This document shows positions 1-64,000 of a stretch of 64,000 bases of DNA, piece after piece. The stretch covers positions 1,911,015-1,975,014 of the forward strand of contig OZ253563.1 in assembly GCA_965262855.1 (NCBI GenBank). Direction: 5' to 3'. The DNA is from Arenicellales bacterium. GTDB lineage: Bacteria; Pseudomonadota; Gammaproteobacteria; Arenicellales; JAJDZL01. Within the stretch, counting starts at the first letter, position 1. Every line of letters begins with the position of its first letter. Under the pieces are notes generated by a model, which did not search any database, was not told the DNA's origin, and saw nothing but the letters and a program-made list of their open reading frames with translations. Both the position numbers and the translations under genes were made by a program.

Positions 1-143
1 TCAACAGAATTCCTATCTCTCTCTAGCTGAGAGCACCAGAAAATCAGTTCTCACCGATTTTAACTTTTATTTCATCAGCCTGCACATCTCTATTTGAAAA
101 TGCTATCAATTGAGCTGAGCCTTCAGCAGTAGCGCAAATACTT

Positions 144-989
144 CTAGCGATTGCGTAGCACATAGAACAGAGACACCAAGAGTACCGATATTGCGAGCAG
201 AGCACTCGAAATTGCGTTGATCTCTGGAGTGACTCCACGGCGTAGCTGACCAAGCATATAGGTTGGCAGAGTATCCTGTCCGGCAGATTTCACAAGTTCC
301 GTGATCACAACGTCATCCAGCGAAATCACAAATGCAAGCATGCCTCCGGCGAGAATGCCCGGCCACATCAGCGGAAGCGTGATACGCCTGAACGCATTCC
401 ACCGTGTTGCATAGAGGTCCTGAGCAGCAGTCTCCAGCGATGTGTCCATACCTTCCAGACGTGCACGGATCGGTAGGTATGCGAACGGAATACAGAATGC
501 TGTGTGCGCTGCGATCAGATACAGCAAGCCGTGATAGCCAGTTGCAGTCTTGATGATGGCAAAAAATATCAGCAGTGCGACACCGGTCACAATTTCCGGC
601 ACCATCAGTGGCTGATTGATGACTGCGTACATTACAGTGCGTCCTCTATAGGCTGCAGTACGAGTGGTCCCGAGCGCAGCCATGGTCGCCAGGAATGTCG
701 ACGAAAATGACGCAATCGCAGCAACAATCAGGGAACGGATCGTGACTTCTTGAACCTGCTCATTGTCCCAGGCAACGTAATACCAGTTGAGGGTGAATCC
801 CTCCCACAGCGCAATGTTGGTTCCCGCATTGAATGAGTATACGACCAGGACGCCGATAGGTGCATACAGCAGTATGAAACACACCACTGCGGTTGCTGAG
901 AAACCCGGCAGACGACGGGTTGAAAATGGTTTCATCCGTTTCGCAGATTCAAGCATGGCTGGTGTTCCCGCGTTGTGCGGTTCGCACAT
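144..989 (-). CDS. ABC transporter permease, PotC-like (polyamine-type importer)
   Basis: 281-aa multi-TM ORF; last gene of a minus-strand ATPase-permease-permease operon; 41-nt overlap with the upstream permease. Confidence 0.85.
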   Translation of the reverse strand: MCEPHNAGTPAMLESAKRMKPFSTRRLPGFSATAVVCFILLYAPIGVLVVYSFNAGTNIALWEGFTLNWYYVAWDNEQVQEVTIRSLIVAAIASFSSTFLATMAALGTTRTAAYRGRTVMYAVINQPLMVPEIVTGVALLIFFAIIKTATGYHGLLYLIAAHTAFCIPFAYLPIRARLEGMDTSLETAAQDLYATRWNAFRRITLPLMWPGILAGGMLAFVISLDDVVITELVKSAGQDTLPTYMLGQLRRGVTPEINAISSALLAISVLLVSLFYVLRNR

Positions 990-1905
990 AGATCAGCAAC
1001 GCCCCCATTACGATCGCAAGCAAAGCGATTGACAGAGCTGCTCCAAGCGGCCAGTTCCGCCCCTGCTGAAACTGGAGTTCAATAAGGTTGCCCAACATCA
1101 GATTACGGCCGCCGCCTAGCACCCGTGGCGTGACGTAGGCGCCTAGTGACGGAATGAACACCAGTATGCATCCCGCTACGATTCCGGGCTTCACCAGCGG
1201 TATGATGACTCGCCAAAGCACTCTAAGACGTGTTGCATACAGATCGTAAGCGGCTTCCACCAGTCTGAAGTCGAGTTTTTCGATACTAGCATAGAGCGGG
1301 AGCACCATTAGTGGTAAATACACATAAGTCATGCCCAGCATGATGGCGAATTCGGTGTAGAGTATTTCTATGGGCGTTTCAATGATCCCCAGACTGATCA
1401 ATGCATGATTGATGATCCCTTGATCTCGGATCATTTGCATTATCGCGAAGGTTCGAATCAAGAGATTGGTCCAAAAAGGTATCGTAATCAGAAACAGCCA
1501 CAAATTTCGGGTTTTCGGTGAGCGGGTGGCAATGAAATATGCAGTTGGGAATCCGAGAGTAAGCGCCAGAAGCGTTGACTGAGTCGAAAGGCTGACGGAA
1601 CGCCAAAGTATCGACAGGTGGGCGTCGGCGATCGAAACCGTACCATCAAAAATGTCACGGTTGAAAAATAAGTCAAACCATCCGTCCAACGACGGTTTCC
1701 AGATGACACCTCCGTACGCCCCGGCTTCCAGGAATGAATAGACGAGCATAATCAGCAGGGGGCCTGTAGCGGCAACTGCCAGTACAATCAATGACGGTGT
1801 GCAAAGCAGATAGTTTCGACGCACTTCCTGGCGGTGAGAGTCGCGCGCCGCTTCTGCATGCTCTCGTTTTGTGGCGTCAGCGGCTGTGTGTACAGAATGA
1901 TTCAT
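949..1905 (-). CDS. ABC transporter permease, PotB-like
   Basis: 318-aa multi-TM ORF directly abutting the ATPase gene (1905/1906); typical binding-protein-dependent permease layout. Confidence 0.85.
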   Translation of the reverse strand: MNHSVHTAADATKREHAEAARDSHRQEVRRNYLLCTPSLIVLAVAATGPLLIMLVYSFLEAGAYGGVIWKPSLDGWFDLFFNRDIFDGTVSIADAHLSILWRSVSLSTQSTLLALTLGFPTAYFIATRSPKTRNLWLFLITIPFWTNLLIRTFAIMQMIRDQGIINHALISLGIIETPIEILYTEFAIMLGMTYVYLPLMVLPLYASIEKLDFRLVEAAYDLYATRLRVLWRVIIPLVKPGIVAGCILVFIPSLGAYVTPRVLGGGRNLMLGNLIELQFQQGRNWPLGAALSIALLAIVMGALLIYVRTAQRGNTSHA

Positions 1906-3063
1906 TCAATCCTTCAGAACCTGCATAGTGGATGCGTCCACTGAGATGCCTACGGAATCTCCAATTTCAAAGCGTGATTCATGGCCCCGAAGGTTCTGAA
2001 CATGTGCAGTGAATTCCGGACCTTCTGGCAACTCGACAATGTAATGCGTGTGCGTTCCCAAATACACCATGTTTCGAATGGTTCCAAACAACAGGCAATC
2101 CGATCCAGAATCGATCAAAGTGGCCTGTTCCGGCCGAACCGCGATTGTAACCGACCGGCCTGCCACGGTAGTAGAACGCGCTGGAATATCCATTTCTCTT
2201 CCAGATGTAAAGCGTAGCCGCGCTTTCGAATCGTTTACTGAAAGAACTTCTGCTTCCAGAAAATTTGAATCACCGATAAACTCCGCGACGAATCTCTCTC
2301 TTGGGAAATTGTAGATTTCACTCGGCACGCCAATCTGCAGCACCTTTCCCTCGTTCATTACCGCCAGGCGGTCCGACATCGTCAATGCTTCTTCCTGATC
2401 GTGCGTGACGAAAATGAAAGTGATTCCGGTTTCGTGCTGAAGACGTTTGAGCTCAAGCTGCATGTCCTGACGAAGTTTGTAGTCCAAAGCGGAAAGCGAT
2501 TCATCCAGCAGCAGGACTTTTGGTCGAGGCGCCAGCGCTCTTGCCAGTGCGACGCGTTGCTGTTGTCCACCTGAAATCTCACTTGTTCGCCGATCAGCGA
2601 GTTCATCCATTCTTACGAGCCGCAATATGGAATCAACGGTGTCTTTGATCTGTGCTTTTGGTTTGCGAAGCATTTCAAGTCCGAAACTGATATTCTGCGC
2701 CACTGTCATGTGCGGAAACAGCGCATAGCTCTGAAAAACCGTATTGACCGGGCGCTCGTACGGGGGCAGGAAGGTAATGTCTTTTTCATACAGCTGGATG
2801 TGTCCCGAGTCAGGATGCTCGAATCCAGCAATCAATCTCAGAAGTGTCGTTTTGCCACAGCCCGACGGGCCCAGCAAAGTAAAAAACTCGTTCTCTCGAA
2901 TTTCAAGAGAAACGTCATCCAAAGCGGTTACTGAATCGCTACCGCTATCGAATATCTTGGTAACAGACTGAACCGTAACTGCGTTGCGGCCGCCTGATTT
3001 CGCGTTTGACGATGTGTTCAACTTCTTGCAGTTGCCGTCAATTTCCCGGATTGTGCGAAGCAA
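1906..3063 (-). CDS. ABC transporter ATP-binding protein, PotA-like
   Basis: Walker [13 protein letters not shown] signature [15 protein letters not shown], Walker B VLLLDE, C-terminal regulatory extension; the true start may be an internal codon. Confidence 0.9.
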
Positions 3064-3281
3064 ATGCCAAGCTTACATACGTGGCAGTCTCATTAAATGT
3101 GCCAAGAATCGAACTCCTGACAAAATATGTAATTATATGGGGGTTGACGCGAATTTATTGCAATCTGGAGCGCTAAACGAGATAAATGAGACGATACACT
3201 ATCAGTCAGACTTAAACCCCTTCGAGTCCCGAAATCTGAAATAGTTGACTATCAGGATATGGTTTGTGGTTGAACCAAACG

Positions 3282-3434
3282 TCACGATGGTATTTGTAGA
3301 GCAGATTTAACGGCACCTACATCATCACCGATGAGTTTTGCCAAACAAACCAATGATTCTTCTAATTCTTCTCGCTTGTTCTTGATCGCCACTTGCTCCA
3401 GCGTTTGAAGAAAATACTCAAATAACTTCTTCAT
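3282..3434 (-). CDS. hypothetical small protein (about 50 aa)
   Basis: ATG ORF (MKKLFEYFLQTLEQVAIKNKREELEE...) 37 nt downstream of the HNH remnant; no recognisable motif. Confidence 0.2.
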   Translation of the reverse strand: MKKLFEYFLQTLEQVAIKNKREELEESLVCLAKLIGDDVGAVKSALQIPS

Positions 3435-3471
3435 TAGTGCTCTGTATTGAATTGATTCTTCACTGTTCAGC

Positions 3472-3747
3472 CTAAGTCATTTCAAGTGTTGACTTACCCG
3501 CTTCTGATAAAGCCTTGATGTAATTATCATTAAACCTCAAGTGATGACTCATAACATGAATGCACGAATTTACTATTTCCTTGTCAGTCTCATTTGACCA
3601 GTAGTTCCCTTTAAATCTGTTGCAGGCTGCACATGAATAAAGCAGGTTGTCATAATCTGCAATCAATTTGTGAAATTTGTCTTTTGGGAGGTAGTGGTCG
3701 ACATGGAATTCGCTCTTATCAGCAAGGGCATCCGATTTTCTACAATA
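3472..3747 (-). pseudogene. HNH endonuclease, 5'-truncated remnant
   Basis: My own translation upstream of the listed 64-aa ORF gives ..KSDALADKSEFHVDHYLPKDKFHKLIADYDNLLYSCAACNRFKGNYW (HNH core). The frame closes at 3748-3750 with no ATG/GTG start upstream of the core. Confidence 0.7.
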
Positions 3748-3779
3748 TCAGACTTCCTGACCTCGACCAATCAAATATG
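3748..3779 (+). repeat. 32-nt IS-end-like repeat, copy 1 (TCAGACTTCCTGACCTCGACCAATCAAAT..)
   Basis: 30/32 identical to 9608-9639 in direct orientation; begins exactly where the HNH frame is cut. Confidence 0.6.
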
Positions 3780-4265
3780 TCATCATATCTAATGGTTTGC
3801 CGGGCGGATTTCGTTGAAAAGTGCGAGGCAGGTACTGGGAAATCCTTCGCAGATGGCTTTCGAATCGAGCTGTTGGAGACGCAATAGGGCATGTCGGCGA
3901 TTCTGCGAACTGAATAAGATGGCATATCAAATTTGCCAGCATTGCAAAGAAATTCACTGAGAATATCATTCGGTTTTCACAAAAAAGAAAATAAGATTAT
4001 CAACATGCGTGAACTTGAAGCAAATCGGATTGAAAATAGAGGAAGTCTGAAATTAGATGAGTTGTCAGACTCTGTTTTGGTGCACTGGTATAACCAGCGT
4101 GGTGAGACGAGCGAAAACAGATTAAAGGAGCTTCGCAGCGAGATTGCCTTGTGGGAACTTTGATGCCAATGCAGCATAGCTCATGTTCAGTTCTATTGCC
4201 TGCATCAACTTGTTTGCCTTGATGCGGATGGTATTGCCGATTTGGTGGTCAGCTGCCCGTGCGCC

Positions 4266-6771
4266 CAATGGCATTCGTTTTGAAAAATTCCGAACACGTG
4301 GTCGTTGGTGATTTGCAAGTCATTGATGTAAATCATGTTTTTTGAGTGCAAAAAAATTGTCCTGAGCCCTTGACAAACACCACCGGTTCTGCGAAAATAA
4401 CAGTGAACATTGAAGCTTATCAGGAGAATACGCGATGGACGACAGCATCAAGCGATTGCACAGGACGACCTTTTGCGGGCAGCGATTCACGCGCCAGCAA
4501 TTGGTCGAGGTCCAGCAGACGGTTGACAGTTTTCCGCGCTTAAGTCGCAACGAGTTGGCGCAGACGATCTGTGAGCATTTGGATTGGCGAACGGATGGGG
4601 GCGTCAACAGCGCTTATGCGTGTTTGAAGATGCTCGAGGAGTTGCAGGCTGCGGGTGTATTGCGCTTGCCGGGCAAGGATGAGACGAAGGTTCGGGGGGG
4701 CCGCAAGCGACTGGAGTTGAGCGAGCGGAGTGAGCCGGGTGCGGCGGTGGTGGCGAGTTTGTCGGAGCTGTCGCCGATTGCGCTGCAGTTGGTGGAGTGC
4801 GAGGCGGACAAGGCGCAGTGGAACGAGCTGGTGGATCGTTATCATTATCTGGGCTACCGTCAGCCGATGGGATGTCACTTGCGTTATTTCATTGTTGACA
4901 AAGATAACCGGCGGCTGGGTTGTTTGCTGTTTCAGCGGGCCAGTGCGAAGTTGCCGTGCCGGGATGAATGGATCGGCTGGCAACCGGTGCGCTACAAGAA
5001 GCGTTTGAAGCAGGTGGTGCAAAATGCGCGGTTTTTGATCTTGCCCTGGGTGCAGGTGTCGAACCTGGCCTCGAAGGCATTGTCGCTGGCGGCACGGTGC
5101 ATGGCAGACGATTGGCAGACAAGATGGGGCGTGCGGCCGGTGCTGATGGAGACCTTCGTTGAAGCGGCGCGTTTTAGCGCCAGCAGTTATCGGGCGGCGG
5201 GCTGGCAGCGGATTGGCAAGACCGTCAAGCGCTCTGACAAGACCATCAAGGATGTGTATGTGATGCCATTGGCGGCCGATGCCCGTCGCATGCTGCTCGA
5301 AGGTGAGGCCAAAAAGCCCCGGCGAGTTGCGCCGCGGCAGCCGTCGGTCGGTTCTGCCGATGACCGGTTTGTGCGCATGTGGCGTGATTTTATCAGCATT
5401 GCAGCCGCGGTGGCTGAGCAATACGATCGACGCTGGCAACAGCGAAGACGGGTGCTCAATACGTTGCTGATCATGCTGTTTGTGTTCCGTCTGGTGTTTT
5501 CAAAGAATCATCAGGGCTATCAGATCACGGTCAACGAATTGTGGGCTCAGAGTCGGCTGCTGGGTGTGGAGCTGCCACAGCCGCAGCCGCCAGTGGCGTC
5601 CTCGATGTGTGTCGCCCGCCACAAGCTCGATGAGCAGGTGTTCAAAACAGTCTATCGGCAGGTGCTGGCGCGTTTGGATGAGCACTTGGGTGAGGATGCC
5701 CGTCGCGAGTGGTGCGGCCGGCGACTGCTGGCGGTAGATGGGAGCAAAATCAACTTGCCGCGGGCGCTGCTTGAAGCCGGCTATTCCCTGCCTTCCCAGG
5801 GTTGTTACTATCCGCAAGGCCTGGTGAGTTGTTTGTACCGGCTGGGCGACCGCATGCCAATGGATTTTGAGTTGCTGTCGCACCTGGACGAACATCAGCC
5901 CGCGCTCGGGCATCTGAAATGGTGCCGGGCGGGCGAAGTGGTGGTATACGACCGCGGTTATTATTCGTTCGAGTTGTTGCGCCAGCATGCGATACGCGGC
6001 ATCGACTGTATTTTTCGCCTCAAGCGTGGCAGTGCAGGTGCCTTTGATGAGTTCATTGACGGCTGCGAGGATGAACGCGTCATTGATGTTTTGCCGAGCG
6101 AGTCTCGCGCCCGGCACTGGCGCCGGCGTCATCCGGGTAAAACCTTGCACCCGATCCGGGTGCGCTGCGTCAGATACAGCGCCGGTGGCAATGACTACTG
6201 TCTTGCGACCACGCTGTTGGATCAAAACCAGTTTCCGGTCGCCGCACTGTCGGATGCGTATCACGGCCGCTGGGGCATTGAAGAGTTGTACAAAATCTCC
6301 AAGCGGTTGGTGGAAATCGAGCAATTTCACGCCAAGTCCGAGCGCGGCGTGAAACAGGAGCTGTATGCTCATTTTGTGCTGCTGGCGCTGTCTCGCTCGT
6401 TCGGTAACCAGTTGGAAGACGACCTGAATACGGGTGCTGTGTGCGATCAACCCAAGATGCGTGCGAATTTCAAGAATGTGCTGGTGACGGTGGCGAGAAA
6501 CTTTGAAGCGCTGATGCTGGGCAACTGGCAACTGGCTTCGAGCGCGGTATCGAACATTCTTCACAGCATCGGTAATTGTCTGCAAAAGGAACGTCCAGGA
6601 CGGTCGTGTCCGCGCATCTCAAAGCGTCCGGATGAGCGGTTCAGGAATGCCAATCGAAGAACTAGAACGGCCTAAAAAAACTGAACCATTGATCAGCTGC
6701 AGGTCGTCCAAATCTTGGGAAAATACCGAACTGTTAAACGAATAGCTTTTTTTGCTAAACGAATGCCATTG
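4266..6771 (+). mobile_element. IS4-type insertion sequence encoding a DUF4338-DDE fusion transposase, copy 1
   Basis: 15-bp perfect terminal inverted repeats CAATGGCATTCGTTT (4266-4280 and complement of 6757-6771); 10-bp target duplication CCCGTGCGCC (4256-4265 and 6772-6781); second copy at 22651-25156. Confidence 0.9.
4435..6675 (+). CDS. transposase with N-terminal DUF4338 (DruA-like) module fused to an IS4-family DDE domain
   Basis: 746 aa. N-terminal blocks DRYHYLGY, DEWIGW, NARFLILPW, NLASKALSL, METFVE..RF..SSYRAAGW. C-terminal AVDGSKINLP, VVVYDRGYYSF and YHGRWGIEELYKISK (the Y-2-R-3-E-6-K signature of IS4). Confidence 0.85.
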   Translation: MDDSIKRLHRTTFCGQRFTRQQLVEVQQTVDSFPRLSRNELAQTICEHLDWRTDGGVNSAYACLKMLEELQAAGVLRLPGKDETKVRGGRKRLELSERSEPGAAVVASLSELSPIALQLVECEADKAQWNELVDRYHYLGYRQPMGCHLRYFIVDKDNRRLGCLLFQRASAKLPCRDEWIGWQPVRYKKRLKQVVQNARFLILPWVQVSNLASKALSLAARCMADDWQTRWGVRPVLMETFVEAARFSASSYRAAGWQRIGKTVKRSDKTIKDVYVMPLAADARRMLLEGEAKKPRRVAPRQPSVGSADDRFVRMWRDFISIAAAVAEQYDRRWQQRRRVLNTLLIMLFVFRLVFSKNHQGYQITVNELWAQSRLLGVELPQPQPPVASSMCVARHKLDEQVFKTVYRQVLARLDEHLGEDARREWCGRRLLAVDGSKINLPRALLEAGYSLPSQGCYYPQGLVSCLYRLGDRMPMDFELLSHLDEHQPALGHLKWCRAGEVVVYDRGYYSFELLRQHAIRGIDCIFRLKRGSAGAFDEFIDGCEDERVIDVLPSESRARHWRRRHPGKTLHPIRVRCVRYSAGGNDYCLATTLLDQNQFPVAALSDAYHGRWGIEELYKISKRLVEIEQFHAKSERGVKQELYAHFVLLALSRSFGNQLEDDLNTGAVCDQPKMRANFKNVLVTVARNFEALMLGNWQLASSAVSNILHSIGNCLQKERPGRSCPRISKRPDERFRNANRRTRTA

Positions 6772-7073
6772 CCCGTGCGCCATGCCGGGCAATGGACCGT
6801 GAAGGTCAATGCCTGACCGTCAGATGATTGATGAAGCGCTGGGTCAAGTTTGAAACTTTCCGCTTCTGATAACAACTGACCGCCTCGGGCGGTGCTTGTT
6901 GCCGCAGTTCTTTGAAGCGGGAGTGGAACCCTCAAAATAAATCCTTCCAGTTCAATTGTGGATTATCGCTTGACAATACTTTGAATTTCATATCTATTTT
7001 GTGTCTGTGCGACCGGCAAACCGCTGAATCCACACGATCAGGTTCAACCCCCATCCATTCAGGAGGATGCAAG

Positions 7074-8096
7074 ATGGAAGAGATGTATGCCCCCAACGAT
7101 GAATCACTGCATCAATCGCACGATGCGTTCTTTTGCGAGTGGTTCAGCAAAGATAAATACGCCATCGAACTGGCTCAGCTTGCGCTTGGAGAAAATGCGA
7201 ACGTGTTGTTGGACTGGTCAAGTTTTCATCTGGAATCCACCGCTCTGAGTGAAGCGCAGGGGCGAAAGAGACAGGCGGACCTGTTGTGTTCCATGACCTT
7301 GAACAAGCATCAGTCGACGGGGCGCGTGTATCTGTTGTTGGAACATAAAAGTCATCAGGACAAAGCAACCCTGTCGCAGTTGTTTGAATACCAGTTGCTG
7401 GCTCGTCGTTCGCATCGTGGTGCGGTGATTTCTTCGATTGTCTATCACGGTCGCGAACGCGAGTGGAACGGGGGGTCAGGATTTCAGGATGTGTTTTTGA
7501 AACTGCATCCGGAATCCATCTCGCTGCTCAATCATCTGTTTGCCGTCAGTGCCGATTGTCTGCTGTTGAACCTGCGTGATGATGCGGTTCTTGAACGAAC
7601 GGGTGGTTTGAGTTGCCGGGTGATCTTATATATACTGAGCAAGATATGGCGACTGGATGATGAACGGGTGGCAGAGGCGTTTCGGATTGGTCTGACGATT
7701 GAATCGGATGAGGAACGCACTGAAATGATCAGATCTGTGACGCGGTATATTCGACGGAATTACCCAAGTTACAACTGGCAGAGACTGGAACAGATTGAAC
7801 GAGAAACGATAGTGGAGGAAAAGAGAATCATGGCACAGGTGATGACGCTTGCGGAATTGGAACAGCAGGAATACATGAAGCAGGGAATAGAACAGGGAAT
7901 AGAACAGGGAATTGAGCAGGGAATTGAGCGGGGAATTGAGCGGGGAATTGAGCGGGGAATAGAGCAAGGCTACAGTGATGCGACACGAAATATTGCTTTG
8001 AATTTGATTCGTGAAGGTCTTGGCGCCGAAACGATCTGCAAATTTACCGGATTGTCTTTGGATGATGTGAAAAAACTTCAAAACGATGTTCATTGA
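7074..8096 (+). CDS. Rpn/YhgA-like PD-(D/E)XK recombination-promoting nuclease / putative transposase
   Basis: ATG at 7074 preceded by AGGAGGA; N-terminal HDAFFCEWF.., ADLLCSM..VYLLLEHKSHQD core typical of the family; C-terminal G-I-E-Q/R repeats and an HTH-like tail. Confidence 0.8.
   Translation: MEEMYAPNDESLHQSHDAFFCEWFSKDKYAIELAQLALGENANVLLDWSSFHLESTALSEAQGRKRQADLLCSMTLNKHQSTGRVYLLLEHKSHQDKATLSQLFEYQLLARRSHRGAVISSIVYHGREREWNGGSGFQDVFLKLHPESISLLNHLFAVSADCLLLNLRDDAVLERTGGLSCRVILYILSKIWRLDDERVAEAFRIGLTIESDEERTEMIRSVTRYIRRNYPSYNWQRLEQIERETIVEEKRIMAQVMTLAELEQQEYMKQGIEQGIEQGIEQGIERGIERGIERGIEQGYSDATRNIALNLIREGLGAETICKFTGLSLDDVKKLQNDVH
7884..7967 (+). repeat. 7 x 12-bp in-frame tandem repeat encoding GIEQ/GIER
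   Basis: GGAATAGAACAG / GGAATTGAGCGG units read directly; the duplicate copy has 3 units (9014-9049). Confidence 0.95.
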
Positions 8097-8505
8097 TGCC
8101 AAAGTGGCATCTGATGCACTCGCTGCAACAGTTTTCTTTGTGCTTTGGCAGCGTCTTTGAAATTTCATTGATCATGTTCCTGTATATAAAACCCCGAAAT
8201 ATTGTTACCCAGTGGCGAAAATGCCAGCGGACAATACATCAGGTTCGCAATCACCTGCCAATCCAGACCAATTCCAACCTGTTGTACCTGTGTTCGATAA
8301 TCGGAGCAACAAAATCCAGTTGAATCGCTAAAATCTCGCTGCTGGTCACTGAATTAAATTTCATAATTGCGGCTTTGGTCTACTTGAGAATGATCAAAGT
8401 GTGGCTCAGTTCACAAGTATCGGCTGCTGACCTGTGCATCAAGCCACAACATCCCGGGCGAGTGCTTTCCATGCATGTATCTGAAGTTCTCAAGGTTTGC
8501 TGACA

Positions 8506-9178
8506 GCAGTTGTTTGAATACCAGTTGCTGGCTCGTCGTTCGCATCGTGGTGCGGTGATTTCTTCGATTGTCTATCACGGTCGCGAACGCGAGTGGAACG
8601 GGGGGTCAGGATTTCAGGATGTGTTTTTGAAACTGCATCCGGAATCCATCTCGCTGCTCAATCATCTGTTTGCCGTCAGTGCCGATTGTCTGCTGTTGAA
8701 CCTGCGTGATGATGCGGTTCTTGAACGAACGGGTGGTTTGAGTTGCCGGGTGATCTTATATATACTGAGCAAGATATGGCGACTGGATGATGAACGGGTG
8801 GCAGAGGCGTTTCGGATTGGTCTGACGATTGAATCGGATGAGGAACGCACTGAAATGATCAGATCTGTGACGCGGTATATTCGACGGAAATACCCAAGTT
8901 ACAACTGGCAGAGACTGGAACAGATTGAACGAGAAACGATAGTGGAGGAAAAGAGAATCATGGCACAGGTGATGACGCTTGCGGAATTGGAACAGCAGGA
9001 ATACATGAAGCAGGGAATAGAACAGGGAATTGAGCGGGGAATAGAGCAAGGCTACAGTAATGCGACACGAAATATTGCTTTGAATTTGATTCGTGAAGGT
9101 CTTGGCGCCGAAACGATCTGCAAATTTACCGGATTGTCTTTGGATGATGTGAAAAAACTGCAAAACGATGTTCATTGA
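8506..9178 (+). pseudogene. 5'-truncated duplicate of the Rpn gene (3' two-thirds only)
   Basis: Homology to 7376-8096 starts mid-codon region (..QLFEYQLLARRSH..); differs by N/K and D/N substitutions and 3 versus 7 repeat units; homology continues to about 9262. Confidence 0.85.
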
Positions 9179-9389
9179 TGCCGAAGTGGCATCTGATGCA
9201 CTCGCTGCAACAGTTTTCTTTGTGCTTTGGCAGCGTCTTTGTAATTTCATTGATCATGTTTCCAAAGCGTGATTTCAGTTGGAATTGATCGCCCTCTAAA
9301 ACATGAATGCAACATACAGTTCATTAGGTCGAATACGTTCAGTGTGGAACATCACGGCTTGAGTAAACGGTTACTGACAGCTTTTTTAA

Positions 9390-9620
9390 TCAATCCTGCA
9401 TATAAAACCCGAAACATTGTGGAATAACTTACTCAAATTGAATGCCATTGCAGTCGGCCCTGGTTCGAGATTCCCACCTGTCAGAGCACCTGACATCCGG
9501 ACATACGTCATACAGGTAGCACGACTCGCAGGGTTCATTCCGTCAAGACGTCAGCTACTTCCAGGAATCAAAAAACTCTGGGATGGATATGTTATTATGC
9601 AACACTTTCAGACTTCCTGA
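9390..9620 (+). pseudogene. C-terminal remnant of a Tn5/IS50-like (IS4 family) transposase
   Basis: ..VIQVARLAGFIPSRRQLLPGIKKLWDGYVIMQHF resembles the Tn5 Tnp C-terminus (..IARLGGFMDSKRTGIASWGALWEGW..); only about 76 codons remain. Confidence 0.5.
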
Positions 9621-9639
9621 CCTCGACCAATTAAATTTG
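9608..9639 (+). repeat. 32-nt IS-end-like repeat, copy 2
   Basis: 30/32 identical to 3748-3779; contains the stop codon of the IS50-like transposase remnant. Confidence 0.6.
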
Positions 9640-9939
9640 AAACAAGTTGTAAAAGTTAAGCAGCGAAGTTATCAGCCTTCCAAAGCTGAGTTAACAGAAA
9701 TGATAAGTATTTCAACTACTCCGGAACGATTAGCCAAAGCAGCTGTGAGTGAGGTGATGGATTAAGAAGTTGTGACTTTTGTAAATTATTCCCCAAATTT
9801 GGGTAGATTTAGACAACGCGTCATACGCTCGGATCACTCATGAAGACAGGCCTGCCGACTAGTCAAGCCCGATCTATCTCTTTAATTGAACTGACTGCTC
9901 GCTCAGCGGAAATTCCGTAGCCAAATTCTGTTATCTCCA

Positions 9940-11796
9940 TCAAATACCAGGTTGACCACCGTCCAACGTATTGCCAAGTGAACTGGATTCGTGGTCGGCA
10001 ATCACCTTGATGAAAGCATCAGCATAAAGCGAGACTTTTTTCTCTCCCATTCCATACAGATTTCGCATTTGACTGTGCGTCCGAGGGCGAAACTGCATCA
10101 CTTCCCTCAAAGTCCGGTCGTGACAAATGACATAGGCTGGCACGCCGGAATCTTGAGCAAGGCTCAGCCGACAATTCCGCAAAGCTTCCCACAATAGTAA
10201 ATGCCCTGGGGTCATTGATACTTCATCGGATGATTTCACGGCTGCCCGTTCCCGTTTATGTTTTCGCTTTGAATCAAATCGAAGTTGCAACGGAACTTCT
10301 CCCCGCAACACCGGCCAAGCCTCCGGTGTCAATTTGATCACCTGATGATTTTCAAAATCCGTTTTCATAAAACCACGCACGAGCAATTGTCGTGCAACCG
10401 AACGCCACTCATCGACTTTCAAGTCTTCGCCAATACCAAATGTGCTCAAATCCTGATGACCATGCTGATTCACCTTTGCTGTTTTGTGACCGCGCAGAAC
10501 ATCAATAATGTGAGTTACACCGAATCGCTCACCAACCCGGTATACGCAAGACAGCAATTTTCTAGCATCTTCAGTCGCGTTCCTGGTTTGCGGCGGAGCA
10601 AGGCAGTTGTCACAGTTTCCGCATCCTGAATCTGAATTATCGCCAAAGTAATTCAGCAGCCCCTCCCGGCGACAAGTTGCCAGCTCGCACCAGGCAAGCA
10701 GGGAATAAATCTTGTCTCTCTGTATTTTTTTGTGAAGCTCGTCGCCATCTGACTGAGCCACCATATTGAGCCGAAGATAAATGTCTTGCAATCCATACGT
10801 CATGAATGCCTCTGCGGGATCGCCATCCCGTCCTGCTCGGCCAGTTTCCTGATAGTAGCCTTCAATGCTCTGTGGCAAATTAACATGTGCGATAAATCTA
10901 ACATCCGGCTTATCAATGCCCATGCCAAATGCAATTGTTGCGACCATGACAACGCTATCATCACGTAAAAACCGCGCTTGATTTTCCGCACGCGTGTAGG
11001 AATCCATGCCAGCGTGATACGGCAGAGCATCGTAACCAAGGTCACAGAGGGTTTGCGCCATATCCTCTGCTCCTCTTCTCGACAAGCAATAGACGATTCC
11101 GCTTTCACCGCGGCGTGCATCAAGGAAGTCTATCAGTTGCGTATTGCCACTGCCCTTTACCTCGACGCTGTAACGAATGTTCGGCCGGTCGAATCCATGA
11201 ACGAATTTCGCAACATTACGCAATTCAAGTCGGTCTATGATTTCATTGCGAGTGCGCTCAGTAGCCGTAGCAGTCAGAGCCATTCGAGGTACATTGGGAA
11301 AATACTCTGCTAGAGCTTTGAGTTCGAAATACTCTTTGCGAAAGTCATGTCCCCACTGCGATACACAATGCGCCTCGTCGATCGCAAACATACTGATTTC
11401 TAACTTCTGAAATTGCTGAAACGTGGCTGGCTCCATCAATCTCTCCGGTGCGATGTACAGCAGATCAAGCCTTCCGCTGCTTAATTCATCTAGTACCTTC
11501 CTTTGAAAACGAGGCGCAAGCGTCGAGTTCAAGAAAGCCGCCGATACTCCCAATTGTGATAGCGCCGAGACCTGATCCTGCATGAGTGCGATCAACGGCG
11601 ATACAACAACACAGACTCCCTGTTTAACCAAAGCTGGTATTTGATAGCACAACGATTTACCACTGCCCGTCGGCATGATAACCAGCGAATCCCTACCCTC
11701 AAGAGTTGATATGATGATTTCTTCCTGACCCGGTCGAAACCCATCAAATCCATAGATTTTTTGTAGCAGTTGCCGGCAATTTTCAATGGAATTCAT
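9940..11796 (-). CDS. recQ: ATP-dependent DNA helicase RecQ
   Basis: 618 aa; MPTGSGKSLCYQIPAL (motif I), DEAHCVSQWGHDFR (DEAH), Zn-binding CGNCDNC, C-terminal HRDC-like region. Confidence 0.95.
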   Translation of the reverse strand: MNSIENCRQLLQKIYGFDGFRPGQEEIIISTLEGRDSLVIMPTGSGKSLCYQIPALVKQGVCVVVSPLIALMQDQVSALSQLGVSAAFLNSTLAPRFQRKVLDELSSGRLDLLYIAPERLMEPATFQQFQKLEISMFAIDEAHCVSQWGHDFRKEYFELKALAEYFPNVPRMALTATATERTRNEIIDRLELRNVAKFVHGFDRPNIRYSVEVKGSGNTQLIDFLDARRGESGIVYCLSRRGAEDMAQTLCDLGYDALPYHAGMDSYTRAENQARFLRDDSVVMVATIAFGMGIDKPDVRFIAHVNLPQSIEGYYQETGRAGRDGDPAEAFMTYGLQDIYLRLNMVAQSDGDELHKKIQRDKIYSLLAWCELATCRREGLLNYFGDNSDSGCGNCDNCLAPPQTRNATEDARKLLSCVYRVGERFGVTHIIDVLRGHKTAKVNQHGHQDLSTFGIGEDLKVDEWRSVARQLLVRGFMKTDFENHQVIKLTPEAWPVLRGEVPLQLRFDSKRKHKRERAAVKSSDEVSMTPGHLLLWEALRNCRLSLAQDSGVPAYVICHDRTLREVMQFRPRTHSQMRNLYGMGEKKVSLYADAFIKVIADHESSSLGNTLDGGQPGI

Positions 11797-12141
11797 GGCT
11801 TTGTCTATCCTGAATTAACGAGAATTGAGAGACTGCTCTGTAGGTTGATTTACATACTACCAAAATAGTCTTCAAAATTTGCGAGCGATTCTTATCAGAT
11901 ATGCTTGCAATTGGGGATGAGAGACTGCCAAATCGACTAACTTTAACAAAACTCAATGGATTGCTTAGTTCTAGTTTTTGTGTTCTATAATCAAATTATG
12001 GCGGGTAGCCAAATTACGTGGATTCCTATCAAAATTCAACTTCAAAGTTTTTGAAATTCGATTCAAACCATGAATTTTGGCGTTATTGGCTTGCTGATAA
12101 AATTTCAACATATCTGAATCACAAATTCGTGAGGTAAACTA

Positions 12142-13167
12142 ATGAAAAGTATAAAGTATTTGTCACTTGTGCTGGCAGTACTCGGTCTGTCCTTTACGGG
12201 GATTAGTAGTGCAGGCACACTGGACGACGTAACGGCGAAAGGACATGTTCAGTGTGGTATTAACACTGGCTTGACCGGCTTTGCGTTCACTGACGATCAA
12301 GGCAACTGGCAAGGCTTCGACGTTGCATTGTGCCAAGGAGTTGCTGCTGCGGTTTTCGGGGATGCTTCAAATGTGAAGTACACCAATTTAACTGGTAAAA
12401 CACGTTTTGAAGCGCTAAAAGCGGGCGAAGTCGACATGCTCTCGCGCAACACGACCTGGACATATAGCCGAGATGTCGATCTTAAGCTCACGTTCCTGGG
12501 CGTGAACTACTACGACGGACAGGGATTTATTGTTCCTGCATCACTTGGAGTAAACAGTGCTACCGAACTCGAAGGTGCATCGGTTTGTATCCAGACCGGT
12601 ACGACAACCGAGCTCAATCTTGCGGATTTCTTCCGCGGTAACAATATGAACTATGAGCCCGTTCCAATCGAAACCAACGCTGAAGCAAGGCAGAATTACC
12701 TGGCTGGCCGATGCGATGTGTATACGACAGACCGCTCCGGATTGGCTGCCACACGTGCAAGTTTAGAAAATCCTGCAGATCATGTTGTGCTTCCAGAAAT
12801 CATCTCAAAAGAACCTTTGGGACCATTGGTTCGCCATGGAGATGACGAGTGGGGGGATGTCGTTCGATGGACCCTGAACGTTTTGATTATTGCTGAAGAA
12901 AAAGGCATAACCAAAGAAAACGTTCGTGCAATGGCTGCTGAAACGCAAAAAGATGCGGAAATGAACAGAATGTTCGGTACTGAAGGTGAGTACGGGGCCA
13001 TGCTGGGTCTAAGTGCTGACTGGGTTGTCAACGTAATCGCCGCAGTAGGCAATTACGGAGAGATATTTGAGCAGTATCTTGGTGTCAATACCGATATCGG
13101 ACTTGAACGCGGAGTGAACGCGCTTTGGACTGATGGAGGACTAATTTACGCGCCACCATATCGGTAG
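12142..13167 (+). CDS. aapJ: general L-amino acid ABC transporter substrate-binding protein
   Basis: 341 aa with signal peptide; AapJ/BztA-like sequence; first gene of a 4-gene ABC operon. Confidence 0.85.
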   Translation: MKSIKYLSLVLAVLGLSFTGISSAGTLDDVTAKGHVQCGINTGLTGFAFTDDQGNWQGFDVALCQGVAAAVFGDASNVKYTNLTGKTRFEALKAGEVDMLSRNTTWTYSRDVDLKLTFLGVNYYDGQGFIVPASLGVNSATELEGASVCIQTGTTTELNLADFFRGNNMNYEPVPIETNAEARQNYLAGRCDVYTTDRSGLAATRASLENPADHVVLPEIISKEPLGPLVRHGDDEWGDVVRWTLNVLIIAEEKGITKENVRAMAAETQKDAEMNRMFGTEGEYGAMLGLSADWVVNVIAAVGNYGEIFEQYLGVNTDIGLERGVNALWTDGGLIYAPPYR

Positions 13168-13180
13168 ATGTTTCTTGAAT

Positions 13181-13218
13181 ACGGCGTGTGTGTGCTATAC
13201 CCACACGCCGTTTTCTTC
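13181..13218 (+). terminator. intrinsic terminator/attenuator between the binding-protein and permease genes
   Basis: perfect 10-bp stem ACGGCGTGTG / CACACGCCGT, 11-nt loop, then TTTTCTTCTC. Confidence 0.6.
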
Positions 13219-13278
13219 TCTATCCGGAATATTCGCAATGCCGGTTTGACTGAGGGCTACTGCATTGATTGCTAGGAT

Positions 13279-14442
13279 TTGAGTGTGATTGGCGATCTTT
13301 GGACGGAAAAAAAGTCCAGACAAATAATCATCCAGATTATTGTCATTATCATTCTTCTTTCTTTAATCGGATTCTTCATCCGCAACACTCTCAACAACCT
13401 TGAACTGCTCGGCAGAGAAGCCGGTTACAGCTTTCTGTTTACGCCATCAAATTACGATATCAATCAGCATCTGATTGATTACAGTTCACGAAGTTCTCAT
13501 CTCAGAGCGACAGTAGTCGGTTTAATCAACACTGCGCTGGTTGCATTTTTTGGAATCATGCTTGCGGCTATCATCGGATTCGTAGTGGGGGTCGCTCGCT
13601 TATCGACGAATTTTCTGGTCAACCGTATCGCTTACATCTATATTGAATTCACCCGCAATGTGCCGGTACTGCTGTGGATTCTTCTGTGGCATGGAATAAT
13701 TGTTCACAGTCTGCCGCATCCAAAACAGGCGCTATCTTTGGCAGACAAGCTATTCCTATCCAATCGCGGATTTTATGTACCAAAACCACTGCTGGAACCT
13801 GCTTTTTGGATTGTAATCATTGCACTGACGGTTTCGGTAATCGGAGCTGTTATGTTTTCCCGATTTGCCCGCGCGAAACAGGAAAAGACAGGTCAACAAT
13901 ACCCGGTATACTGGATTAACTCAGCAGCCGTGGTACTGGTTCCGGTCATTATTTTTTTCATCAGTGGGTCGCCGGCTGAACTGGAATATTCGGTGTACGA
14001 AGGTTTTAATTTCAAAGGCGGATTGGTATTGACACCGGAATTCATCGCATTGACGTTTGCACTATCTATTTACACGGGTGCGTTCATTGCTGAAATTGTG
14101 CGAGCGGGAATTTTAGCAGTCAGCCACGGTCAGACTGAAGCAGCATATGCGGTGGGATTGAAACCGAATTGGACCATGCGACTGATTATTTTACCGCAGG
14201 CGCTGCGGGTGATTATTCCGCCTATGATTAGCCAGTTTTTGAATCTGACAAAGAACTCATCATTGGCAATCGCAGTCGGATACATGGATGTCGTCGCTAC
14301 TATTGGAGGCATATCCTTGAATCAGACGGGGCGAGCGCTGGAGTGCATGTCGATCGTACTGGCAATTTACCTTTGCATCTCACTGCTGATATCGGCATTT
14401 ATGAACTGGTACAACAAAAGAATTTCACTAGTCGAGCGCTAG
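13279..14442 (+). CDS. aapQ: amino acid ABC transporter permease
   Basis: 387-aa multi-TM ORF; His/Glu/Gln/Arg-type permease C-terminal half. Confidence 0.85.
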   Translation: MSVIGDLWTEKKSRQIIIQIIVIIILLSLIGFFIRNTLNNLELLGREAGYSFLFTPSNYDINQHLIDYSSRSSHLRATVVGLINTALVAFFGIMLAAIIGFVVGVARLSTNFLVNRIAYIYIEFTRNVPVLLWILLWHGIIVHSLPHPKQALSLADKLFLSNRGFYVPKPLLEPAFWIVIIALTVSVIGAVMFSRFARAKQEKTGQQYPVYWINSAAVVLVPVIIFFISGSPAELEYSVYEGFNFKGGLVLTPEFIALTFALSIYTGAFIAEIVRAGILAVSHGQTEAAYAVGLKPNWTMRLIILPQALRVIIPPMISQFLNLTKNSSLAIAVGYMDVVATIGGISLNQTGRALECMSIVLAIYLCISLLISAFMNWYNKRISLVER

Positions 14443-14446
14443 GCAA

Positions 14447-15562
14447 ATGGCACAAGAACAGTACACTCCAGGCACTCACGCTGATCTTCCGCCGCCGGTT
14501 ATGCAAGTCGGTGTTGCCGGTTGGTTGCGTAAAAATCTGTTTTCAAGCACAACGAACGTCATTCTGACAATATTGTCCATCGTTTTGTTGTACAAAATTG
14601 TTCCGCCCATAGTGAACTGGGTATTCCTTGACGCCGTGTTTACAGATGCGCAGCATCGAAACGAATGTCGAGCACTAGGCGATGGGGCTTGCTGGGTTAT
14701 TGTGGGCGCTCGCTTTGAGCAGTTCATGTACGGGTTCTATCCCGAACATCTTCGCTGGCGAGTGAATCTCACATTCGTGCTGATGTTCGTAGCGCTGGTT
14801 CCCGTTCTCTATGATCGGGTTCCGGGGCGAAAATACCTGCTGTGGTTTTCGCTAATTTATCCGATTCTTGCTTTCTTCATGCTATGGGGCGGACTGGGAT
14901 TTGAAGAAGTCGAATCTGGCAAGTTCGGAGGATTCTTGCTGACAGTCCTGATCGGAGTTACGGGTATTGTAATATCACTACCGCTAGGAATTGCCCTGTC
15001 GTTGGGACGTCATTCGTCAATGCCGATCATCAAACTTCTAAGTGTCTGGTACATTGAGTTTTTCCGCGGAGTGCCGTTAATTACGCTGTTATTCGTGGCG
15101 TCAACACTGCTCAATTTCTTTTTGCCGCCCGGGACGCATTTCGATCTGCTTCTTCGTGTCATCATCATGGTGATACTCTTTGCCGCAGCGTATATTGCCG
15201 AAGTTATTCGTGGTGGTTTGGCAGCCATACCGAATGGGCAATTTGAAGCGGCTGACGCTTTAGGTCTGAACTATGCGAAATCCATGCGCTTGATTGTACT
15301 GCCCCAAGCACTCAAGATTTCGATCCCGGGCATCGTCAACACATTTATCGGTTTATACAAGGATACAACGCTGGTAGTGATCGTTGGACTGCTTGACCCA
15401 CTCGGCATCAGTCGAGCAACGCTTGCCGATTCCAAATGGCAAGGGTTGTCCACCGAACTCTATTTATTCATCGCACTTGGATTTTTTATCTCCTGTTTCG
15501 CAATGTCGCGCTACTCGCTGTATCTTGAAAGAAAACTTGACACTGGATACAAGGACAATTAA
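14447..15562 (+). CDS. aapM: amino acid ABC transporter permease
   Basis: 371-aa multi-TM ORF, 4 nt after aapQ. Confidence 0.85.
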   Translation: MAQEQYTPGTHADLPPPVMQVGVAGWLRKNLFSSTTNVILTILSIVLLYKIVPPIVNWVFLDAVFTDAQHRNECRALGDGACWVIVGARFEQFMYGFYPEHLRWRVNLTFVLMFVALVPVLYDRVPGRKYLLWFSLIYPILAFFMLWGGLGFEEVESGKFGGFLLTVLIGVTGIVISLPLGIALSLGRHSSMPIIKLLSVWYIEFFRGVPLITLLFVASTLLNFFLPPGTHFDLLLRVIIMVILFAAAYIAEVIRGGLAAIPNGQFEAADALGLNYAKSMRLIVLPQALKISIPGIVNTFIGLYKDTTLVVIVGLLDPLGISRATLADSKWQGLSTELYLFIALGFFISCFAMSRYSLYLERKLDTGYKDN

Positions 15563-15574
15563 AGGAAAATTACA

Positions 15575-16363
15575 ATGGAAAATAAGGAAAACATGCAAGT
15601 CTCCGGATCCGAAGGAAATGGCAACAACCTAAATGCCATCGAAATAAAAGAGATGCACAAGTGGTTTGGTGATTTTCACGTATTGAAGAACATCAATCTG
15701 ACTGTAGCAAAAGGAGAGCGAATCGTCATCTGCGGTCCATCCGGGTCTGGAAAATCAACGCTGATTCGCTGCATCAATAGGCTGGAGGAACATCAGCGTG
15801 GCGATATTGTTGTCGACGGCATGACTCTGACCAACAACCTCAAAAATATTGCTGAAATCCGTCGGGAAGTCGGCATGGTTTTTCAACACTTCAACTTGTT
15901 TCCACACAAAACTGTTCTGGAAAATTGTACATTGGCTCCCATCTGGGTTCGAAAGCTGCCCAAGGAAGAAGCAGAAGCCGCTGCAATGAAATATCTGGAG
16001 CGAGTTCGAATTCCCGAACAGGCAGGAAAATATCCGGGTCAGCTGTCCGGCGGTCAGCAGCAGCGAGTTGCGATTGCCAGAAGTCTGTGCATGAACCCAA
16101 AGATCATGCTGTTTGACGAGCCGACATCAGCACTTGATCCAGAAATGATCAAGGAAGTGCTGGATGTCATGATCCAACTGGCGAAAAGTGGCATGACAAT
16201 GCTGGTCGTCACACACGAAATGGGATTTGCGAAGACCGTCGCCAACCGTGTGATTTTCATGGATGAAGGCGAAATCATTGAGCAGAATAATCCAGAGGAG
16301 TTCTTCATCAATCCGCAGAATGACAGAACCAAACTGTTCCTGAGCCAGATTCTCTCACATTGA
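15575..16363 (+). CDS. aapP: amino acid ABC transporter ATP-binding protein
   Basis: [35 protein letters not shown]. Confidence 0.9.
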
Positions 16364-16427
16364 CGTAATTCTACTGAGGTCAAACGACTTTTGGCTGTTT
16401 ACCTGTAATTCTGTACAAATCTACGAA

Positions 16428-17795
16428 CTACGTGAACTGCGTCAAAGCATCGTCTATGCTTTCGACGATCCATTCAAGCTCTTCTCTCGTGACTACGAGT
16501 GGAGGGACAACCCAGATTCCAAATTTGTCGCTTGGCGTATAGATGCCGTGTTCTTCCAGCAGATACTGTGCAATTTTTGAAACCAGCGATTCCTCATATT
16601 TTTCTGTTGCTTTTCTGATTGGCTTACCCGACTGCGACGAAGCCAGGTGAATGGTATAGAACAACCCAACTCCTTGAATCTCAGAAATTATGGGATATCG
16701 AGCTAATAATGCTCGGAGTCGCCCATCTAGCCACTCCCCCTGTTCTTGTACGTGTTGAAGAAATCCATCGCTCTGTAGGACCTCAATTGCCGCTAACGCA
16801 GCAGCAGACCCCAGAGCGTGACCGGAAAAACTTTGGCCAATTCCAAAGATATTGTCATCGAATGACGCAGCAACCCGATTGGAAAAAACTGTTGCCGCTA
16901 GCGGGCAGTATGCACCCAGTGCTTTACCCATCACAAGAATGTCGGGCTCTATTCCATAATGCTCGCAGGCAAACATGCGGCCGGTGCGTCCCATGCCCGT
17001 CATGGTTTCGTCAACAATCAGAAGTAAATCCCATTTACGGCAGAGATCCTGTAATTTTTCCAGATAATCTGGAGGTGGCAATCGGACACCATTGCTACCA
17101 ACTATCGGTTCGATGAGAAATGCTGCCACTTTTCCGTTGCCGCCTTCTTGTTCAATCAAGTAGTCCAAATACTCAATATTCTGATCCACATCTTCTGCCT
17201 TGAAAGGAGAACTCGGCCCTCCAGCATCAGGACCGAAGATGAATCCCGGTGCAGTCGCGGGTTCTGCAAACCATCTTCTGGGATCACCGCTTGCAGAGAT
17301 GGCTGAAGCAGTGGAGCCGTGCCAAGATCGATATCGACAGATGATCTTGTACGGAAAAGGATATTGACGAGGTGCATCTGGAATATATCCATCATCCCCT
17401 AGTACCTGGTTATATTTGTACAGCCTTGCACCTCTTACCGCGGCTTCAATGGCAGTCGCTCCACTCTGACTGAAATAAACTTTCTTTTGCGGGTCGCCAG
17501 GAGTAATTTCGGCTAACCGTTGTGCTAATCTGGCCGTGGGAGAAGTAGCAAAGTCGTCTGTTACATAAATAACACTCTCCATTTGCTCTTTCATTGCCTG
17601 AACAACGGACGGGTGTCGAAATCCTAGATTGATGGATTCATGTGCACTTCGCAGATCGAAAATTTTCCGCCCGTCAGCAGTATAGATCCAGCAGCCATCG
17701 GTTGAAACGGCTCCAATTGGTTTGTAGTCACGTTGTGATGCCCAGCACTGCAGCATGTGCTTGGCCTGTAGCACCGAAATTTTCTGTTCTTTCAT
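16428..17795 (-). CDS. class III PLP-dependent aminotransferase (omega-amino acid/taurine:pyruvate-like)
   Basis: 455 aa; DETMTGMGRTG and a lysine-containing VMGKALG motif typical of class III aminotransferases. Confidence 0.8.
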   Translation of the reverse strand: MKEQKISVLQAKHMLQCWASQRDYKPIGAVSTDGCWIYTADGRKIFDLRSAHESINLGFRHPSVVQAMKEQMESVIYVTDDFATSPTARLAQRLAEITPGDPQKKVYFSQSGATAIEAAVRGARLYKYNQVLGDDGYIPDAPRQYPFPYKIICRYRSWHGSTASAISASGDPRRWFAEPATAPGFIFGPDAGGPSSPFKAEDVDQNIEYLDYLIEQEGGNGKVAAFLIEPIVGSNGVRLPPPDYLEKLQDLCRKWDLLLIVDETMTGMGRTGRMFACEHYGIEPDILVMGKALGAYCPLAATVFSNRVAASFDDNIFGIGQSFSGHALGSAAALAAIEVLQSDGFLQHVQEQGEWLDGRLRALLARYPIISEIQGVGLFYTIHLASSQSGKPIRKATEKYEESLVSKIAQYLLEEHGIYTPSDKFGIWVVPPLVVTREELEWIVESIDDALTQFT

Positions 17796-17987
17796 GTTTA
17801 GTACACAGTCGAATTTCTGTTTTCAAATAAGCAATGTCTTTGACAGCACTTGGGCAGCAAATTATGAGAAAATAAATTTTGTAACCATTCGCTGAAGCTG
17901 TGACAAAGGCGGCATTTTCCTTCAGACACGGGTTATGCTGATATTTTACCCCGACTGAATATACAGGGGGAGATTGGATTAGGCTGG

Positions 17988-18015
17988 CCGTATTGAACTT
18001 AAGAGTTCAATACGG
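17988..18015. repeat. 12-bp inverted repeat with 4-nt spacer (CCGTATTGAACT taag AGTTCAATACGG)
   Basis: read directly; spans the stop codon of the stand-alone DUF4338 ORF at an abrupt AT-rich/GC-rich boundary. Confidence 0.9.
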
Positions 18016-18580
18016 TTTTCCAGTTTCTGTGAAGCGGTTTGAGCCAGATATCTTTGATCGGCAGTGCATATTCGTTACGCACGTCGAGTTTGCCACGGCC
18101 TTGGGTTTGGCCGACCTGAATCCAATTGGCGGCTTGGTAGCAAGTTCCGGCGAAACGGGGGATTTCACAGAAGGTCTCAAACATGGCGGGAAGAATCGAG
18201 TAGCGTTGCAGCCAATCGTGCGGCAGGCGTTTTTCGCAGCATGCCAGAATATGGGAAGCCAGGTTGGGGATGCGAATCCATGGCAGGATCAAAAAGCGGG
18301 CGTTGTTGACGAGCAGATGCAGGTTGCGCTCGCGGCATTGTGCAGACCAGCCGATGAACTGATCGCGCGGTGCGGTCTTCCAGGCGGCGGCTCCAAAACC
18401 GAGCAGCGCCAGCGGTTCGTGGTTGGCGGAACGCACCAGATAACGCATCTGCGCACCGGGCAAAGGCTTGTAGCCGAGGTAGTGATAGCGCTCGATAAAC
18501 GAATTCCAGATTCGACTGCGGGGACCCGCTTTGATGATCTCAAAGTGCAACGGGCGCACTTGCCGCAGGTCTTGCGGCAA
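17999..18580 (-). CDS. stand-alone DUF4338 (DruA-like) domain protein
   Basis: 193 aa; ERYHYLGY, DQFIGW, NARFLILPW, NLASHIL, ETFCEIPRFAGTCYQAANW align block by block with the two transposase fusions. Confidence 0.75.
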   Translation of the reverse strand: MPQDLRQVRPLHFEIIKAGPRSRIWNSFIERYHYLGYKPLPGAQMRYLVRSANHEPLALLGFGAAAWKTAPRDQFIGWSAQCRERNLHLLVNNARFLILPWIRIPNLASHILACCEKRLPHDWLQRYSILPAMFETFCEIPRFAGTCYQAANWIQVGQTQGRGKLDVRNEYALPIKDIWLKPLHRNWKTVLNS

Positions 18581-18593
18581 TTCAATCTAGTCT
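18246..18593. repeat. 348-bp direct repeat, left copy (target duplication of the IS1634-family element)
   Basis: same sequence at 20590-20937 (constant offset 2344; translations identical). Confidence 0.9.
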
Positions 18594-20589
18594 CTTGACT
18601 TCGTAGAAAACTCGATTTTTACTCGATTTTCCGGATTTCATTTTTCAATATTATTATCATCATCTTGCAAGCGTCCATCCTGAAAAACAGCGATGTAGTG
18701 CCCTCATCAAAATAATACTTGCATATCAATCCGGACTGATGTATAACTTCATCCATGTTTGTAAGAAAGAAATTCGATGCCGCCCGAAACCGATACCGGG
18801 TGCAGATCGTGCAGAGCTTCCGCGACGGCAAGAAGGTGCGCCAGAAGATTATCCGCCATGTCGGCACCGCGCCCGGCGGCGCCCAGCTGACAAAGCTGAT
18901 GGAGCTCGGCGAGTTCATCAAGGAAGATCTCCGGCAGCAGTCCAATCCGCAGCAGGAGCTGTTCACGCCCAAGCAATACGCGGATCTTCTGAGCCAGTGC
19001 CGACGCAACCGCAAAGCGGCGCACCTCGGCGTCGACCTTGGACAGTGCCGGGAACAAAACCGCCTGAACATCGACGTGCGCGAAGCATTCGGCCGGCTTT
19101 ACTCAAGCATGGGCTGGGACCGCCTGCTCGGTTCCCGCAAAGCCAGCGCCAATCGCATCATCAAGGAACTGGTGCTGGCGCGCATCGCCCAGCCGCGGTC
19201 GAAACGCGGCACCGTCATGGAGCTGGCAAGAGACGGCGGCGTGACGCTGAATCTGGACTGGGTCTATCAGTCCATGGACTATCTTGACCCGCGGGTGATT
19301 GACAGCATACGCCGAAACGCGTCGGCCCGGGCTGAGGAACTTTTCACGCAGCCGATCGATGTCCTGTTCTATGACACCACGACACTTTATTTTCAAAGCG
19401 ACCGGGAAGACTACGGCCAAAACAAAGATCCTCTTCGCTTCAAGGGCTACAGCAAGGACGGCAAGCCGCATCGAACCCAGGTGGTGCTGGCATTGCTGGT
19501 GACCCGCGGCGGGATTCCGCTGGATTATGAGCTTTATCCGGGCAATACCTACGAGGGCGACACGCTGTGCCGGGCGCTCGATGGCATCACCGAACGATAC
19601 GATGTGAGCCGGGTGACCGTGGTGGCCGATGCCGGGCTGTTCAGCCACAGCAATCTTGAATGGCTGCGCGAGCGCAACCTGCCCTACATTGTGGGGTTTC
19701 GCGCCAAGAATGCGACGCGCAAGCTCAAGGAGCAGATTCTCGATGCCGACGGCTATGAGGGCTATATGTTCGACCAGGATGGTGAGGCTCAGTGCAACTG
19801 CAAGATCATCGCCCGCGGCGAGGAGCGAATCATCGCGACTTATTCAAAGAAGCGGGCGAGAAAAGACCGCCACAGCCGAGAGCGGGCGCTGGAGAAGCTG
19901 CTCAAGCGCCTGAAGCGTAGCGCAAAGCCGCTCAGCTTGGTGTCAAAAGGACATGCGCGGTTTCTCAACGTTCCATCTGACGGCGAGGCCACGGTCAATG
20001 AGGAAAAAGTGGCACAGGCCGCGCGCTGGGACGGCATCCACACCATCATCGCCTGGGGCAACGATCAGCTCAGCACCACCGAGCTGCTGCACCAATACCG
20101 TCAGCTGTGGCACATCGAACGCGGATTTCGCACCAACAAGCACGATCTGAGGATCCGACCGATCTTTCATTGGACAAGCCGGCGCATCCGAGCCCATATC
20201 GCCATCTGTTTCATGGCGTATTGCTGTGTGCAGCACATGAGCCACCGGCTCCAGGCGCTCGGACATCCGATGAGTCCGGAATCGATGCGGCGCGAACTGA
20301 ACCACCTGCAGGTCAGCATTCTGGAAAACCACCAAGACGACCGCAGATTCGCGATACCGAGCAACGCGTCGGCGCAAGCCAGACGGATCTATCGCTGTGT
20401 GAACCTCAAGTGGAGCACCGTACCGTTTGAGATCAAGCCCATGTGACAACCGACCTGATCCTTGCCAAATCGCTGCTGACACTGTGGCGCAATCTGACCG
20501 GTTTTGGTACCAACCTCAAAATGTAGTGCCCACATTTGAACCTCGATTCAATTAAAACAACTATTTACAGCGAAAGTTCTATTAACTCA
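18594..20589 (+). mobile_element. IS1634-family insertion sequence
   Basis: 1996 bp lying exactly between the two 348-bp repeats; single 563-aa transposase ORF. Confidence 0.85.
18755..20446 (+). CDS. IS1634 family transposase
   Basis: 563 aa; N-terminus MFVRKKFDAARNRYRVQIVQSFRDGKKVRQKII.. and DDE region (VVADAGLFSHSNLEWL, WHIERGFRTNK) typical of the family. Confidence 0.85.
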   Translation: MFVRKKFDAARNRYRVQIVQSFRDGKKVRQKIIRHVGTAPGGAQLTKLMELGEFIKEDLRQQSNPQQELFTPKQYADLLSQCRRNRKAAHLGVDLGQCREQNRLNIDVREAFGRLYSSMGWDRLLGSRKASANRIIKELVLARIAQPRSKRGTVMELARDGGVTLNLDWVYQSMDYLDPRVIDSIRRNASARAEELFTQPIDVLFYDTTTLYFQSDREDYGQNKDPLRFKGYSKDGKPHRTQVVLALLVTRGGIPLDYELYPGNTYEGDTLCRALDGITERYDVSRVTVVADAGLFSHSNLEWLRERNLPYIVGFRAKNATRKLKEQILDADGYEGYMFDQDGEAQCNCKIIARGEERIIATYSKKRARKDRHSRERALEKLLKRLKRSAKPLSLVSKGHARFLNVPSDGEATVNEEKVAQAARWDGIHTIIAWGNDQLSTTELLHQYRQLWHIERGFRTNKHDLRIRPIFHWTSRRIRAHIAICFMAYCCVQHMSHRLQALGHPMSPESMRRELNHLQVSILENHQDDRRFAIPSNASAQARRIYRCVNLKWSTVPFEIKPM

Positions 20590-20924
20590 AGAATATGGGA
20601 AGCCAGGTTGGGGATGCGAATCCATGGCAGGATCAAAAAGCGGGCGTTGTTGACGAGCAGATGCAGGTTGCGCTCGCGGCATTGTGCAGACCAGCCGATG
20701 AACTGATCGCGCGGTGCGGTCTTCCAGGCGGCGGCTCCAAAACCGAGCAGCGCCAGCGGTTCGTGGTTGGCGGAACGCACCAGATAACGCATCTGCGCAC
20801 CGGGCAAAGGCTTGTAGCCGAGGTAGTGATAGCGCTCGATAAACGAATTCCAGATTCGACTGCGGGGACCCGCTTTGATGATCTCAAAGTGCAACGGGCG
20901 CACTTGCCGCAGGTCTTGCGGCAA
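20590..20924 (-). pseudogene. duplicated 5' part of the DUF4338 gene (first ~112 codons)
   Basis: identical to the N-terminal part of ORF 17999-18580; runs into the IS1634 end. Confidence 0.85.
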
Positions 20925-20937
20925 TTCAATCTAGTCT
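20590..20937. repeat. 348-bp direct repeat, right copy
   Basis: duplicate of 18246-18593. Confidence 0.9.
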
Positions 20938-21824
20938 TACCCCAATTTGGTAGAGACGTTAGGATTTGAGAGGTTACCAGCGCCCTTAAGGGCGCTGGTA
21001 ACCTCTGGTTGCGCTTTTTTCAGCTGCGCTTCATACTCGATTGGACTCCTATTACCCAGACTCGTATGCAATCGTCGGGTGTTATACCAAGACTCGATAT
21101 ACCGAATCACTTGCTGTCTTAGTTCCTTCGCTGATTTTAAACGATCCGTTTTCAAAACGCTTTCCCGCTTCAATGTGGCAAACCATGATTCGGCTTGCGC
21201 ATTGTCATAACAATCACCGACACTGCCCATCGACTGCTTGATCCCATGCACTCGACACAAGGCTTGAAAGGCCTTCGAACTGTATTGTACTCCTTGGTCC
21301 GAATGGTGAATCACGCCTTCGCAACTCCGACCTCGAAGTGCCATCTGCAAGGCCTCACTCATCAAACCGACGTCCTGGCAGGTTTTCATCGACCAACCCA
21401 AAATCCGTCGGCTACAAGCGTCCTGCACCACCGCCAAATACAACACACCGTCTAACGTATGCAGATAAGTCGCATCCGCCACCCACAACTGATCCGGCTC
21501 GGATACGTTAAATTCACGATTCACTCGGTCTACTATACCGTGCGCGCGACCCGAGCAACGGGTGCTACGCACAAATTTTCGAGCTACACACGCCGATAAT
21601 CTCGCCTTTTGCATCAATCGTGCGACTCGATTTACACTCACTTCGACCCCACTCTTACACAACTGCGCAGCAATGCGGGGTGCACCATAAGTCCAACCAC
21701 TTTCGACCAATACACCACCAATCGCCGCCAATAACTTTTCATTGGCTTGCGAACGCGGACTCGGCTTGCGGTTTCGCCACGCATAATAACCTGATTCTGA
21801 AATCTCTAATGCCCGACACATCAA
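20937..21824 (-). CDS. IS3 family transposase OrfB (DDE integrase-like)
   Basis: 295 aa; WVADATYL, HSDQGVQYSS, DNAQAESWFATLKRE. Confidence 0.85.
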   Translation of the reverse strand: MMCRALEISESGYYAWRNRKPSPRSQANEKLLAAIGGVLVESGWTYGAPRIAAQLCKSGVEVSVNRVARLMQKARLSACVARKFVRSTRCSGRAHGIVDRVNREFNVSEPDQLWVADATYLHTLDGVLYLAVVQDACSRRILGWSMKTCQDVGLMSEALQMALRGRSCEGVIHHSDQGVQYSSKAFQALCRVHGIKQSMGSVGDCYDNAQAESWFATLKRESVLKTDRLKSAKELRQQVIRYIESWYNTRRLHTSLGNRSPIEYEAQLKKAQPEVTSALKGAGNLSNPNVSTKLG

Positions 21825-21856
21825 ACGGATCGCAAAGTTCTTCCTCTCCGCTTTGA

Positions 21857-22162
21857 TTAATTCGTACGCCCGGTTCCACCACGCTGGACCCCGCTGTCGG
21901 CGGCAAACCAGGCTGCCGCTTTTTTTAAGAACGCATTCTCCTGCTCTAACTCCTGATTGCGACGCTGTAAGCGACGCAACTGCGACACTTCACTCTCACC
22001 TGGCTCCGATTCACTCGCCTTCGCCTTGGCTTGACGTTTCCAATTTTGAATCGTCGTCGCCGAGGGCTCGTATCTGCGCGCTAACTCTCGCACCGATACC
22101 CCAGCTTCATGCTCCGATAATATATGTTCCTTAAATTCCTCGGCATAGTTCCCTTGACTCAT
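21857..22162 (-). CDS. IS3 family transposase OrfA (HTH)
   Basis: 101 aa; HTH (VSVRELARRYEPSATTIQNW) and leucine-zipper-like region. Confidence 0.85.
   Translation of the reverse strand: MSQGNYAEEFKEHILSEHEAGVSVRELARRYEPSATTIQNWKRQAKAKASESEPGESEVSQLRRLQRRNQELEQENAFLKKAAAWFAADSGVQRGGTGRTN
21920..21926 (-). promoter_or_regulatory. probable programmed -1 frameshift site (A7 run, CTTAAAAAAAGC)
   Basis: A-run near the end of orfA, upstream of the orfB frame, as in IS3-family elements. Confidence 0.55.
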
Positions 22163-22226
22163 CTTCGATTTTCCTCCAAATCTTTGGATTACTCTATTAC
22201 TAATGTGTCTCTACATTATCGGGGTA

Positions 22227-22650
22227 GTACCACTCGCAACAGGCTCTGGCTGGCACGCACCTCGAGCTGTTCTCCAACATACTCGCAGGGCACTGAGTAA
22301 TGATGCCGCTCAAACGTCACGTGATAATCCACATTGACTTTCACGGTTTTGATCTGTGCATATTCATAGCGATGCATCGGCAAGGCTCGAAGATGTGGCT
22401 GATCCAGCCGCACGAAAGCCTGCCATCGATTTTCAGGCAATTTCTGGAACGCTCTGAGGTTCAGTTCAACCAACAACTCTCGAATCGCTTGGTTCAGTTC
22501 ATACAGCGAAGTAAAACTGCGATGGCGAAGACACGCCACAATCCAGCGCTGTACCAATAACACTGCGCCTTCGACTTTTGCCTTGTCCTTCGGACGCCGC
22601 GGACGAACCGGCAGCACTGCTGTACGGTAATGCTCAGCCCACTGCTGGTA
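22227..22650 (-). pseudogene. IS21-family IstA transposase, C-terminal fragment
   Basis: ..[53 protein letters not shown]; cut by the IS4-type element on one side and the IS3 element on the other. Confidence 0.75.
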
Positions 22651-25156
22651 CAATGGCATTCGTTTTGAAAAATTCCGAACACGTGGTCGTTGGTGATTTG
22701 CAAGTCATTGATGTAAATCATGTTTTTTGAGTGCAAAAAAATTGTCCTGAGCCCTTGACAAACACCACCGGTTCTGCGAAAATAACAGTGAACATTGAAG
22801 CTTATCAGGAGAATACGCGATGGACGACAGCATCAAGCGATTGCACAGGACGACCTTTTGCGGGCAGCGATTCACGCGCCAGCAATTGGTCGAGGTCCAG
22901 CAGACGGTTGACAGTTTTCCGCGCTTAAGTCGCAACGAGTTGGCGCAGACGATCTGTGAGCATTTGGATTGGCGAACGGATGGGGGCGTCAACAGCGCTT
23001 ATGCGTGTTTGAAGATGCTCGAGGAGTTGCAGGCTGCGGGTGTATTGCGCTTGCCGGGCAAGGATGAGACGAAGGTTCGGGGGGGCCGCAAGCGACTGGA
23101 GTTGAGCGAGCGGAGTGAGCCGGGTGCGGCGGTGGTGGCGAGTTTGTCGGAGCTGTCGCCGATTGCGCTGCAGTTGGTGGAGTGCGAGGCGGACAAGGCG
23201 CAGTGGAACGAGCTGGTGGATCGTTATCATTATCTGGGCTACCGTCAGCCGATGGGATGTCACTTGCGTTATTTCATTGTTGACAAAGATAACCGGCGGC
23301 TGGGTTGTTTGCTGTTTCAGCGGGCCAGTGCGAAGTTGCCGTGCCGGGATGAATGGATCGGCTGGCAACCGGTGCGCTACAAGAAGCGTTTGAAGCAGGT
23401 GGTGCAAAATGCGCGGTTTTTGATCTTGCCCTGGGTGCAGGTGTCGAACCTGGCCTCGAAGGCATTGTCGCTGGCGGCACGGTGCATGGCAGACGATTGG
23501 CAGACAAGATGGGGCGTGCGGCCGGTGCTGATGGAGACCTTCGTTGAAGCGGCGCGTTTTAGCGCCAGCAGTTATCGGGCGGCGGGCTGGCAGCGGATTG
23601 GCAAGACCGTCAAGCGCTCTGACAAGACCATCAAGGATGTGTATGTGATGCCATTGGCGGCCGATGCCCGTCGCATGCTGCTCGAAGGTGAGGCCAAAAA
23701 GCCCCGGCGAGTTGCGCCGCGGCAGCCGTCGGTCGGTTCTGCCGATGACCGGTTTGTGCGCATGTGGCGTGATTTTATCAGCATTGCAGCCGCGGTGGCT
23801 GAGCAATACGATCGACGCTGGCAACAGCGAAGACGGGTGCTCAATACGTTGCTGATCATGCTGTTTGTGTTCCGTCTGGTGTTTTCAAAGAATCATCAGG
23901 GCTATCAGATCACGGTCAACGAATTGTGGGCTCAGAGTCGGCTGCTGGGTGTGGAGCTGCCACAGCCGCAGCCGCCAGTGGCGTCCTCGATGTGTGTCGC
24001 CCGCCACAAGCTCGATGAGCAGGTGTTCAAAACAGTCTATCGGCAGGTGCTGGCGCGTTTGGATGAGCACTTGGGTGAGGATGCCCGTCGCGAGTGGTGC
24101 GGCCGGCGACTGCTGGCGGTAGATGGGAGCAAAATCAACTTGCCGCGGGCGCTGCTTGAAGCCGGCTATTCCCTGCCTTCCCAGGGTTGTTACTATCCGC
24201 AAGGCCTGGTGAGTTGTTTGTACCGGCTGGGCGACCGCATGCCAATGGATTTTGAGTTGCTGTCGCACCTGGACGAACATCAGCCCGCGCTCGGGCATCT
24301 GAAATGGTGCCGGGCGGGCGAAGTGGTGGTATACGACCGCGGTTATTATTCGTTCGAGTTGTTGCGCCAGCATGCGATACGCGGCATCGACTGTATTTTT
24401 CGCCTCAAGCGTGGCAGTGCAGGTGCCTTTGATGAGTTCATTGACGGCTGCGAGGATGAACGCGTCATTGATGTTTTGCCGAGCGAGTCTCGCGCCCGGC
24501 ACTGGCGCCGGCGTCATCCGGGTAAAACCTTGCACCCGATCCGGGTGCGCTGCGTCAGATACAGCGCCGGTGGCAATGACTACTGTCTTGCGACCACGCT
24601 GTTGGATCAAAACCAGTTTCCGGTCGCCGCACTGTCGGATGCGTATCACGGCCGCTGGGGCATTGAAGAGTTGTACAAAATCTCCAAGCGGTTGGTGGAA
24701 ATCGAGCAATTTCACGCCAAGTCCGAGCGCGGCGTGAAACAGGAGCTGTATGCTCATTTTGTGCTGCTGGCGCTGTCTCGCTCGTTCGGTAACCAGTTGG
24801 AAGACGACCTGAATACGGGTGCTGTGTGCGATCAACCCAAGATGCGTGCGAATTTCAAGAATGTGCTGGTGACGGTGGCGAGAAACTTTGAAGCGCTGAT
24901 GCTGGGCAACTGGCAACTGGCTTCGAGCGCGGTATCGAACATTCTTCACAGCATCGGTAATTGTCTGCAAAAGGAACGTCCAGGACGGTCGTGTCCGCGC
25001 ATCTCAAAGCGTCCGGATGAGCGGTTCAGGAATGCCAATCGAAGAACTAGAACGGCCTAAAAAAACTGAACCATTGATCAGCTGCAGGTCGTCCAAATCT
25101 TGGGAAAATACCGAACTGTTAAACGAATAGCTTTTTTTGCTAAACGAATGCCATTG
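22651..25156 (+). mobile_element. IS4-type DUF4338-DDE insertion sequence, copy 2
   Basis: constant offset 18385 from copy 1, all six-frame ORF translations identical; no target duplication (flanks CTGCTGGTA / GATGCGCGCC). Confidence 0.9.
22820..25060 (+). CDS. DUF4338-IS4-type DDE fusion transposase (copy 2)
   Basis: 746 aa identical to 4435-6675. Confidence 0.85.
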   Translation: MDDSIKRLHRTTFCGQRFTRQQLVEVQQTVDSFPRLSRNELAQTICEHLDWRTDGGVNSAYACLKMLEELQAAGVLRLPGKDETKVRGGRKRLELSERSEPGAAVVASLSELSPIALQLVECEADKAQWNELVDRYHYLGYRQPMGCHLRYFIVDKDNRRLGCLLFQRASAKLPCRDEWIGWQPVRYKKRLKQVVQNARFLILPWVQVSNLASKALSLAARCMADDWQTRWGVRPVLMETFVEAARFSASSYRAAGWQRIGKTVKRSDKTIKDVYVMPLAADARRMLLEGEAKKPRRVAPRQPSVGSADDRFVRMWRDFISIAAAVAEQYDRRWQQRRRVLNTLLIMLFVFRLVFSKNHQGYQITVNELWAQSRLLGVELPQPQPPVASSMCVARHKLDEQVFKTVYRQVLARLDEHLGEDARREWCGRRLLAVDGSKINLPRALLEAGYSLPSQGCYYPQGLVSCLYRLGDRMPMDFELLSHLDEHQPALGHLKWCRAGEVVVYDRGYYSFELLRQHAIRGIDCIFRLKRGSAGAFDEFIDGCEDERVIDVLPSESRARHWRRRHPGKTLHPIRVRCVRYSAGGNDYCLATTLLDQNQFPVAALSDAYHGRWGIEELYKISKRLVEIEQFHAKSERGVKQELYAHFVLLALSRSFGNQLEDDLNTGAVCDQPKMRANFKNVLVTVARNFEALMLGNWQLASSAVSNILHSIGNCLQKERPGRSCPRISKRPDERFRNANRRTRTA

Positions 25157-26741
25157 GATGCGCGCCGGTTGCTCGGTGGCGCACATCTTGATTCCCACTA
25201 TTTCCCGAAAGGAGTTTGCAGGAAAATGTATACGGACGCGGATTTCAAGTCATTGCTGGATTATTTCTCACACATTGAGGACCCGCGCGGGCGTCGCGGG
25301 CGGCGCTATCGCCTCGGGACACTGCTGGCCATTGCGGCGGCAGCCACAGTTTGCGGTGCGCGCGGCTATCAGGAGATGGGCGAATGGGTACAGGCGCAGT
25401 CAGAAAAGGTGCTTCGTCATTTCAGGGTTGGATTGCGGCGTGGCAAAGTCCAGCGTCCAAGCGTGTATTGCATCCGCGAGGCGCTGGTCAGAACCGACCC
25501 CGGGCAGTTCGATGACGCGCTTCGCAAATGGTGCATATCGATTGACGGCTGCGATGAGGCGATTGCGATCGATGGCAAGACGATGAAAGGAGCGGTTGAC
25601 GGGAACAATCGCCAGATTCATGTGCTGGGCGCCTGTGGGCATCAAAGTCGCATGCATCTGGCAAAAAAAAAGATGAGGCTTGACTCGGACGGGAGTGAGG
25701 AGCAAAAGTACACCAACGAGATCGGCGCGTGCATCCCGTTGCTGAAATCGATTGATGACCTCAATGGCAAAGTGATCACCGCTGATGCGCTGTTGACGCA
25801 GCATGCGATTGCGAGCTATATTCTCAGCCGGGGCGGGCACTATATGTTTATTCTCAAGAACAACCAGAAAGATCTCACTGGCGAGGTGAGTATTCATTTT
25901 ACCGATCTGCTTCGACTCAGACCGGATACTGAAGCTGACTTTGTCACCCGCACCGGTGACGCGACCGATGCAGGGAAAAAGGTGCCCAAGGTCCAGCATG
26001 GACGTCATGAGATCCGCGAAATCCGGGTCAGCGACAATGCCGAACTGATGGCGTATCTGAATCGCGAGTCGAAATTTCCGGACATCGCGCAGATATTCCG
26101 CATTCGTCGCACGATTGACCACTACCGGCGTGGCGAGGTAACCAAGACGACGCAGGAAACCGTTGTCGGGATCACCTCACTGCAAGCCGCTCAGGCTGAT
26201 CCGAAGACTTTGCTGGGGCTCAACCGCGGCCATTGGACCATTGAATCGAATCATCGCATTTTGGACGACTCAAACACCTGGCACGAGGATCACCTTCTGA
26301 TTCGCACCGGGCATGGACCGGAAAACGTCACGGCACTTCGCCGATTTGCGATCTCGGTGATCAGACGGCACGCAGAATCAGTTGCGCCGACGATGCGCAA
26401 ATTGCGCACCAACGCACGTTTGCTCCTGGATTATCTGGGCCTGGCCGGGAACACGCGACGCAGGGGTCGGCGTTCGCCGATCACCGGGGCCGTATGTCGA
26501 TGACCCACCGAATTGTGATTGCGAAAAATCGTTGTTCGGCAACAGCCGAAACAGGAAAAATCCGTACTCCCATAGGACAGTTCACTGAAAGAATACTGAA
26601 AATCGGTTGCGGCATCACCTGAAGCGGTTCAAATCAGGCACAGTGCATGGTTTCATGCCAGTGGCCTGAACATACTTGTGATCCATAGGCTAAAATCACG
26701 AGTCGATGGCGTTCGGTTAGCGTGACAAAAAATTTGCCTTG
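25157..26741 (+). mobile_element. ISAs1-type element, 5'-truncated copy (lacks the left end and the DUF4338 module)
   Basis: identical to 52969-54553 (offset 27812); truncation point is the IS4-type right end. Confidence 0.85.
25226..26503 (+). CDS. ISAs1 (H-repeat) family DDE transposase part, complete from an internal ATG
   Basis: MYTDADFKSLLDYFSHIEDPRGRRGRRYRLGTLL.. matches canonical ISAs1 N-termini; AGGAG lies 11 nt upstream of the ATG. The listed ORF 25100-26503 is a hybrid that starts at a TTG inside the IS4-type end. Confidence 0.6.
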   Translation: MYTDADFKSLLDYFSHIEDPRGRRGRRYRLGTLLAIAAAATVCGARGYQEMGEWVQAQSEKVLRHFRVGLRRGKVQRPSVYCIREALVRTDPGQFDDALRKWCISIDGCDEAIAIDGKTMKGAVDGNNRQIHVLGACGHQSRMHLAKKKMRLDSDGSEEQKYTNEIGACIPLLKSIDDLNGKVITADALLTQHAIASYILSRGGHYMFILKNNQKDLTGEVSIHFTDLLRLRPDTEADFVTRTGDATDAGKKVPKVQHGRHEIREIRVSDNAELMAYLNRESKFPDIAQIFRIRRTIDHYRRGEVTKTTQETVVGITSLQAAQADPKTLLGLNRGHWTIESNHRILDDSNTWHEDHLLIRTGHGPENVTALRRFAISVIRRHAESVAPTMRKLRTNARLLLDYLGLAGNTRRRGRRSPITGAVCR

Positions 26742-26997
26742 CCCTATACCTAGAAACTATTAGACAACATGGAAAAATACTCTACAATTTAATATTGAGA
26801 TGGTAAGTTGGCAGCTTGATTGCTGGAGTGGAGGTCTTCCCCCCGGTTAATGCCTTGCTAATGAATAGTGCATAATTGAGTAGCGGAATTGCATGCTCAA
26901 TTCGTTTGCTATGAACAATTCTTGAGCGCTAGTGCATTCAGCTTGATAAATGCCGAGCGACTATTTACGATTAAAACAACTAGGAGAGTTTGGATAA

Positions 26998-27462
26998 ATG
27001 CCTACTTTTGTACGAACAGATAAATGCGATGGCTGCAAAGGTCAGGACAAGACTGCATGCATGTACATATGCCCGCACGATCTGATGCTGCTGGACAAGG
27101 ATGGTTCAATGACCGGTCACGCGATGAAAGCTTTCAATCAGGAACCGGAACAGTGCTGGGAGTGCTATTCCTGTGTCAAGATTTGTCCGCAACAGGCGAT
27201 TGAAGTTCGGCACTATGCGGATGTCGTTCCACTGGGCGCTTCGGTTCAGCCTTTGCGCGGTTCGGAATCCATCATGTGGACGATCAAGTTTCGCAATGGA
27301 ACTCGCAAGCGGTTCAAATTCCCCATTCGCACAACTCCAGAAGGTTCTGCCGAGCCCTATATTGGTAAACCGGATGTTGATTTCAGCGAACTGACAGATC
27401 ACTCTGTGCTGTTTACTAGGGGAACGCACTCCTGTGATATGGATCAATTTATCAACAACTAA
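26998..27462 (+). CDS. aprB: adenylylsulfate (APS) reductase beta subunit
   Basis: 154 aa; MPTFVRTDKCDGCKG..CMYICPHD and CWECYSCVKICP ferredoxin clusters. Confidence 0.95.
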   Translation: MPTFVRTDKCDGCKGQDKTACMYICPHDLMLLDKDGSMTGHAMKAFNQEPEQCWECYSCVKICPQQAIEVRHYADVVPLGASVQPLRGSESIMWTIKFRNGTRKRFKFPIRTTPEGSAEPYIGKPDVDFSELTDHSVLFTRGTHSCDMDQFINN

Positions 27463-27477
27463 TTTTGAGACGAATCG

Positions 27478-29436
27478 ATGGCAGAATTTGAATTCGGAAA
27501 TCCCGAAATAGTTGAAGAGGAAGTTGATATCCTCATTATTGGCGGAGGTATGTCGGCTTGCGGCTGTGCCTTTGAAATCATGCAGTGGGCCGAAGGCAAG
27601 GACCTGAATATCAAGCTTGTCGACAAGGCGGCCATGGACCGTTCCGGTGCGGTAGCGCAAGGGTTGTCGGCCATCAACACTTACATGGGCGAAAATGATC
27701 CATCCGATTACGTCCGCTACGTACGCGGCGATCTCATGGGAATCATTCGCGAGGACCTCGTGTACGATGTCGGGCGTCATGTCGATGACTCAGTGCACAA
27801 TTTCGAAGAGTGGGGACTGCCCATATGGAAACAGGCTGGCGACGAAGGCAAGATGCTGACTGAAGGCGGCAAACCCGTTCGCTCTGGACGCTGGCAGATT
27901 ATGATCAATGGAGAGTCCTATAAACCTATTGTTGCAGAAGCAGCAAAAAAGGCAATCGGGATCGAAAATATCAATGAGCGCGTGTTCATTGTTCGATTGA
28001 TTACCGACGCAAATGACCCGAATCGAGTGGTTGGCGCTGCTGGATTCAGCGTTCGAGAACACAAAGTATACATCTATAAATTTAAATGTTGCCTTCTGGC
28101 TGCTGGCGGAGCCGTCAATGTTTTCAGACCGCGCTCGGTAGGTGAGGGGACGGGTCGCGCCTGGTATCCTGTATGGAATGCAGGTTCCACCTATTCTATG
28201 GCTGCGGAGTGCGGAGCACATCTCACGCTCATGGAGAATCGATTCGTACCAGCAAGGTTTAAAGATGGATATGGACCGGTCGGTGCCTGGTTCTTGCTAT
28301 TCAAGGCACAGGCGATGAATGCCTTCGGCGAAGACTATCAAATCAGGAATGCCGAGATACTGGAGTATCACGGCTACGACAAGTATGCCAATGGCCCCAA
28401 AATGGGCACTTGCCTACGTAATCACCTGATGATGAAAGAGATGCGTGAAGGTCGCGGGCCGATATTCCTGGATACACCGACAGCGATGGCGAAACTGGCT
28501 GAATCCATGACACCGCGTGAGATCAAGCATCTTGAAGCTGAAGCGTGGGAAGATTTTCTGGATATGACGATTTCCCAGTGCGGCGTTTGGGCAGGAGAAA
28601 ACATCGAGCCAGACAAAGAAATGTCGGAGCTGATGCCTACCGAACCATACTTGCTCGGATCGCATGCTGGTTGTGCTGGAATCTGGTGTTCAGGCCCCGA
28701 CGATCTGCCTGGCACTCCAGACAGTTATCACTGGGGTTATAACCGAATGACTACGGTTAATGGACTGTTTACCTCCGGCGATGGTGTTGGTGCTTCCGGT
28801 CACAAGTTCTCATCCGGTTCTCATGCCGAAGGCAGAATCGCGGCCAAGGCGATGGTCCAGTTCACTTTGGACAACAAGGACTGGAAACCGGAACTGAGCC
28901 GTAGCGTTGAAGATATTGTTGAAGAGATCTACCGTCCAGTAGCGACTTTTCTTGAGCATAAGGATTACACAACTGCAATTGATATAAACCCCCACTACAT
29001 CACTCCCAAGATGTTTCAGTTTCGACTGCAGAAAGTCATGGATGAGTATGTAGCAGGCGTTGGAACCTGGTACCAAACCAATGGGAAAATGCTTGAGATT
29101 GCAGAAAAGAAGCTTGAGATGCTGCGTGAAGATTCTCTCAAAATGCGAGCCAAAGATTTGCACGAACTGCTTCGCGCATGGGAGAATTACCATCGTTTGA
29201 TTGCAGCTTACGCGCACATGAAGCATATTCAGTTTCGTCAAGAAACCCGATATCCGGGTTACTACTATCGTATGGACTATCTGCATATTGATGACGAAAA
29301 CTGGAAGTGTTTCGTTAACTCGAAATTTGACCGGATCACCGGCGAGTGGACTGTCTGGAAAGAACCTTACGTTCAGATGATCAAATATCAGGATGATGAA
29401 CCTATTGGTATTGCAAATCAAGGCTGTCCCGTTTGA
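27478..29436 (+). CDS. aprA: adenylylsulfate (APS) reductase alpha subunit
   Basis: 652 aa flavoprotein; DILIIGGGMSACG FAD fold; immediately follows aprB. Confidence 0.95.
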   Translation: MAEFEFGNPEIVEEEVDILIIGGGMSACGCAFEIMQWAEGKDLNIKLVDKAAMDRSGAVAQGLSAINTYMGENDPSDYVRYVRGDLMGIIREDLVYDVGRHVDDSVHNFEEWGLPIWKQAGDEGKMLTEGGKPVRSGRWQIMINGESYKPIVAEAAKKAIGIENINERVFIVRLITDANDPNRVVGAAGFSVREHKVYIYKFKCCLLAAGGAVNVFRPRSVGEGTGRAWYPVWNAGSTYSMAAECGAHLTLMENRFVPARFKDGYGPVGAWFLLFKAQAMNAFGEDYQIRNAEILEYHGYDKYANGPKMGTCLRNHLMMKEMREGRGPIFLDTPTAMAKLAESMTPREIKHLEAEAWEDFLDMTISQCGVWAGENIEPDKEMSELMPTEPYLLGSHAGCAGIWCSGPDDLPGTPDSYHWGYNRMTTVNGLFTSGDGVGASGHKFSSGSHAEGRIAAKAMVQFTLDNKDWKPELSRSVEDIVEEIYRPVATFLEHKDYTTAIDINPHYITPKMFQFRLQKVMDEYVAGVGTWYQTNGKMLEIAEKKLEMLREDSLKMRAKDLHELLRAWENYHRLIAAYAHMKHIQFRQETRYPGYYYRMDYLHIDDENWKCFVNSKFDRITGEWTVWKEPYVQMIKYQDDEPIGIANQGCPV

Positions 29437-29497
29437 AATTGAGCTCAGCAATCCGTTGTTGATTGATCATTTATTTTCATAATCTGAAAAGTAGTCT

Positions 29498-29857
29498 TTG
29501 GATGTTGTGAGTTTTCTGTTACCACTAATTGCGGGTGTAGTTATTGGTGGATTAGCTGGCTACTTCATTGCTCGATATCGAAGTCGAGATACTGAAGTTA
29601 GTGCTCAGTTGGAAAAATTGCAGATTGAATACGACGAATACCGTGTCAACGTGCGCTCGCACTTCATAGATACAGTTTCACTGCTCAGCCAGATTGATGA
29701 AAATCAGAAAAAACTCTATCAGTCAGTTGCTGATGGAGTAGTTAATCTTTGCAGTTCCGAAAAAGATGAAAACGACTACTTTCTTGAGGAAAGTGCTCGA
29801 GCACTAGGCCAACTGGAAGATTCCGGAAAAGCACGCCGTTACGAGAACATCGAATAG
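29498..29857 (+). CDS. YhcB/ZapG-like (DUF1043) inner-membrane protein
   Basis: 119 aa; N-terminal TM helix then a coiled coil (LEKLQIEYDEYRVNVRSHF..LYQSV), as in E. coli YhcB. Confidence 0.7.
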   Translation: MDVVSFLLPLIAGVVIGGLAGYFIARYRSRDTEVSAQLEKLQIEYDEYRVNVRSHFIDTVSLLSQIDENQKKLYQSVADGVVNLCSSEKDENDYFLEESARALGQLEDSGKARRYENIE

Positions 29858-29901
29858 CAGTTGTTTTTCGGTTTGCCGACAGTTGAAACTGAACGTGACT
29901 A

Positions 29902-30246
29902 TCAGTCGTTCGAAATTCCTTCAGACGGCTTGAAAGGCATTGGGAAAGGTGTGACAACACCCTTCTCGCTAATTGGGTGCACTTTTGCTGACCCTTCTTT
30001 TTCCACTTCGTCAACTCGAACTACGGAGTGGATGGGAATATAGGTCCGAGTAACACCGCTGAACTGGGATTTCAACTGTTCCTCGCCTGGATTGACAACC
30101 AGTTTGGATTGTTCACCAAAGACGATATCCCGCACTTCAAGGAAAGCAAACATGTCACTCTGAGAGATATGTCGGGCATAGAGTTCGTACACTTTCGACT
30201 GGTTGTTGAAAATGATCCGATACATCTTTTTTGTCTTTACTGGCAT
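29902..30246 (-). CDS. DUF1820 family protein
   Basis: 114 aa; YRIIFNNQSKVYELYARHISQSDMFAFLEV..VVNPGEEQLKSQF..RTYIPIHSVVRVDEV. Confidence 0.65.
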   Translation of the reverse strand: MPVKTKKMYRIIFNNQSKVYELYARHISQSDMFAFLEVRDIVFGEQSKLVVNPGEEQLKSQFSGVTRTYIPIHSVVRVDEVEKEGSAKVHPISEKGVVTPFPMPFKPSEGISND

Positions 30247-30404
30247 GTTGTATATTCTAGTTCATTGGTGTTTGTAAATTCGCTTCATTAGTCGAAACCT
30301 TGTAGTTGATTCGTTAAATTTTAGCAGGTTAAGGTAATTGATGAGACACTCGACTCGACTTTGAGTTTTGCTGAAGTATCTTGCCACAACGTAAAATTGA
30401 ATTT

Positions 30405-30774
30405 TTATTTCGTATCTCCATGTCGAAATTTGAAATTTCCAGATTCGAGAACTTGATTCAAATTATCGGTTACGCTTATTTGATCTGTGATGCTTAGTTG
30501 ACCAATTCGCGCAGTGATCATTGCAGCATCAAGAGTGAAAAATTTTAATCACACTTTTGAGTTCGGTTTAAGATTAGAGAATTCATAATCAAGCAGTTCG
30601 ACATCGCTCCCCCATGAACTGAAACGAGTGGTCGTAATCATCAAGAGAATAAATTGGTTATGCTGAAGATTTAACAATAGTACTTGAAACGATTAGTGCC
30701 GGACGACGCCTCCTAACCAATTTTTCGGCAAATGGGAATGGTACGGCAACTACGTCAAATGGGTTATAGGTCAC
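30405..30774 (-). pseudogene. MazF/PemK-like toxin, inactivated (one frameshift plus an in-frame TGA)
   Basis: my translation: VTYNPFDVVAVPFPFAEKLVRRRRPALIVSS.. / ..QFILLMITTTRFSSWGSDVELLDYEFSNLKPNSKV*LKFFTLDAAMITARIGQLSITD..; GTG start overlaps the antitoxin stop by 11 nt. Confidence 0.7.
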
Positions 30775-30988
30775 GCCATGCTTCCTCATCTTCGGGCGAT
30801 AACCATTCGTTCAGGGTTTCAGAGATGCTTTCGAGATATTCGTCAGTTCGCGATTCAATCTTTTTCATAATCACGCGATCACCGTTCGCTATAAACATAA
30901 GAATATCACCTGATTTGATTCCCACTGATTTACGTATTTTTGAAGGGATAGTGGTCTGTCCTCTAGATGTAACTCTGGATGTTTCCAT
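30764..30988 (-). CDS. AbrB/MazE/SpoVT-family antitoxin
   Basis: 74 aa; SRVTSRGQTTIPSKIRKSVGIKSGDIL looped-hinge-helix motif. Confidence 0.8.
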   Translation of the reverse strand: METSRVTSRGQTTIPSKIRKSVGIKSGDILMFIANGDRVIMKKIESRTDEYLESISETLNEWLSPEDEEAWRDL

Positions 30989-31204
30989 AAATTGTCCTCT
31001 ATTCGTTAAATTTAGATATGTAAAGACATCAGAATATAAGTATTTCTGTAAATTTCCACTTGCCTATTCTGTTTCCAATTGGAAATTGATCTTTGACTAG
31101 GAAATCTATCTGTAAATTCAGATTGAATTTGATCCGTCCGCAAGTTAAAATATCAACTTACCTAGAGGCAATATATCGCCTTGAAATTCTATCGGAGGGC
31201 TGGA

Positions 31205-31312
31205 ATGAAAAACCCACTTGATTCAATCACTGGCACTATCGTCGCTGGCGTAGTGCTGACTATCGTTCTGTACTTGTTTGCGAGCGGATTTATTACCACG
31301 GGGCCAATGTAA
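31205..31312 (+). CDS. possible 35-aa single-TM peptide
   Basis: ATG with GGAGGG upstream; MKNPLDSITGTIVAGVVLTIVLYLFASGFITTGPM; below the ORF-track cutoff. Confidence 0.3.
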   Translation: MKNPLDSITGTIVAGVVLTIVLYLFASGFITTGPM

Positions 31313-31357
31313 GTTGGTTGCCAATTGATTTAAATTGCTGAGTAAAGAGGTGAAAGA

Positions 31358-31846
31358 ATGGATTTATTACTAGACCGGTGGTTTCATATTCTATCAGGTG
31401 TAACCTGGGTAGGATTGCTCTACTACTTTAATTTTGTACAGGTTCCGGGTCTGGCAAAGGCCAAGGCTGATGGCACCGCAGCCGGAATAACGAAACACAT
31501 TGCTCCAACAGCATTGCTGTGGTTTCGATGGGCTGCAATCGCAACTTGGCTTACTGGAGCATATTATTTGGCGCGCTCTGGTACCTTTGTCGACGCTTTT
31601 GTATTGCAAGGTCCACATGCTCATCTTGGTATCGGTGCTTGGCTTGGCACCATTATGCTGTTTAACGTCTGGGTACTGATCTGGCCAAACCAGAAGAAAG
31701 TGCTTGGAATGGTTGAAGCATCTGATGCAGATAAAGCCAAAGCAGGCAGAGTCGCTCTGCTGGCTTCTAGAACCAACACTATGTTGTCCATACCAATGCT
31801 GTTCTTCATGGTGACGGGGTCGCTTTCGCATATCGGAATGTTTTAG
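31358..31846 (+). CDS. membrane protein, PuuD N-terminal-domain-like (COG3748-type)
   Basis: 162 aa, 4 TM; WFHILSGVTWVGLLYYFNFVQ motif. Confidence 0.6.
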   Translation: MDLLLDRWFHILSGVTWVGLLYYFNFVQVPGLAKAKADGTAAGITKHIAPTALLWFRWAAIATWLTGAYYLARSGTFVDAFVLQGPHAHLGIGAWLGTIMLFNVWVLIWPNQKKVLGMVEASDADKAKAGRVALLASRTNTMLSIPMLFFMVTGSLSHIGMF

Positions 31847-31881
31847 TAGAACAGTTTTTATAGAGAACTGAACCAAATAGT

Positions 31882-31916
31882 GCACAGACCGACTTTATCG
31901 GTCTGTGCGTTTTTTA
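31882..31916 (+). terminator. Rho-independent terminator
   Basis: GCACAGACCG-actttat-CGGTCTGTGC followed by TTTTTT. Confidence 0.85.
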
Positions 31917-31944
31917 TTCATTTACTCTCTGTGTGCGGTAGATC

Positions 31945-32850
31945 ATGGTAAGGCATTTTCTCACTCTGAGCGATTTGCAGCCAGCAGAAATCCTGTCGTT
32001 GATTGATCGGGCGATCGAGTTGAAGCAAATGTGGCGCAGTGATCGAGAGTGCCCGCAGGTTCTATGCAATAGAACCATTGCACTGGTTTTCGAGAAGACC
32101 TCCACACGAACCCGGGTTTCCTTTGAGATTGCTGCCTATCACTTAGGCGGCAATGCCTTGTTTATGGCGCCCTCTGATTCCCAACTAAAGCGAGGAGAAT
32201 CCGATGCGGATACTGCAAGAGTTCTATCCGGCATGGTCGACCTGATCGTGACTCGAACAATTTCTCACAGTACTGCAGAAACTTATGCGAGAAATTCAAG
32301 TGTTCCCGTAGTCAACGGATTGAGTGACTCTTACCATCCATGCCAACTGCTAGCGGATTTGCAGACACTGCAGGAAGTCAAAGGACCGATAAGAGATACA
32401 GTTGTCGCATGGATAGGCGATGGCAACAATATGTGTGTGTCGTGGGCAATCGCGGCATCGTTACTGGGATTTTCATTGCGGATTTCAACTCCTTCACAAT
32501 ACGCCCCAAACCCGACTCTGATACAGGATTTCAATACTAACCGCATAGAGATGGTTTCTGACCCGTACGAAGCCGCACTTGATACTGATGTTATTGTGAC
32601 GGATACTTGGACGAGTATGGGGCAGGAAGAGGAAAAACAAGCGAAATTGAAAGCTTTTCAGTCTTATCAGGTAACTGAGTCAATTATGAAACAGGCAGCA
32701 GGTGATGCGATATTCATGCACTGCCTTCCGGCATATAGAGGTGTGGAAGTTGAAGCAGGCGTCATTGACGGTCGTCAGAGTGTCGTCTGGCAGGAAGCAG
32801 AAAACAGATTGCATGCCCAGAAAGCACTGCTGGAAATGTTGCTGAGCTGA
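31945..32850 (+). CDS. argF: ornithine carbamoyltransferase
   Basis: 301 aa; STRTRVSFE, HPCQLLAD, HCLPAYRG. Confidence 0.9.
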   Translation: MVRHFLTLSDLQPAEILSLIDRAIELKQMWRSDRECPQVLCNRTIALVFEKTSTRTRVSFEIAAYHLGGNALFMAPSDSQLKRGESDADTARVLSGMVDLIVTRTISHSTAETYARNSSVPVVNGLSDSYHPCQLLADLQTLQEVKGPIRDTVVAWIGDGNNMCVSWAIAASLLGFSLRISTPSQYAPNPTLIQDFNTNRIEMVSDPYEAALDTDVIVTDTWTSMGQEEEKQAKLKAFQSYQVTESIMKQAAGDAIFMHCLPAYRGVEVEAGVIDGRQSVVWQEAENRLHAQKALLEMLLS

Positions 32851-33067
32851 ATCTTCAGTGAAACCAAATTGTGCACTCAACGCACAGGTACAGATTTAAT
32901 TTACTGTATCTGAAGACTTTCAGTGATTCTCTTGGCATTTGCCGTCAAGCGGTAAACCTGATTAATAATTGACCCCCAACCGTGAAGTAAAAATGCTGGG
33001 AAGCCAGGCAGTTCAACTAATTTAAAGGGAATTATATGGATGGCTACCCAAGCCGTCTGAGGGAAGG

Positions 33068-33418
33068 CTAGACGTTAGCGTGGTTGAGCCGGGCTTCCTT
33101 GAAGTGCATGGTTTCGGGCGGTTCGATGCCGAACCAATTGAAACCGAAGACGATCTCGCGTTGTTCGCCGGCACTCTTGTCATCCAACGGCAAACCGTCA
33201 CCCGGCTCCCCGGTCTTCCCGTTCGCCACCAGAACGGTTAGCGGCGGCAACTCATGGGCACGGCAAAACAACATGATGTTGTACAACGCCGGAATCACAG
33301 GAATCGCACCCCCGAACCCGAGTATTTGGGCAATGCCCATGTAGGTGTAGACGCGACGTTCCCTCGCCGCACAAACGAGCAATGCCCAAATCTGGACTGA
33401 TCGCTGTTCCGAGGTCAT
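33068..33418 (-). CDS. hypothetical protein in a GC-rich insert
   Basis: 116-aa ORF, no motif I can name; 4-nt overlap with the IS1595-like fragment. Confidence 0.4.
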   Translation of the reverse strand: MTSEQRSVQIWALLVCAARERRVYTYMGIAQILGFGGAIPVIPALYNIMLFCRAHELPPLTVLVANGKTGEPGDGLPLDDKSAGEQREIVFGFNWFGIEPPETMHFKEARLNHANV

Positions 33419-33645
33419 TCGAAGTCCTCCTTCTTGCCTAAATACCTTCCATGAACGAGCAAGTTAACACGGACTGCGCCTTGTTCTTCGTATGCTTCGC
33501 GGATGCGATGCGCCATAAACCATGCCGCTTGCTGGCCGATGCCCAGTTCGTGGTACAGGCGCATGGAGCTAACGCCCTTGAGGCTGACCGCTTTAAAGTA
33601 GGTCGCGTAGGCCCAGTCTACGAACTTGATCTTGGAATATGCCAT
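33415..33645 (-). pseudogene. IS1595-family transposase internal fragment
   Basis: ..KGVSSMRLYHELGIGQQAAWFMAHRIREA.. resembles the HTH region of IS1595 transposases; no Zn-finger or DDE part present. Confidence 0.5.
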
Positions 33646-33671
33646 GATCGTGCGAACGCTGAAGTATTAAA

Positions 33672-34538
33672 TTAATGGAAGTGCTCATCTTCGCCAATTT
33701 CGCCACGCATGGTTCGCATTGCCTTTTCTTCAATTTGTCGAATTCGCTCTGCACTGACTCCATACTTGTCAGCAAGGGCATGCAATGTTGATTTATCTTC
33801 ACTGAGCCAGCGTTGGGAAATGATGTCCCTGCTGCGTTCATCCAGTATTTCAAGAGCATTCTCAATCTGCTGGTGACGGTTGGTTTCGTCCCAATTGGCT
33901 TCGTAGTTGTCTTCTGGATTGAAACGTCTGTCTCCCAGGTATGCGGAAGGTGCAAAACTGTTTTCTTCACGGTCTTCATCGCAGTTTCCGTCAAAAGAAA
34001 CATTGGTGCCGGTCATTCTGACTTCCATCTCGCGAACGGTTTTTGTGGGTACATCCAATGCGCTAGAAAGAGATTGAATTTCATTTTCGCTCATCGATTC
34101 CAGACTGGAACGATGCTTGCGTAGATTGAAAAACAGTTTTCTATGCGCTTTAGTTGTTGCGATTCGCACGATTTTCCAGTTGCGCAGAATGAATTCGTAA
34201 ATTTCCGCTTTGATCCAGTGAACTGCAAAGGAGACGAGTCGAACGTTACGGTCCGGCTCGAATTTCTTGACAGCCTTCATCAATCCCACATTACCTTCCT
34301 GAACGAGGTCGCCGAGAGGGATTCCATAGCCAACGAAGCCTCTGGCAACGCGAACGACGAATCTTAAATGGGAAAGAATTAACTGGCGCGCTGCGTCCAA
34401 GTCTTCGTTTTCATGATAGCGAATTGCCAATTCCCGCTCCTCTTCGGCAGTAAGAATGGGCTGCGCATAAACTGACCTGAGGTAGGAAGAAATCTCCCCA
34501 CTTTGAAAATTTAATGGAACTGGAAAATTTTGACTCAT
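33672..34538 (-). CDS. rpoH: RNA polymerase sigma-32 factor
   Basis: 288 aa; RpoH box AHRKLFFNLRK, region 4 ADKYGVSAERIRQIEEKAM. Confidence 0.95.
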   Translation of the reverse strand: MSQNFPVPLNFQSGEISSYLRSVYAQPILTAEEERELAIRYHENEDLDAARQLILSHLRFVVRVARGFVGYGIPLGDLVQEGNVGLMKAVKKFEPDRNVRLVSFAVHWIKAEIYEFILRNWKIVRIATTKAHRKLFFNLRKHRSSLESMSENEIQSLSSALDVPTKTVREMEVRMTGTNVSFDGNCDEDREENSFAPSAYLGDRRFNPEDNYEANWDETNRHQQIENALEILDERSRDIISQRWLSEDKSTLHALADKYGVSAERIRQIEEKAMRTMRGEIGEDEHFH

Positions 34539-34664
34539 ATTGAAATTACCTGAGTTTTGTTCTTAATCGTATTTTAGCACTCATTATATGAGAGTGCTAA
34601 TAGCTTGTAAAGTTTCATCTAGTAAAAATAAATTTAGGTTCAGAAAATAAAAATACAAGAGAGC

Positions 34665-35591
34665 TCAGGGTTGTGAGGATTTAAGTCTGCGCAGATAGAT
34701 GTGAACAGTAGTTCTGGATGCAAGCCAGCTAAGAATGGATACCGTTGCAGCTGCTCCAAGCCAAGTGAGAGGAGAGAGTCCGGACAGTTGATAGTCGCTG
34801 CTATAAAGTGCAGCGAGTTCACCTATCGGTTCTCTCAAGAACATACGAATTCCTTCGATGATGGCGAGTGCGACGCCAACGCTGAGCAGGCTGTGAATTA
34901 CAGCAATGTAGACGAATGGCCTGCGAATGAATGCTCGAGTCCCGCCAATCTGGTCGATTACTTTGATTTCTTCGTAACGACTGACTATTGAGAGCCGGGT
35001 GGTATTGCATATCAACAGTATTGCGGCCGCAATCAGCAAGACGGAAACGATCGTAAAACCAATTCGTGCCAACTCGATGATTTTGTACAGTCTCTTAACC
35101 CATTGCAGGTCAACTTCAACTGCATCAACCAGCTCGAACCCCCTCAGTTTGTCCGCGAGTTGCTGAAAATCAGTTGGATTGGCATATTTTTCGTAAGGCT
35201 GAACAATGATCACAGTCGGCAATGGATTGTCTGGAACGTACTGAATTATGGTGTCTAGGCCGGTAAGCTGCTTGAAATCTTCCAATGCTTCATCTGCAGA
35301 AACCAGACGTACATGATTGACTTGAGGCAAAATTCGAACTTGATCAAATAGTTTGGCACTCAAATCGTCGTTCGCATTTTTTGACAGGTACATTGTCAGT
35401 TCAGGGGTATTCTTCAATATGCCCGTGACGGGAAGCAAATTTACCGACATCATGTACAAGCCTGCTGGTAGAGACAAAATAACACCCACGCAGGCAACTG
35501 TAAATATCGTCGGAAAAGGGGTTCGCCACATTCTACCCAGACATGAGACGAGTGTCTGGAGACGTAATAGCAAGAAACTACGCATTCCCAT
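34665..35591 (-). CDS. ftsX: cell division ABC transporter permease FtsX
   Basis: 308 aa, 4 TM, immediately after ftsE. Confidence 0.9.
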   Translation of the reverse strand: MGMRSFLLLRLQTLVSCLGRMWRTPFPTIFTVACVGVILSLPAGLYMMSVNLLPVTGILKNTPELTMYLSKNANDDLSAKLFDQVRILPQVNHVRLVSADEALEDFKQLTGLDTIIQYVPDNPLPTVIIVQPYEKYANPTDFQQLADKLRGFELVDAVEVDLQWVKRLYKIIELARIGFTIVSVLLIAAAILLICNTTRLSIVSRYEEIKVIDQIGGTRAFIRRPFVYIAVIHSLLSVGVALAIIEGIRMFLREPIGELAALYSSDYQLSGLSPLTWLGAAATVSILSWLASRTTVHIYLRRLKSSQP

Positions 35592-36257
35592 TCAGACGAT
35601 GTTGCTAGGAGTCATGATGCCGTTTCGCAGTTCAAATACGTTGAAACGCTGCCCGGAAAAGTGGTGCCTGTCGTGCGTAGCAACGATAATTGTGGTTTCG
35701 TACTGCACCAGCAGTTTGAATATGTCCATGATTTCATCACCGAGTTCCTCATCCAAGTTGCCAGTCGGTTCGTCTGCGATGATCAATTGCGGGCGCCCTA
35801 TAATTGCTCTTGCAATTCCTACCCGTTGCTGTTCTCCGCCTGAAAGATTGATGGGGTAAGCCTTCTCTTTCCTGTGTAGTCCGACCATTTCCAATACCAC
35901 TGATATTCTCCGACGAATTTTCGACATTTCCATGTTTCGGACAATCAGCGGAAGTGCAACGTTATCCATAACAGTACGGTCAAATAGCAGTTTTTGGTCT
36001 TGCTGAACGACGCCGATAGATCGGCGGTAATAGGCAATCTGATTACCTGCCAGCGCTGAAAGGTTTCTGTCGTCGACGAAAATGTGACCATGTGTTGGCT
36101 TTTCCTGCAACGTGATCAGCTTGATTAGTGTAGATTTACCAGCACCAGAGTGCCCGGTTAGGAAGACCAGTTGATTAGGTTCAATTGCAAAGCTCACACT
36201 TCTAAGTGCAATCTGTCCGCTTGGATACTGCTTAGTGACGTTGGAAAAACGAATCAT
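35592..36257 (-). CDS. ftsE: cell division ATP-binding protein FtsE
   Basis: GHSGAGKST, LSGGEQQRVGIARA, IIADEPTGNLD. Confidence 0.95.
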   Translation of the reverse strand: MIRFSNVTKQYPSGQIALRSVSFAIEPNQLVFLTGHSGAGKSTLIKLITLQEKPTHGHIFVDDRNLSALAGNQIAYYRRSIGVVQQDQKLLFDRTVMDNVALPLIVRNMEMSKIRRRISVVLEMVGLHRKEKAYPINLSGGEQQRVGIARAIIGRPQLIIADEPTGNLDEELGDEIMDIFKLLVQYETTIIVATHDRHHFSGQRFNVFELRNGIMTPSNIV

Positions 36258-36259
36258 TG

Positions 36260-37231
36260 TTAATTGACAGGAGATGCTGTAGTTTCGATACCTAATAGTG
36301 AGTTTACGTAGTCTTCTGCTTTGAACGGTGCGATATCACCGATACCTTCTCCAACACCGATGAACGGCAAAGGTAGTGCGAATTGTTGGGTGAGCGCCAC
36401 AACGATGCCGCCTCTCGCCGTTCCGTCAAGCTTGGAAACACAGATGCCGCTGAGAGCGGAATGCTTGTGAAACTGTTCTACTTGAGAGATGGCATTCTGA
36501 CCTGTGCCAGCATCAATTGTGATCAGCGTTTCATGGGGTGCTGAGGGTTCAATTTTTGAAACTACTCGTCGAATTTTTCCAAGCTGTCTCATCAGGTCGT
36601 CGCGCGTTTGTTGTCGTCCCCCTGTATCGATTAACAAAATTGACATGTCTCTAGCCGTCGCTGCATGCAGAGCATCGTGAGCGACAGCTGCGGGGTCGGC
36701 TCCGGCAGACTGTGCAATAACCGGAACGTTTAGCCTTTCCCCCCAAGTCTGGAGCTGTTCAATAGCGGCTGGACGAAAAGTGTCACAAGCTGCCAGCATT
36801 ACCGAATGATTCTGTCGTTGTAAATACCCCGCAATTTTTGCACTAGTTGTGGTTTTACCTACTCCATTCACACCAACCATCATGATAATGACAGGCGGTG
36901 TATGTTTTTCCAAGTTGAAATTCATTTCTGCGGGTTCAAGAATCTGTATGAGCTTCCGGCGTACGAGATTAGCGACTTGGGCGCCGGAAATATTCGACCC
37001 CTTCATTGAGGCGTTGACAGAGTCTATGATTGATTCACTCACTGCATAACCGACATCACTGAGTATCAGCGCATCGTAAAGACTATCGATTTCACTCTGA
37101 TCTACAGATGAAGCACTGGCAAACAGATTGGAAAATCCAGCGGAGACTGACTTGCGCGTTCTGGCAAGGACATCAAAGAAACTGAATTTTTTCTTTTGGC
37201 TGGATGTTGTCTGTTTTTGCGGCTCGTTCAT
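36260..37231 (-). CDS. ftsY: signal recognition particle receptor FtsY
   Basis: GVNGVGKTTT, DTFRPAAIEQL, DTGGR, SKLDGTARGG. Confidence 0.95.
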   Translation of the reverse strand: MNEPQKQTTSSQKKKFSFFDVLARTRKSVSAGFSNLFASASSVDQSEIDSLYDALILSDVGYAVSESIIDSVNASMKGSNISGAQVANLVRRKLIQILEPAEMNFNLEKHTPPVIIMMVGVNGVGKTTTSAKIAGYLQRQNHSVMLAACDTFRPAAIEQLQTWGERLNVPVIAQSAGADPAAVAHDALHAATARDMSILLIDTGGRQQTRDDLMRQLGKIRRVVSKIEPSAPHETLITIDAGTGQNAISQVEQFHKHSALSGICVSKLDGTARGGIVVALTQQFALPLPFIGVGEGIGDIAPFKAEDYVNSLLGIETTASPVN

Positions 37232-37417
37232 CCAAATAATCCGTAGGAGATGTCCGAAGAAAAAAATTATTGCGTTGAGTTTTTACCCAGCAAGACGATG
37301 CCGTCAGTAGCTAAACGTTGACACAATTCTAGTTTAGTCTGACGATGTAGTGCGTACGGCGAAACAATCAACAAATTATATTATGTTCGATACAGATTCG
37401 ATTGAAGGCGAAACAAA

Positions 37418-37975
37418 TTGCAAGGCAAACTCAGAATCATTTCGGGAAAGTGGAGGCGCAGAGTCATTCGGTTTGGCTCTTCACTAGACATACGACCTAC
37501 GACTGATGCAGCGCGTGAGACATTGTTCAACTGGCTGCAGTGGCGGATAGAAGGAGCGAAGTGTCTGGATTTGTATGCAGGCAGCGGTGCGCTGGGCTTT
37601 GAAGCGCTCTCCCGAGGCGCTGAATCCGCTGTTTTTGTGGATATTGATCGGAGGTGTATACGCAGTTTGCATCAAACCGCCGCTGAACTTTCTGCAAATC
37701 AATGTTTGGTTGTGTGTAGTGAGGCGCTGGCCTACTTGAGAACCATCGAAGAAAAGTTCGATGTTGTATTTGTAGATCCACCTTTTTATCGAGGCATGGC
37801 TTTGAGATCGGTTGAACTACTCGAATCAATCGGCTGCTTGAATTCGAATGCCCACGTCTATGTAGAAATGGAGCGGAGTGAAGGTTTGAATCTACTATCG
37901 GAGCAATGGAAAATTTTGAGGCATTATCAGTCAGGCTCTCGTAACCACTACCTGCTTCAATTCGTGCAGAATTGA
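37418..37975 (+). CDS. rsmD: 16S rRNA (guanine966-N2)-methyltransferase
   Basis: 185 aa; LDLYAGSGALGFEALSRGA, VFVDPPF. Confidence 0.85.
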   Translation: MQGKLRIISGKWRRRVIRFGSSLDIRPTTDAARETLFNWLQWRIEGAKCLDLYAGSGALGFEALSRGAESAVFVDIDRRCIRSLHQTAAELSANQCLVVCSEALAYLRTIEEKFDVVFVDPPFYRGMALRSVELLESIGCLNSNAHVYVEMERSEGLNLLSEQWKILRHYQSGSRNHYLLQFVQN

Positions 37976-38186
37976 AGTTGCAGATTTAGTAGTTTCTAGT
38001 TGACACAGAAGTTGTAGGTTCAAGGTCTTGCTGCAACATGAAACTCTAACGTGCTATTCGTCGTTTTGACGCAACTCCAACCTCACCAACTCGTAAATAA
38101 TTTCCGTTTTCTCTTTCTATATGCATACATAATGTATATTTTTACAATCTGGTTGCGGCTAGAAACATTCCACAATCGGCGAAAAC

Positions 38187-38693
38187 ATGGGCCACTCAGA
38201 ACGAATCACACGAGCAATCTATCCGGGCAGCTTTGATCCGGTTACTAAGGGTCACAATGATCTGATTGAACGTGCAACAGAACTTTTTGATGAGTTGACT
38301 GTGGCTGTCGCTTTCAGCAAGGATAAAAATACGTTGTTCTCTCTAGAGGAACGCGTTCAGCTGATCAAGGAAACCACTGCTCACCTGCCTACTGTCAACG
38401 TTGTTGGGTTTGCAGGGTTGCTGATTGATTTTGCCAAGGAAGTGAACTCAAAAATTGTGATTCGAGGACTGAGGGCGGTTTCAGATTTCGAGTATGAGTT
38501 TCAGCTCTCGTGGATGAATCGACAACTCGACCCAAATATCGAAACTCTGTTTTTCGCACCGGCCGAAGACTATGCCTTTGTTGCGGCTTCACTGGTTAAG
38601 GAAATTGCCAAGTTGGGAGGCGATGTCTCTCAATTTGTGCACCCCATAGTGAATCGTGCTCTACTGGATAAATTGGCAAAGTTGGAAGACTGA
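38187..38693 (+). CDS. coaD: phosphopantetheine adenylyltransferase
   Basis: YPGSFDPVTKGHNDLIERA; 168 aa. Confidence 0.95.
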   Translation: MGHSERITRAIYPGSFDPVTKGHNDLIERATELFDELTVAVAFSKDKNTLFSLEERVQLIKETTAHLPTVNVVGFAGLLIDFAKEVNSKIVIRGLRAVSDFEYEFQLSWMNRQLDPNIETLFFAPAEDYAFVAASLVKEIAKLGGDVSQFVHPIVNRALLDKLAKLED

Positions 38694-38730
38694 TCCCTTC
38701 ATTAAGCCACAAAATTTCCGCTAATCTAGA

Positions 38731-39393
38731 TTATTTCCAAGCGAATTTCGGCTGGTCGAAATGGGCTACACGTGTGTGTCGACCAAACAAGGCAACTTCT
38801 CTGAACTGAAACAGAAAAGCTGCAGTCGGTGCAAACACCCGATGTCCGATTGAATCCAGTGGTGCCGACAGCACTCGTGTTCCACTTTCGGCTAACTCTT
38901 CCAAAACTGGAATCTTCGGTGATTTCAAGTCTGCAAGCGGCACTCTGAAAACGGATGCAACTTCATTTGGATCAGGGTGAAGTTCTTTTCTTTCGCCTGC
39001 CCATACAACGACTGGAGTAATAACGAATCCTGAACGAGTCTCGTAATCGTCTAGAAATCCAAGCACCTCATTCTCGGACACGTCTATACCGATTTCCTCT
39101 TGCAGTTCACGCAGTGAGGCTTCAAGTGCCGATTCATCACCGTCCAATCTGCCGCCTGGCAAGGCATATTGGCCTCCGTGACGCCTCAGATGTTTGGGCC
39201 GTCGAGTCAGAAGAAAACTAGCTGCACTTCCAGAGTCTCCATTCAAGATCGTAAATGCAACTGCGGCCTGTTTAAGTTCAGTTTTCCGGATCGATTTTCT
39301 GTGAAAATTTGAAAGTTTCTCGACAATGCTCTTTCTGAGAGATTCATCAAGAAGAATATTATTGTCGGCGAATTGATCTGGATGTGAAGACAT
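38731..39393 (-). CDS. NUDIX hydrolase (CoA pyrophosphatase-like)
   Basis: Nudix box GGRLDGDESALEASLRELQEEIGI. Confidence 0.8.
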   Translation of the reverse strand: MSSHPDQFADNNILLDESLRKSIVEKLSNFHRKSIRKTELKQAAVAFTILNGDSGSAASFLLTRRPKHLRRHGGQYALPGGRLDGDESALEASLRELQEEIGIDVSENEVLGFLDDYETRSGFVITPVVVWAGERKELHPDPNEVASVFRVPLADLKSPKIPVLEELAESGTRVLSAPLDSIGHRVFAPTAAFLFQFREVALFGRHTRVAHFDQPKFAWK

Positions 39394-39495
39394 TGGAAGA
39401 TTGGTAAAAGATTAAGTCTGCGAAGCAACAAGACGAACATAATATACTCTTTTGCTGAGCTTCAATTGCGAGAGAAAATCGGAAGGCAAACGCGA

Positions 39496-40302
39496 ATGTA
39501 CAGAATTGAAAGTGAAGATTATTCCATAAAGGATGAGCCGTTTTACGCACCTCAAGGCTCCGAAGTTCACTTGTTTGAGAGTGCTCACCAGAATCTCATT
39601 CCTGTTCTATTGAAAGGGCCGACAGGTTGTGGAAAGACTCGATTCATGGAATACATGGCTTGGAAATTGCACCTACCGCTGGTGACTGTGTCATGTCATG
39701 ATGATCTTACCGCATCGGATTTGGTTGGTCGATATCTAATCGTGGGTGGTGAAACCAGGTGGGTTGACGGTCCACTCGCCAGAGCCGTTCGCGTTGGCGG
39801 AATTTGTTATCTTGATGAAATCGTTGAGGCGCGAAAGGATACCACGGTAGTTATTCATCCTCTCGCAGATGACCGGCGAGTATTGCCCATTGAAAAAACC
39901 GGCGAACTGCTTCATGCTGCTCCGGCATTTAACCTGACGATATCCTACAATCCTGGCTATCAGAGCGTATTGAAAGACTTGAAACAAAGCACCCGCCAAC
40001 GTTTTCTTTCACTTGAATTTGATTATCCTGAAAAGGAACTTGAGCAATCCATCATCGTGCATGAATCGGGGATAGATCAAGATTCCGCCGGCTCTCTGGT
40101 TCGATTTGCCAGGATGACACGCAATCTCAAGGGCAGTGGCCTGGAAGAGGGAGCGAGCACCCGTCTACTCGTACATGCAGCCAAACTGATCGTCTTTGGA
40201 ATTGATCCGCTTGAAGCATGCAATGCCTCGATTACCCAGACTTTGACGGATGATCCGGAAATATTGACTGCCATTCAGGAAATGGCTTCATCACTTTTCT
40301 AA
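39496..40302 (+). CDS. cbbQ: CbbQ/NirQ/NorQ-family AAA+ ATPase
   Basis: LKGPTGCGKTRFMEYMA Walker A, MoxR-type core; start moved to the MYRIESEDY ATG. Confidence 0.8.
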   Translation: MYRIESEDYSIKDEPFYAPQGSEVHLFESAHQNLIPVLLKGPTGCGKTRFMEYMAWKLHLPLVTVSCHDDLTASDLVGRYLIVGGETRWVDGPLARAVRVGGICYLDEIVEARKDTTVVIHPLADDRRVLPIEKTGELLHAAPAFNLTISYNPGYQSVLKDLKQSTRQRFLSLEFDYPEKELEQSIIVHESGIDQDSAGSLVRFARMTRNLKGSGLEEGASTRLLVHAAKLIVFGIDPLEACNASITQTLTDDPEILTAIQEMASSLF

Positions 40303-40337
40303 ATAAGTGACGGCATTTCACCATCGGAATCCATTCT

Positions 40338-42482
40338 GTGAAGAAGCCGCTTTCTGCGAATCGAATTGAGGAAAAGCTGGAAGAATTGCTCGGTGCAGTT
40401 CTGACTTCACGTCGAACAGCTAGCGAGCCGGCGCTAAAGCTTTCATTATTGGACAGGTCGTCGCAGGAATTCGCTTTACACTGGGCCGGTGTCATTTCAA
40501 AGTCCAACTCGGAGATGGGGTTTCAGTTCGTAAGCCATGTCTCTCAGGCATTAAAGTTAATGGATTCGGACGGAGTAACCCAGTGGATCATTGAAGCGAT
40601 GGACATCTATGACCGACAGGGGTTGTATCCAGGTAGTGCTTCATTCAGAGAAGCGAAAAGGTTTGCTGACAGACTTAGTCAGAAAAGACACTCAGTTTCA
40701 TTTGGTGATGTTGTCGGAATTCTGAACAAATATGTGAAAGGCGTTTCCGGCCGTGAGCTTGAAATACGTGCCGATAACAAAGCTTGGACTGACACGGAAA
40801 CTCTCTTTCTGCCGGAACTCGTAAATCAGTTTGATTCAGAACGGCTGAATTTTCAACTCTATAAGGCGACTGGAGCATTTTTATTGGCACAGACGCTATT
40901 TGGAACATTTCGCGTGGATGTACATACAGGCATTCCTGTCGTATGCACTGCGATCACTAAATTTCAAGATCAGGCAAGGGCGCTTCGACTATTTGAAGCT
41001 GTAGAAGAAATCAGACTTCTTAACCGCATGAAAGGCGAACTGCCTGGCCTTGTTCGACAAATGAATGAATTGAAATTTTTATCCGAGACATTGCCCGAAT
41101 TCAACGGTATCGATTCACTGCTGGAGCAGGTTAAAAAACCAGATTCGGATGTTCTGGATTCGCTTGCCGTCACGCAGCAACTGTATAAACAAAAACTCAC
41201 ATTATCAGACCCCGTCTGTTATCAGGGAATGATTGATTTGGAGCGTGTGCGGCAAGTTGCGAAACAGCGAGTGGAAATAGAGAAGGAGAAGTTTCGAACA
41301 GACCTTGCGATGCTCGCCGAAGGAATCATCAGCGAATTCGAAACTGAAGACGAACAGGTTGAAGGCCAAGTTAATAGAGTGAGCATAACAACACAGCCAG
41401 ATTCGGATGAGACTGGTGAATGGGAAATGACACTGACCATTGACGGCCAACCTATCGTTCCGCCAGATAATGTGGTTCAGACGGTCAAAAGCATTGTTCA
41501 GGATTTTGGTGAAATTCCCGAAGATTATCTCGTGCCCGCAGGAGACGGGCAATATAGACAGGATAGCCAAGTAGAGGAGGAGCGTAACGAAAAGGCGAAT
41601 TCAGGGGCGGAGAAGACGTATTTCTACGATGAATGGGATTATCGGCGTCGGCACTACAGAAAGAACTGGTGCGTTTTGAGAGAACTTGAAATGCACCCCA
41701 GCAGTGAGAGTGTTGTAGAGGCAATTCTGGAGAAGTATTCGCATCTGGTAAGGGATATTCGTAAGTCTTTTGAAGCGTTGCGAGGAGATGATCGAATGCT
41801 GCGTCGGCAGAAAAACGGTGACGATATTGATATTGACGCGGTTGTAGAAAGCTATGTTGATGTCTTCGAGGGCAACGAATTGACGGATCGACTGTTCATC
41901 AAATCTCGAAAATTGGAACGCGATCTGGCAGTAATATTTATGGTTGATGTCAGCGGGTCGACTAAGGGGTGGATTAATGATGCCGAACGAGAAAGCTTGG
42001 TTCTGCTAAGTGAAGCGCTTCAAACTCTGGGTGATCGTTACGCCATTTACGGATTTTCCGGGATGACGCGCAAGCGTTGTGAGTTATATCGAATCAAGAC
42101 ATTTGAGGAGTCGTACGACAGCAAAGTCAAATCGCGAATTGCAGGCATTCGGCCGCAGGACTACACACGTATGGGAGTCACTATTCGCCATCTAACTGAT
42201 AAGTTATTGAATGTAGATGCGAAAACCCGGGTCTTGATTACCATTTCGGACGGCAAGCCCGACGACTATGATGGCTATCGAGGGGAATACGGGATTGAGG
42301 ATACGCGGCAGGCTTTAATGGAAGCAAAACATGCTGGCATACATCCGTTCTGCATAACGATTGATTCGCAGGCACATGACTATCTTCCGCACATGTATGG
42401 ACATGTCAACTACACGATGGTAGATGATGTTCGCAAACTTCCACTGAAAATATCTGATATCTATCGAAAATTAACGACCTGA
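40338..42482 (+). CDS. cbbO: CbbO/NorD-like von Willebrand factor A protein
   Basis: 714 aa; C-terminal VWA with MIDAS DVSGSTKG; follows cbbQ. Confidence 0.8.
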   Translation: MKKPLSANRIEEKLEELLGAVLTSRRTASEPALKLSLLDRSSQEFALHWAGVISKSNSEMGFQFVSHVSQALKLMDSDGVTQWIIEAMDIYDRQGLYPGSASFREAKRFADRLSQKRHSVSFGDVVGILNKYVKGVSGRELEIRADNKAWTDTETLFLPELVNQFDSERLNFQLYKATGAFLLAQTLFGTFRVDVHTGIPVVCTAITKFQDQARALRLFEAVEEIRLLNRMKGELPGLVRQMNELKFLSETLPEFNGIDSLLEQVKKPDSDVLDSLAVTQQLYKQKLTLSDPVCYQGMIDLERVRQVAKQRVEIEKEKFRTDLAMLAEGIISEFETEDEQVEGQVNRVSITTQPDSDETGEWEMTLTIDGQPIVPPDNVVQTVKSIVQDFGEIPEDYLVPAGDGQYRQDSQVEEERNEKANSGAEKTYFYDEWDYRRRHYRKNWCVLRELEMHPSSESVVEAILEKYSHLVRDIRKSFEALRGDDRMLRRQKNGDDIDIDAVVESYVDVFEGNELTDRLFIKSRKLERDLAVIFMVDVSGSTKGWINDAERESLVLLSEALQTLGDRYAIYGFSGMTRKRCELYRIKTFEESYDSKVKSRIAGIRPQDYTRMGVTIRHLTDKLLNVDAKTRVLITISDGKPDDYDGYRGEYGIEDTRQALMEAKHAGIHPFCITIDSQAHDYLPHMYGHVNYTMVDDVRKLPLKISDIYRKLTT

Positions 42483-42928
42483 ATAATTGTTAAATTTTGT
42501 TATCGTAAGGTGGGTATAATCAAAAAAATATTAGTGATATATTACTATTATTGATTGGTTACTAATTTCCTACATTCAATCACATTCTCCAAGAAATTTG
42601 ACCTATGAGAAGAGAGATTGAGCAGTTCGTAAGCTGAACAAACGGACCGAAAGGCACCGTCATTGGTTAGAACACGACACAGTTTCTCATAGAGATAGCA
42701 AACACCATCATAAGCCCAATTAATTCCACTTATTGATATTACTGAGTGTCGATAAAACACATAAAAACGAATTACGGGAATGGTGCAGCAACTGCTTAGG
42801 TTTACCTAGAGAAATTAGTAGCGGAAAATTCGATTGGTACAGGAAGCAAGTGATTCAAACACATATACATCAATTCAGATCAAGCTTGGCGGATGAGTGA
42901 GTATGACGATGAATGGATGGGGTGAGTG

Positions 42929-45055
42929 ATGGTGTCGCAGGGCAATCTGAAAATTACTCCAGAGCAGTTGCCTAAATTTGAACTGCAAGATGCTTCGCTT
43001 GATACTTGGGACCGCAAATACCGCCTCAAATCACAGTCCGGAGAAATAGTCGACCAGGACCTTGATGGTACATATGCGAGAGTTGCACGCGCTCTGGCAG
43101 ATGTAGAGCAGCCGCATAACCGCGAGAAGTGGTATGAAAATTTTAACTGGGCGCTCCAGAACGGTGCAATTCCAGCGGGACGAATCGTTTCCAATGCAGG
43201 TGCTCGCGAACACAAACCCTCTACCAGCACGATCAACTGTACTGTTTCTGGGACTATTTCGGATTCGATGAAGGGCATCCTGCATGCGGTATATGAAGCC
43301 GGTCTTACACTTAAAGCCGGTTGTGGCATCGGCTACGAATTCTCAACACTTCGTCCAAAAGGCGCGTTTGTAAGCGGAGCAGGCGCATACACTTCCGGCC
43401 CCTTGTCATTCATGGACATTTTTGATGCTATGTGTTTCACGGTGTCGTCTGCGGGTGGCCGTCGCGGAGCCCAGATGGGGGTGTTCAGCGTTTCGCATCC
43501 AGATATTCTGGATTTCATTCGAGCGAAGAGGAAAGACGGTTGTCTGCGGCAGTTCAATCTATCCTGTCTGATCACGGATGATTTCATTAAAGCGGTAAAG
43601 AACGATAGTGAGTGGGAACTTGTGTTTCCAGCGACCAAGGATGAATTCAATAGCAAAGACTGCACTGTAGTTTGGAAGTATTGGCCTATTGGTGACAGTA
43701 GCCAGACCTATATCATCGATGAACAGGGGAGAGTTGCCGTTCGCGTCTACAAAATAATTCAAGCACGCCGGTTATGGGAATCCATTATGGAACTCACATA
43801 CGACTATGCGGAGCCAGGATTTATTTTGATAGATCGAGTCAATGAGATGAACAATAACTGGTTCTGCGAAGATATCCGAGCCACAAATCCATGTGGTGAA
43901 CAACCATTGCCGCCCTATGGAAGTTGCCTTCTGGGTTCAGTTAATTTGACGAAATTTGTTGAGAATCCGTTTACCGATAGTGTCGAGTTTGACTGGGAGA
44001 AATATCGAAAAGTAGTTTCGACCTTTACTCGAATGCTGGACAATGTCGTGGAAATTCACGGCCTGCCGCTATCAGACCAGCAAAAAGAAATACTTCGAAA
44101 ACGGCGTCATGGCATGGGATTCCTCGGACTTGGTTCGACCTTGGCTATGATGAAAGTGAAATACGGATCTCGGGAATCCCTTGAATTTACTGAAAAAGTT
44201 GCTAAAGAGATGGCTATCACTGGATGGGAGACAGGGATACAGCTCGCTCAAGAAAAAGGTCCGGCACCGATATTTGAAGAGAGGTTTGAAGTAACCCCGA
44301 GTCTGTTGAACAAGCGACCGGAAATGGCTAAGGACGGGATCAGAGTTGGGCATAAAGTGAAGGGGGCGACACTTCTTGCGAAATACAGTCGATACATGCA
44401 GAATTTACCTTTGGAATTGACCAATCTCATTGTTGAGTATGGAGCGCGATTCACACATCACAGTTCCATTGCTCCAACGGGAACCATCAGTCTATCTCTT
44501 GGCAACAATGTCAGTAATGGAATTGAGCCTTCTTTCGCACATGAATACACAAGAAATGTGATTCGAGAAGGTAAAAAGTCAAAAGAGAACGTGAAAGTTT
44601 ATTCGTACGAGTTACTTGCGTATCGCGAACTAGTCAATCCAAAGGCTACTGCAGATGATGAATCTTCACTGCCAGACTATTTTCTGACTACGAATGACAT
44701 TTCCCCTCAGGAACATGTTGCAGTTCAGGCAGCAGCACAGAAATGGGTGGACTCTTCCATATCCAAGACTGCGAATGTTCCAACGGACTATCCATTTGGG
44801 AAATTCAAGGAAATATATATGGATGCCTATAACAGTGGATTGAAAGGCTGTACAACATTTCGATTCAACCCAGAAGCATTCCAAGGCGTATTAGTGCGCG
44901 ACAAGGATTTGGAGAAAACGAAATATCAGTTTACGTTGAAAGATGGCAGCGTTGTTGAAGTAAGGGGAAATGAGGAAGTGGAGTACGACGGAGAAACCCA
45001 CACTGCAGCAAATTTGTTTGATGCTCTGAAAGAAGGGTATTACGGTAAATTCTAA
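42929..45055 (+). CDS. nrdJ: class II (adenosylcobalamin-dependent) ribonucleotide reductase, large fragment NrdJa
   Basis: NPCGEQPLPPYGSCLLGSVNL active-site loop; about 708 aa. Confidence 0.9.
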   Translation: MVSQGNLKITPEQLPKFELQDASLDTWDRKYRLKSQSGEIVDQDLDGTYARVARALADVEQPHNREKWYENFNWALQNGAIPAGRIVSNAGAREHKPSTSTINCTVSGTISDSMKGILHAVYEAGLTLKAGCGIGYEFSTLRPKGAFVSGAGAYTSGPLSFMDIFDAMCFTVSSAGGRRGAQMGVFSVSHPDILDFIRAKRKDGCLRQFNLSCLITDDFIKAVKNDSEWELVFPATKDEFNSKDCTVVWKYWPIGDSSQTYIIDEQGRVAVRVYKIIQARRLWESIMELTYDYAEPGFILIDRVNEMNNNWFCEDIRATNPCGEQPLPPYGSCLLGSVNLTKFVENPFTDSVEFDWEKYRKVVSTFTRMLDNVVEIHGLPLSDQQKEILRKRRHGMGFLGLGSTLAMMKVKYGSRESLEFTEKVAKEMAITGWETGIQLAQEKGPAPIFEERFEVTPSLLNKRPEMAKDGIRVGHKVKGATLLAKYSRYMQNLPLELTNLIVEYGARFTHHSSIAPTGTISLSLGNNVSNGIEPSFAHEYTRNVIREGKKSKENVKVYSYELLAYRELVNPKATADDESSLPDYFLTTNDISPQEHVAVQAAAQKWVDSSISKTANVPTDYPFGKFKEIYMDAYNSGLKGCTTFRFNPEAFQGVLVRDKDLEKTKYQFTLKDGSVVEVRGNEEVEYDGETHTAANLFDALKEGYYGKF

Positions 45056-45065
45056 GGCTTATGAA

Positions 45066-45815
45066 ATGGCTATCAAAATCAATCAGCCCATAGTAGATTA
45101 CAAGGTTGCTTCCAAAAGCGATGAGCCGGGGCCTCTTTTCACCTTGTCGGAAGAGCATCCTGCCTCACAAAGTGACGATAATTTAGTCGGCATCATCGCT
45201 GAAAATAAGTCCAACGTGGTCCAGATGATGCACCACGAACGTGTTGAAAGACCGGAAATGCTGAGAGGGAGCACCTACAAGATCAAAACACCGCTTTCCG
45301 AACATGCACTTTATGTAACCATCAATGACACAACATTGAATGCGGGAACGCCTTATGAACGACAGCGTCCATTTGAAATTTTCATTAATTCGAAAAATAT
45401 GGATAATTTCCAGTGGACAGTTGCCCTTACGAGGATTATTTCGGCTGTTTTCAGAAAAGGTGGGGACAGCACGTTTCTTGTTGAGGAACTCCACGCAGTG
45501 TTCGATCCTCGCGGCGGATATTTCAAAAAGGGTGGCAGATTCACGCCATCCCTAGTTGCCGAAATCGGTTCTGTCATCGAAATGCACATGAAGCGTATCG
45601 GATTGATCACGGATGAACCTCTGCCAGAAAATACCAAACAGATTCTTGAAGAAAAGAGGCTGGAATTTGAAAAGCGCATCAATTTTCCAATGGGGGATGC
45701 CGAGAGCAGTTTTCCGGATGGCGCTGAATTGTGTATTGTTTGCAGTACTCGGGCAATGGTGTATCTGGACGGTTGCATGACCTGTCTGAACTGCGGCGAA
45801 TCCAAGTGCTCATAA
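45066..45815 (+). CDS. class II ribonucleotide reductase C-terminal fragment NrdJb
   Basis: 249 aa, 10 nt after nrdJa; C-terminal Cys cluster CIVCSTRAMVYLDGCMTCLNCGESKC; split arrangement as in Pseudomonas nrdJab. Confidence 0.8.
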   Translation: MAIKINQPIVDYKVASKSDEPGPLFTLSEEHPASQSDDNLVGIIAENKSNVVQMMHHERVERPEMLRGSTYKIKTPLSEHALYVTINDTTLNAGTPYERQRPFEIFINSKNMDNFQWTVALTRIISAVFRKGGDSTFLVEELHAVFDPRGGYFKKGGRFTPSLVAEIGSVIEMHMKRIGLITDEPLPENTKQILEEKRLEFEKRINFPMGDAESSFPDGAELCIVCSTRAMVYLDGCMTCLNCGESKCS

Positions 45816-45873
45816 ACCTCCTACGTTGAGAATATCTCAAATACTGATCGTTTCATTTCACTGATTCTCATTG
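45514..45873 (+). repeat. nrdJb 3' end plus downstream flank, repeat copy A
   Basis: homologous to 49476-49785 plus 52182-52232; the last 114 coding nt differ at 1 position. Confidence 0.9.
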
Positions 45874-45920
45874 TGAAATGATGACTCATGATGAAGTTGA
45901 ACTACAGCGACGACTAATAA

Positions 45921-46363
45921 CCCCTCGCTAGTCTGCTCGGTGCTCGCAACGCCAACGAGATAGCAATCCCCCAATTTATTGGCCGACTGGCTGAACGTAG
46001 CTATATCGGGGAATACATTGCGAGCCGGATTTTCGACATCGCTTTGGAGTAATCGGCGGTCCATCGGAGTACTGATGAACGTTTCAAGTCCGGTCCACTC
46101 GCTAGGAAATTGGTCAATATTAAGATGTATGGCAGTAGAGAAGGGATTCCCGATATAAAACCGGAATGTCTGCCAGACTATTACCTAGTTTTGGCAGGTC
46201 CAAAATCTCCGGCTATGAATTCCAGAGGGCGCCCCGTCCGCTGGTCATCAGTGAAGTGTTTCTGTTTGAGGCCAAACCGCTGACCGTCCGGCTTCGTGTG
46301 CATGGCTTGAAGAATATAGGCATCGCGACAAGTGTTAGGGCGGTGGAATGGGACACAGCTTGA
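45921..46363 (+). pseudogene. decayed gene of unknown family (in-frame stop plus a frameshift)
   Basis: my translation: ..IGEYIASRIFDIALE*SAVHRSTDERFKSGPLARKLVNIKMYGSREGIPDIKPECLPDYYLVLAGPKSPA / GYEFQRAPRPLVISEVFLFEAKPLTVRLRVHGLKNIGIATSVRAVEWDTA. Confidence 0.35.
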
Positions 46364-46571
46364 ATCTATCCTGTTCCATCCAGTTCCCCACTGGAACTCA
46401 CGAAATCCCAGTAGGAAAACATTCGCCTTTTCAAGGTGCCAAACACATTATTCTAAATATCGAACACCGAACGGCTAGCATCGAAGATCTCAATCTGGAA
46501 CTGTGCGTTGTTACCACTACAGCGCTAGTATGGCATTGGTTGAACTCGTTTTGAAACCGATTCGCAGGCGC

Positions 46572-47132
46572 TCAACGAACTGTTGCGTGACGAACGCACC
46601 ACCCCAAGGACTGTAACGGATACCGTTGCGACGCAACCGCGTTACCCATTTCCCCATAGGCATTGAAGGGAAATGGTAACCGGAGTCCTTTCCACTTTGC
46701 CTCCTCATTCTGTTGCGAGGCGCTGCATTGCAGGAAATCTGCACCTGTAAAGTCTTGAAGATGTTTTCGTCCGCTCTGGTGTGTGCCATTCACATCGCCG
46801 AGAGGCAACGGAATGTTCATCACCCGGCACTGGTTGAGACCGATGTGCACTACCCCACAAACGTTCCGTCGTCGTGGAAAAGATCTTCGCCCCAAGTTCA
46901 ACGGACAAACAATGATGCAACACTCAGCTGTGCGTCAGCTGTGCGTGATCCAATCAAGACTCATTACCCAAATTGCAGACATATCGACCATGTCCTTGTC
47001 GTGGGAGGATGATGCACGGATCAGATGCGTATTGATCGTTGACGTATGAAATTTTGCATCGGGTTTAAAGAAATCATCATACGTTAAAACGGTAGTTTCA
47101 CATACACTGAAAGCGACGGCTGGGAAATCCAT
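46572..47132 (-). pseudogene. decayed gene of unknown function (in-frame TGA at 46932-46934)
   Basis: ORFs 46935-47132 and 46572-46901 are in the same frame, separated by one stop; an 11-bp tandem duplication lies next to the stop; other overlapping ORFs suggest further decay. Confidence 0.35.
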
Positions 47133-47188
47133 GTTCTGATTGCATCAAATTGAATATTGTGTTATATATTCTAGGCATATATTAATTA

Positions 47189-47821
47189 ATGCCGTGTATT
47201 ACGAACATGAACAAACCGACGGAACCAACATTGAAAGAACGTGCACTTGCCGTTGCAAAAGCATGCGGCATCGCCCGTGCGCGCAATTTCTATGCGGCGG
47301 GCATCCCGCACACCTATCTGCGCCGGCTGCAAGATGAAGGACTGCTGGTCTGTAGAGGGCGCGGCCTCTATCAGCTTACCGACGCCGAATGGTCGCAGTT
47401 CCACAGCTTCGCTGTAGCTTCCCAAGTTGTTCCCCATGGGGTTATCTGTCTCATTTCCGCGCTCCAGTTCCATTCATTAACGACGCAACTGCCACATGAT
47501 ATCTGGATTATGATCGGTCACAAGAAGTGGGCGCCGAAATATCCTCCGATATCGTTGCGCATCATTCGCGCCACCGGCGAGGCTCTCACTGCCGGAATTG
47601 AGCAACACTTAATCGAAAACGTCGAGGTACCCATCACGAATCCAGCAAAAACGGTAGCAGATTGCTTTAAATACCGCAATCAGGTTGGAATCGATGTTGC
47701 CATCGAAGCACTCAGGAATTGCATACGCACTCGTAGCGCAACGACGGATGACGTCTGGCGTTTGGCTGCGATCGACCGTATACAGAATGTCATTCGGCCT
47801 TATCTCGAGGCATCTCTATGA
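47189..47821 (+). CDS. abiEi: type IV TA system antitoxin AbiEi
   Basis: 210 aa; N-terminal wHTH (..LRRLQDEGLLVCRGRGLYQL) and C-terminal domain typical of AbiEi; 4-nt overlap with the toxin gene. Confidence 0.8.
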   Translation: MPCITNMNKPTEPTLKERALAVAKACGIARARNFYAAGIPHTYLRRLQDEGLLVCRGRGLYQLTDAEWSQFHSFAVASQVVPHGVICLISALQFHSLTTQLPHDIWIMIGHKKWAPKYPPISLRIIRATGEALTAGIEQHLIENVEVPITNPAKTVADCFKYRNQVGIDVAIEALRNCIRTRSATTDDVWRLAAIDRIQNVIRPYLEASL

Positions 47822-48735
47822 CTCCGAACTCTCCCCGAAATATTGGCGCCTCCGTCAGGGCGAGACTTACCCTGCGTGCCCGAAAGCGAAAGGAAAACGT
47901 CCAGCTCGTGCTTACTCACTACGCCATTGAACGACTTCTTTATCGACTCAGCCTCTCCGACTATAGCAGCCAATTTGTACTGAAAGGTGCAATGCTGGTC
48001 AAACTTTGGACTTCTGCGCCCTATCGAACCACCGCAGATCTTGATTTGCTGGGATTCGGTGACGACGCACCGGAACGTATCTGCGCCGTGTTCCGAAATA
48101 TATGCGTTCTTGAGGTGCCGAATGACGGTGTCATATTTAAACCGGAAACATTGGAGGCGGTAACTACTCGCATCGAGGTAGAATATGGCGGTATCCGACT
48201 TACTATGATCGCCGAAATAGCCGCTGCGCAATTGCCTGTCCGAATCGACGTCGGCTTCGGCGATGTCGTAACACCGAGTGTGCGGGAAATCGATTATCCC
48301 TCAATGCTTGGCATGCCGGCACCAAGGTTGCGGGCCTATCCACCAGAGACAGTCATCGCCGAAAAATTCCAAGCACTGGTCTTTCTTGGCATGTCGAACA
48401 GCCGGATTAAAGACATGTTCGACCTCTGGACGATTTCGGAGACATTTTCATTCGATGGGAACATTGTTGCCGATGCAATACGCGCCACCTTCGAACGACG
48501 CCACACAGCAATTCCAACAGTAAAACCGATCGCACTGACAGCAGCTTTTTCCCAAGATGCCGAGAAACAGGCACAATGGCGAGGATTTCTGCGTCGGACT
48601 GCGATCACGACACCACCAGGTTCGTTTGCGGAATTACAGAGCAAGGTCGCGGATTTCGTCCTGCCGCCTACCGAAGCTCTCTCTGCCGGCAATACGTTCG
48701 ACCGAAAATGGGAGGCTGGCAACCGCTGGCGATAA
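47818..48735 (+). CDS. abiEii: AbiEii/AbiGii nucleotidyltransferase toxin
   Basis: 305 aa; ..YAIERLLYRLS..FVLKGAMLV..RTTADLDLLG (DUF1814 NTase core). Confidence 0.8.
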   Translation: MTPNSPRNIGASVRARLTLRARKRKENVQLVLTHYAIERLLYRLSLSDYSSQFVLKGAMLVKLWTSAPYRTTADLDLLGFGDDAPERICAVFRNICVLEVPNDGVIFKPETLEAVTTRIEVEYGGIRLTMIAEIAAAQLPVRIDVGFGDVVTPSVREIDYPSMLGMPAPRLRAYPPETVIAEKFQALVFLGMSNSRIKDMFDLWTISETFSFDGNIVADAIRATFERRHTAIPTVKPIALTAAFSQDAEKQAQWRGFLRRTAITTPPGSFAELQSKVADFVLPPTEALSAGNTFDRKWEAGNRWR

Positions 48736-48774
48736 GGAAAGTATATGATGTAAAGAAGTGTCTAGCGGAATTGA

Positions 48775-49425
48775 AAAATACCACAAAATGCATTCATACT
48801 CAGAATCTCGCACACCGAAACCGCACTAAATGTAGCTCTTTCCCACAATCACATTTGTATCGGGTGGCCCGGAGAACCGGAATTGCTTGTATGTGATCTA
48901 CCTCTAGATGATTTTCGAGAGATCGTCCGGGAACACTGCTATCCTGATGACGAAAAATTGAGGAGAGTTGACCAAGCAGTTGGTAAACTTTGGCAATTTA
49001 TAAGGGATATGAAGGAAGAAGATCTAGTAGCGGTTCCGAGCGGACAGGGGTTTTACGTTGCAAGGGTATCAGGTCCTGCAACGCATGATGAATTGCAAGT
49101 CGAAAATGGCACCGCATGCTGTCGTCAAGTTGAGTGGTTGAACAATGGGCAATCTATTCCTCGAATTTTTGCCAAATTCGAGCTGATTTCCAGAATGAAA
49201 TCCAAAGGTACCTCTGCGAATGCCGGGGGTCTGGTTGGAGACATCAAAGACTGCCTGACATTGGCAGGTAGTGGTGACGAGCCGTCTTTTATTACGGACC
49301 TACAAAATGATCTGAAAAATATAACGCTCGAATCGTTACGATGTAGTCATATGAATTATCGACGCTTCGAAGAGCTAATTGAGACGGTGCTTCGCAGACT
49401 AGGAGCAGTTGACACAAGGAATTGA
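48775..49425 (+). pseudogene. Mrr-like restriction endonuclease, N-terminal domain only (no start codon, catalytic domain missing)
   Basis: ..ICIGWPGEPELLVCDLPLDDFREIVREHCYPDD..GKLWQFIRDMKEEDLVAVP..CRQVEWLN.. and the beginning of the catalytic domain (RRFEELIETVLRRLG), then a stop just upstream of the nrdJb' repeat. Confidence 0.55.
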
Positions 49426-49475
49426 AAAGAGTTCAGAGAAAGTAATGCTTGGAATCGTTATTACTTCTGGGAACT

Positions 49476-49777
49476 GCGGATATTTCAAAAAAGGCGGCAA
49501 ATTCACACCATCTCTGGTAGCCGAAATCGGCTCAGTCGTAGAAATGCACATGAAGCGGATCGGAATGATCACGGATGAACCACTGTCGGAACACACCAAA
49601 CGGATTCTTGAAGAAAAGAGGCTGGAATTTGAAAAGCGCATTAATGTTTCAATGGATGATTACGAGAGCAGTTTTCCGGATGGCGCTGAATTGTGTAATG
49701 TTTGCAGTACTCGGGCAATGGTGTATCTGGACGGTTGCATGACCTGTCTGAACTGCGGCGAATCCAAGTGCTCATAA
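49476..49777 (+). pseudogene. partial duplicate of the nrdJb 3' end (nrdJb')
   Basis: encodes ..GYFKKGGKFTPSLVAEIGSVVEMHMKRIGMITDEPL..CNVCSTRAMVYLDGCMTCLNCGESKCS; no upstream coding part. Confidence 0.9.
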
Positions 49778-49793
49778 CCCCCCTAGTGTCTTG

Positions 49794-50239
49794 TCATTCG
49801 TCAAGTGTCGGATCAAGACATTTCAGTTTGATACGCGCATCATCGGATGTGAATTGCCAGCCAACTTTTGCCTCCAATCCGTCTCTTTGTGACTACCACG
49901 CAGCAACTTCCCGACTTATGGTGACCGTTGCATCGATTCTCCGATTCCGGCACAGCCGTGCCATGACTCGAATCTCAACCTCCGCAACATTGAGCCAACT
50001 GCCGTCCATAGATATGGTTTCGCAGCTAAACTTTACATCTCCGCAAAAATTCAAGCGAAGTTCGGGGGGCACTGTTTAGAGTGCACAAGGCAAAGTAGTT
50101 TGACGTCGCTATCATCGGAATTCTTCCGACTCTCACATCGGCCTGTCGCTGGATCATTGAGACGCAGTTGACCACAATTGAGTACGACCACGAAGTACTG
50201 GTTACTCAATCGATTCGATTGCGAATCCTCAGCCGGCAA
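49794..50239 (-). pseudogene. IS630 family transposase, C-terminal remnant
   Basis: ..KFSCETISMDGSWLNVAEVEIRVMARLCRNRRIDATVTISREVAAW*SQRDGLEAKVGWQFTSDDARIKLKCLDP matches the family C-terminus; stops and frameshifts present. Confidence 0.65.
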
Positions 50240-50267
50240 GAGATACGGCCTGGATCAGAATTCTTAT

Positions 50268-51281
50268 TCAATGTCGCTGTAGATTGTTCTGAATCTGCTC
50301 GACTTGTTTGCGACTCATTCCGGTATATTGACAAATCCTACTGATTTCCATCCCATCGCGAATCAAATTTTCGGCGATTTTTTCCGAAGCTTTTTTCTCT
50401 CCCTCTTTCACGCCTTTTTTCAGCCCTTGTTCCAAACCTTGTTCCAAACCTTGTTCCATGCCTTGTTCCATGCCCTCATTTTTAATTTCGTCAAATAAAG
50501 ATAACATCAATCGTTTCCCCTTCGGTAATGCTTGCTCTTCAATTTGAGCTATGGTTTCGTAACTAATGCGCTTGTTGTGGGACTGCAGATAGTTTACCAC
50601 CATTGGCAGCAACCGATTCCGTTTTTCATCGCTCAAACCTTTTGCCAGTCGAAACACCTTTTCGAACGTTCCCTCATCGGCATCCCATACCTTCGACAGC
50701 GCGTAAAGCACCACCTCAGAATCCATGCCAGCGGCGCGTCTTTGTGCAATGACCTCATGCAAATTCACCATCTTGCACCTGAAATTCAAAAAATACCCAC
50801 CCCATTCACGTTGCAGGTGATCGGATACCGGCTGCAAGCTCAGTTGGAACTCCAAGGGTCCTGACCAATTGGGCTTTTTACCGTTGTAGATGATCATCGG
50901 CAGCACCCGGCATTGTTTGCCTTCTCGTAAATACAGCGACGTCTGATAGCCCAGCAGTTGCATCAGCGCGTTGGAGTCCGAGGCGCTTTTGTGCTCCAGC
51001 AAAAAAATGAACTTGGTGGAGGAGTTATCCTCCTTGGTGTTGACCGAAAAGATCAAGTCGGCGAACTTCTCGCGCCCGGCTTGATCGATCACAGAACTGG
51101 AATCCATATTCAGGGTCGGCCAGTTGAACTCGTTGTTGGTGGCCTCGTCAAAGACGATTTCGAACAGTTCCCGGCTCAAGTCGTCCACCCCGTCCTCACG
51201 ATGATAGGTGAACTTGAATAGATTATCGTGAGTCGGTTCGATAGAAAGATCTGGGGGTGATTGGGAGGTCTGCTTGGCCAT
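50268..51281 (-). CDS. Rpn/YhgA-like PD-(D/E)XK nuclease / putative transposase (third paralogue)
   Basis: 337 aa from the ATG at 51281; HDNLFKFTY.., ADLIFSV..FIFLLEHKSASD, MEQG/LEQG repeat tract, C-terminal HTH-like tail. Confidence 0.8.
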   Translation of the reverse strand: MAKQTSQSPPDLSIEPTHDNLFKFTYHREDGVDDLSRELFEIVFDEATNNEFNWPTLNMDSSSVIDQAGREKFADLIFSVNTKEDNSSTKFIFLLEHKSASDSNALMQLLGYQTSLYLREGKQCRVLPMIIYNGKKPNWSGPLEFQLSLQPVSDHLQREWGGYFLNFRCKMVNLHEVIAQRRAAGMDSEVVLYALSKVWDADEGTFEKVFRLAKGLSDEKRNRLLPMVVNYLQSHNKRISYETIAQIEEQALPKGKRLMLSLFDEIKNEGMEQGMEQGLEQGLEQGLKKGVKEGEKKASEKIAENLIRDGMEISRICQYTGMSRKQVEQIQNNLQRH

Positions 51282-51659
51282 GGTTGCCACTCCGGGTGTA
51301 CGTTGCACATGTTGATCAAGTGTCTCGAACCGCTTCGCGATTCGAACAACTTGAACCTTATCTGAACTCGTCAACTGCACAGGCCGTGCGGGCCGGGGTT
51401 GCGAATTCTCGGGGTAACTTAACCCAATCGCATGAAAAGTCAAGCGAATAATGGAAATTGCTCGTGATGAGTTTTTTGTGCCCGTACTTCCATACCGCTA
51501 CGCGGATCCAACAATGTCCAGTAGACTTCAAACAGTTCCTGAAGTCTATTGGCTGGAGACAAAATAATTCCCGATATGAATTTGGAAACTGATCGCAGTG
51601 ATTGATTCGGAGAGCTTCGCCTTTTGAGGGTGTTGTGAGGATTTGACTGCTGGGTGCAG

Positions 51660-52102
51660 GCATCACCCTCTCAATGCGCTGCCAAGGCTTGCTTTCGTTA
51701 TTTTCAGTCCCGCCCGCACCGTCTCGCAAGAAATCTTGTTGATATAGTCGAACTCAACCGCACGCTGCACCAACAGCCACAACGCCTATTGTGAATACGC
51801 ACTGCTGCTGAGCGCAAACCATGGGGGCTTCAATTTTAGCGTCCGCCTTGCACTCGTAAAAACACTGCTTGCCCTGCTGACCGCCGAGCGCTATTTCACC
51901 CGACCCACCTTGCGCGGCGAATCTGCAGCACATCGGCTATGGTTTCATCAAACCTTGGCGGTTCATTGATTTCACCCGCGGAGCTGTTCAGCTAAATCAA
52001 CGCATTGAGCGCTTTCTGTGATGAATACGAACCGTTCCCCACAATCTCTCCATGCTGATTGCGTTCCGATTTCCGTCGTGCTGCCACGTAACGTTTGTTC
52101 AT
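51660..52102 (-). pseudogene. IS630 family transposase, N-terminal remnant
   Basis: MNKRYVAARRKSERNQHGEIVGNGSYSSQKALNALI*L.. and ..WLLVQRAVEFDYINKISCETVRAGLK (HTH regions) with stops and frameshifts. Confidence 0.5.
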
Positions 52103-52181
52103 TTGTAAATCCTCGTCGTTCAATCTGGCAACAACGAGAATCGATTGGAATTGATACAACATTACATAGTTGACACGATAC

Positions 52182-52232
52182 TAGGTTGAGAATTTTCAAA
52201 AACTCAGCGTTTCATTTCACTGATTCTAATCG
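52182..52232 (+). repeat. continuation of nrdJb-flank repeat copy B
   Basis: TAGGTTGAGAATTTTCAAAAACTCAGCGTTTCATTTCACTGATTCT versus 45822-45868 TACGTTGAGAATATCTCAAATACTGATCGTTTCATTTCACTGATTCT. Confidence 0.8.
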
Positions 52233-52320
52233 GAAAATTCGCCAAAGGGGTTGTGCTAAGAAAATTAAGGGCATTATCAAGAATTAAATGCTTTCAATAC
52301 AAGCATCTAGTGAAAAGAGA

Positions 52321-54553
52321 CAGGGCGAATTTTTGTTCAGTTCAACTGTATGATATGAAATAAATAGCGTCTGATACTGGACTTTTCTGATTGATTCGTG
52401 TATGGTTCAGCCAACTGAAGTTGAACTGAAACGGTGAGAGATGAATTTGTCGGAGTTGGTCATCGTACCGGTCAGACGCGACGAGGAGGAGAAATTCCTT
52501 GCGCTGATGCGGCAGCATCACTATCTTGGCGCCCCGCACAAGATCGGTGAGAGCGCGTTTTATGCCGCGGTTTTGCAGGGCCGATGGGTTGCGCTGAGTT
52601 CATTTTATGCGGCGGCCCTGAAAAGCCGCGCCCGAGATGAGTGGCTCGGCTGGCACCCAAGAGACCGTGGCGCAAGACTGCACCTGATCACCAACCAGAG
52701 CAGATTCCTCATTCTGGAGCCGATTGCGAATCTCGCATCCCGCACTTTATCGTTGCTGGCCAAGCGTGTCGTCAAGGACTGGCCGGTGCGATTCGGACAC
52801 CCGGTGCTGCTGATGGAGACTTTCGTTGACCCGCAGCGCTTTGCCGGAACCTGTTATCGCGCGGAGAACTGGATACAGATCGGGCAGACGGCCGGCTATC
52901 GGCGACAACGCCGCGGCTACCGACAAGGCTCATCACCGAAGCTGATGTTTGTGCGCCCGCTTCGGTCAGATGCGCGCCGGTTGCTCGGTGGCGCACATCT
53001 TGATTCCCACTATTTCCCGAAAGGAGTTTGCAGGAAAATGTATACGGACGCGGATTTCAAGTCATTGCTGGATTATTTCTCACACATTGAGGACCCGCGC
53101 GGGCGTCGCGGGCGGCGCTATCGCCTCGGGACACTGCTGGCCATTGCGGCGGCAGCCACAGTTTGCGGTGCGCGCGGCTATCAGGAGATGGGCGAATGGG
53201 TACAGGCGCAGTCAGAAAAGGTGCTTCGTCATTTCAGGGTTGGATTGCGGCGTGGCAAAGTCCAGCGTCCAAGCGTGTATTGCATCCGCGAGGCGCTGGT
53301 CAGAACCGACCCCGGGCAGTTCGATGACGCGCTTCGCAAATGGTGCATATCGATTGACGGCTGCGATGAGGCGATTGCGATCGATGGCAAGACGATGAAA
53401 GGAGCGGTTGACGGGAACAATCGCCAGATTCATGTGCTGGGCGCCTGTGGGCATCAAAGTCGCATGCATCTGGCAAAAAAAAAGATGAGGCTTGACTCGG
53501 ACGGGAGTGAGGAGCAAAAGTACACCAACGAGATCGGCGCGTGCATCCCGTTGCTGAAATCGATTGATGACCTCAATGGCAAAGTGATCACCGCTGATGC
53601 GCTGTTGACGCAGCATGCGATTGCGAGCTATATTCTCAGCCGGGGCGGGCACTATATGTTTATTCTCAAGAACAACCAGAAAGATCTCACTGGCGAGGTG
53701 AGTATTCATTTTACCGATCTGCTTCGACTCAGACCGGATACTGAAGCTGACTTTGTCACCCGCACCGGTGACGCGACCGATGCAGGGAAAAAGGTGCCCA
53801 AGGTCCAGCATGGACGTCATGAGATCCGCGAAATCCGGGTCAGCGACAATGCCGAACTGATGGCGTATCTGAATCGCGAGTCGAAATTTCCGGACATCGC
53901 GCAGATATTCCGCATTCGTCGCACGATTGACCACTACCGGCGTGGCGAGGTAACCAAGACGACGCAGGAAACCGTTGTCGGGATCACCTCACTGCAAGCC
54001 GCTCAGGCTGATCCGAAGACTTTGCTGGGGCTCAACCGCGGCCATTGGACCATTGAATCGAATCATCGCATTTTGGACGACTCAAACACCTGGCACGAGG
54101 ATCACCTTCTGATTCGCACCGGGCATGGACCGGAAAACGTCACGGCACTTCGCCGATTTGCGATCTCGGTGATCAGACGGCACGCAGAATCAGTTGCGCC
54201 GACGATGCGCAAATTGCGCACCAACGCACGTTTGCTCCTGGATTATCTGGGCCTGGCCGGGAACACGCGACGCAGGGGTCGGCGTTCGCCGATCACCGGG
54301 GCCGTATGTCGATGACCCACCGAATTGTGATTGCGAAAAATCGTTGTTCGGCAACAGCCGAAACAGGAAAAATCCGTACTCCCATAGGACAGTTCACTGA
54401 AAGAATACTGAAAATCGGTTGCGGCATCACCTGAAGCGGTTCAAATCAGGCACAGTGCATGGTTTCATGCCAGTGGCCTGAACATACTTGTGATCCATAG
54501 GCTAAAATCACGAGTCGATGGCGTTCGGTTAGCGTGACAAAAAATTTGCCTTG
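52321..54553 (+). mobile_element. ISAs1-type insertion sequence encoding a DUF4338-DDE fusion transposase (complete copy)
   Basis: imperfect inverted ends CAGGGCGAATTTTTGTTCAG / CAAGGCAAATTTTTTGTCAC; 10-bp target duplication TGAAAAGAGA (52311-52320 and 54554-54563). Confidence 0.9.
52441..54315 (+). CDS. transposase with N-terminal DUF4338 (DruA-like) module fused to an ISAs1/H-repeat DDE domain
   Basis: 624 aa; QHHYLGAP, DEWLGW, NQSRFLIL, NLASRTLSL, METFVDPQRFAGTCYRAENW, then the canonical ISAs1 sequence from MYTDADFKSLLDYFSHIEDPR. Confidence 0.85.
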   Translation: MNLSELVIVPVRRDEEEKFLALMRQHHYLGAPHKIGESAFYAAVLQGRWVALSSFYAAALKSRARDEWLGWHPRDRGARLHLITNQSRFLILEPIANLASRTLSLLAKRVVKDWPVRFGHPVLLMETFVDPQRFAGTCYRAENWIQIGQTAGYRRQRRGYRQGSSPKLMFVRPLRSDARRLLGGAHLDSHYFPKGVCRKMYTDADFKSLLDYFSHIEDPRGRRGRRYRLGTLLAIAAAATVCGARGYQEMGEWVQAQSEKVLRHFRVGLRRGKVQRPSVYCIREALVRTDPGQFDDALRKWCISIDGCDEAIAIDGKTMKGAVDGNNRQIHVLGACGHQSRMHLAKKKMRLDSDGSEEQKYTNEIGACIPLLKSIDDLNGKVITADALLTQHAIASYILSRGGHYMFILKNNQKDLTGEVSIHFTDLLRLRPDTEADFVTRTGDATDAGKKVPKVQHGRHEIREIRVSDNAELMAYLNRESKFPDIAQIFRIRRTIDHYRRGEVTKTTQETVVGITSLQAAQADPKTLLGLNRGHWTIESNHRILDDSNTWHEDHLLIRTGHGPENVTALRRFAISVIRRHAESVAPTMRKLRTNARLLLDYLGLAGNTRRRGRRSPITGAVCR

Positions 54554-54703
54554 TGAAAAGAGAGAAAACGCTTGGAAGACTGATACTAAGGCGGCTGAAT
54601 TTTTCATCAATTCTAGAGTGCCGGGTTTCCGACCGCCCGTGTGTTCTGATTGTAGGTTACCGATCATATTAAAACATGTCGAAATCGTTGGAAGTCATTA
54701 TGA

Positions 54704-55622
54704 TTATCGAAACAAATCTTCGAGTGCACCTCGCTGCACCGCATGCTTTTCGGGATTGTTGCGCTTCAGCTTCTCTAGATTCAACAACTTCCAACGTACT
54801 GCCGGGAGCACTGCTGCCTCAGGAAATCCAATTAGACTAAAATCCGGTTCGACATCGTGAAGGGAGAGCAGGAATGCGGCGATGTCACCCGTTAGACGCT
54901 GACTAATATCTGCATGGAGTCGCGTTCGCGTTTCCTCAAGAATATCCTTGCTTACGCTATCGCGTGTCATACCTGTGAATTCTTCATTAAACAATTCGTA
55001 ACGTGCTTGGGAGGCAGGCGCAAAGATGTTCATGCATTGGTCGACTAGAGCTCGCCACATAGACCATGAACACACTAAACAAATTCTCGGTTATTCCTTC
55101 GTTATCGTACAGAATCTTTACGTCAAACAAGTCGCGCGGATGCTGGCGGTCGAGAGTTGCGTGGAGTTTGCTACCATACACATCCTCAAAAGAGAGCACC
55201 TGAATTTCTGTAAATCCAAACCGATCAGTCACGGTACTGGACGCTACCATTGATACAGGCGGAATTACTGTGCCACGGATGACTGGAGAGGTTTCGATTT
55301 TTATCCGAGTTTTACCATCACTAACTGTAATGCGGTTGGTATTGCCCAAGCCAGTAAAATGTCTTGTCCGATAGCGCGAACTACGCTCGGTTATCCCTTT
55401 CGTGATCCGTTCGAACGTCTCATGAATATGCTTCTGAGTAGCACTAAATTCCTCAACCGGCAAGTAAGTGAGGTCAACGTCGACTGAAAGCCGCGGCATG
55501 TCACGATAGAAAAGGTTGATTGCAGTACCGCCCATTAATGCGAATACATCTTCTTTGGCAATGTGCGGCAACACATCTATTAGCAGACGAACTTGGTCTA
55601 TATAGCGTTCAAGCATCGACAT
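54704..55622 (-). pseudogene. AbiEii/AbiGii nucleotidyltransferase toxin, frameshifted
   Basis: N-terminal 211-aa ORF (..MGGTAINLFYRDMPRLSVDVDLTYLP..) and C-terminal 123-aa ORF overlap in different frames at 54987-55075. Confidence 0.75.
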
Positions 55623-56484
55623 CTTTCCCGGAATCCGCTACTGACATAAAATCAGTTGGTACATAAATTTTATAGGTAGGATGAAGTTTTCCACCTTCAA
55701 CGAGTGCTCGTGGACCGGAACCAAAATCGATTTTCGATGTATTAATGTACTTGCGCCATGCATGTTGGTGGCGATCGGCGAAGACAAAGAATAACCGGCG
55801 AACTTTTACACTTCGGCACACTGATAGCAGTGTAGTCAGCTGCTCGGGACGCAATGAAACCAAACCTTCAAAAATCATGTCGAGGTAATGAAAACTCGCG
55901 TTTTTCGGCAGCTCATCCAGCGCCTCAAGAATTGCTCGCTCTGGGGACGATGCGCTGATTGGCCAGCGCCAGACATTGATTGCTGGCCTCAGATCCTCTT
56001 CTGAGCTTTCATGTTGGAAATCTCGAGCTGAGTCGATGATCCCAGTTAAGTCATCACCGAACAATGAACGATGATGCACAACAATTTTGGTTTCAGTTGG
56101 GATACGCTTGAACCAAGGAGGCACGTCACCATATACATGAGCTTGGGGTTCATGTCCAAGAAAAAGGTAGTGGGAAAAACCTGCCAGTTGGAGTGCGCTC
56201 TCACCGCCTAGATGAACAGCATAGTTCATAATCCGTTGTAAAGAGAGCAAAGCAACCTGCCATGCGGTATTGGAATTCTCATGCACACCTTCCGGGAGTG
56301 TGCGGCGGTATACCCCCCGGATAACGCGGTCTAGCCAGCCATACACGACATAGTTGTGTATGGACTTGGGGTCGATGCCCTGACTTTTGAGCCATGATGC
56401 ATCAACCATAAAGCCGGGTGGAACTTTATTCAACAATGGTTTTAGTCTTGGTTTTCTTTTATGATACGTAACCATTAAAATCAC
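55609..56484 (-). CDS. type IV TA system antitoxin AbiEi-family protein
   Basis: 291 aa; ..GWLDRVIRGVYRR.. wHTH-type N-terminus, 14-nt overlap with the toxin gene. Confidence 0.7.
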   Translation of the reverse strand: MILMVTYHKRKPRLKPLLNKVPPGFMVDASWLKSQGIDPKSIHNYVVYGWLDRVIRGVYRRTLPEGVHENSNTAWQVALLSLQRIMNYAVHLGGESALQLAGFSHYLFLGHEPQAHVYGDVPPWFKRIPTETKIVVHHRSLFGDDLTGIIDSARDFQHESSEEDLRPAINVWRWPISASSPERAILEALDELPKNASFHYLDMIFEGLVSLRPEQLTTLLSVCRSVKVRRLFFVFADRHQHAWRKYINTSKIDFGSGPRALVEGGKLHPTYKIYVPTDFMSVADSGKDVDA

Positions 56485-56532
56485 ACATATTTAAAATCAA
56501 TTCAAGATATATTTTGATTTATTCTATATTAT

Positions 56533-56547
56533 ATGGCATAATGCCAT
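56533..56547. promoter_or_regulatory. candidate operator palindrome ATGGCAT-A-ATGCCAT upstream of the second AbiE locus
   Basis: perfect 7-1-7 palindrome about 50-60 nt upstream of the AbiEi-like start; AbiEi proteins are known autorepressors that bind inverted repeats. Confidence 0.3.
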
Positions 56548-57064
56548 TTAAAAATGATATATTCAAAATGTATCAATAAAGAACTTTCTACCCAAAATCA
56601 GTGATTTCGAAAATGACGTAAGTTGATTCAGTAGGCATCACAAGCCTAGGACAGTACGACCGCCCTTATAAACAACGGTAGAACAATTTCAACGCAAGTC
56701 CCTGAATTGAGCAGAGAATAGAGGAAATTCGCTGGATTATTAGAGTCTTCGAGCTTGGAGTTGATATACATTGGTGAGCGCAATCGCAAATACAGTTGAA
56801 CCCTAAGTAAAGTACCAGTTGACAGAGTAATCTAGGACCCTACTGGACGGTTCAGCTATCAGAAAATTACCACAAAAGTGCTATAGCTTAAAGAGCTTGG
56901 ACTCATTCAACGAATGATAGCTATTCGATGCATTGAAATGGCCATTCGTACTTCCCGTTTGACGCTGCCGAAAACGCTGGAGAACTGCGTCCCTGCAGGA
57001 CTGATTCCGAGACAGGCTTGCAAGCAGCGATACATGATGACATGTTCTCGCGTAGATGCAGATG

Positions 57065-57547
57065 CTATTCGGTCACTCGAAGGCTGAACAATTCAAAGCT
57101 CCATAGTTGATTACCTTTCGGGTCAGCGTTTCGGAAGGTAATGTTGTCGCGGAAATCCCTCGCTTGCCGTGGAGGAACATTGATCGCAACGAAATCCACT
57201 TCTTCCCCAATCACTACGCAAGCGTCTGTAATTTGTTGGCTCCCCTCTGGGCAGTCATGCAGAATGATCTTGATTTGCACATCAGTGACTGACTTGTCAG
57301 AGGAGTTGGTAATTCTGCCTGAATAGCCCCAGCTTTCGCCGTATGATTCTGTTGCATGAGTTTCACTGAGAACGACAGATTCGCGAGGAACTGGAAATTC
57401 AGCTATTTCCGATTCGTCCAGATTTAGGTAGTACAGAGTAATCAGAATTGCTGCGAGTGCCCCTAAAAGACTGAATCCAATCTTCGGGGAGTAATAACTG
57501 AGCGCTATCAATGCTGTACAGACAACGACAAGAGCAAGCCACTGCAT
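57065..57547 (-). CDS. hypothetical membrane-anchored protein
   Basis: 160 aa, two N-terminal TM helices, no recognisable domain. Confidence 0.5.
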   Translation of the reverse strand: MQWLALVVVCTALIALSYYSPKIGFSLLGALAAILITLYYLNLDESEIAEFPVPRESVVLSETHATESYGESWGYSGRITNSSDKSVTDVQIKIILHDCPEGSQQITDACVVIGEEVDFVAINVPPRQARDFRDNITFRNADPKGNQLWSFELFSLRVTE

Positions 57548-57707
57548 ATTTTGTTTCCTACGGTTACTTCAATACCAGTTAATCGTACAATAAATGATGC
57601 TCATAAGTTCTGAAAATTCAAGAATTGCAAGTTAGGCAGCAGATTACCCATTGTGGGCAGTATTCGCTCATGTATAACAAATCTCGAATAATGATCAATT
57701 AACACCA

Positions 57708-58565
57708 ATGAGAATCCAGTACGAAAATATACTCGCAGTCGACGCACCACCAAAAATTCAATCGGAGCGCGATCGCTACAATTTCAATAAACTCCGTAAG
57801 CGGTTGCGACGAGAAGTAGGAAGCGCGATTCGTGATTTTGAAATGATTGCAGATCGCGACCGCGTTATGGTGTGCCTGTCGGGCGGCAAAGACTCCTATA
57901 CCATGCTGGACATTCTTCTAGAACTCCAGCTTCGAGCTCCCGTCCAGTTTGAATTGACCGTCGTCAATCTGGATCAAAAGCAGCCTGGCTTTCCAGAGCA
58001 TGTATTGCCGGATTACCTGCAATCGATCGGAGTGTCCTATCACATTCTCGAAGTGGACACCTATAGCATCGTTCGTGACGTAATTGAGGAAGGGAGAACC
58101 ATGTGTGGTCTTTGTTCCAGACTACGGCGCGGCGTGTTGTACAAATTCGCTTCGAATAACGGATTCAACAAAATTGCTCTGGGTCACCATCGGGACGATA
58201 TTATCGAAACGCTGTTCCTGAACATGTTTCATGGTGGCAAGATGAAAGCCATGCCACCCAAACTCAAAAGTGATGACGGACAAAATATTGTAATACGGCC
58301 ATTGGCTTACTGCCGGGAATCGGATATTGAAAAGTATGCAGAAGCCCGAAATTTCCCTATCATTCCTTGCAATCTTTGTGGGTCACAGACCAACCTTGAG
58401 CGAGTGAGAATAAAGAAAATGTTGCAGCAATGGCAGAAAGAATTTCCAGGTCGAGTCGAAAATATCTTTGGAAGCGTGCAAAATGTAGCTCCGTCCCAAT
58501 TGGCTGACCGAAATCTGTTTGACTTCGCTTCACTTGTCACAACCCTAGAACCCTCGGACGACTAG
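57708..58565 (+). CDS. ttcA: tRNA 2-thiocytidine(32) synthetase
   Basis: PP-loop [25 protein letters not shown]. Confidence 0.9.
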
Positions 58566-58582
58566 CAGGCAAGTACGACATC

Positions 58583-59899
58583 ATGAATACTTTTGTGCCA
58601 GCTGGAATGGGGCTTGAGGGTGGATCCTTGGATGATTTTCTGCTGAAGTCTCCAACCCCATATCACGCCTCTCAGAGTATTGCTGATGCGCTGGACAGAG
58701 CCGGATTTTTTCGTCTTGAAGAAACCGACGAATGGAAAATCAAACTGGGAGAAAGTTACTACGTAACCCGAAATGATACCTCCATCGTAGCGTTCAGGAA
58801 TGGGCAGAATTCCCCACTAAAATCAGGGTTGCGTTTGATTGGTGCACATCTGGACAGTCCATGCCTGAAACTCAATCCGAATCCGTTCTTCCAGGGACAT
58901 GGCTATGAAAGAATCAATGTCGAGGTATACGGTTCTGCATTGGTTCGTACGTGGTTTGATCGGGATTTATCCATTGCAGGGCGCGTCTTCTATCGTGATG
59001 TAAATGGAAAAGTCCGAAGCCAGCTCGTAGATCTTGCTAAGCCAGTTGCTTACATACCCAGTATTGCGATTCATCTTGAACGAAGTGCGAATATTAACCA
59101 GGAAATTGACAGTCAGCAGCATTTGAATCCAATTTGCACGTCAATGGGGGCAGGTGGCGAATCGGATATTTACGAATTGATTCTCGAACAATTGGATGAG
59201 GTAGACTTAAAACTTGGCACCAATGCAATTCAGGGATTTGACCTGAGTCTGTACGATATCAATGTTGCTGAGATTTCAGGAGCAAATGAAGATTTTGTTA
59301 CAAGTGCAAGAATCGACAATCTTCTCAGTTGTCATGCAGGTTTACAGGCAATCATCAGCGCAGAAACCGAAAATTTTTGTGTCTTGGTCTGCAATGATCA
59401 TGAAGAAGTGGGGAGTGTGTCTGACTCCGGAGCGCAGAGCCCATTTCTGACCTCTGTGCTCGAACGAACGACAGGACTGGATCCAAGAATAATCAGGCGT
59501 TCGGTATTGGTTTCTGCTGATGGTGCACATGGAATTCATCCCAATTACCCTGACAAGCATGATGAACAGCATGCTCCAGTTCTGAACAAAGGCCCGGTCG
59601 TTAAATTCAATTCCAATCAGAGATACGCGACAACAGGGGAAATGGTGACGTATCTAAAGAGTTTGTGTGAGCCGATTGGGATTCCCCTTCAGTTTTTTGT
59701 ATCGCGAAACAACATTTCGTGCGGATCTACTATTGGACCAATTACAGCATCGGAACTAGGCATCAGGACTGTTGATATTGGTGTCGCCCAGCTCGCAATG
59801 CATTCCATTCGGGAGATTGCGGGAGTGCAAGACGCATATAACTTCCAAAGATTGTTGACTGCATTCCTTGCAAGCGATTCAACCGAGATCACAGATTGA
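58583..59899 (+). CDS. M18 family aminopeptidase
   Basis: 438 aa; GAHLDSPCLKLNP, DHEEVGS. Confidence 0.85.
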   Translation: MNTFVPAGMGLEGGSLDDFLLKSPTPYHASQSIADALDRAGFFRLEETDEWKIKLGESYYVTRNDTSIVAFRNGQNSPLKSGLRLIGAHLDSPCLKLNPNPFFQGHGYERINVEVYGSALVRTWFDRDLSIAGRVFYRDVNGKVRSQLVDLAKPVAYIPSIAIHLERSANINQEIDSQQHLNPICTSMGAGGESDIYELILEQLDEVDLKLGTNAIQGFDLSLYDINVAEISGANEDFVTSARIDNLLSCHAGLQAIISAETENFCVLVCNDHEEVGSVSDSGAQSPFLTSVLERTTGLDPRIIRRSVLVSADGAHGIHPNYPDKHDEQHAPVLNKGPVVKFNSNQRYATTGEMVTYLKSLCEPIGIPLQFFVSRNNISCGSTIGPITASELGIRTVDIGVAQLAMHSIREIAGVQDAYNFQRLLTAFLASDSTEITD

Positions 59900-59997
59900 C
59901 CACCTGATTCTGCTCAAGACTGGTAGATCGACGGAGCGAGTGCAGTACTATCCAGTATCAATCAACTAAACGGTACTGGCAAGCTCTTTGACTGGTG

Positions 59998-60780
59998 TCA
60001 ATTCTTTCGGCTTTGCGGTTCCAGTTGCAAATGGATTTTCTTGAGTTCCAAAAGCCCGTCAATAAGTCTCGGCGAAGGACGCCCAAGGTAGGCCTCCGAA
60101 ACTCGAAATACATTTTTGTTCTTCACGAATTTCGTTTCTTGCCATAGGGGATTTCGATAAATCACTCTAGGACGATACTTGCTGAAATCAACTCCGCACC
60201 AGGATATGACTACAGCATCAGGATTCAGTTCAAGCACTTCTTCATCGCTAAGCGGTGTGCTCTTTACCTCTCTGTCGCCAATTGGATTCTTAAATCCTGC
60301 CGCTAGAATCAAATCTTCAGTCCACGAAAGCTGTCCAGGCGCGATAACGGGTTTTGGCCACCACTGAATTAGCAAAGTAGGCGTGTTTTGCGAAAGTTCA
60401 GCAGAAGCCATCCGGTCCGTCATCTCGCAGACCACCTGTTCCGCTTTGTCCGATACACCCAGTAGTTCGCCAATTTCGATAATGTTACGATACACATCAT
60501 TCAGACGGTGGGGTTCGGGTGCAATAAAAGGCAATCCCGCTGACTTCAGTCCTTCAACCACTTTCTCATGTCCAGGCACAGTCAGAGATGCCAGCACCAA
60601 ATCGGGCTTGAGTGCTGCTACACGATCAATGTCAACATTCAAGTCTGGACCTACCCGCGGAAGAGCGGCAACAATATCTTCCGGAAAATCAGAATAGTCA
60701 TCAACCCCGACTAGATAATTGCCGCACGCAAGGGCACAAACAATTTCTGTATTGGAACAAGTTAGAGAAACAATTCGCAA
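59998..60780 (-). CDS. cobalamin/siderophore-type binding protein (BtuF/FepB fold, no obvious signal peptide)
   Basis: 260 aa; MRIVSLTCSNTEIVCAL..LVGVDDYSDFP..LKPDLVLAS pattern of periplasmic-binding-protein type 2. Confidence 0.65.
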   Translation of the reverse strand: MRIVSLTCSNTEIVCALACGNYLVGVDDYSDFPEDIVAALPRVGPDLNVDIDRVAALKPDLVLASLTVPGHEKVVEGLKSAGLPFIAPEPHRLNDVYRNIIEIGELLGVSDKAEQVVCEMTDRMASAELSQNTPTLLIQWWPKPVIAPGQLSWTEDLILAAGFKNPIGDREVKSTPLSDEEVLELNPDAVVISWCGVDFSKYRPRVIYRNPLWQETKFVKNKNVFRVSEAYLGRPSPRLIDGLLELKKIHLQLEPQSRKN

Positions 60781-60930
60781 TATCTGTATCTACATCTAAA
60801 CTGATAAAATGAAAATCGCTGTAAAAAGTTGACGTAGAAATGAAATACGGACAACTAGTGTTTCATTTTTAACAATAATACAGGCTCTGTCAGAATAGTT
60901 CCTGTTAATCAGATTACGAGAATAGTCAGC

Positions 60931-63348
60931 ATGCAAAATCATTATCGAGTTGTTGTCATTGGCGGTGGTGTTATCGGAGCCAGCGTTCTGTATCACTTGG
61001 TCAAGCTGGGATGGTCGGATGTTGTGCTGATTGAAAGGAAGGAACTGACCGCAGGATCGACGTGGCATGCGGCAGGCGGGTTTCACCCGCTGAATAATGA
61101 TCTGAACATCTCCAAGTTACAGGCTTATACGATTAATCTGTATCAGGAAATTCAACGCGAGAGCGGTCAAGACATCAGTATGGTAAAAGGGGGCAGCGTC
61201 ATTCTTGCCGCCAGCGCCGCGCGCTGGGAGTATCTCAAGTATATGAGAACTATCTTTCTCACGATGGGAATTGAATCTCAGCTCGTAACGCCAGAAGAAA
61301 TCCGTGAGATATGTCCAGTTGTCGAAACGTCCGATCTCCACGGTGGGATGTTTGACCAACACGAAGGGTACCTTGATCCGCATAGTACTACAATCGCATA
61401 CGCCAAGTCAGCACAGGGAAGAGGTGCGCAGATCATTCTGCGCAATCGAGTTGTCGAATTGAATCCTAGATCCGAAGGTGCTTGGGATGTGGTCACGGAA
61501 CACGGAACAATTGTTGCAGAACATGTTGTGAATGCTGGAGGACTGTGGGCTCGAAAAGTGGGACTAATGGTCGGTGTGAATCTTCCTGTCACACCCATAC
61601 AACACCACTATCTGGTTACTGAGGCAATTCCACAGCTAGCTGCACGTGAAGACCTCCTCCCGTCTGTTTTAGACTTGGATGGCTATACCTATATGCGCCC
61701 GGAACGCAAAGGCATACTGATGGGCGTCTATGAAACCGACCCCAAAGTCTGGCATCTGGAAGGTGCGCCATGGGATTACGGAATGGATCTGATACCGGAG
61801 GAATTTGATCGAATTGCACCGCAGTTGAGCAAGGGATTTGAAAGATATCCAGTGCTGGAAGAAGTCGGAATCAAACGCTGGGTCAATGGAGCTTTCACCT
61901 TCACACCTGACGGTAATCCGCTGGTTGGCCCGGTACCTGGCCTAAAAAACTACTGGGTTGCGTGCGGAGTCATGGCTGGGTTTAGCCAAGGTGGTGGAGT
62001 GGGTTTGTCACTGGCGCAGTGGATGATCGATGGCGAACCGGAATTCGATATTTTTGGAATGGATGTAGCCCGATATGGTGAATTTGCCAGTGAAGATCAG
62101 TATCTTTCGCAAACTGCTCGGCAGTCCTACGCCAGGAGATTCGTGCTCACTTATCCGAATGAGGAACTGCCAGCAGGTCGACCGTTGCATCTGTCGCCAA
62201 TTCATGAAGACATGAAACAGGAGGGAGCACAATTCGGTTGCATTTGGGGGCTTGAAGTGCCTTTGTTCTTTGCATCGAGTCAACCAGAATTCCAGGAAAC
62301 TCCGACTCTAAGGCGCTCCAATGCATTTGAACTGGTCGACCGAGAAGTATCCGCAGTTCGTAGCACTGTCGGAATGGTTGATATTACCGGATTTTCTCGT
62401 TATGAAATCTCAGGCCAGGGCAGTGAAAAATGGCTCGACCGCATGCTGGCATGTCGATTGCCGAAAGTTGGAGGGATTCGACTTGCTCCGATGTTGGCAC
62501 CTAGTGGTCGGCTATTCGGAGATTTAGCAGTCATGCGCTTGGACGCTGATAAATTCTGGTTGATGGGTTCGTATTATCTGCAATCCTGGCACATGCGCTG
62601 GTTCAATGATCACCTGCCTGAAAAAGGCGTCGAAGTGAAGAACCTTTGCGGCAGCTGGGCAGGTGTATCGATAACAGGTCCTGAATGCAGAAATTTGCTG
62701 GAGGAACTGGTTCAGGAAGATGTTTCAAATCAGGCATTTCCATTCATGAATCTGCGCAAATTGAATTTCGGTGATTGTATGGCGGTGGTGGGACGCTTGT
62801 CGGTAACTGGTGAACTGGGATACGAAATCAATGTGCCGGTAGATTGCCTGAGAAGTCTGTACCAAAGACTCATGGAATTTGGTGAGAATTACAAGATGAG
62901 TTTATTCGGCTTTCGTGCTATGAACAGCCTGAGACTGGAAAAAGGATTCGGTTCCTGGTCGAGGGAATTCACGTCGGCTTATACCCCAGATATGGCAGGA
63001 CTTGATCGATTTATTGACTATGAAAAACACGATTTCATCGGCCGGGAAGCTGCACTTCGACAGCGCAGCAGTCATTCTTCCCAAACACTCGCATTACTGG
63101 CAATAGATTCGGATGATGCCGATGCGTCAGGCTTTGAGCCCGTGTGGTGCGCTGATCAAAGAGTAGGATTCATTACCTCCGGAGGCTATGGCCACTGGGT
63201 TGGCAGAAGCCTGGCTCTGGCTTATATTGAGCGTGATATACTGAAAAATACAAATGAACTGTTTGTTCATGTCGTCGGTTCGAAGTGTAGCGCGCAAGTA
63301 TTGAACGAAGTCCCACATGATCCTACCGGTGCTCGTATGAGGGGCTGA
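60931..63348 (+). CDS. FAD-dependent oxidoreductase fused to a GcvT-type aminomethyltransferase domain (dimethylglycine/sarcosine dehydrogenase-like)
   Basis: 805 aa; VVIGGGVIGASVLYHL dinucleotide fold, C-terminal folate-binding GcvT-like half. Confidence 0.85.
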   Translation: MQNHYRVVVIGGGVIGASVLYHLVKLGWSDVVLIERKELTAGSTWHAAGGFHPLNNDLNISKLQAYTINLYQEIQRESGQDISMVKGGSVILAASAARWEYLKYMRTIFLTMGIESQLVTPEEIREICPVVETSDLHGGMFDQHEGYLDPHSTTIAYAKSAQGRGAQIILRNRVVELNPRSEGAWDVVTEHGTIVAEHVVNAGGLWARKVGLMVGVNLPVTPIQHHYLVTEAIPQLAAREDLLPSVLDLDGYTYMRPERKGILMGVYETDPKVWHLEGAPWDYGMDLIPEEFDRIAPQLSKGFERYPVLEEVGIKRWVNGAFTFTPDGNPLVGPVPGLKNYWVACGVMAGFSQGGGVGLSLAQWMIDGEPEFDIFGMDVARYGEFASEDQYLSQTARQSYARRFVLTYPNEELPAGRPLHLSPIHEDMKQEGAQFGCIWGLEVPLFFASSQPEFQETPTLRRSNAFELVDREVSAVRSTVGMVDITGFSRYEISGQGSEKWLDRMLACRLPKVGGIRLAPMLAPSGRLFGDLAVMRLDADKFWLMGSYYLQSWHMRWFNDHLPEKGVEVKNLCGSWAGVSITGPECRNLLEELVQEDVSNQAFPFMNLRKLNFGDCMAVVGRLSVTGELGYEINVPVDCLRSLYQRLMEFGENYKMSLFGFRAMNSLRLEKGFGSWSREFTSAYTPDMAGLDRFIDYEKHDFIGREAALRQRSSHSSQTLALLAIDSDDADASGFEPVWCADQRVGFITSGGYGHWVGRSLALAYIERDILKNTNELFVHVVGSKCSAQVLNEVPHDPTGARMRG

Positions 63349-63365
63349 TAGACGAGGAATGGAAG

Positions 63366-64000
63366 TTGAAATCTTGGTTTGAGAAAAAAACGCTTTCGTG
63401 GGCATTGTATGACTGGGCGAATTCTGCATTTGCTACGACGGTGATTGCCGGGTTCTTCCCGATTTTCTTCCGCGAATTCTGGTCTGTCGATGTTGAAGGC
63501 GTGGAAACAACATTCAGACTGGGTGTAGCTACCTCAATATCCAGTCTTATTATTGTCATTCTCGCTCCCATTCTGGGTGCGATTGCCGATCGTGCCGGAG
63601 CGAAAAAGAAATTGCTTATGGCATTTGCCTTTATTGGAATTCTGTCCACTTTAGGCTTGTTTCTGGCCGAACAAGGCTACTGGCTGCCTGCAATCATATT
63701 GTTTACTTTGGGTGCTCTCGGATTTTCAGGCGCGAATGTTTTCTATGATGCGCTGCTACTGGATGTAGCACCAACAAGCGATCGAATCCATTTTGTATCG
63801 AGCTTGGGCTACGCGTTAGGCTATCTCGGAGGCGGAGTATTGTTCGCCGTCAATGTCTTTATGGTGCTCAAGCCAGAGTTCTTTGGTTTAGCGGATTCTG
63901 GCCAAGCGGTTCGTGTGAGTTTTCTGAGCGTGGGTATTTGGTGGGCAGTGTTTTCAATTCCCCTCATCTTGTTTGTAAAAGAAGCACCTCCACAGGCACC
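63366..64000 (+). CDS. MFS transporter (UMF1/Atg22-like), 3' end outside the window
   Basis: my translation: ..KSWFEKKTLSWALYDWANSAFATTVIAGFFPIFF.., several TM helices; the TTG start is tentative. Confidence 0.6.
   Translation, partial: MKSWFEKKTLSWALYDWANSAFATTVIAGFFPIFFREFWSVDVEGVETTFRLGVATSISSLIIVILAPILGAIADRAGAKKKLLMAFAFIGILSTLGLFLAEQGYWLPAIILFTLGALGFSGANVFYDALLLDVAPTSDRIHFVSSLGYALGYLGGGVLFAVNVFMVLKPEFFGLADSGQAVRVSFLSVGIWWAVFSIPLILFVKEAPPQA

Follow-up and report, generated by a model that had tools for sequence, protein, structure and literature searches.

Insertion sequences in the window

The window, meaning the whole analysed stretch of 64,000 nucleotides, contains IS4-type and ISAs1-type insertion sequences whose transposases carry a DUF4338 module, as well as the remnant of an IS66-type element with the same module, and the neighbouring genes are insertion sequences and housekeeping genes. 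The IS4-type features are as follows.

4266..6771, + strand: IS4-type insertion sequence copy 1, 2506 bp, from self-BLAST and comparison of ends and flanks
4266-4280 and 6757-6771: inverted repeats (IRs) of copy 1, perfect, 15 bp, CAATGGCATTCGTTT
4256-4265 and 6772-6781: target-site duplication (TSD) of copy 1, 10 bp, CCCGTGCGCC
4435..6675, + strand: ORF of the 746-aa IS4-family transposase (Pfam, NCBIfam IS4, AF2 model)
4435..4704, + strand: N-terminal winged-helix-like domain (model secondary structure; alignment with P0001, P0004 and others)
4717..5310, + strand: DUF4338 module, Mom-like GNAT domain (Pfam DruA, hhalign against the Mom family, residue conservation)
5437..6399, + strand: IS4-family DDE transposase core (NCBIfam NF033592, Pfam DDE_Tnp_1)
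22651..25156, + strand: IS4-type insertion sequence copy 2, 100% identical to copy 1, with ORF 22820-25060

The 746-aa transposase (AF2 model, pLDDT 93.6) consists of a winged-helix-like domain (aa 1-90), a Mom-like GNAT/DUF4338 module (aa ~95-292) and an IS4 DDE core (aa 335-655), the last matching NCBIfam NF033592 (IS4) with 158 bits at a cut-off of 115, over profile positions 20-330 of 332. With its IS4-type DDE transposase, IRs and a TSD within 9-12 bp, the stretch 4266-6771 is an IS4-family element. The winged-helix-like domain was modelled as three helices and a beta-hairpin, is also present in stand-alone proteins of ~295 aa, whose entire cassette (this domain plus the DUF4338 module) is carried by the IS4-type fusion, and gave weak PaaX matches in 3 family members; it would bind DNA. 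Copy 2 directly adjoins an IS21 fragment at one end and a 5′-truncated ISAs1-type copy at the other. Fresh TSDs had been ascribed to both transposase types in the first-pass annotation, and this holds for IS4-type copy 1 and for the ISAs1-type element (10 bp each); comparison of ends and flanks gave none for IS4-type copy 2. The ISAs1-type features are as follows.

52321..54553, + strand: ISAs1-type insertion sequence, 2233 bp
52321-52339 and 54535-54553: IRs, 19 bp, CAGGGCGAATTTTTGTTCA and CAAGGCAAATTTTTTGTCA
52311-52320 and 54554-54563: TSD, 10 bp, TGAAAAGAGA
52441..54315, + strand: ORF of the 624-aa ISAs1-family transposase (Pfam, NCBIfam ISAs1, AF2 model, PDB match to Mom 8bv8)
53475..53484, + strand: A9G run within the ORF; in relatives its place is taken by the slippery heptamer A AAA AAG, with a −1-frame ORF after it
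25157..26741, + strand: 5′-truncated ISAs1-type copy, identical to 52969-54553, without the DUF4338 module, adjoining IS4-type copy 2

The 624-aa transposase (AF2 model, pLDDT 94.7) has the Mom-like GNAT/DUF4338 module at aa 1-185, DDE_Tnp_1_assoc at aa 210-301 and the ISAs1 DDE core at aa 233-578; alignment showed that this fusion has the module only, with no winged helix. NCBIfam NF033564 (ISAs1) was matched with 161 bits at a cut-off of 70, PF13808 was also matched, and 52321-54553, with a DDE_Tnp_1_assoc-containing transposase, IRs and a TSD, is an ISAs1-family element. A nested insertion common to the Arenicellales MAG was considered for this element and rejected, there being no nucleotide match in that MAG. 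Both element types look recently active, with identical copies and intact TSDs.

Like canonical IS4 (IS4, IS50/Tn5) and ISAs1 elements, these two have DDE cores above the NCBIfam equivalog cut-offs, IRs and 10-bp TSDs; they differ in an extra N-terminal, enzyme-like cassette of 190-300 aa, in elements of ~2.2-2.5 kb, and, unlike canonical ISAs1 elements, relatives of the ISAs1-type element seem to shift into the −1 frame at A AAA AAG. The two transposase scaffolds had been described as unrelated, which was overstated: since both cores match Pfam PF01609, they are distant relatives. The IS66-type features are as follows.

17881..18593, − strand: what is left of an IS66-type element at its 3′ end, with 118 bp and, from a wHTH+DUF4338 gene, codons ~103-297 (ORF 17999-18580)
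20590..20937, − strand: second copy of the remnant's first 348 bp, a direct repeat flanking an IS1634-family element

The 193-aa ORF had been taken for a stand-alone form of the module and proved to be a truncated 3′ remnant of a ~297-aa gene, its nearest relative being P0001 (297 aa, 98% identical). From a P0001-like gene, only codons 103-297 and 118 bp downstream (17881-18587) survive in the window; the 118 bp extend to the element end (GTAACCATTCGCTG, read inwards from 17881), and the remnant is 99% identical to L003 1675-2381. No IS66 transposase homology was found in the window by tblastn. An IS66 transposase was found in relatives L001-L003, L128, L130 and L139, that of L001 being a DDE transposase above the NCBIfam cut-off. 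Because the intact ~297-aa gene in relatives has a 4-bp overlap with an IS66-family transposase gene directly upstream, IS66 is a third transposase family with the module. The IS66-type elements of these relatives resemble single-transposase IS66 elements (the ISBst12-like group) in their IS66 DDE transposase (L001) and in ends starting GTAA; they differ in an added wHTH+DUF4338 gene and in having no space for the usual tnpA/tnpB.

Assignment to the DruA family and comparison with Druantia

All three window proteins matched Pfam PF14236 (DruA/DUF4338) well above its gathering score of 27 bits: ORF 4435-6675 at aa 99-263 (122 bits, E 3e-35), ORF 52441-54315 at aa 7-153 (68 bits, E 1e-18) and ORF 17999-18580 on the − strand at aa 14-170 (145 bits, E 3e-42). 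The first-pass recognition of the module as DUF4338 was thereby confirmed, as was, by Pfam and NCBIfam matches, its N-terminal position on the IS4-type (two identical copies) and ISAs1-type transposases. PADLOC DruA models gave weak, partial matches (E 7e-5 to 3e-3 over ~50-65 residues). The window proteins share their Pfam family with DruA of Druantia type I and differ from it in belonging to insertion sequences and not to a defence operon. Druantia type I has druA in an operon with druB-D and a large helicase-nuclease gene, druE; no such operon, no druB-E and no ORF longer than 805 aa were found in the window.

GNAT fold and relation to phage Mu Mom

DUF4338 was previously named a GNAT domain (PMC10853773), so that its description in the first-pass annotation as a module of unknown biochemical role was out of date; its specific relation, as a GNAT module, to phage Mu Mom is new here. 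A fold search on predicted structures, which had been proposed, was run with Foldseek against the PDB and gave 115 and 204 matches for the two models (E<=1e-3), all matches listed being GNATs, and by its predicted fold the module belongs to the GNAT superfamily. With a GNAT-only model (ISAs1-type) searched against 350,542 PDB chains, the best match was Mom 8bv8_B (E 1.3e-7, TM 0.67/0.63), whose TM was also the highest among the matches listed; with the winged-helix domain in the query, Mom was not among the top 50 PDB matches. Since other GNATs scored only ~tenfold worse than Mom in the GNAT-only search, a protein, small-molecule or RNA substrate is also conceivable.

Mom (PF25680) was the only Pfam GNAT family to cross-match, with 54/126 family members at E<=0.1 (best E 4e-7). 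The module alignment was compared by hhalign with an alignment of 13 Mom-family proteins built from diverse phage records (a scan of viral contigs gave near-identical Mom copies only), producing a probability of 97.6% (E 4e-12, 155 columns), and probabilities of 93.5-96.2% when each of three clades was used singly and 0.7% for a reversed-alignment control. The family HMM was not significant against the single Mu Mom sequence, searches of PDB sequences with one module or the family profile gave nothing useful, Mom proteins gave no reciprocal match to the DruA Pfam model, and the three window proteins had no PF25680 match at E<=0.01, and so lie below its gathering score (27.1 bits). Homology with Mom is detectable by profile and by structure.

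Residues required for Mom activity were taken from PMC13219725 and transferred to the module through the hhalign alignment: H58/Y59 correspond to H137/Y138, R111 to R199, S124 to S213, D149 to D/E243 and Y159 to Y252. Conservation at these positions is 93-100% among 126 sequences (H 125, R 125, S 126, D/E 119, Y 117), and the predicted catalytic residues of the IS4-type module are H137/Y138, R199, N210, S213, E243, R246 and Y252. The acetyl-CoA pyrophosphate loop Q/R-x-x-G-x-G/A is absent, as it is from Mom; between strand 4 and helix 3 the three window modules have LPWVQVSNLAS, LEPIANLAS and LPWIRIPNLAS, and 96/126 sequences have no Gly in this loop. Mom, a Gly-tRNA-dependent N6-adenine modifier of double-stranded DNA to which the module is related by sequence and predicted structure, is also encoded on a DDE-transposable element (right end of Mu). 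The module differs from Mom in a 35-column hhalign gap at the place of the HTH-like insertion of Mom (residues 175-209), which is essential for Mom activity, in an RDxWIGW insertion, in an N-terminal winged-helix domain in most forms, in its fusion to or overlap with a transposase, and in scoring below the Mom Pfam threshold.

A conventional acetyl-CoA acetyltransferase with a protein or small molecule as its substrate, for example one that tunes transposition by acetylating the transposase or a nucleoid protein, would have a GNAT fold, and many top PDB matches are protein, polyamine or aminoglycoside acetyltransferases; a DndF-fused GNAT has also been listed among candidate protein-targeting co-effectors (PMC10853773). 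With the pyrophosphate loop missing, the sequence and structure relation being specifically to Mom, and the conserved residues being those of the Mom active site and not those of protein acetyltransferases, we regard this as very unlikely. Gly-tRNA is the co-substrate of Mom, and aminoacyl-tRNA is the target of GNAT toxins (both from, or as cited in, PMC13219725), which would suit a module that binds or modifies aminoacyl-tRNA and thereby senses translation or acts as a toxin-like addiction factor (cf. TacT and AtaT); the elements, however, contain only the transposase and the module, with no antitoxin-like gene, and the module's fusion partners, a DNA enzyme and a winged-helix domain, suggest DNA as its target, making a tRNA-directed role highly improbable.

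Recurrence of the module on transposases

Recurrence on different transposases, as reported in the first-pass annotation, is real and far wider than in the window: in public data it occurs as a fusion with, or in translational coupling to, transposases of the IS4, Tn5-like (Tn5/IS50), ISAs1, IS66, IS630 and ISAzo13 families. Each of these families has in-frame fusions, and in IS66-type and ISAs1-like elements the module is also encoded by a gene of its own that overlaps that of the transposase. In IS66-type relatives the wHTH+DUF4338 gene overlaps the transposase gene downstream or upstream of it, or is fused at its C-terminus. In a genome survey with the IS4-clade alignment A3, and hence biased towards the IS4 clade, 47/80 loci had a single ORF of ~740-800 aa, often in several copies per genome, in Gamma- and Alphaproteobacteria, Acidobacteriota and Bdellovibrionales. 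Across 44 IS4-type loci, identity to the window protein had a median of 49.6% in the module and 47.2% in the DDE core; that the module is no less conserved than the core argues for a role linked to the element. The IS4 and ISAs1 profiles were matched nearly end to end, and Tn5-like fusions retain Tnp_DNA_bind and the dimerisation domain; judged from these matches, the module is an add-on to the transposase and replaces none of its domains.

The module is present in about 15,700 protein clusters (50% identity), stand-alone forms of ~295 aa are very common, and among 72,556 plasmid records a relative was found in only 2. Because the module also occurs in DruA, in DndF fusions (PMC10853773) and, as single examples, with cyclase or MORN domains, it is not specific to transposition. 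No paper in the open-access literature was found that links the DUF4338 module to Mom or to transposons, and its transposon link appears to be undescribed.

The stand-alone forms would be expected of a cargo enzyme working in trans, which would modify cell-wide DNA or act on a defence system, aiding the host replicon by anti-restriction as in Mu or by mimicry of a Druantia-type self mark, with no part in transposition. Restriction evasion is the known role of Mom (PMC13219725; PMC7261163), some relatives adjoin type I restriction-modification genes, and DruA of Druantia lies within the same Pfam family. We nevertheless hold such a role to be unlikely: in-frame fusions to at least five transposase families, and genes that overlap by 4 bp, suggest that the module works in cis and in stoichiometric amounts; pure cargo is seldom kept by insertion sequences, and this module matches the DDE core in conservation; and the window lacks Druantia genes.

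Transposon ends

IRs of the form CAATGGCATTC, with TSDs of 9-10 bp, recur in IS4-type relatives from several phyla and are strongly conserved though the proteins are only 45-55% identical, and GCATTC is common to IS4-type ends and some IS66-type ends. Both observations, together with the winged-helix-like N-terminal domain and the binding of double-stranded DNA by Mom itself, would favour a non-catalytic cassette that recognises transposon ends or target and gives the transpososome its specificity, as the first-pass annotation had suggested in proposing a shared end-binding domain. Against it, the partner transposases retain their own DNA-binding domains, ISAs1-type fusions have no winged helix, and the catalytic constellation, which a mere scaffold would not need, is near-invariant in all clades. 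The ends also vary among families, and GCATTC was rejected as a general end signal, being absent from other DUF4338-bearing elements (L125, L127, L130). The outer ends of the two window elements had been called similar; ends differ by element type, and no motif common to the ends of all DUF4338-bearing elements compared was found. A 5′-CA start is widespread among DDE transposon ends. Because the transposases keep their own DNA-binding domains and no shared end motif is conserved, end recognition by the module is unlikely, and we consider a purely DNA-binding cassette quite unlikely.

Proposed function

The analysis shows the domain identity, fold, Mom homology and catalytic-residue conservation of the module, the boundaries of the elements and the link to several transposase families; that the enzyme is active, its substrate and donor, and its part in transposition are inferred. 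The reading we prefer, tentatively and at a probability of roughly 0.4, is that of an active enzyme of the Mom lineage, an acyl- or aminoacyl-transferase that works in cis on nucleic acid, probably on DNA bases, and has been repeatedly recruited by DDE transposons. The module would be a GNAT domain of the phage Mu Mom lineage, preceded in its full form by a winged-helix domain, and would transfer an acyl or aminoacyl group to a nucleic acid, most likely a base of double-stranded DNA as Mom does, perhaps from aminoacyl-tRNA rather than acetyl-CoA by analogy with Mom. The cassette would have been picked up many times by DDE transposons as an accessory and, being linked to the transposase or translated together with it, would be expected to act in cis, either on the DNA of the element itself or on the target.

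Such a mark could gate transposition or, alternatively, protect DNA against nucleases. Dam methylation gates transposition of IS10 and IS50, where an adenine mark at the ends couples transposition to replication; the analogy is functional only, the mark being placed there by a host enzyme and here, by inference throughout, by the element itself. Several observations weigh against a Mom-type transferase: activity of DUF4338 proteins is predicted from homology, the essential HTH-like insertion of Mom is absent and the modules have a different one (RDxWIGW), the Pfam models do not match reciprocally and the window modules fall short of the Mom threshold, Mom is not among the top 50 PDB matches once the winged helix is in the query, the module occurs outside transposons too, and transposases are usually scarce, a poor fit with broad DNA protection. 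That at least five DDE transposase families carry a working Mom-type domain that places an aminoacyl- or acyl-derived mark on DNA bases at or near the element, as an epigenetic switch or shield of the insertion sequence's own, with DruA as the self-marking enzyme of Druantia type I in the manner of the type II methylase DruM, is a more far-reaching and doubtful extension.

Significance

The residue-level link to Mom makes DruA biochemistry testable by a concrete assay. Many genome proteins labelled 'DruA' or 'DUF4338' are parts of transposons and not defence genes; defence-system counts resting solely on PF14236 will be inflated. We know of no precedent in insertion sequences for a non-nuclease enzyme domain recruited repeatedly by their transposases, and a module shared by IS4, Tn5-like, ISAs1, IS66, IS630 and ISAzo13 elements would be a novel type of accessory function for transposons. 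If the domain modifies DNA, tRNA-dependent DNA hypermodification would reach well past phages.

DUF4338 modules in the window

Three open reading frames (ORFs) in the window carry the module:

4435-6675, IS4-type ORF, 746 aa
52441-54315, ISAs1-type ORF, 624 aa
17999-18580, minus strand, DUF4338 remnant ORF, 193 aa

The three proteins were matched by Pfam PF14236 (DruA/DUF4338; threshold 27 bits) at 122, 68 and 145 bits, respectively, which by profile score is beyond chance and agrees with the first-pass annotation. The C-terminal parts of the two long proteins passed the NCBIfam equivalog cut-offs for IS4 (aa 335–655 of the 746-aa protein) and ISAs1 (aa 233–578 of the 624-aa protein), confirming that the module lies N-terminal to both transposases. 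DUF4338 was already named a GNAT domain by a 2024 comparative study (PMC10853773), so that this assignment is known; it was upheld by the structure prediction and fold search that the annotation had proposed (AF2 model, pLDDT 93.6; Foldseek). In the model, aa ~10–78 form three helices and a beta-hairpin, which look like a winged helix, followed by a GNAT-type alpha/beta domain. Proteins of ~295 aa, consisting of this cassette, could be aligned end to end with aa 1–300 of the IS4-type transposase, and the ISAs1-type fusion starts straight at the GNAT domain, without the winged helix (alignment and model).

The window proteins fall in a Pfam family named after DruA. Since none of the druB-E genes looked for is present in the window, and PADLOC DruA models match the proteins weakly, they are, judging from gene content and profiles, not Druantia components.

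Element boundaries and repeats

Self-BLAST showed that 4266–6771 and 22651–25156 (IS4-type copies 1 and 2) are 100% identical over 2506 bp, and that 25157–26741 is identical to 52969–54553. The ends of the IS4-type element, CAATGGCATTCGTTT, are 15 bp long and perfect. Copy 1 is flanked by the 10-bp duplication CCCGTGCGCC; copy 2, with an IS21 fragment and a 5'-truncated ISAs1-type copy as its two neighbours, has no target duplication at its flanks. The ISAs1-type element (52321–54553) has imperfect 19-bp ends and the duplication TGAAAAGAGA. To judge from the identical copies and the intact duplications, both element types seem to have been mobile recently, and the fresh target duplications first described for both stand for copy 1 and the ISAs1-type element, not for copy 2.

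Target duplications of IS4-type elements are GC-rich, several with GCGC (CCCGTGCGCC, GATGCGCCTT, CCAGCGCGAC and CCCGGCGCAC; window 4256–4265 and the flanks of relatives' loci L064, L065 and L118), and the right flank of IS4-type copy 2 (25157–25166) reads GATGCGCGCC; together these sequences hint at a preferred kind of target. In ISAs1-type relatives (loci L143, 3916–4001, and L144, 1478–1563), a ~330-aa ORF1 comprising the module, DDE_Tnp_1_assoc and the first catalytic D stops right after a conserved CCC AAA AAA G, which includes the slippery heptamer A AAA AAG, and the remaining DDE domain follows in the -1 frame. This suggests programmed frameshifting to give OrfA and OrfAB, which would explain the many database proteins of 327–333 aa. 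In the window copy, where there is one ORF of 624 aa, this spot is an A9G run (53475–53484); a fused variant, transcriptional slippage at this site or an error in homopolymer length could each account for it.

Paralogous genes for Rpn-family (PD-(D/E)XK) recombination-promoting nucleases/putative transposases, with C-terminal (E/Q)GI(E/Q) repeats, lie at 6912–8096, 7376–9260 and 50268–51443, one pair being a local duplication (7376–7918 = 8506–9048). A 310-bp repeat (45514–45823 and 49476–49785) is 90.6% identical.

An IS66-type relic

The nearest relatives of the 193-aa protein are 290–300 aa long, and the closest quoted here, P0001 (297 aa), is 98% identical; at 17881–18587 the window keeps only codons 103–297 and 118 bp downstream, so that the supposed stand-alone ORF is a remnant. 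In relatives' loci L001–L003, the start of the intact DUF4338 gene overlaps the last 4 bp of an IS66-family transposase gene (NCBIfam IS66), and in L001, L128 and L139 the gene pair is bounded by inverted repeats starting GTAA. Because the window ORF is truncated and its intact relatives are coupled to an IS66 transposase, the window retains pieces of a further DUF4338-bearing element, the third, which belongs to the IS66 family. Its neighbours are:

18594-20589, IS1634-family element, 1996 bp (NCBIfam IS1634 transposase, E 5e-102)
20938-22223, IS3-family element (orfA 21857-22162, orfB 20937-21824; ends TACCCC...GGGGTA)
22216-22659, IS21-family transposase fragment beside the IS3-family element, cut off by IS4-type copy 2

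The relic was later split by the IS1634-family element, leaving a 348-bp perfect direct repeat on either side (18246–18593 and 20590–20937). IS1634 elements make unusually long target duplications, and this repeat would be one, made within the DUF4338 gene remnant. The IS3-family element adjoins the truncated remnant at 20938. At least five IS families are piled up in this region.

Spread of the transposon link

A genome scan with the IS4-type clade as query gave at least 583 genomic loci; among the matches listed, the closest relatives are in an Arenicellales MAG (93–94% amino-acid identity). As far as the identity of a mobile element can tell, the window probably derives from a related gammaproteobacterium. 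Of 80 retrieved loci, 47 hold a single ORF of ~740–800 aa, in Gamma- and Alphaproteobacteria, Acidobacteriota, Bdellovibrionales and others, often in many copies per genome, and a DDE transposase is fused or adjacent in ~70 by tally. IS4-type elements of relatives measure 2.44–2.56 kb, with a conserved end CAATGGCATTC and 9–10 bp duplications. Median identity across IS4-type loci is 49.6% for the module versus 47.2% for the DDE core, on which measure both are conserved to the same degree. In other arrangements, a separate cassette gene overlaps a downstream ORF with DDE_Tnp_1_assoc and a DDE domain, or the cassette either precedes or follows an IS66 transposase. One Arenicellales MAG locus (L074, 3233–6481) has a tandem pair of DUF4338 genes, then a DDE_Tnp_1 transposase gene.

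An exhaustive profile search produced 15,672 clusters (50% identity, E≤1e-3). Pfam scans of its long members, which carried out the architecture survey suggested by the first-pass annotation, revealed fusions with five kinds of transposase.

Table. Transposase fusions of DUF4338 (Pfam scans)
IS66: module C-terminal; P0380 cluster, 25 members, IS-sized contigs
Tn5-like: transposase complete, Tnp_DNA_bind and dimerisation domain kept
ISAzo13: fusion
IS630: HTH plus DDE_3
ISAs1: fusion

Singleton fusions with a Dam-like methyltransferase, cyclase or MORN repeats are single cases, to be read cautiously. In P0441 (620 aa, one 4.3-kb contig), DUF4338 and DDE_Tnp_1_assoc are followed by a Dam-like D12 N6-adenine DNA methyltransferase replacing the DDE domain; this singleton may be a chimera, and is suggestive of an adenine-modification link.

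Relation to phage Mu Mom

Mom was the sole GNAT-clan Pfam family to cross-match the module (54 of 126 relatives, best E 4e-7). Profile-profile alignment to the Mom family (13 proteins from diverse phages) gave a probability of 97.6% (E 4e-12, 155 columns), against 0.7% for a reversed-alignment control, and the IS66-, IS4- and ISAs1-associated clades taken singly scored 93.5–96.2% each. When the GNAT domain of the ISAs1-type module was modelled alone (pLDDT 94.7) and searched against 350,542 PDB chains, the Mom crystal structure came out as top match (8bv8_B, E 1.3e-7, TM 0.67/0.63). Mom transfers glycine from Gly-tRNA to adenine N6 in double-stranded DNA; its essential residues are R111 and S124, and H58, Y59, D149, R151 and Y159 are important (PMC13219725; numbering in that paper = GenBank + 10).

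Table. Aligned Mom and module residues
H58/Y59: H137/Y138, HYLG
R111: R199, RFLIL
S124: S213, NLAS
D149: D/E243, ETFVD
Y159: Y252, Y of RF.G(T/S)(C/S)Y

Counted over the three clades together, S is conserved in all 126 sequences, H and R in 125 each, D/E in 119 and Y in 117. Mom and the module both lack the acetyl-CoA glycine loop, whereas Mom's essential HTH-like insertion is absent from DUF4338, which has its own insertion with RDxWIGW. By these profile and model comparisons, what is new relative to the GNAT assignment is that DUF4338 is tied specifically to phage Mu Mom; in the literature searched, no paper tying DUF4338 to Mom or transposases was found.

In Microbacterium phage Pickles13 (L057, 195–928), a Mom-family gene adjoins a phage tRNA-Gly(CCC), which fits Gly-tRNA as Mom co-substrate. 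Among the BFVD fold matches of the cassette are GNAT domains in phage proteins that carry a homing endonuclease or endonuclease-like annotation (for example Campylobacter phage CP21 and several Myoviridae); these may be a further pairing of the GNAT fold with mobile-DNA nucleases.

Proposed function

A shared end-binding domain had been suggested at first. The partner transposases are each complete, with a DNA-binding domain of their own, no winged helix precedes the GNAT domain in the ISAs1-type fusion, and terminal ends are unlike between element types; it is therefore unlikely that the module supplies end recognition. That the Mom-type active site hardly varies points to catalysis, and a non-catalytic DNA-binding module, for which the winged-helix-like domain of the cassette might speak, is improbable. 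An acetyltransferase for a protein or small molecule would suit the GNAT fold and sits poorly with the missing acetyl-CoA loop; we rate it slightly lower still. A tRNA-directed function, which Mom's use of Gly-tRNA could recall, is very improbable. A module fused or translationally coupled to its transposase would be expected to act in cis; trans-acting cargo, anti-restriction or defence-related as the DruA family name might evoke, is doubtful, if the least so of these alternatives. We favour, tentatively (probability roughly 0.4), a putative transposon-encoded nucleic-acid, probably DNA-base, acyl- or aminoacyl-transferase.

In the IS4, ISAs1 and IS66 families, the cores of DUF4338-bearing elements are ordinary, and the accessory enzyme-like cassette is their distinguishing feature. 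IS10 and IS50 transposition is gated by Dam methylation; comparably, the putative transferase would mark its own element or its surroundings, and the mark might gate transposition or protect the DNA.
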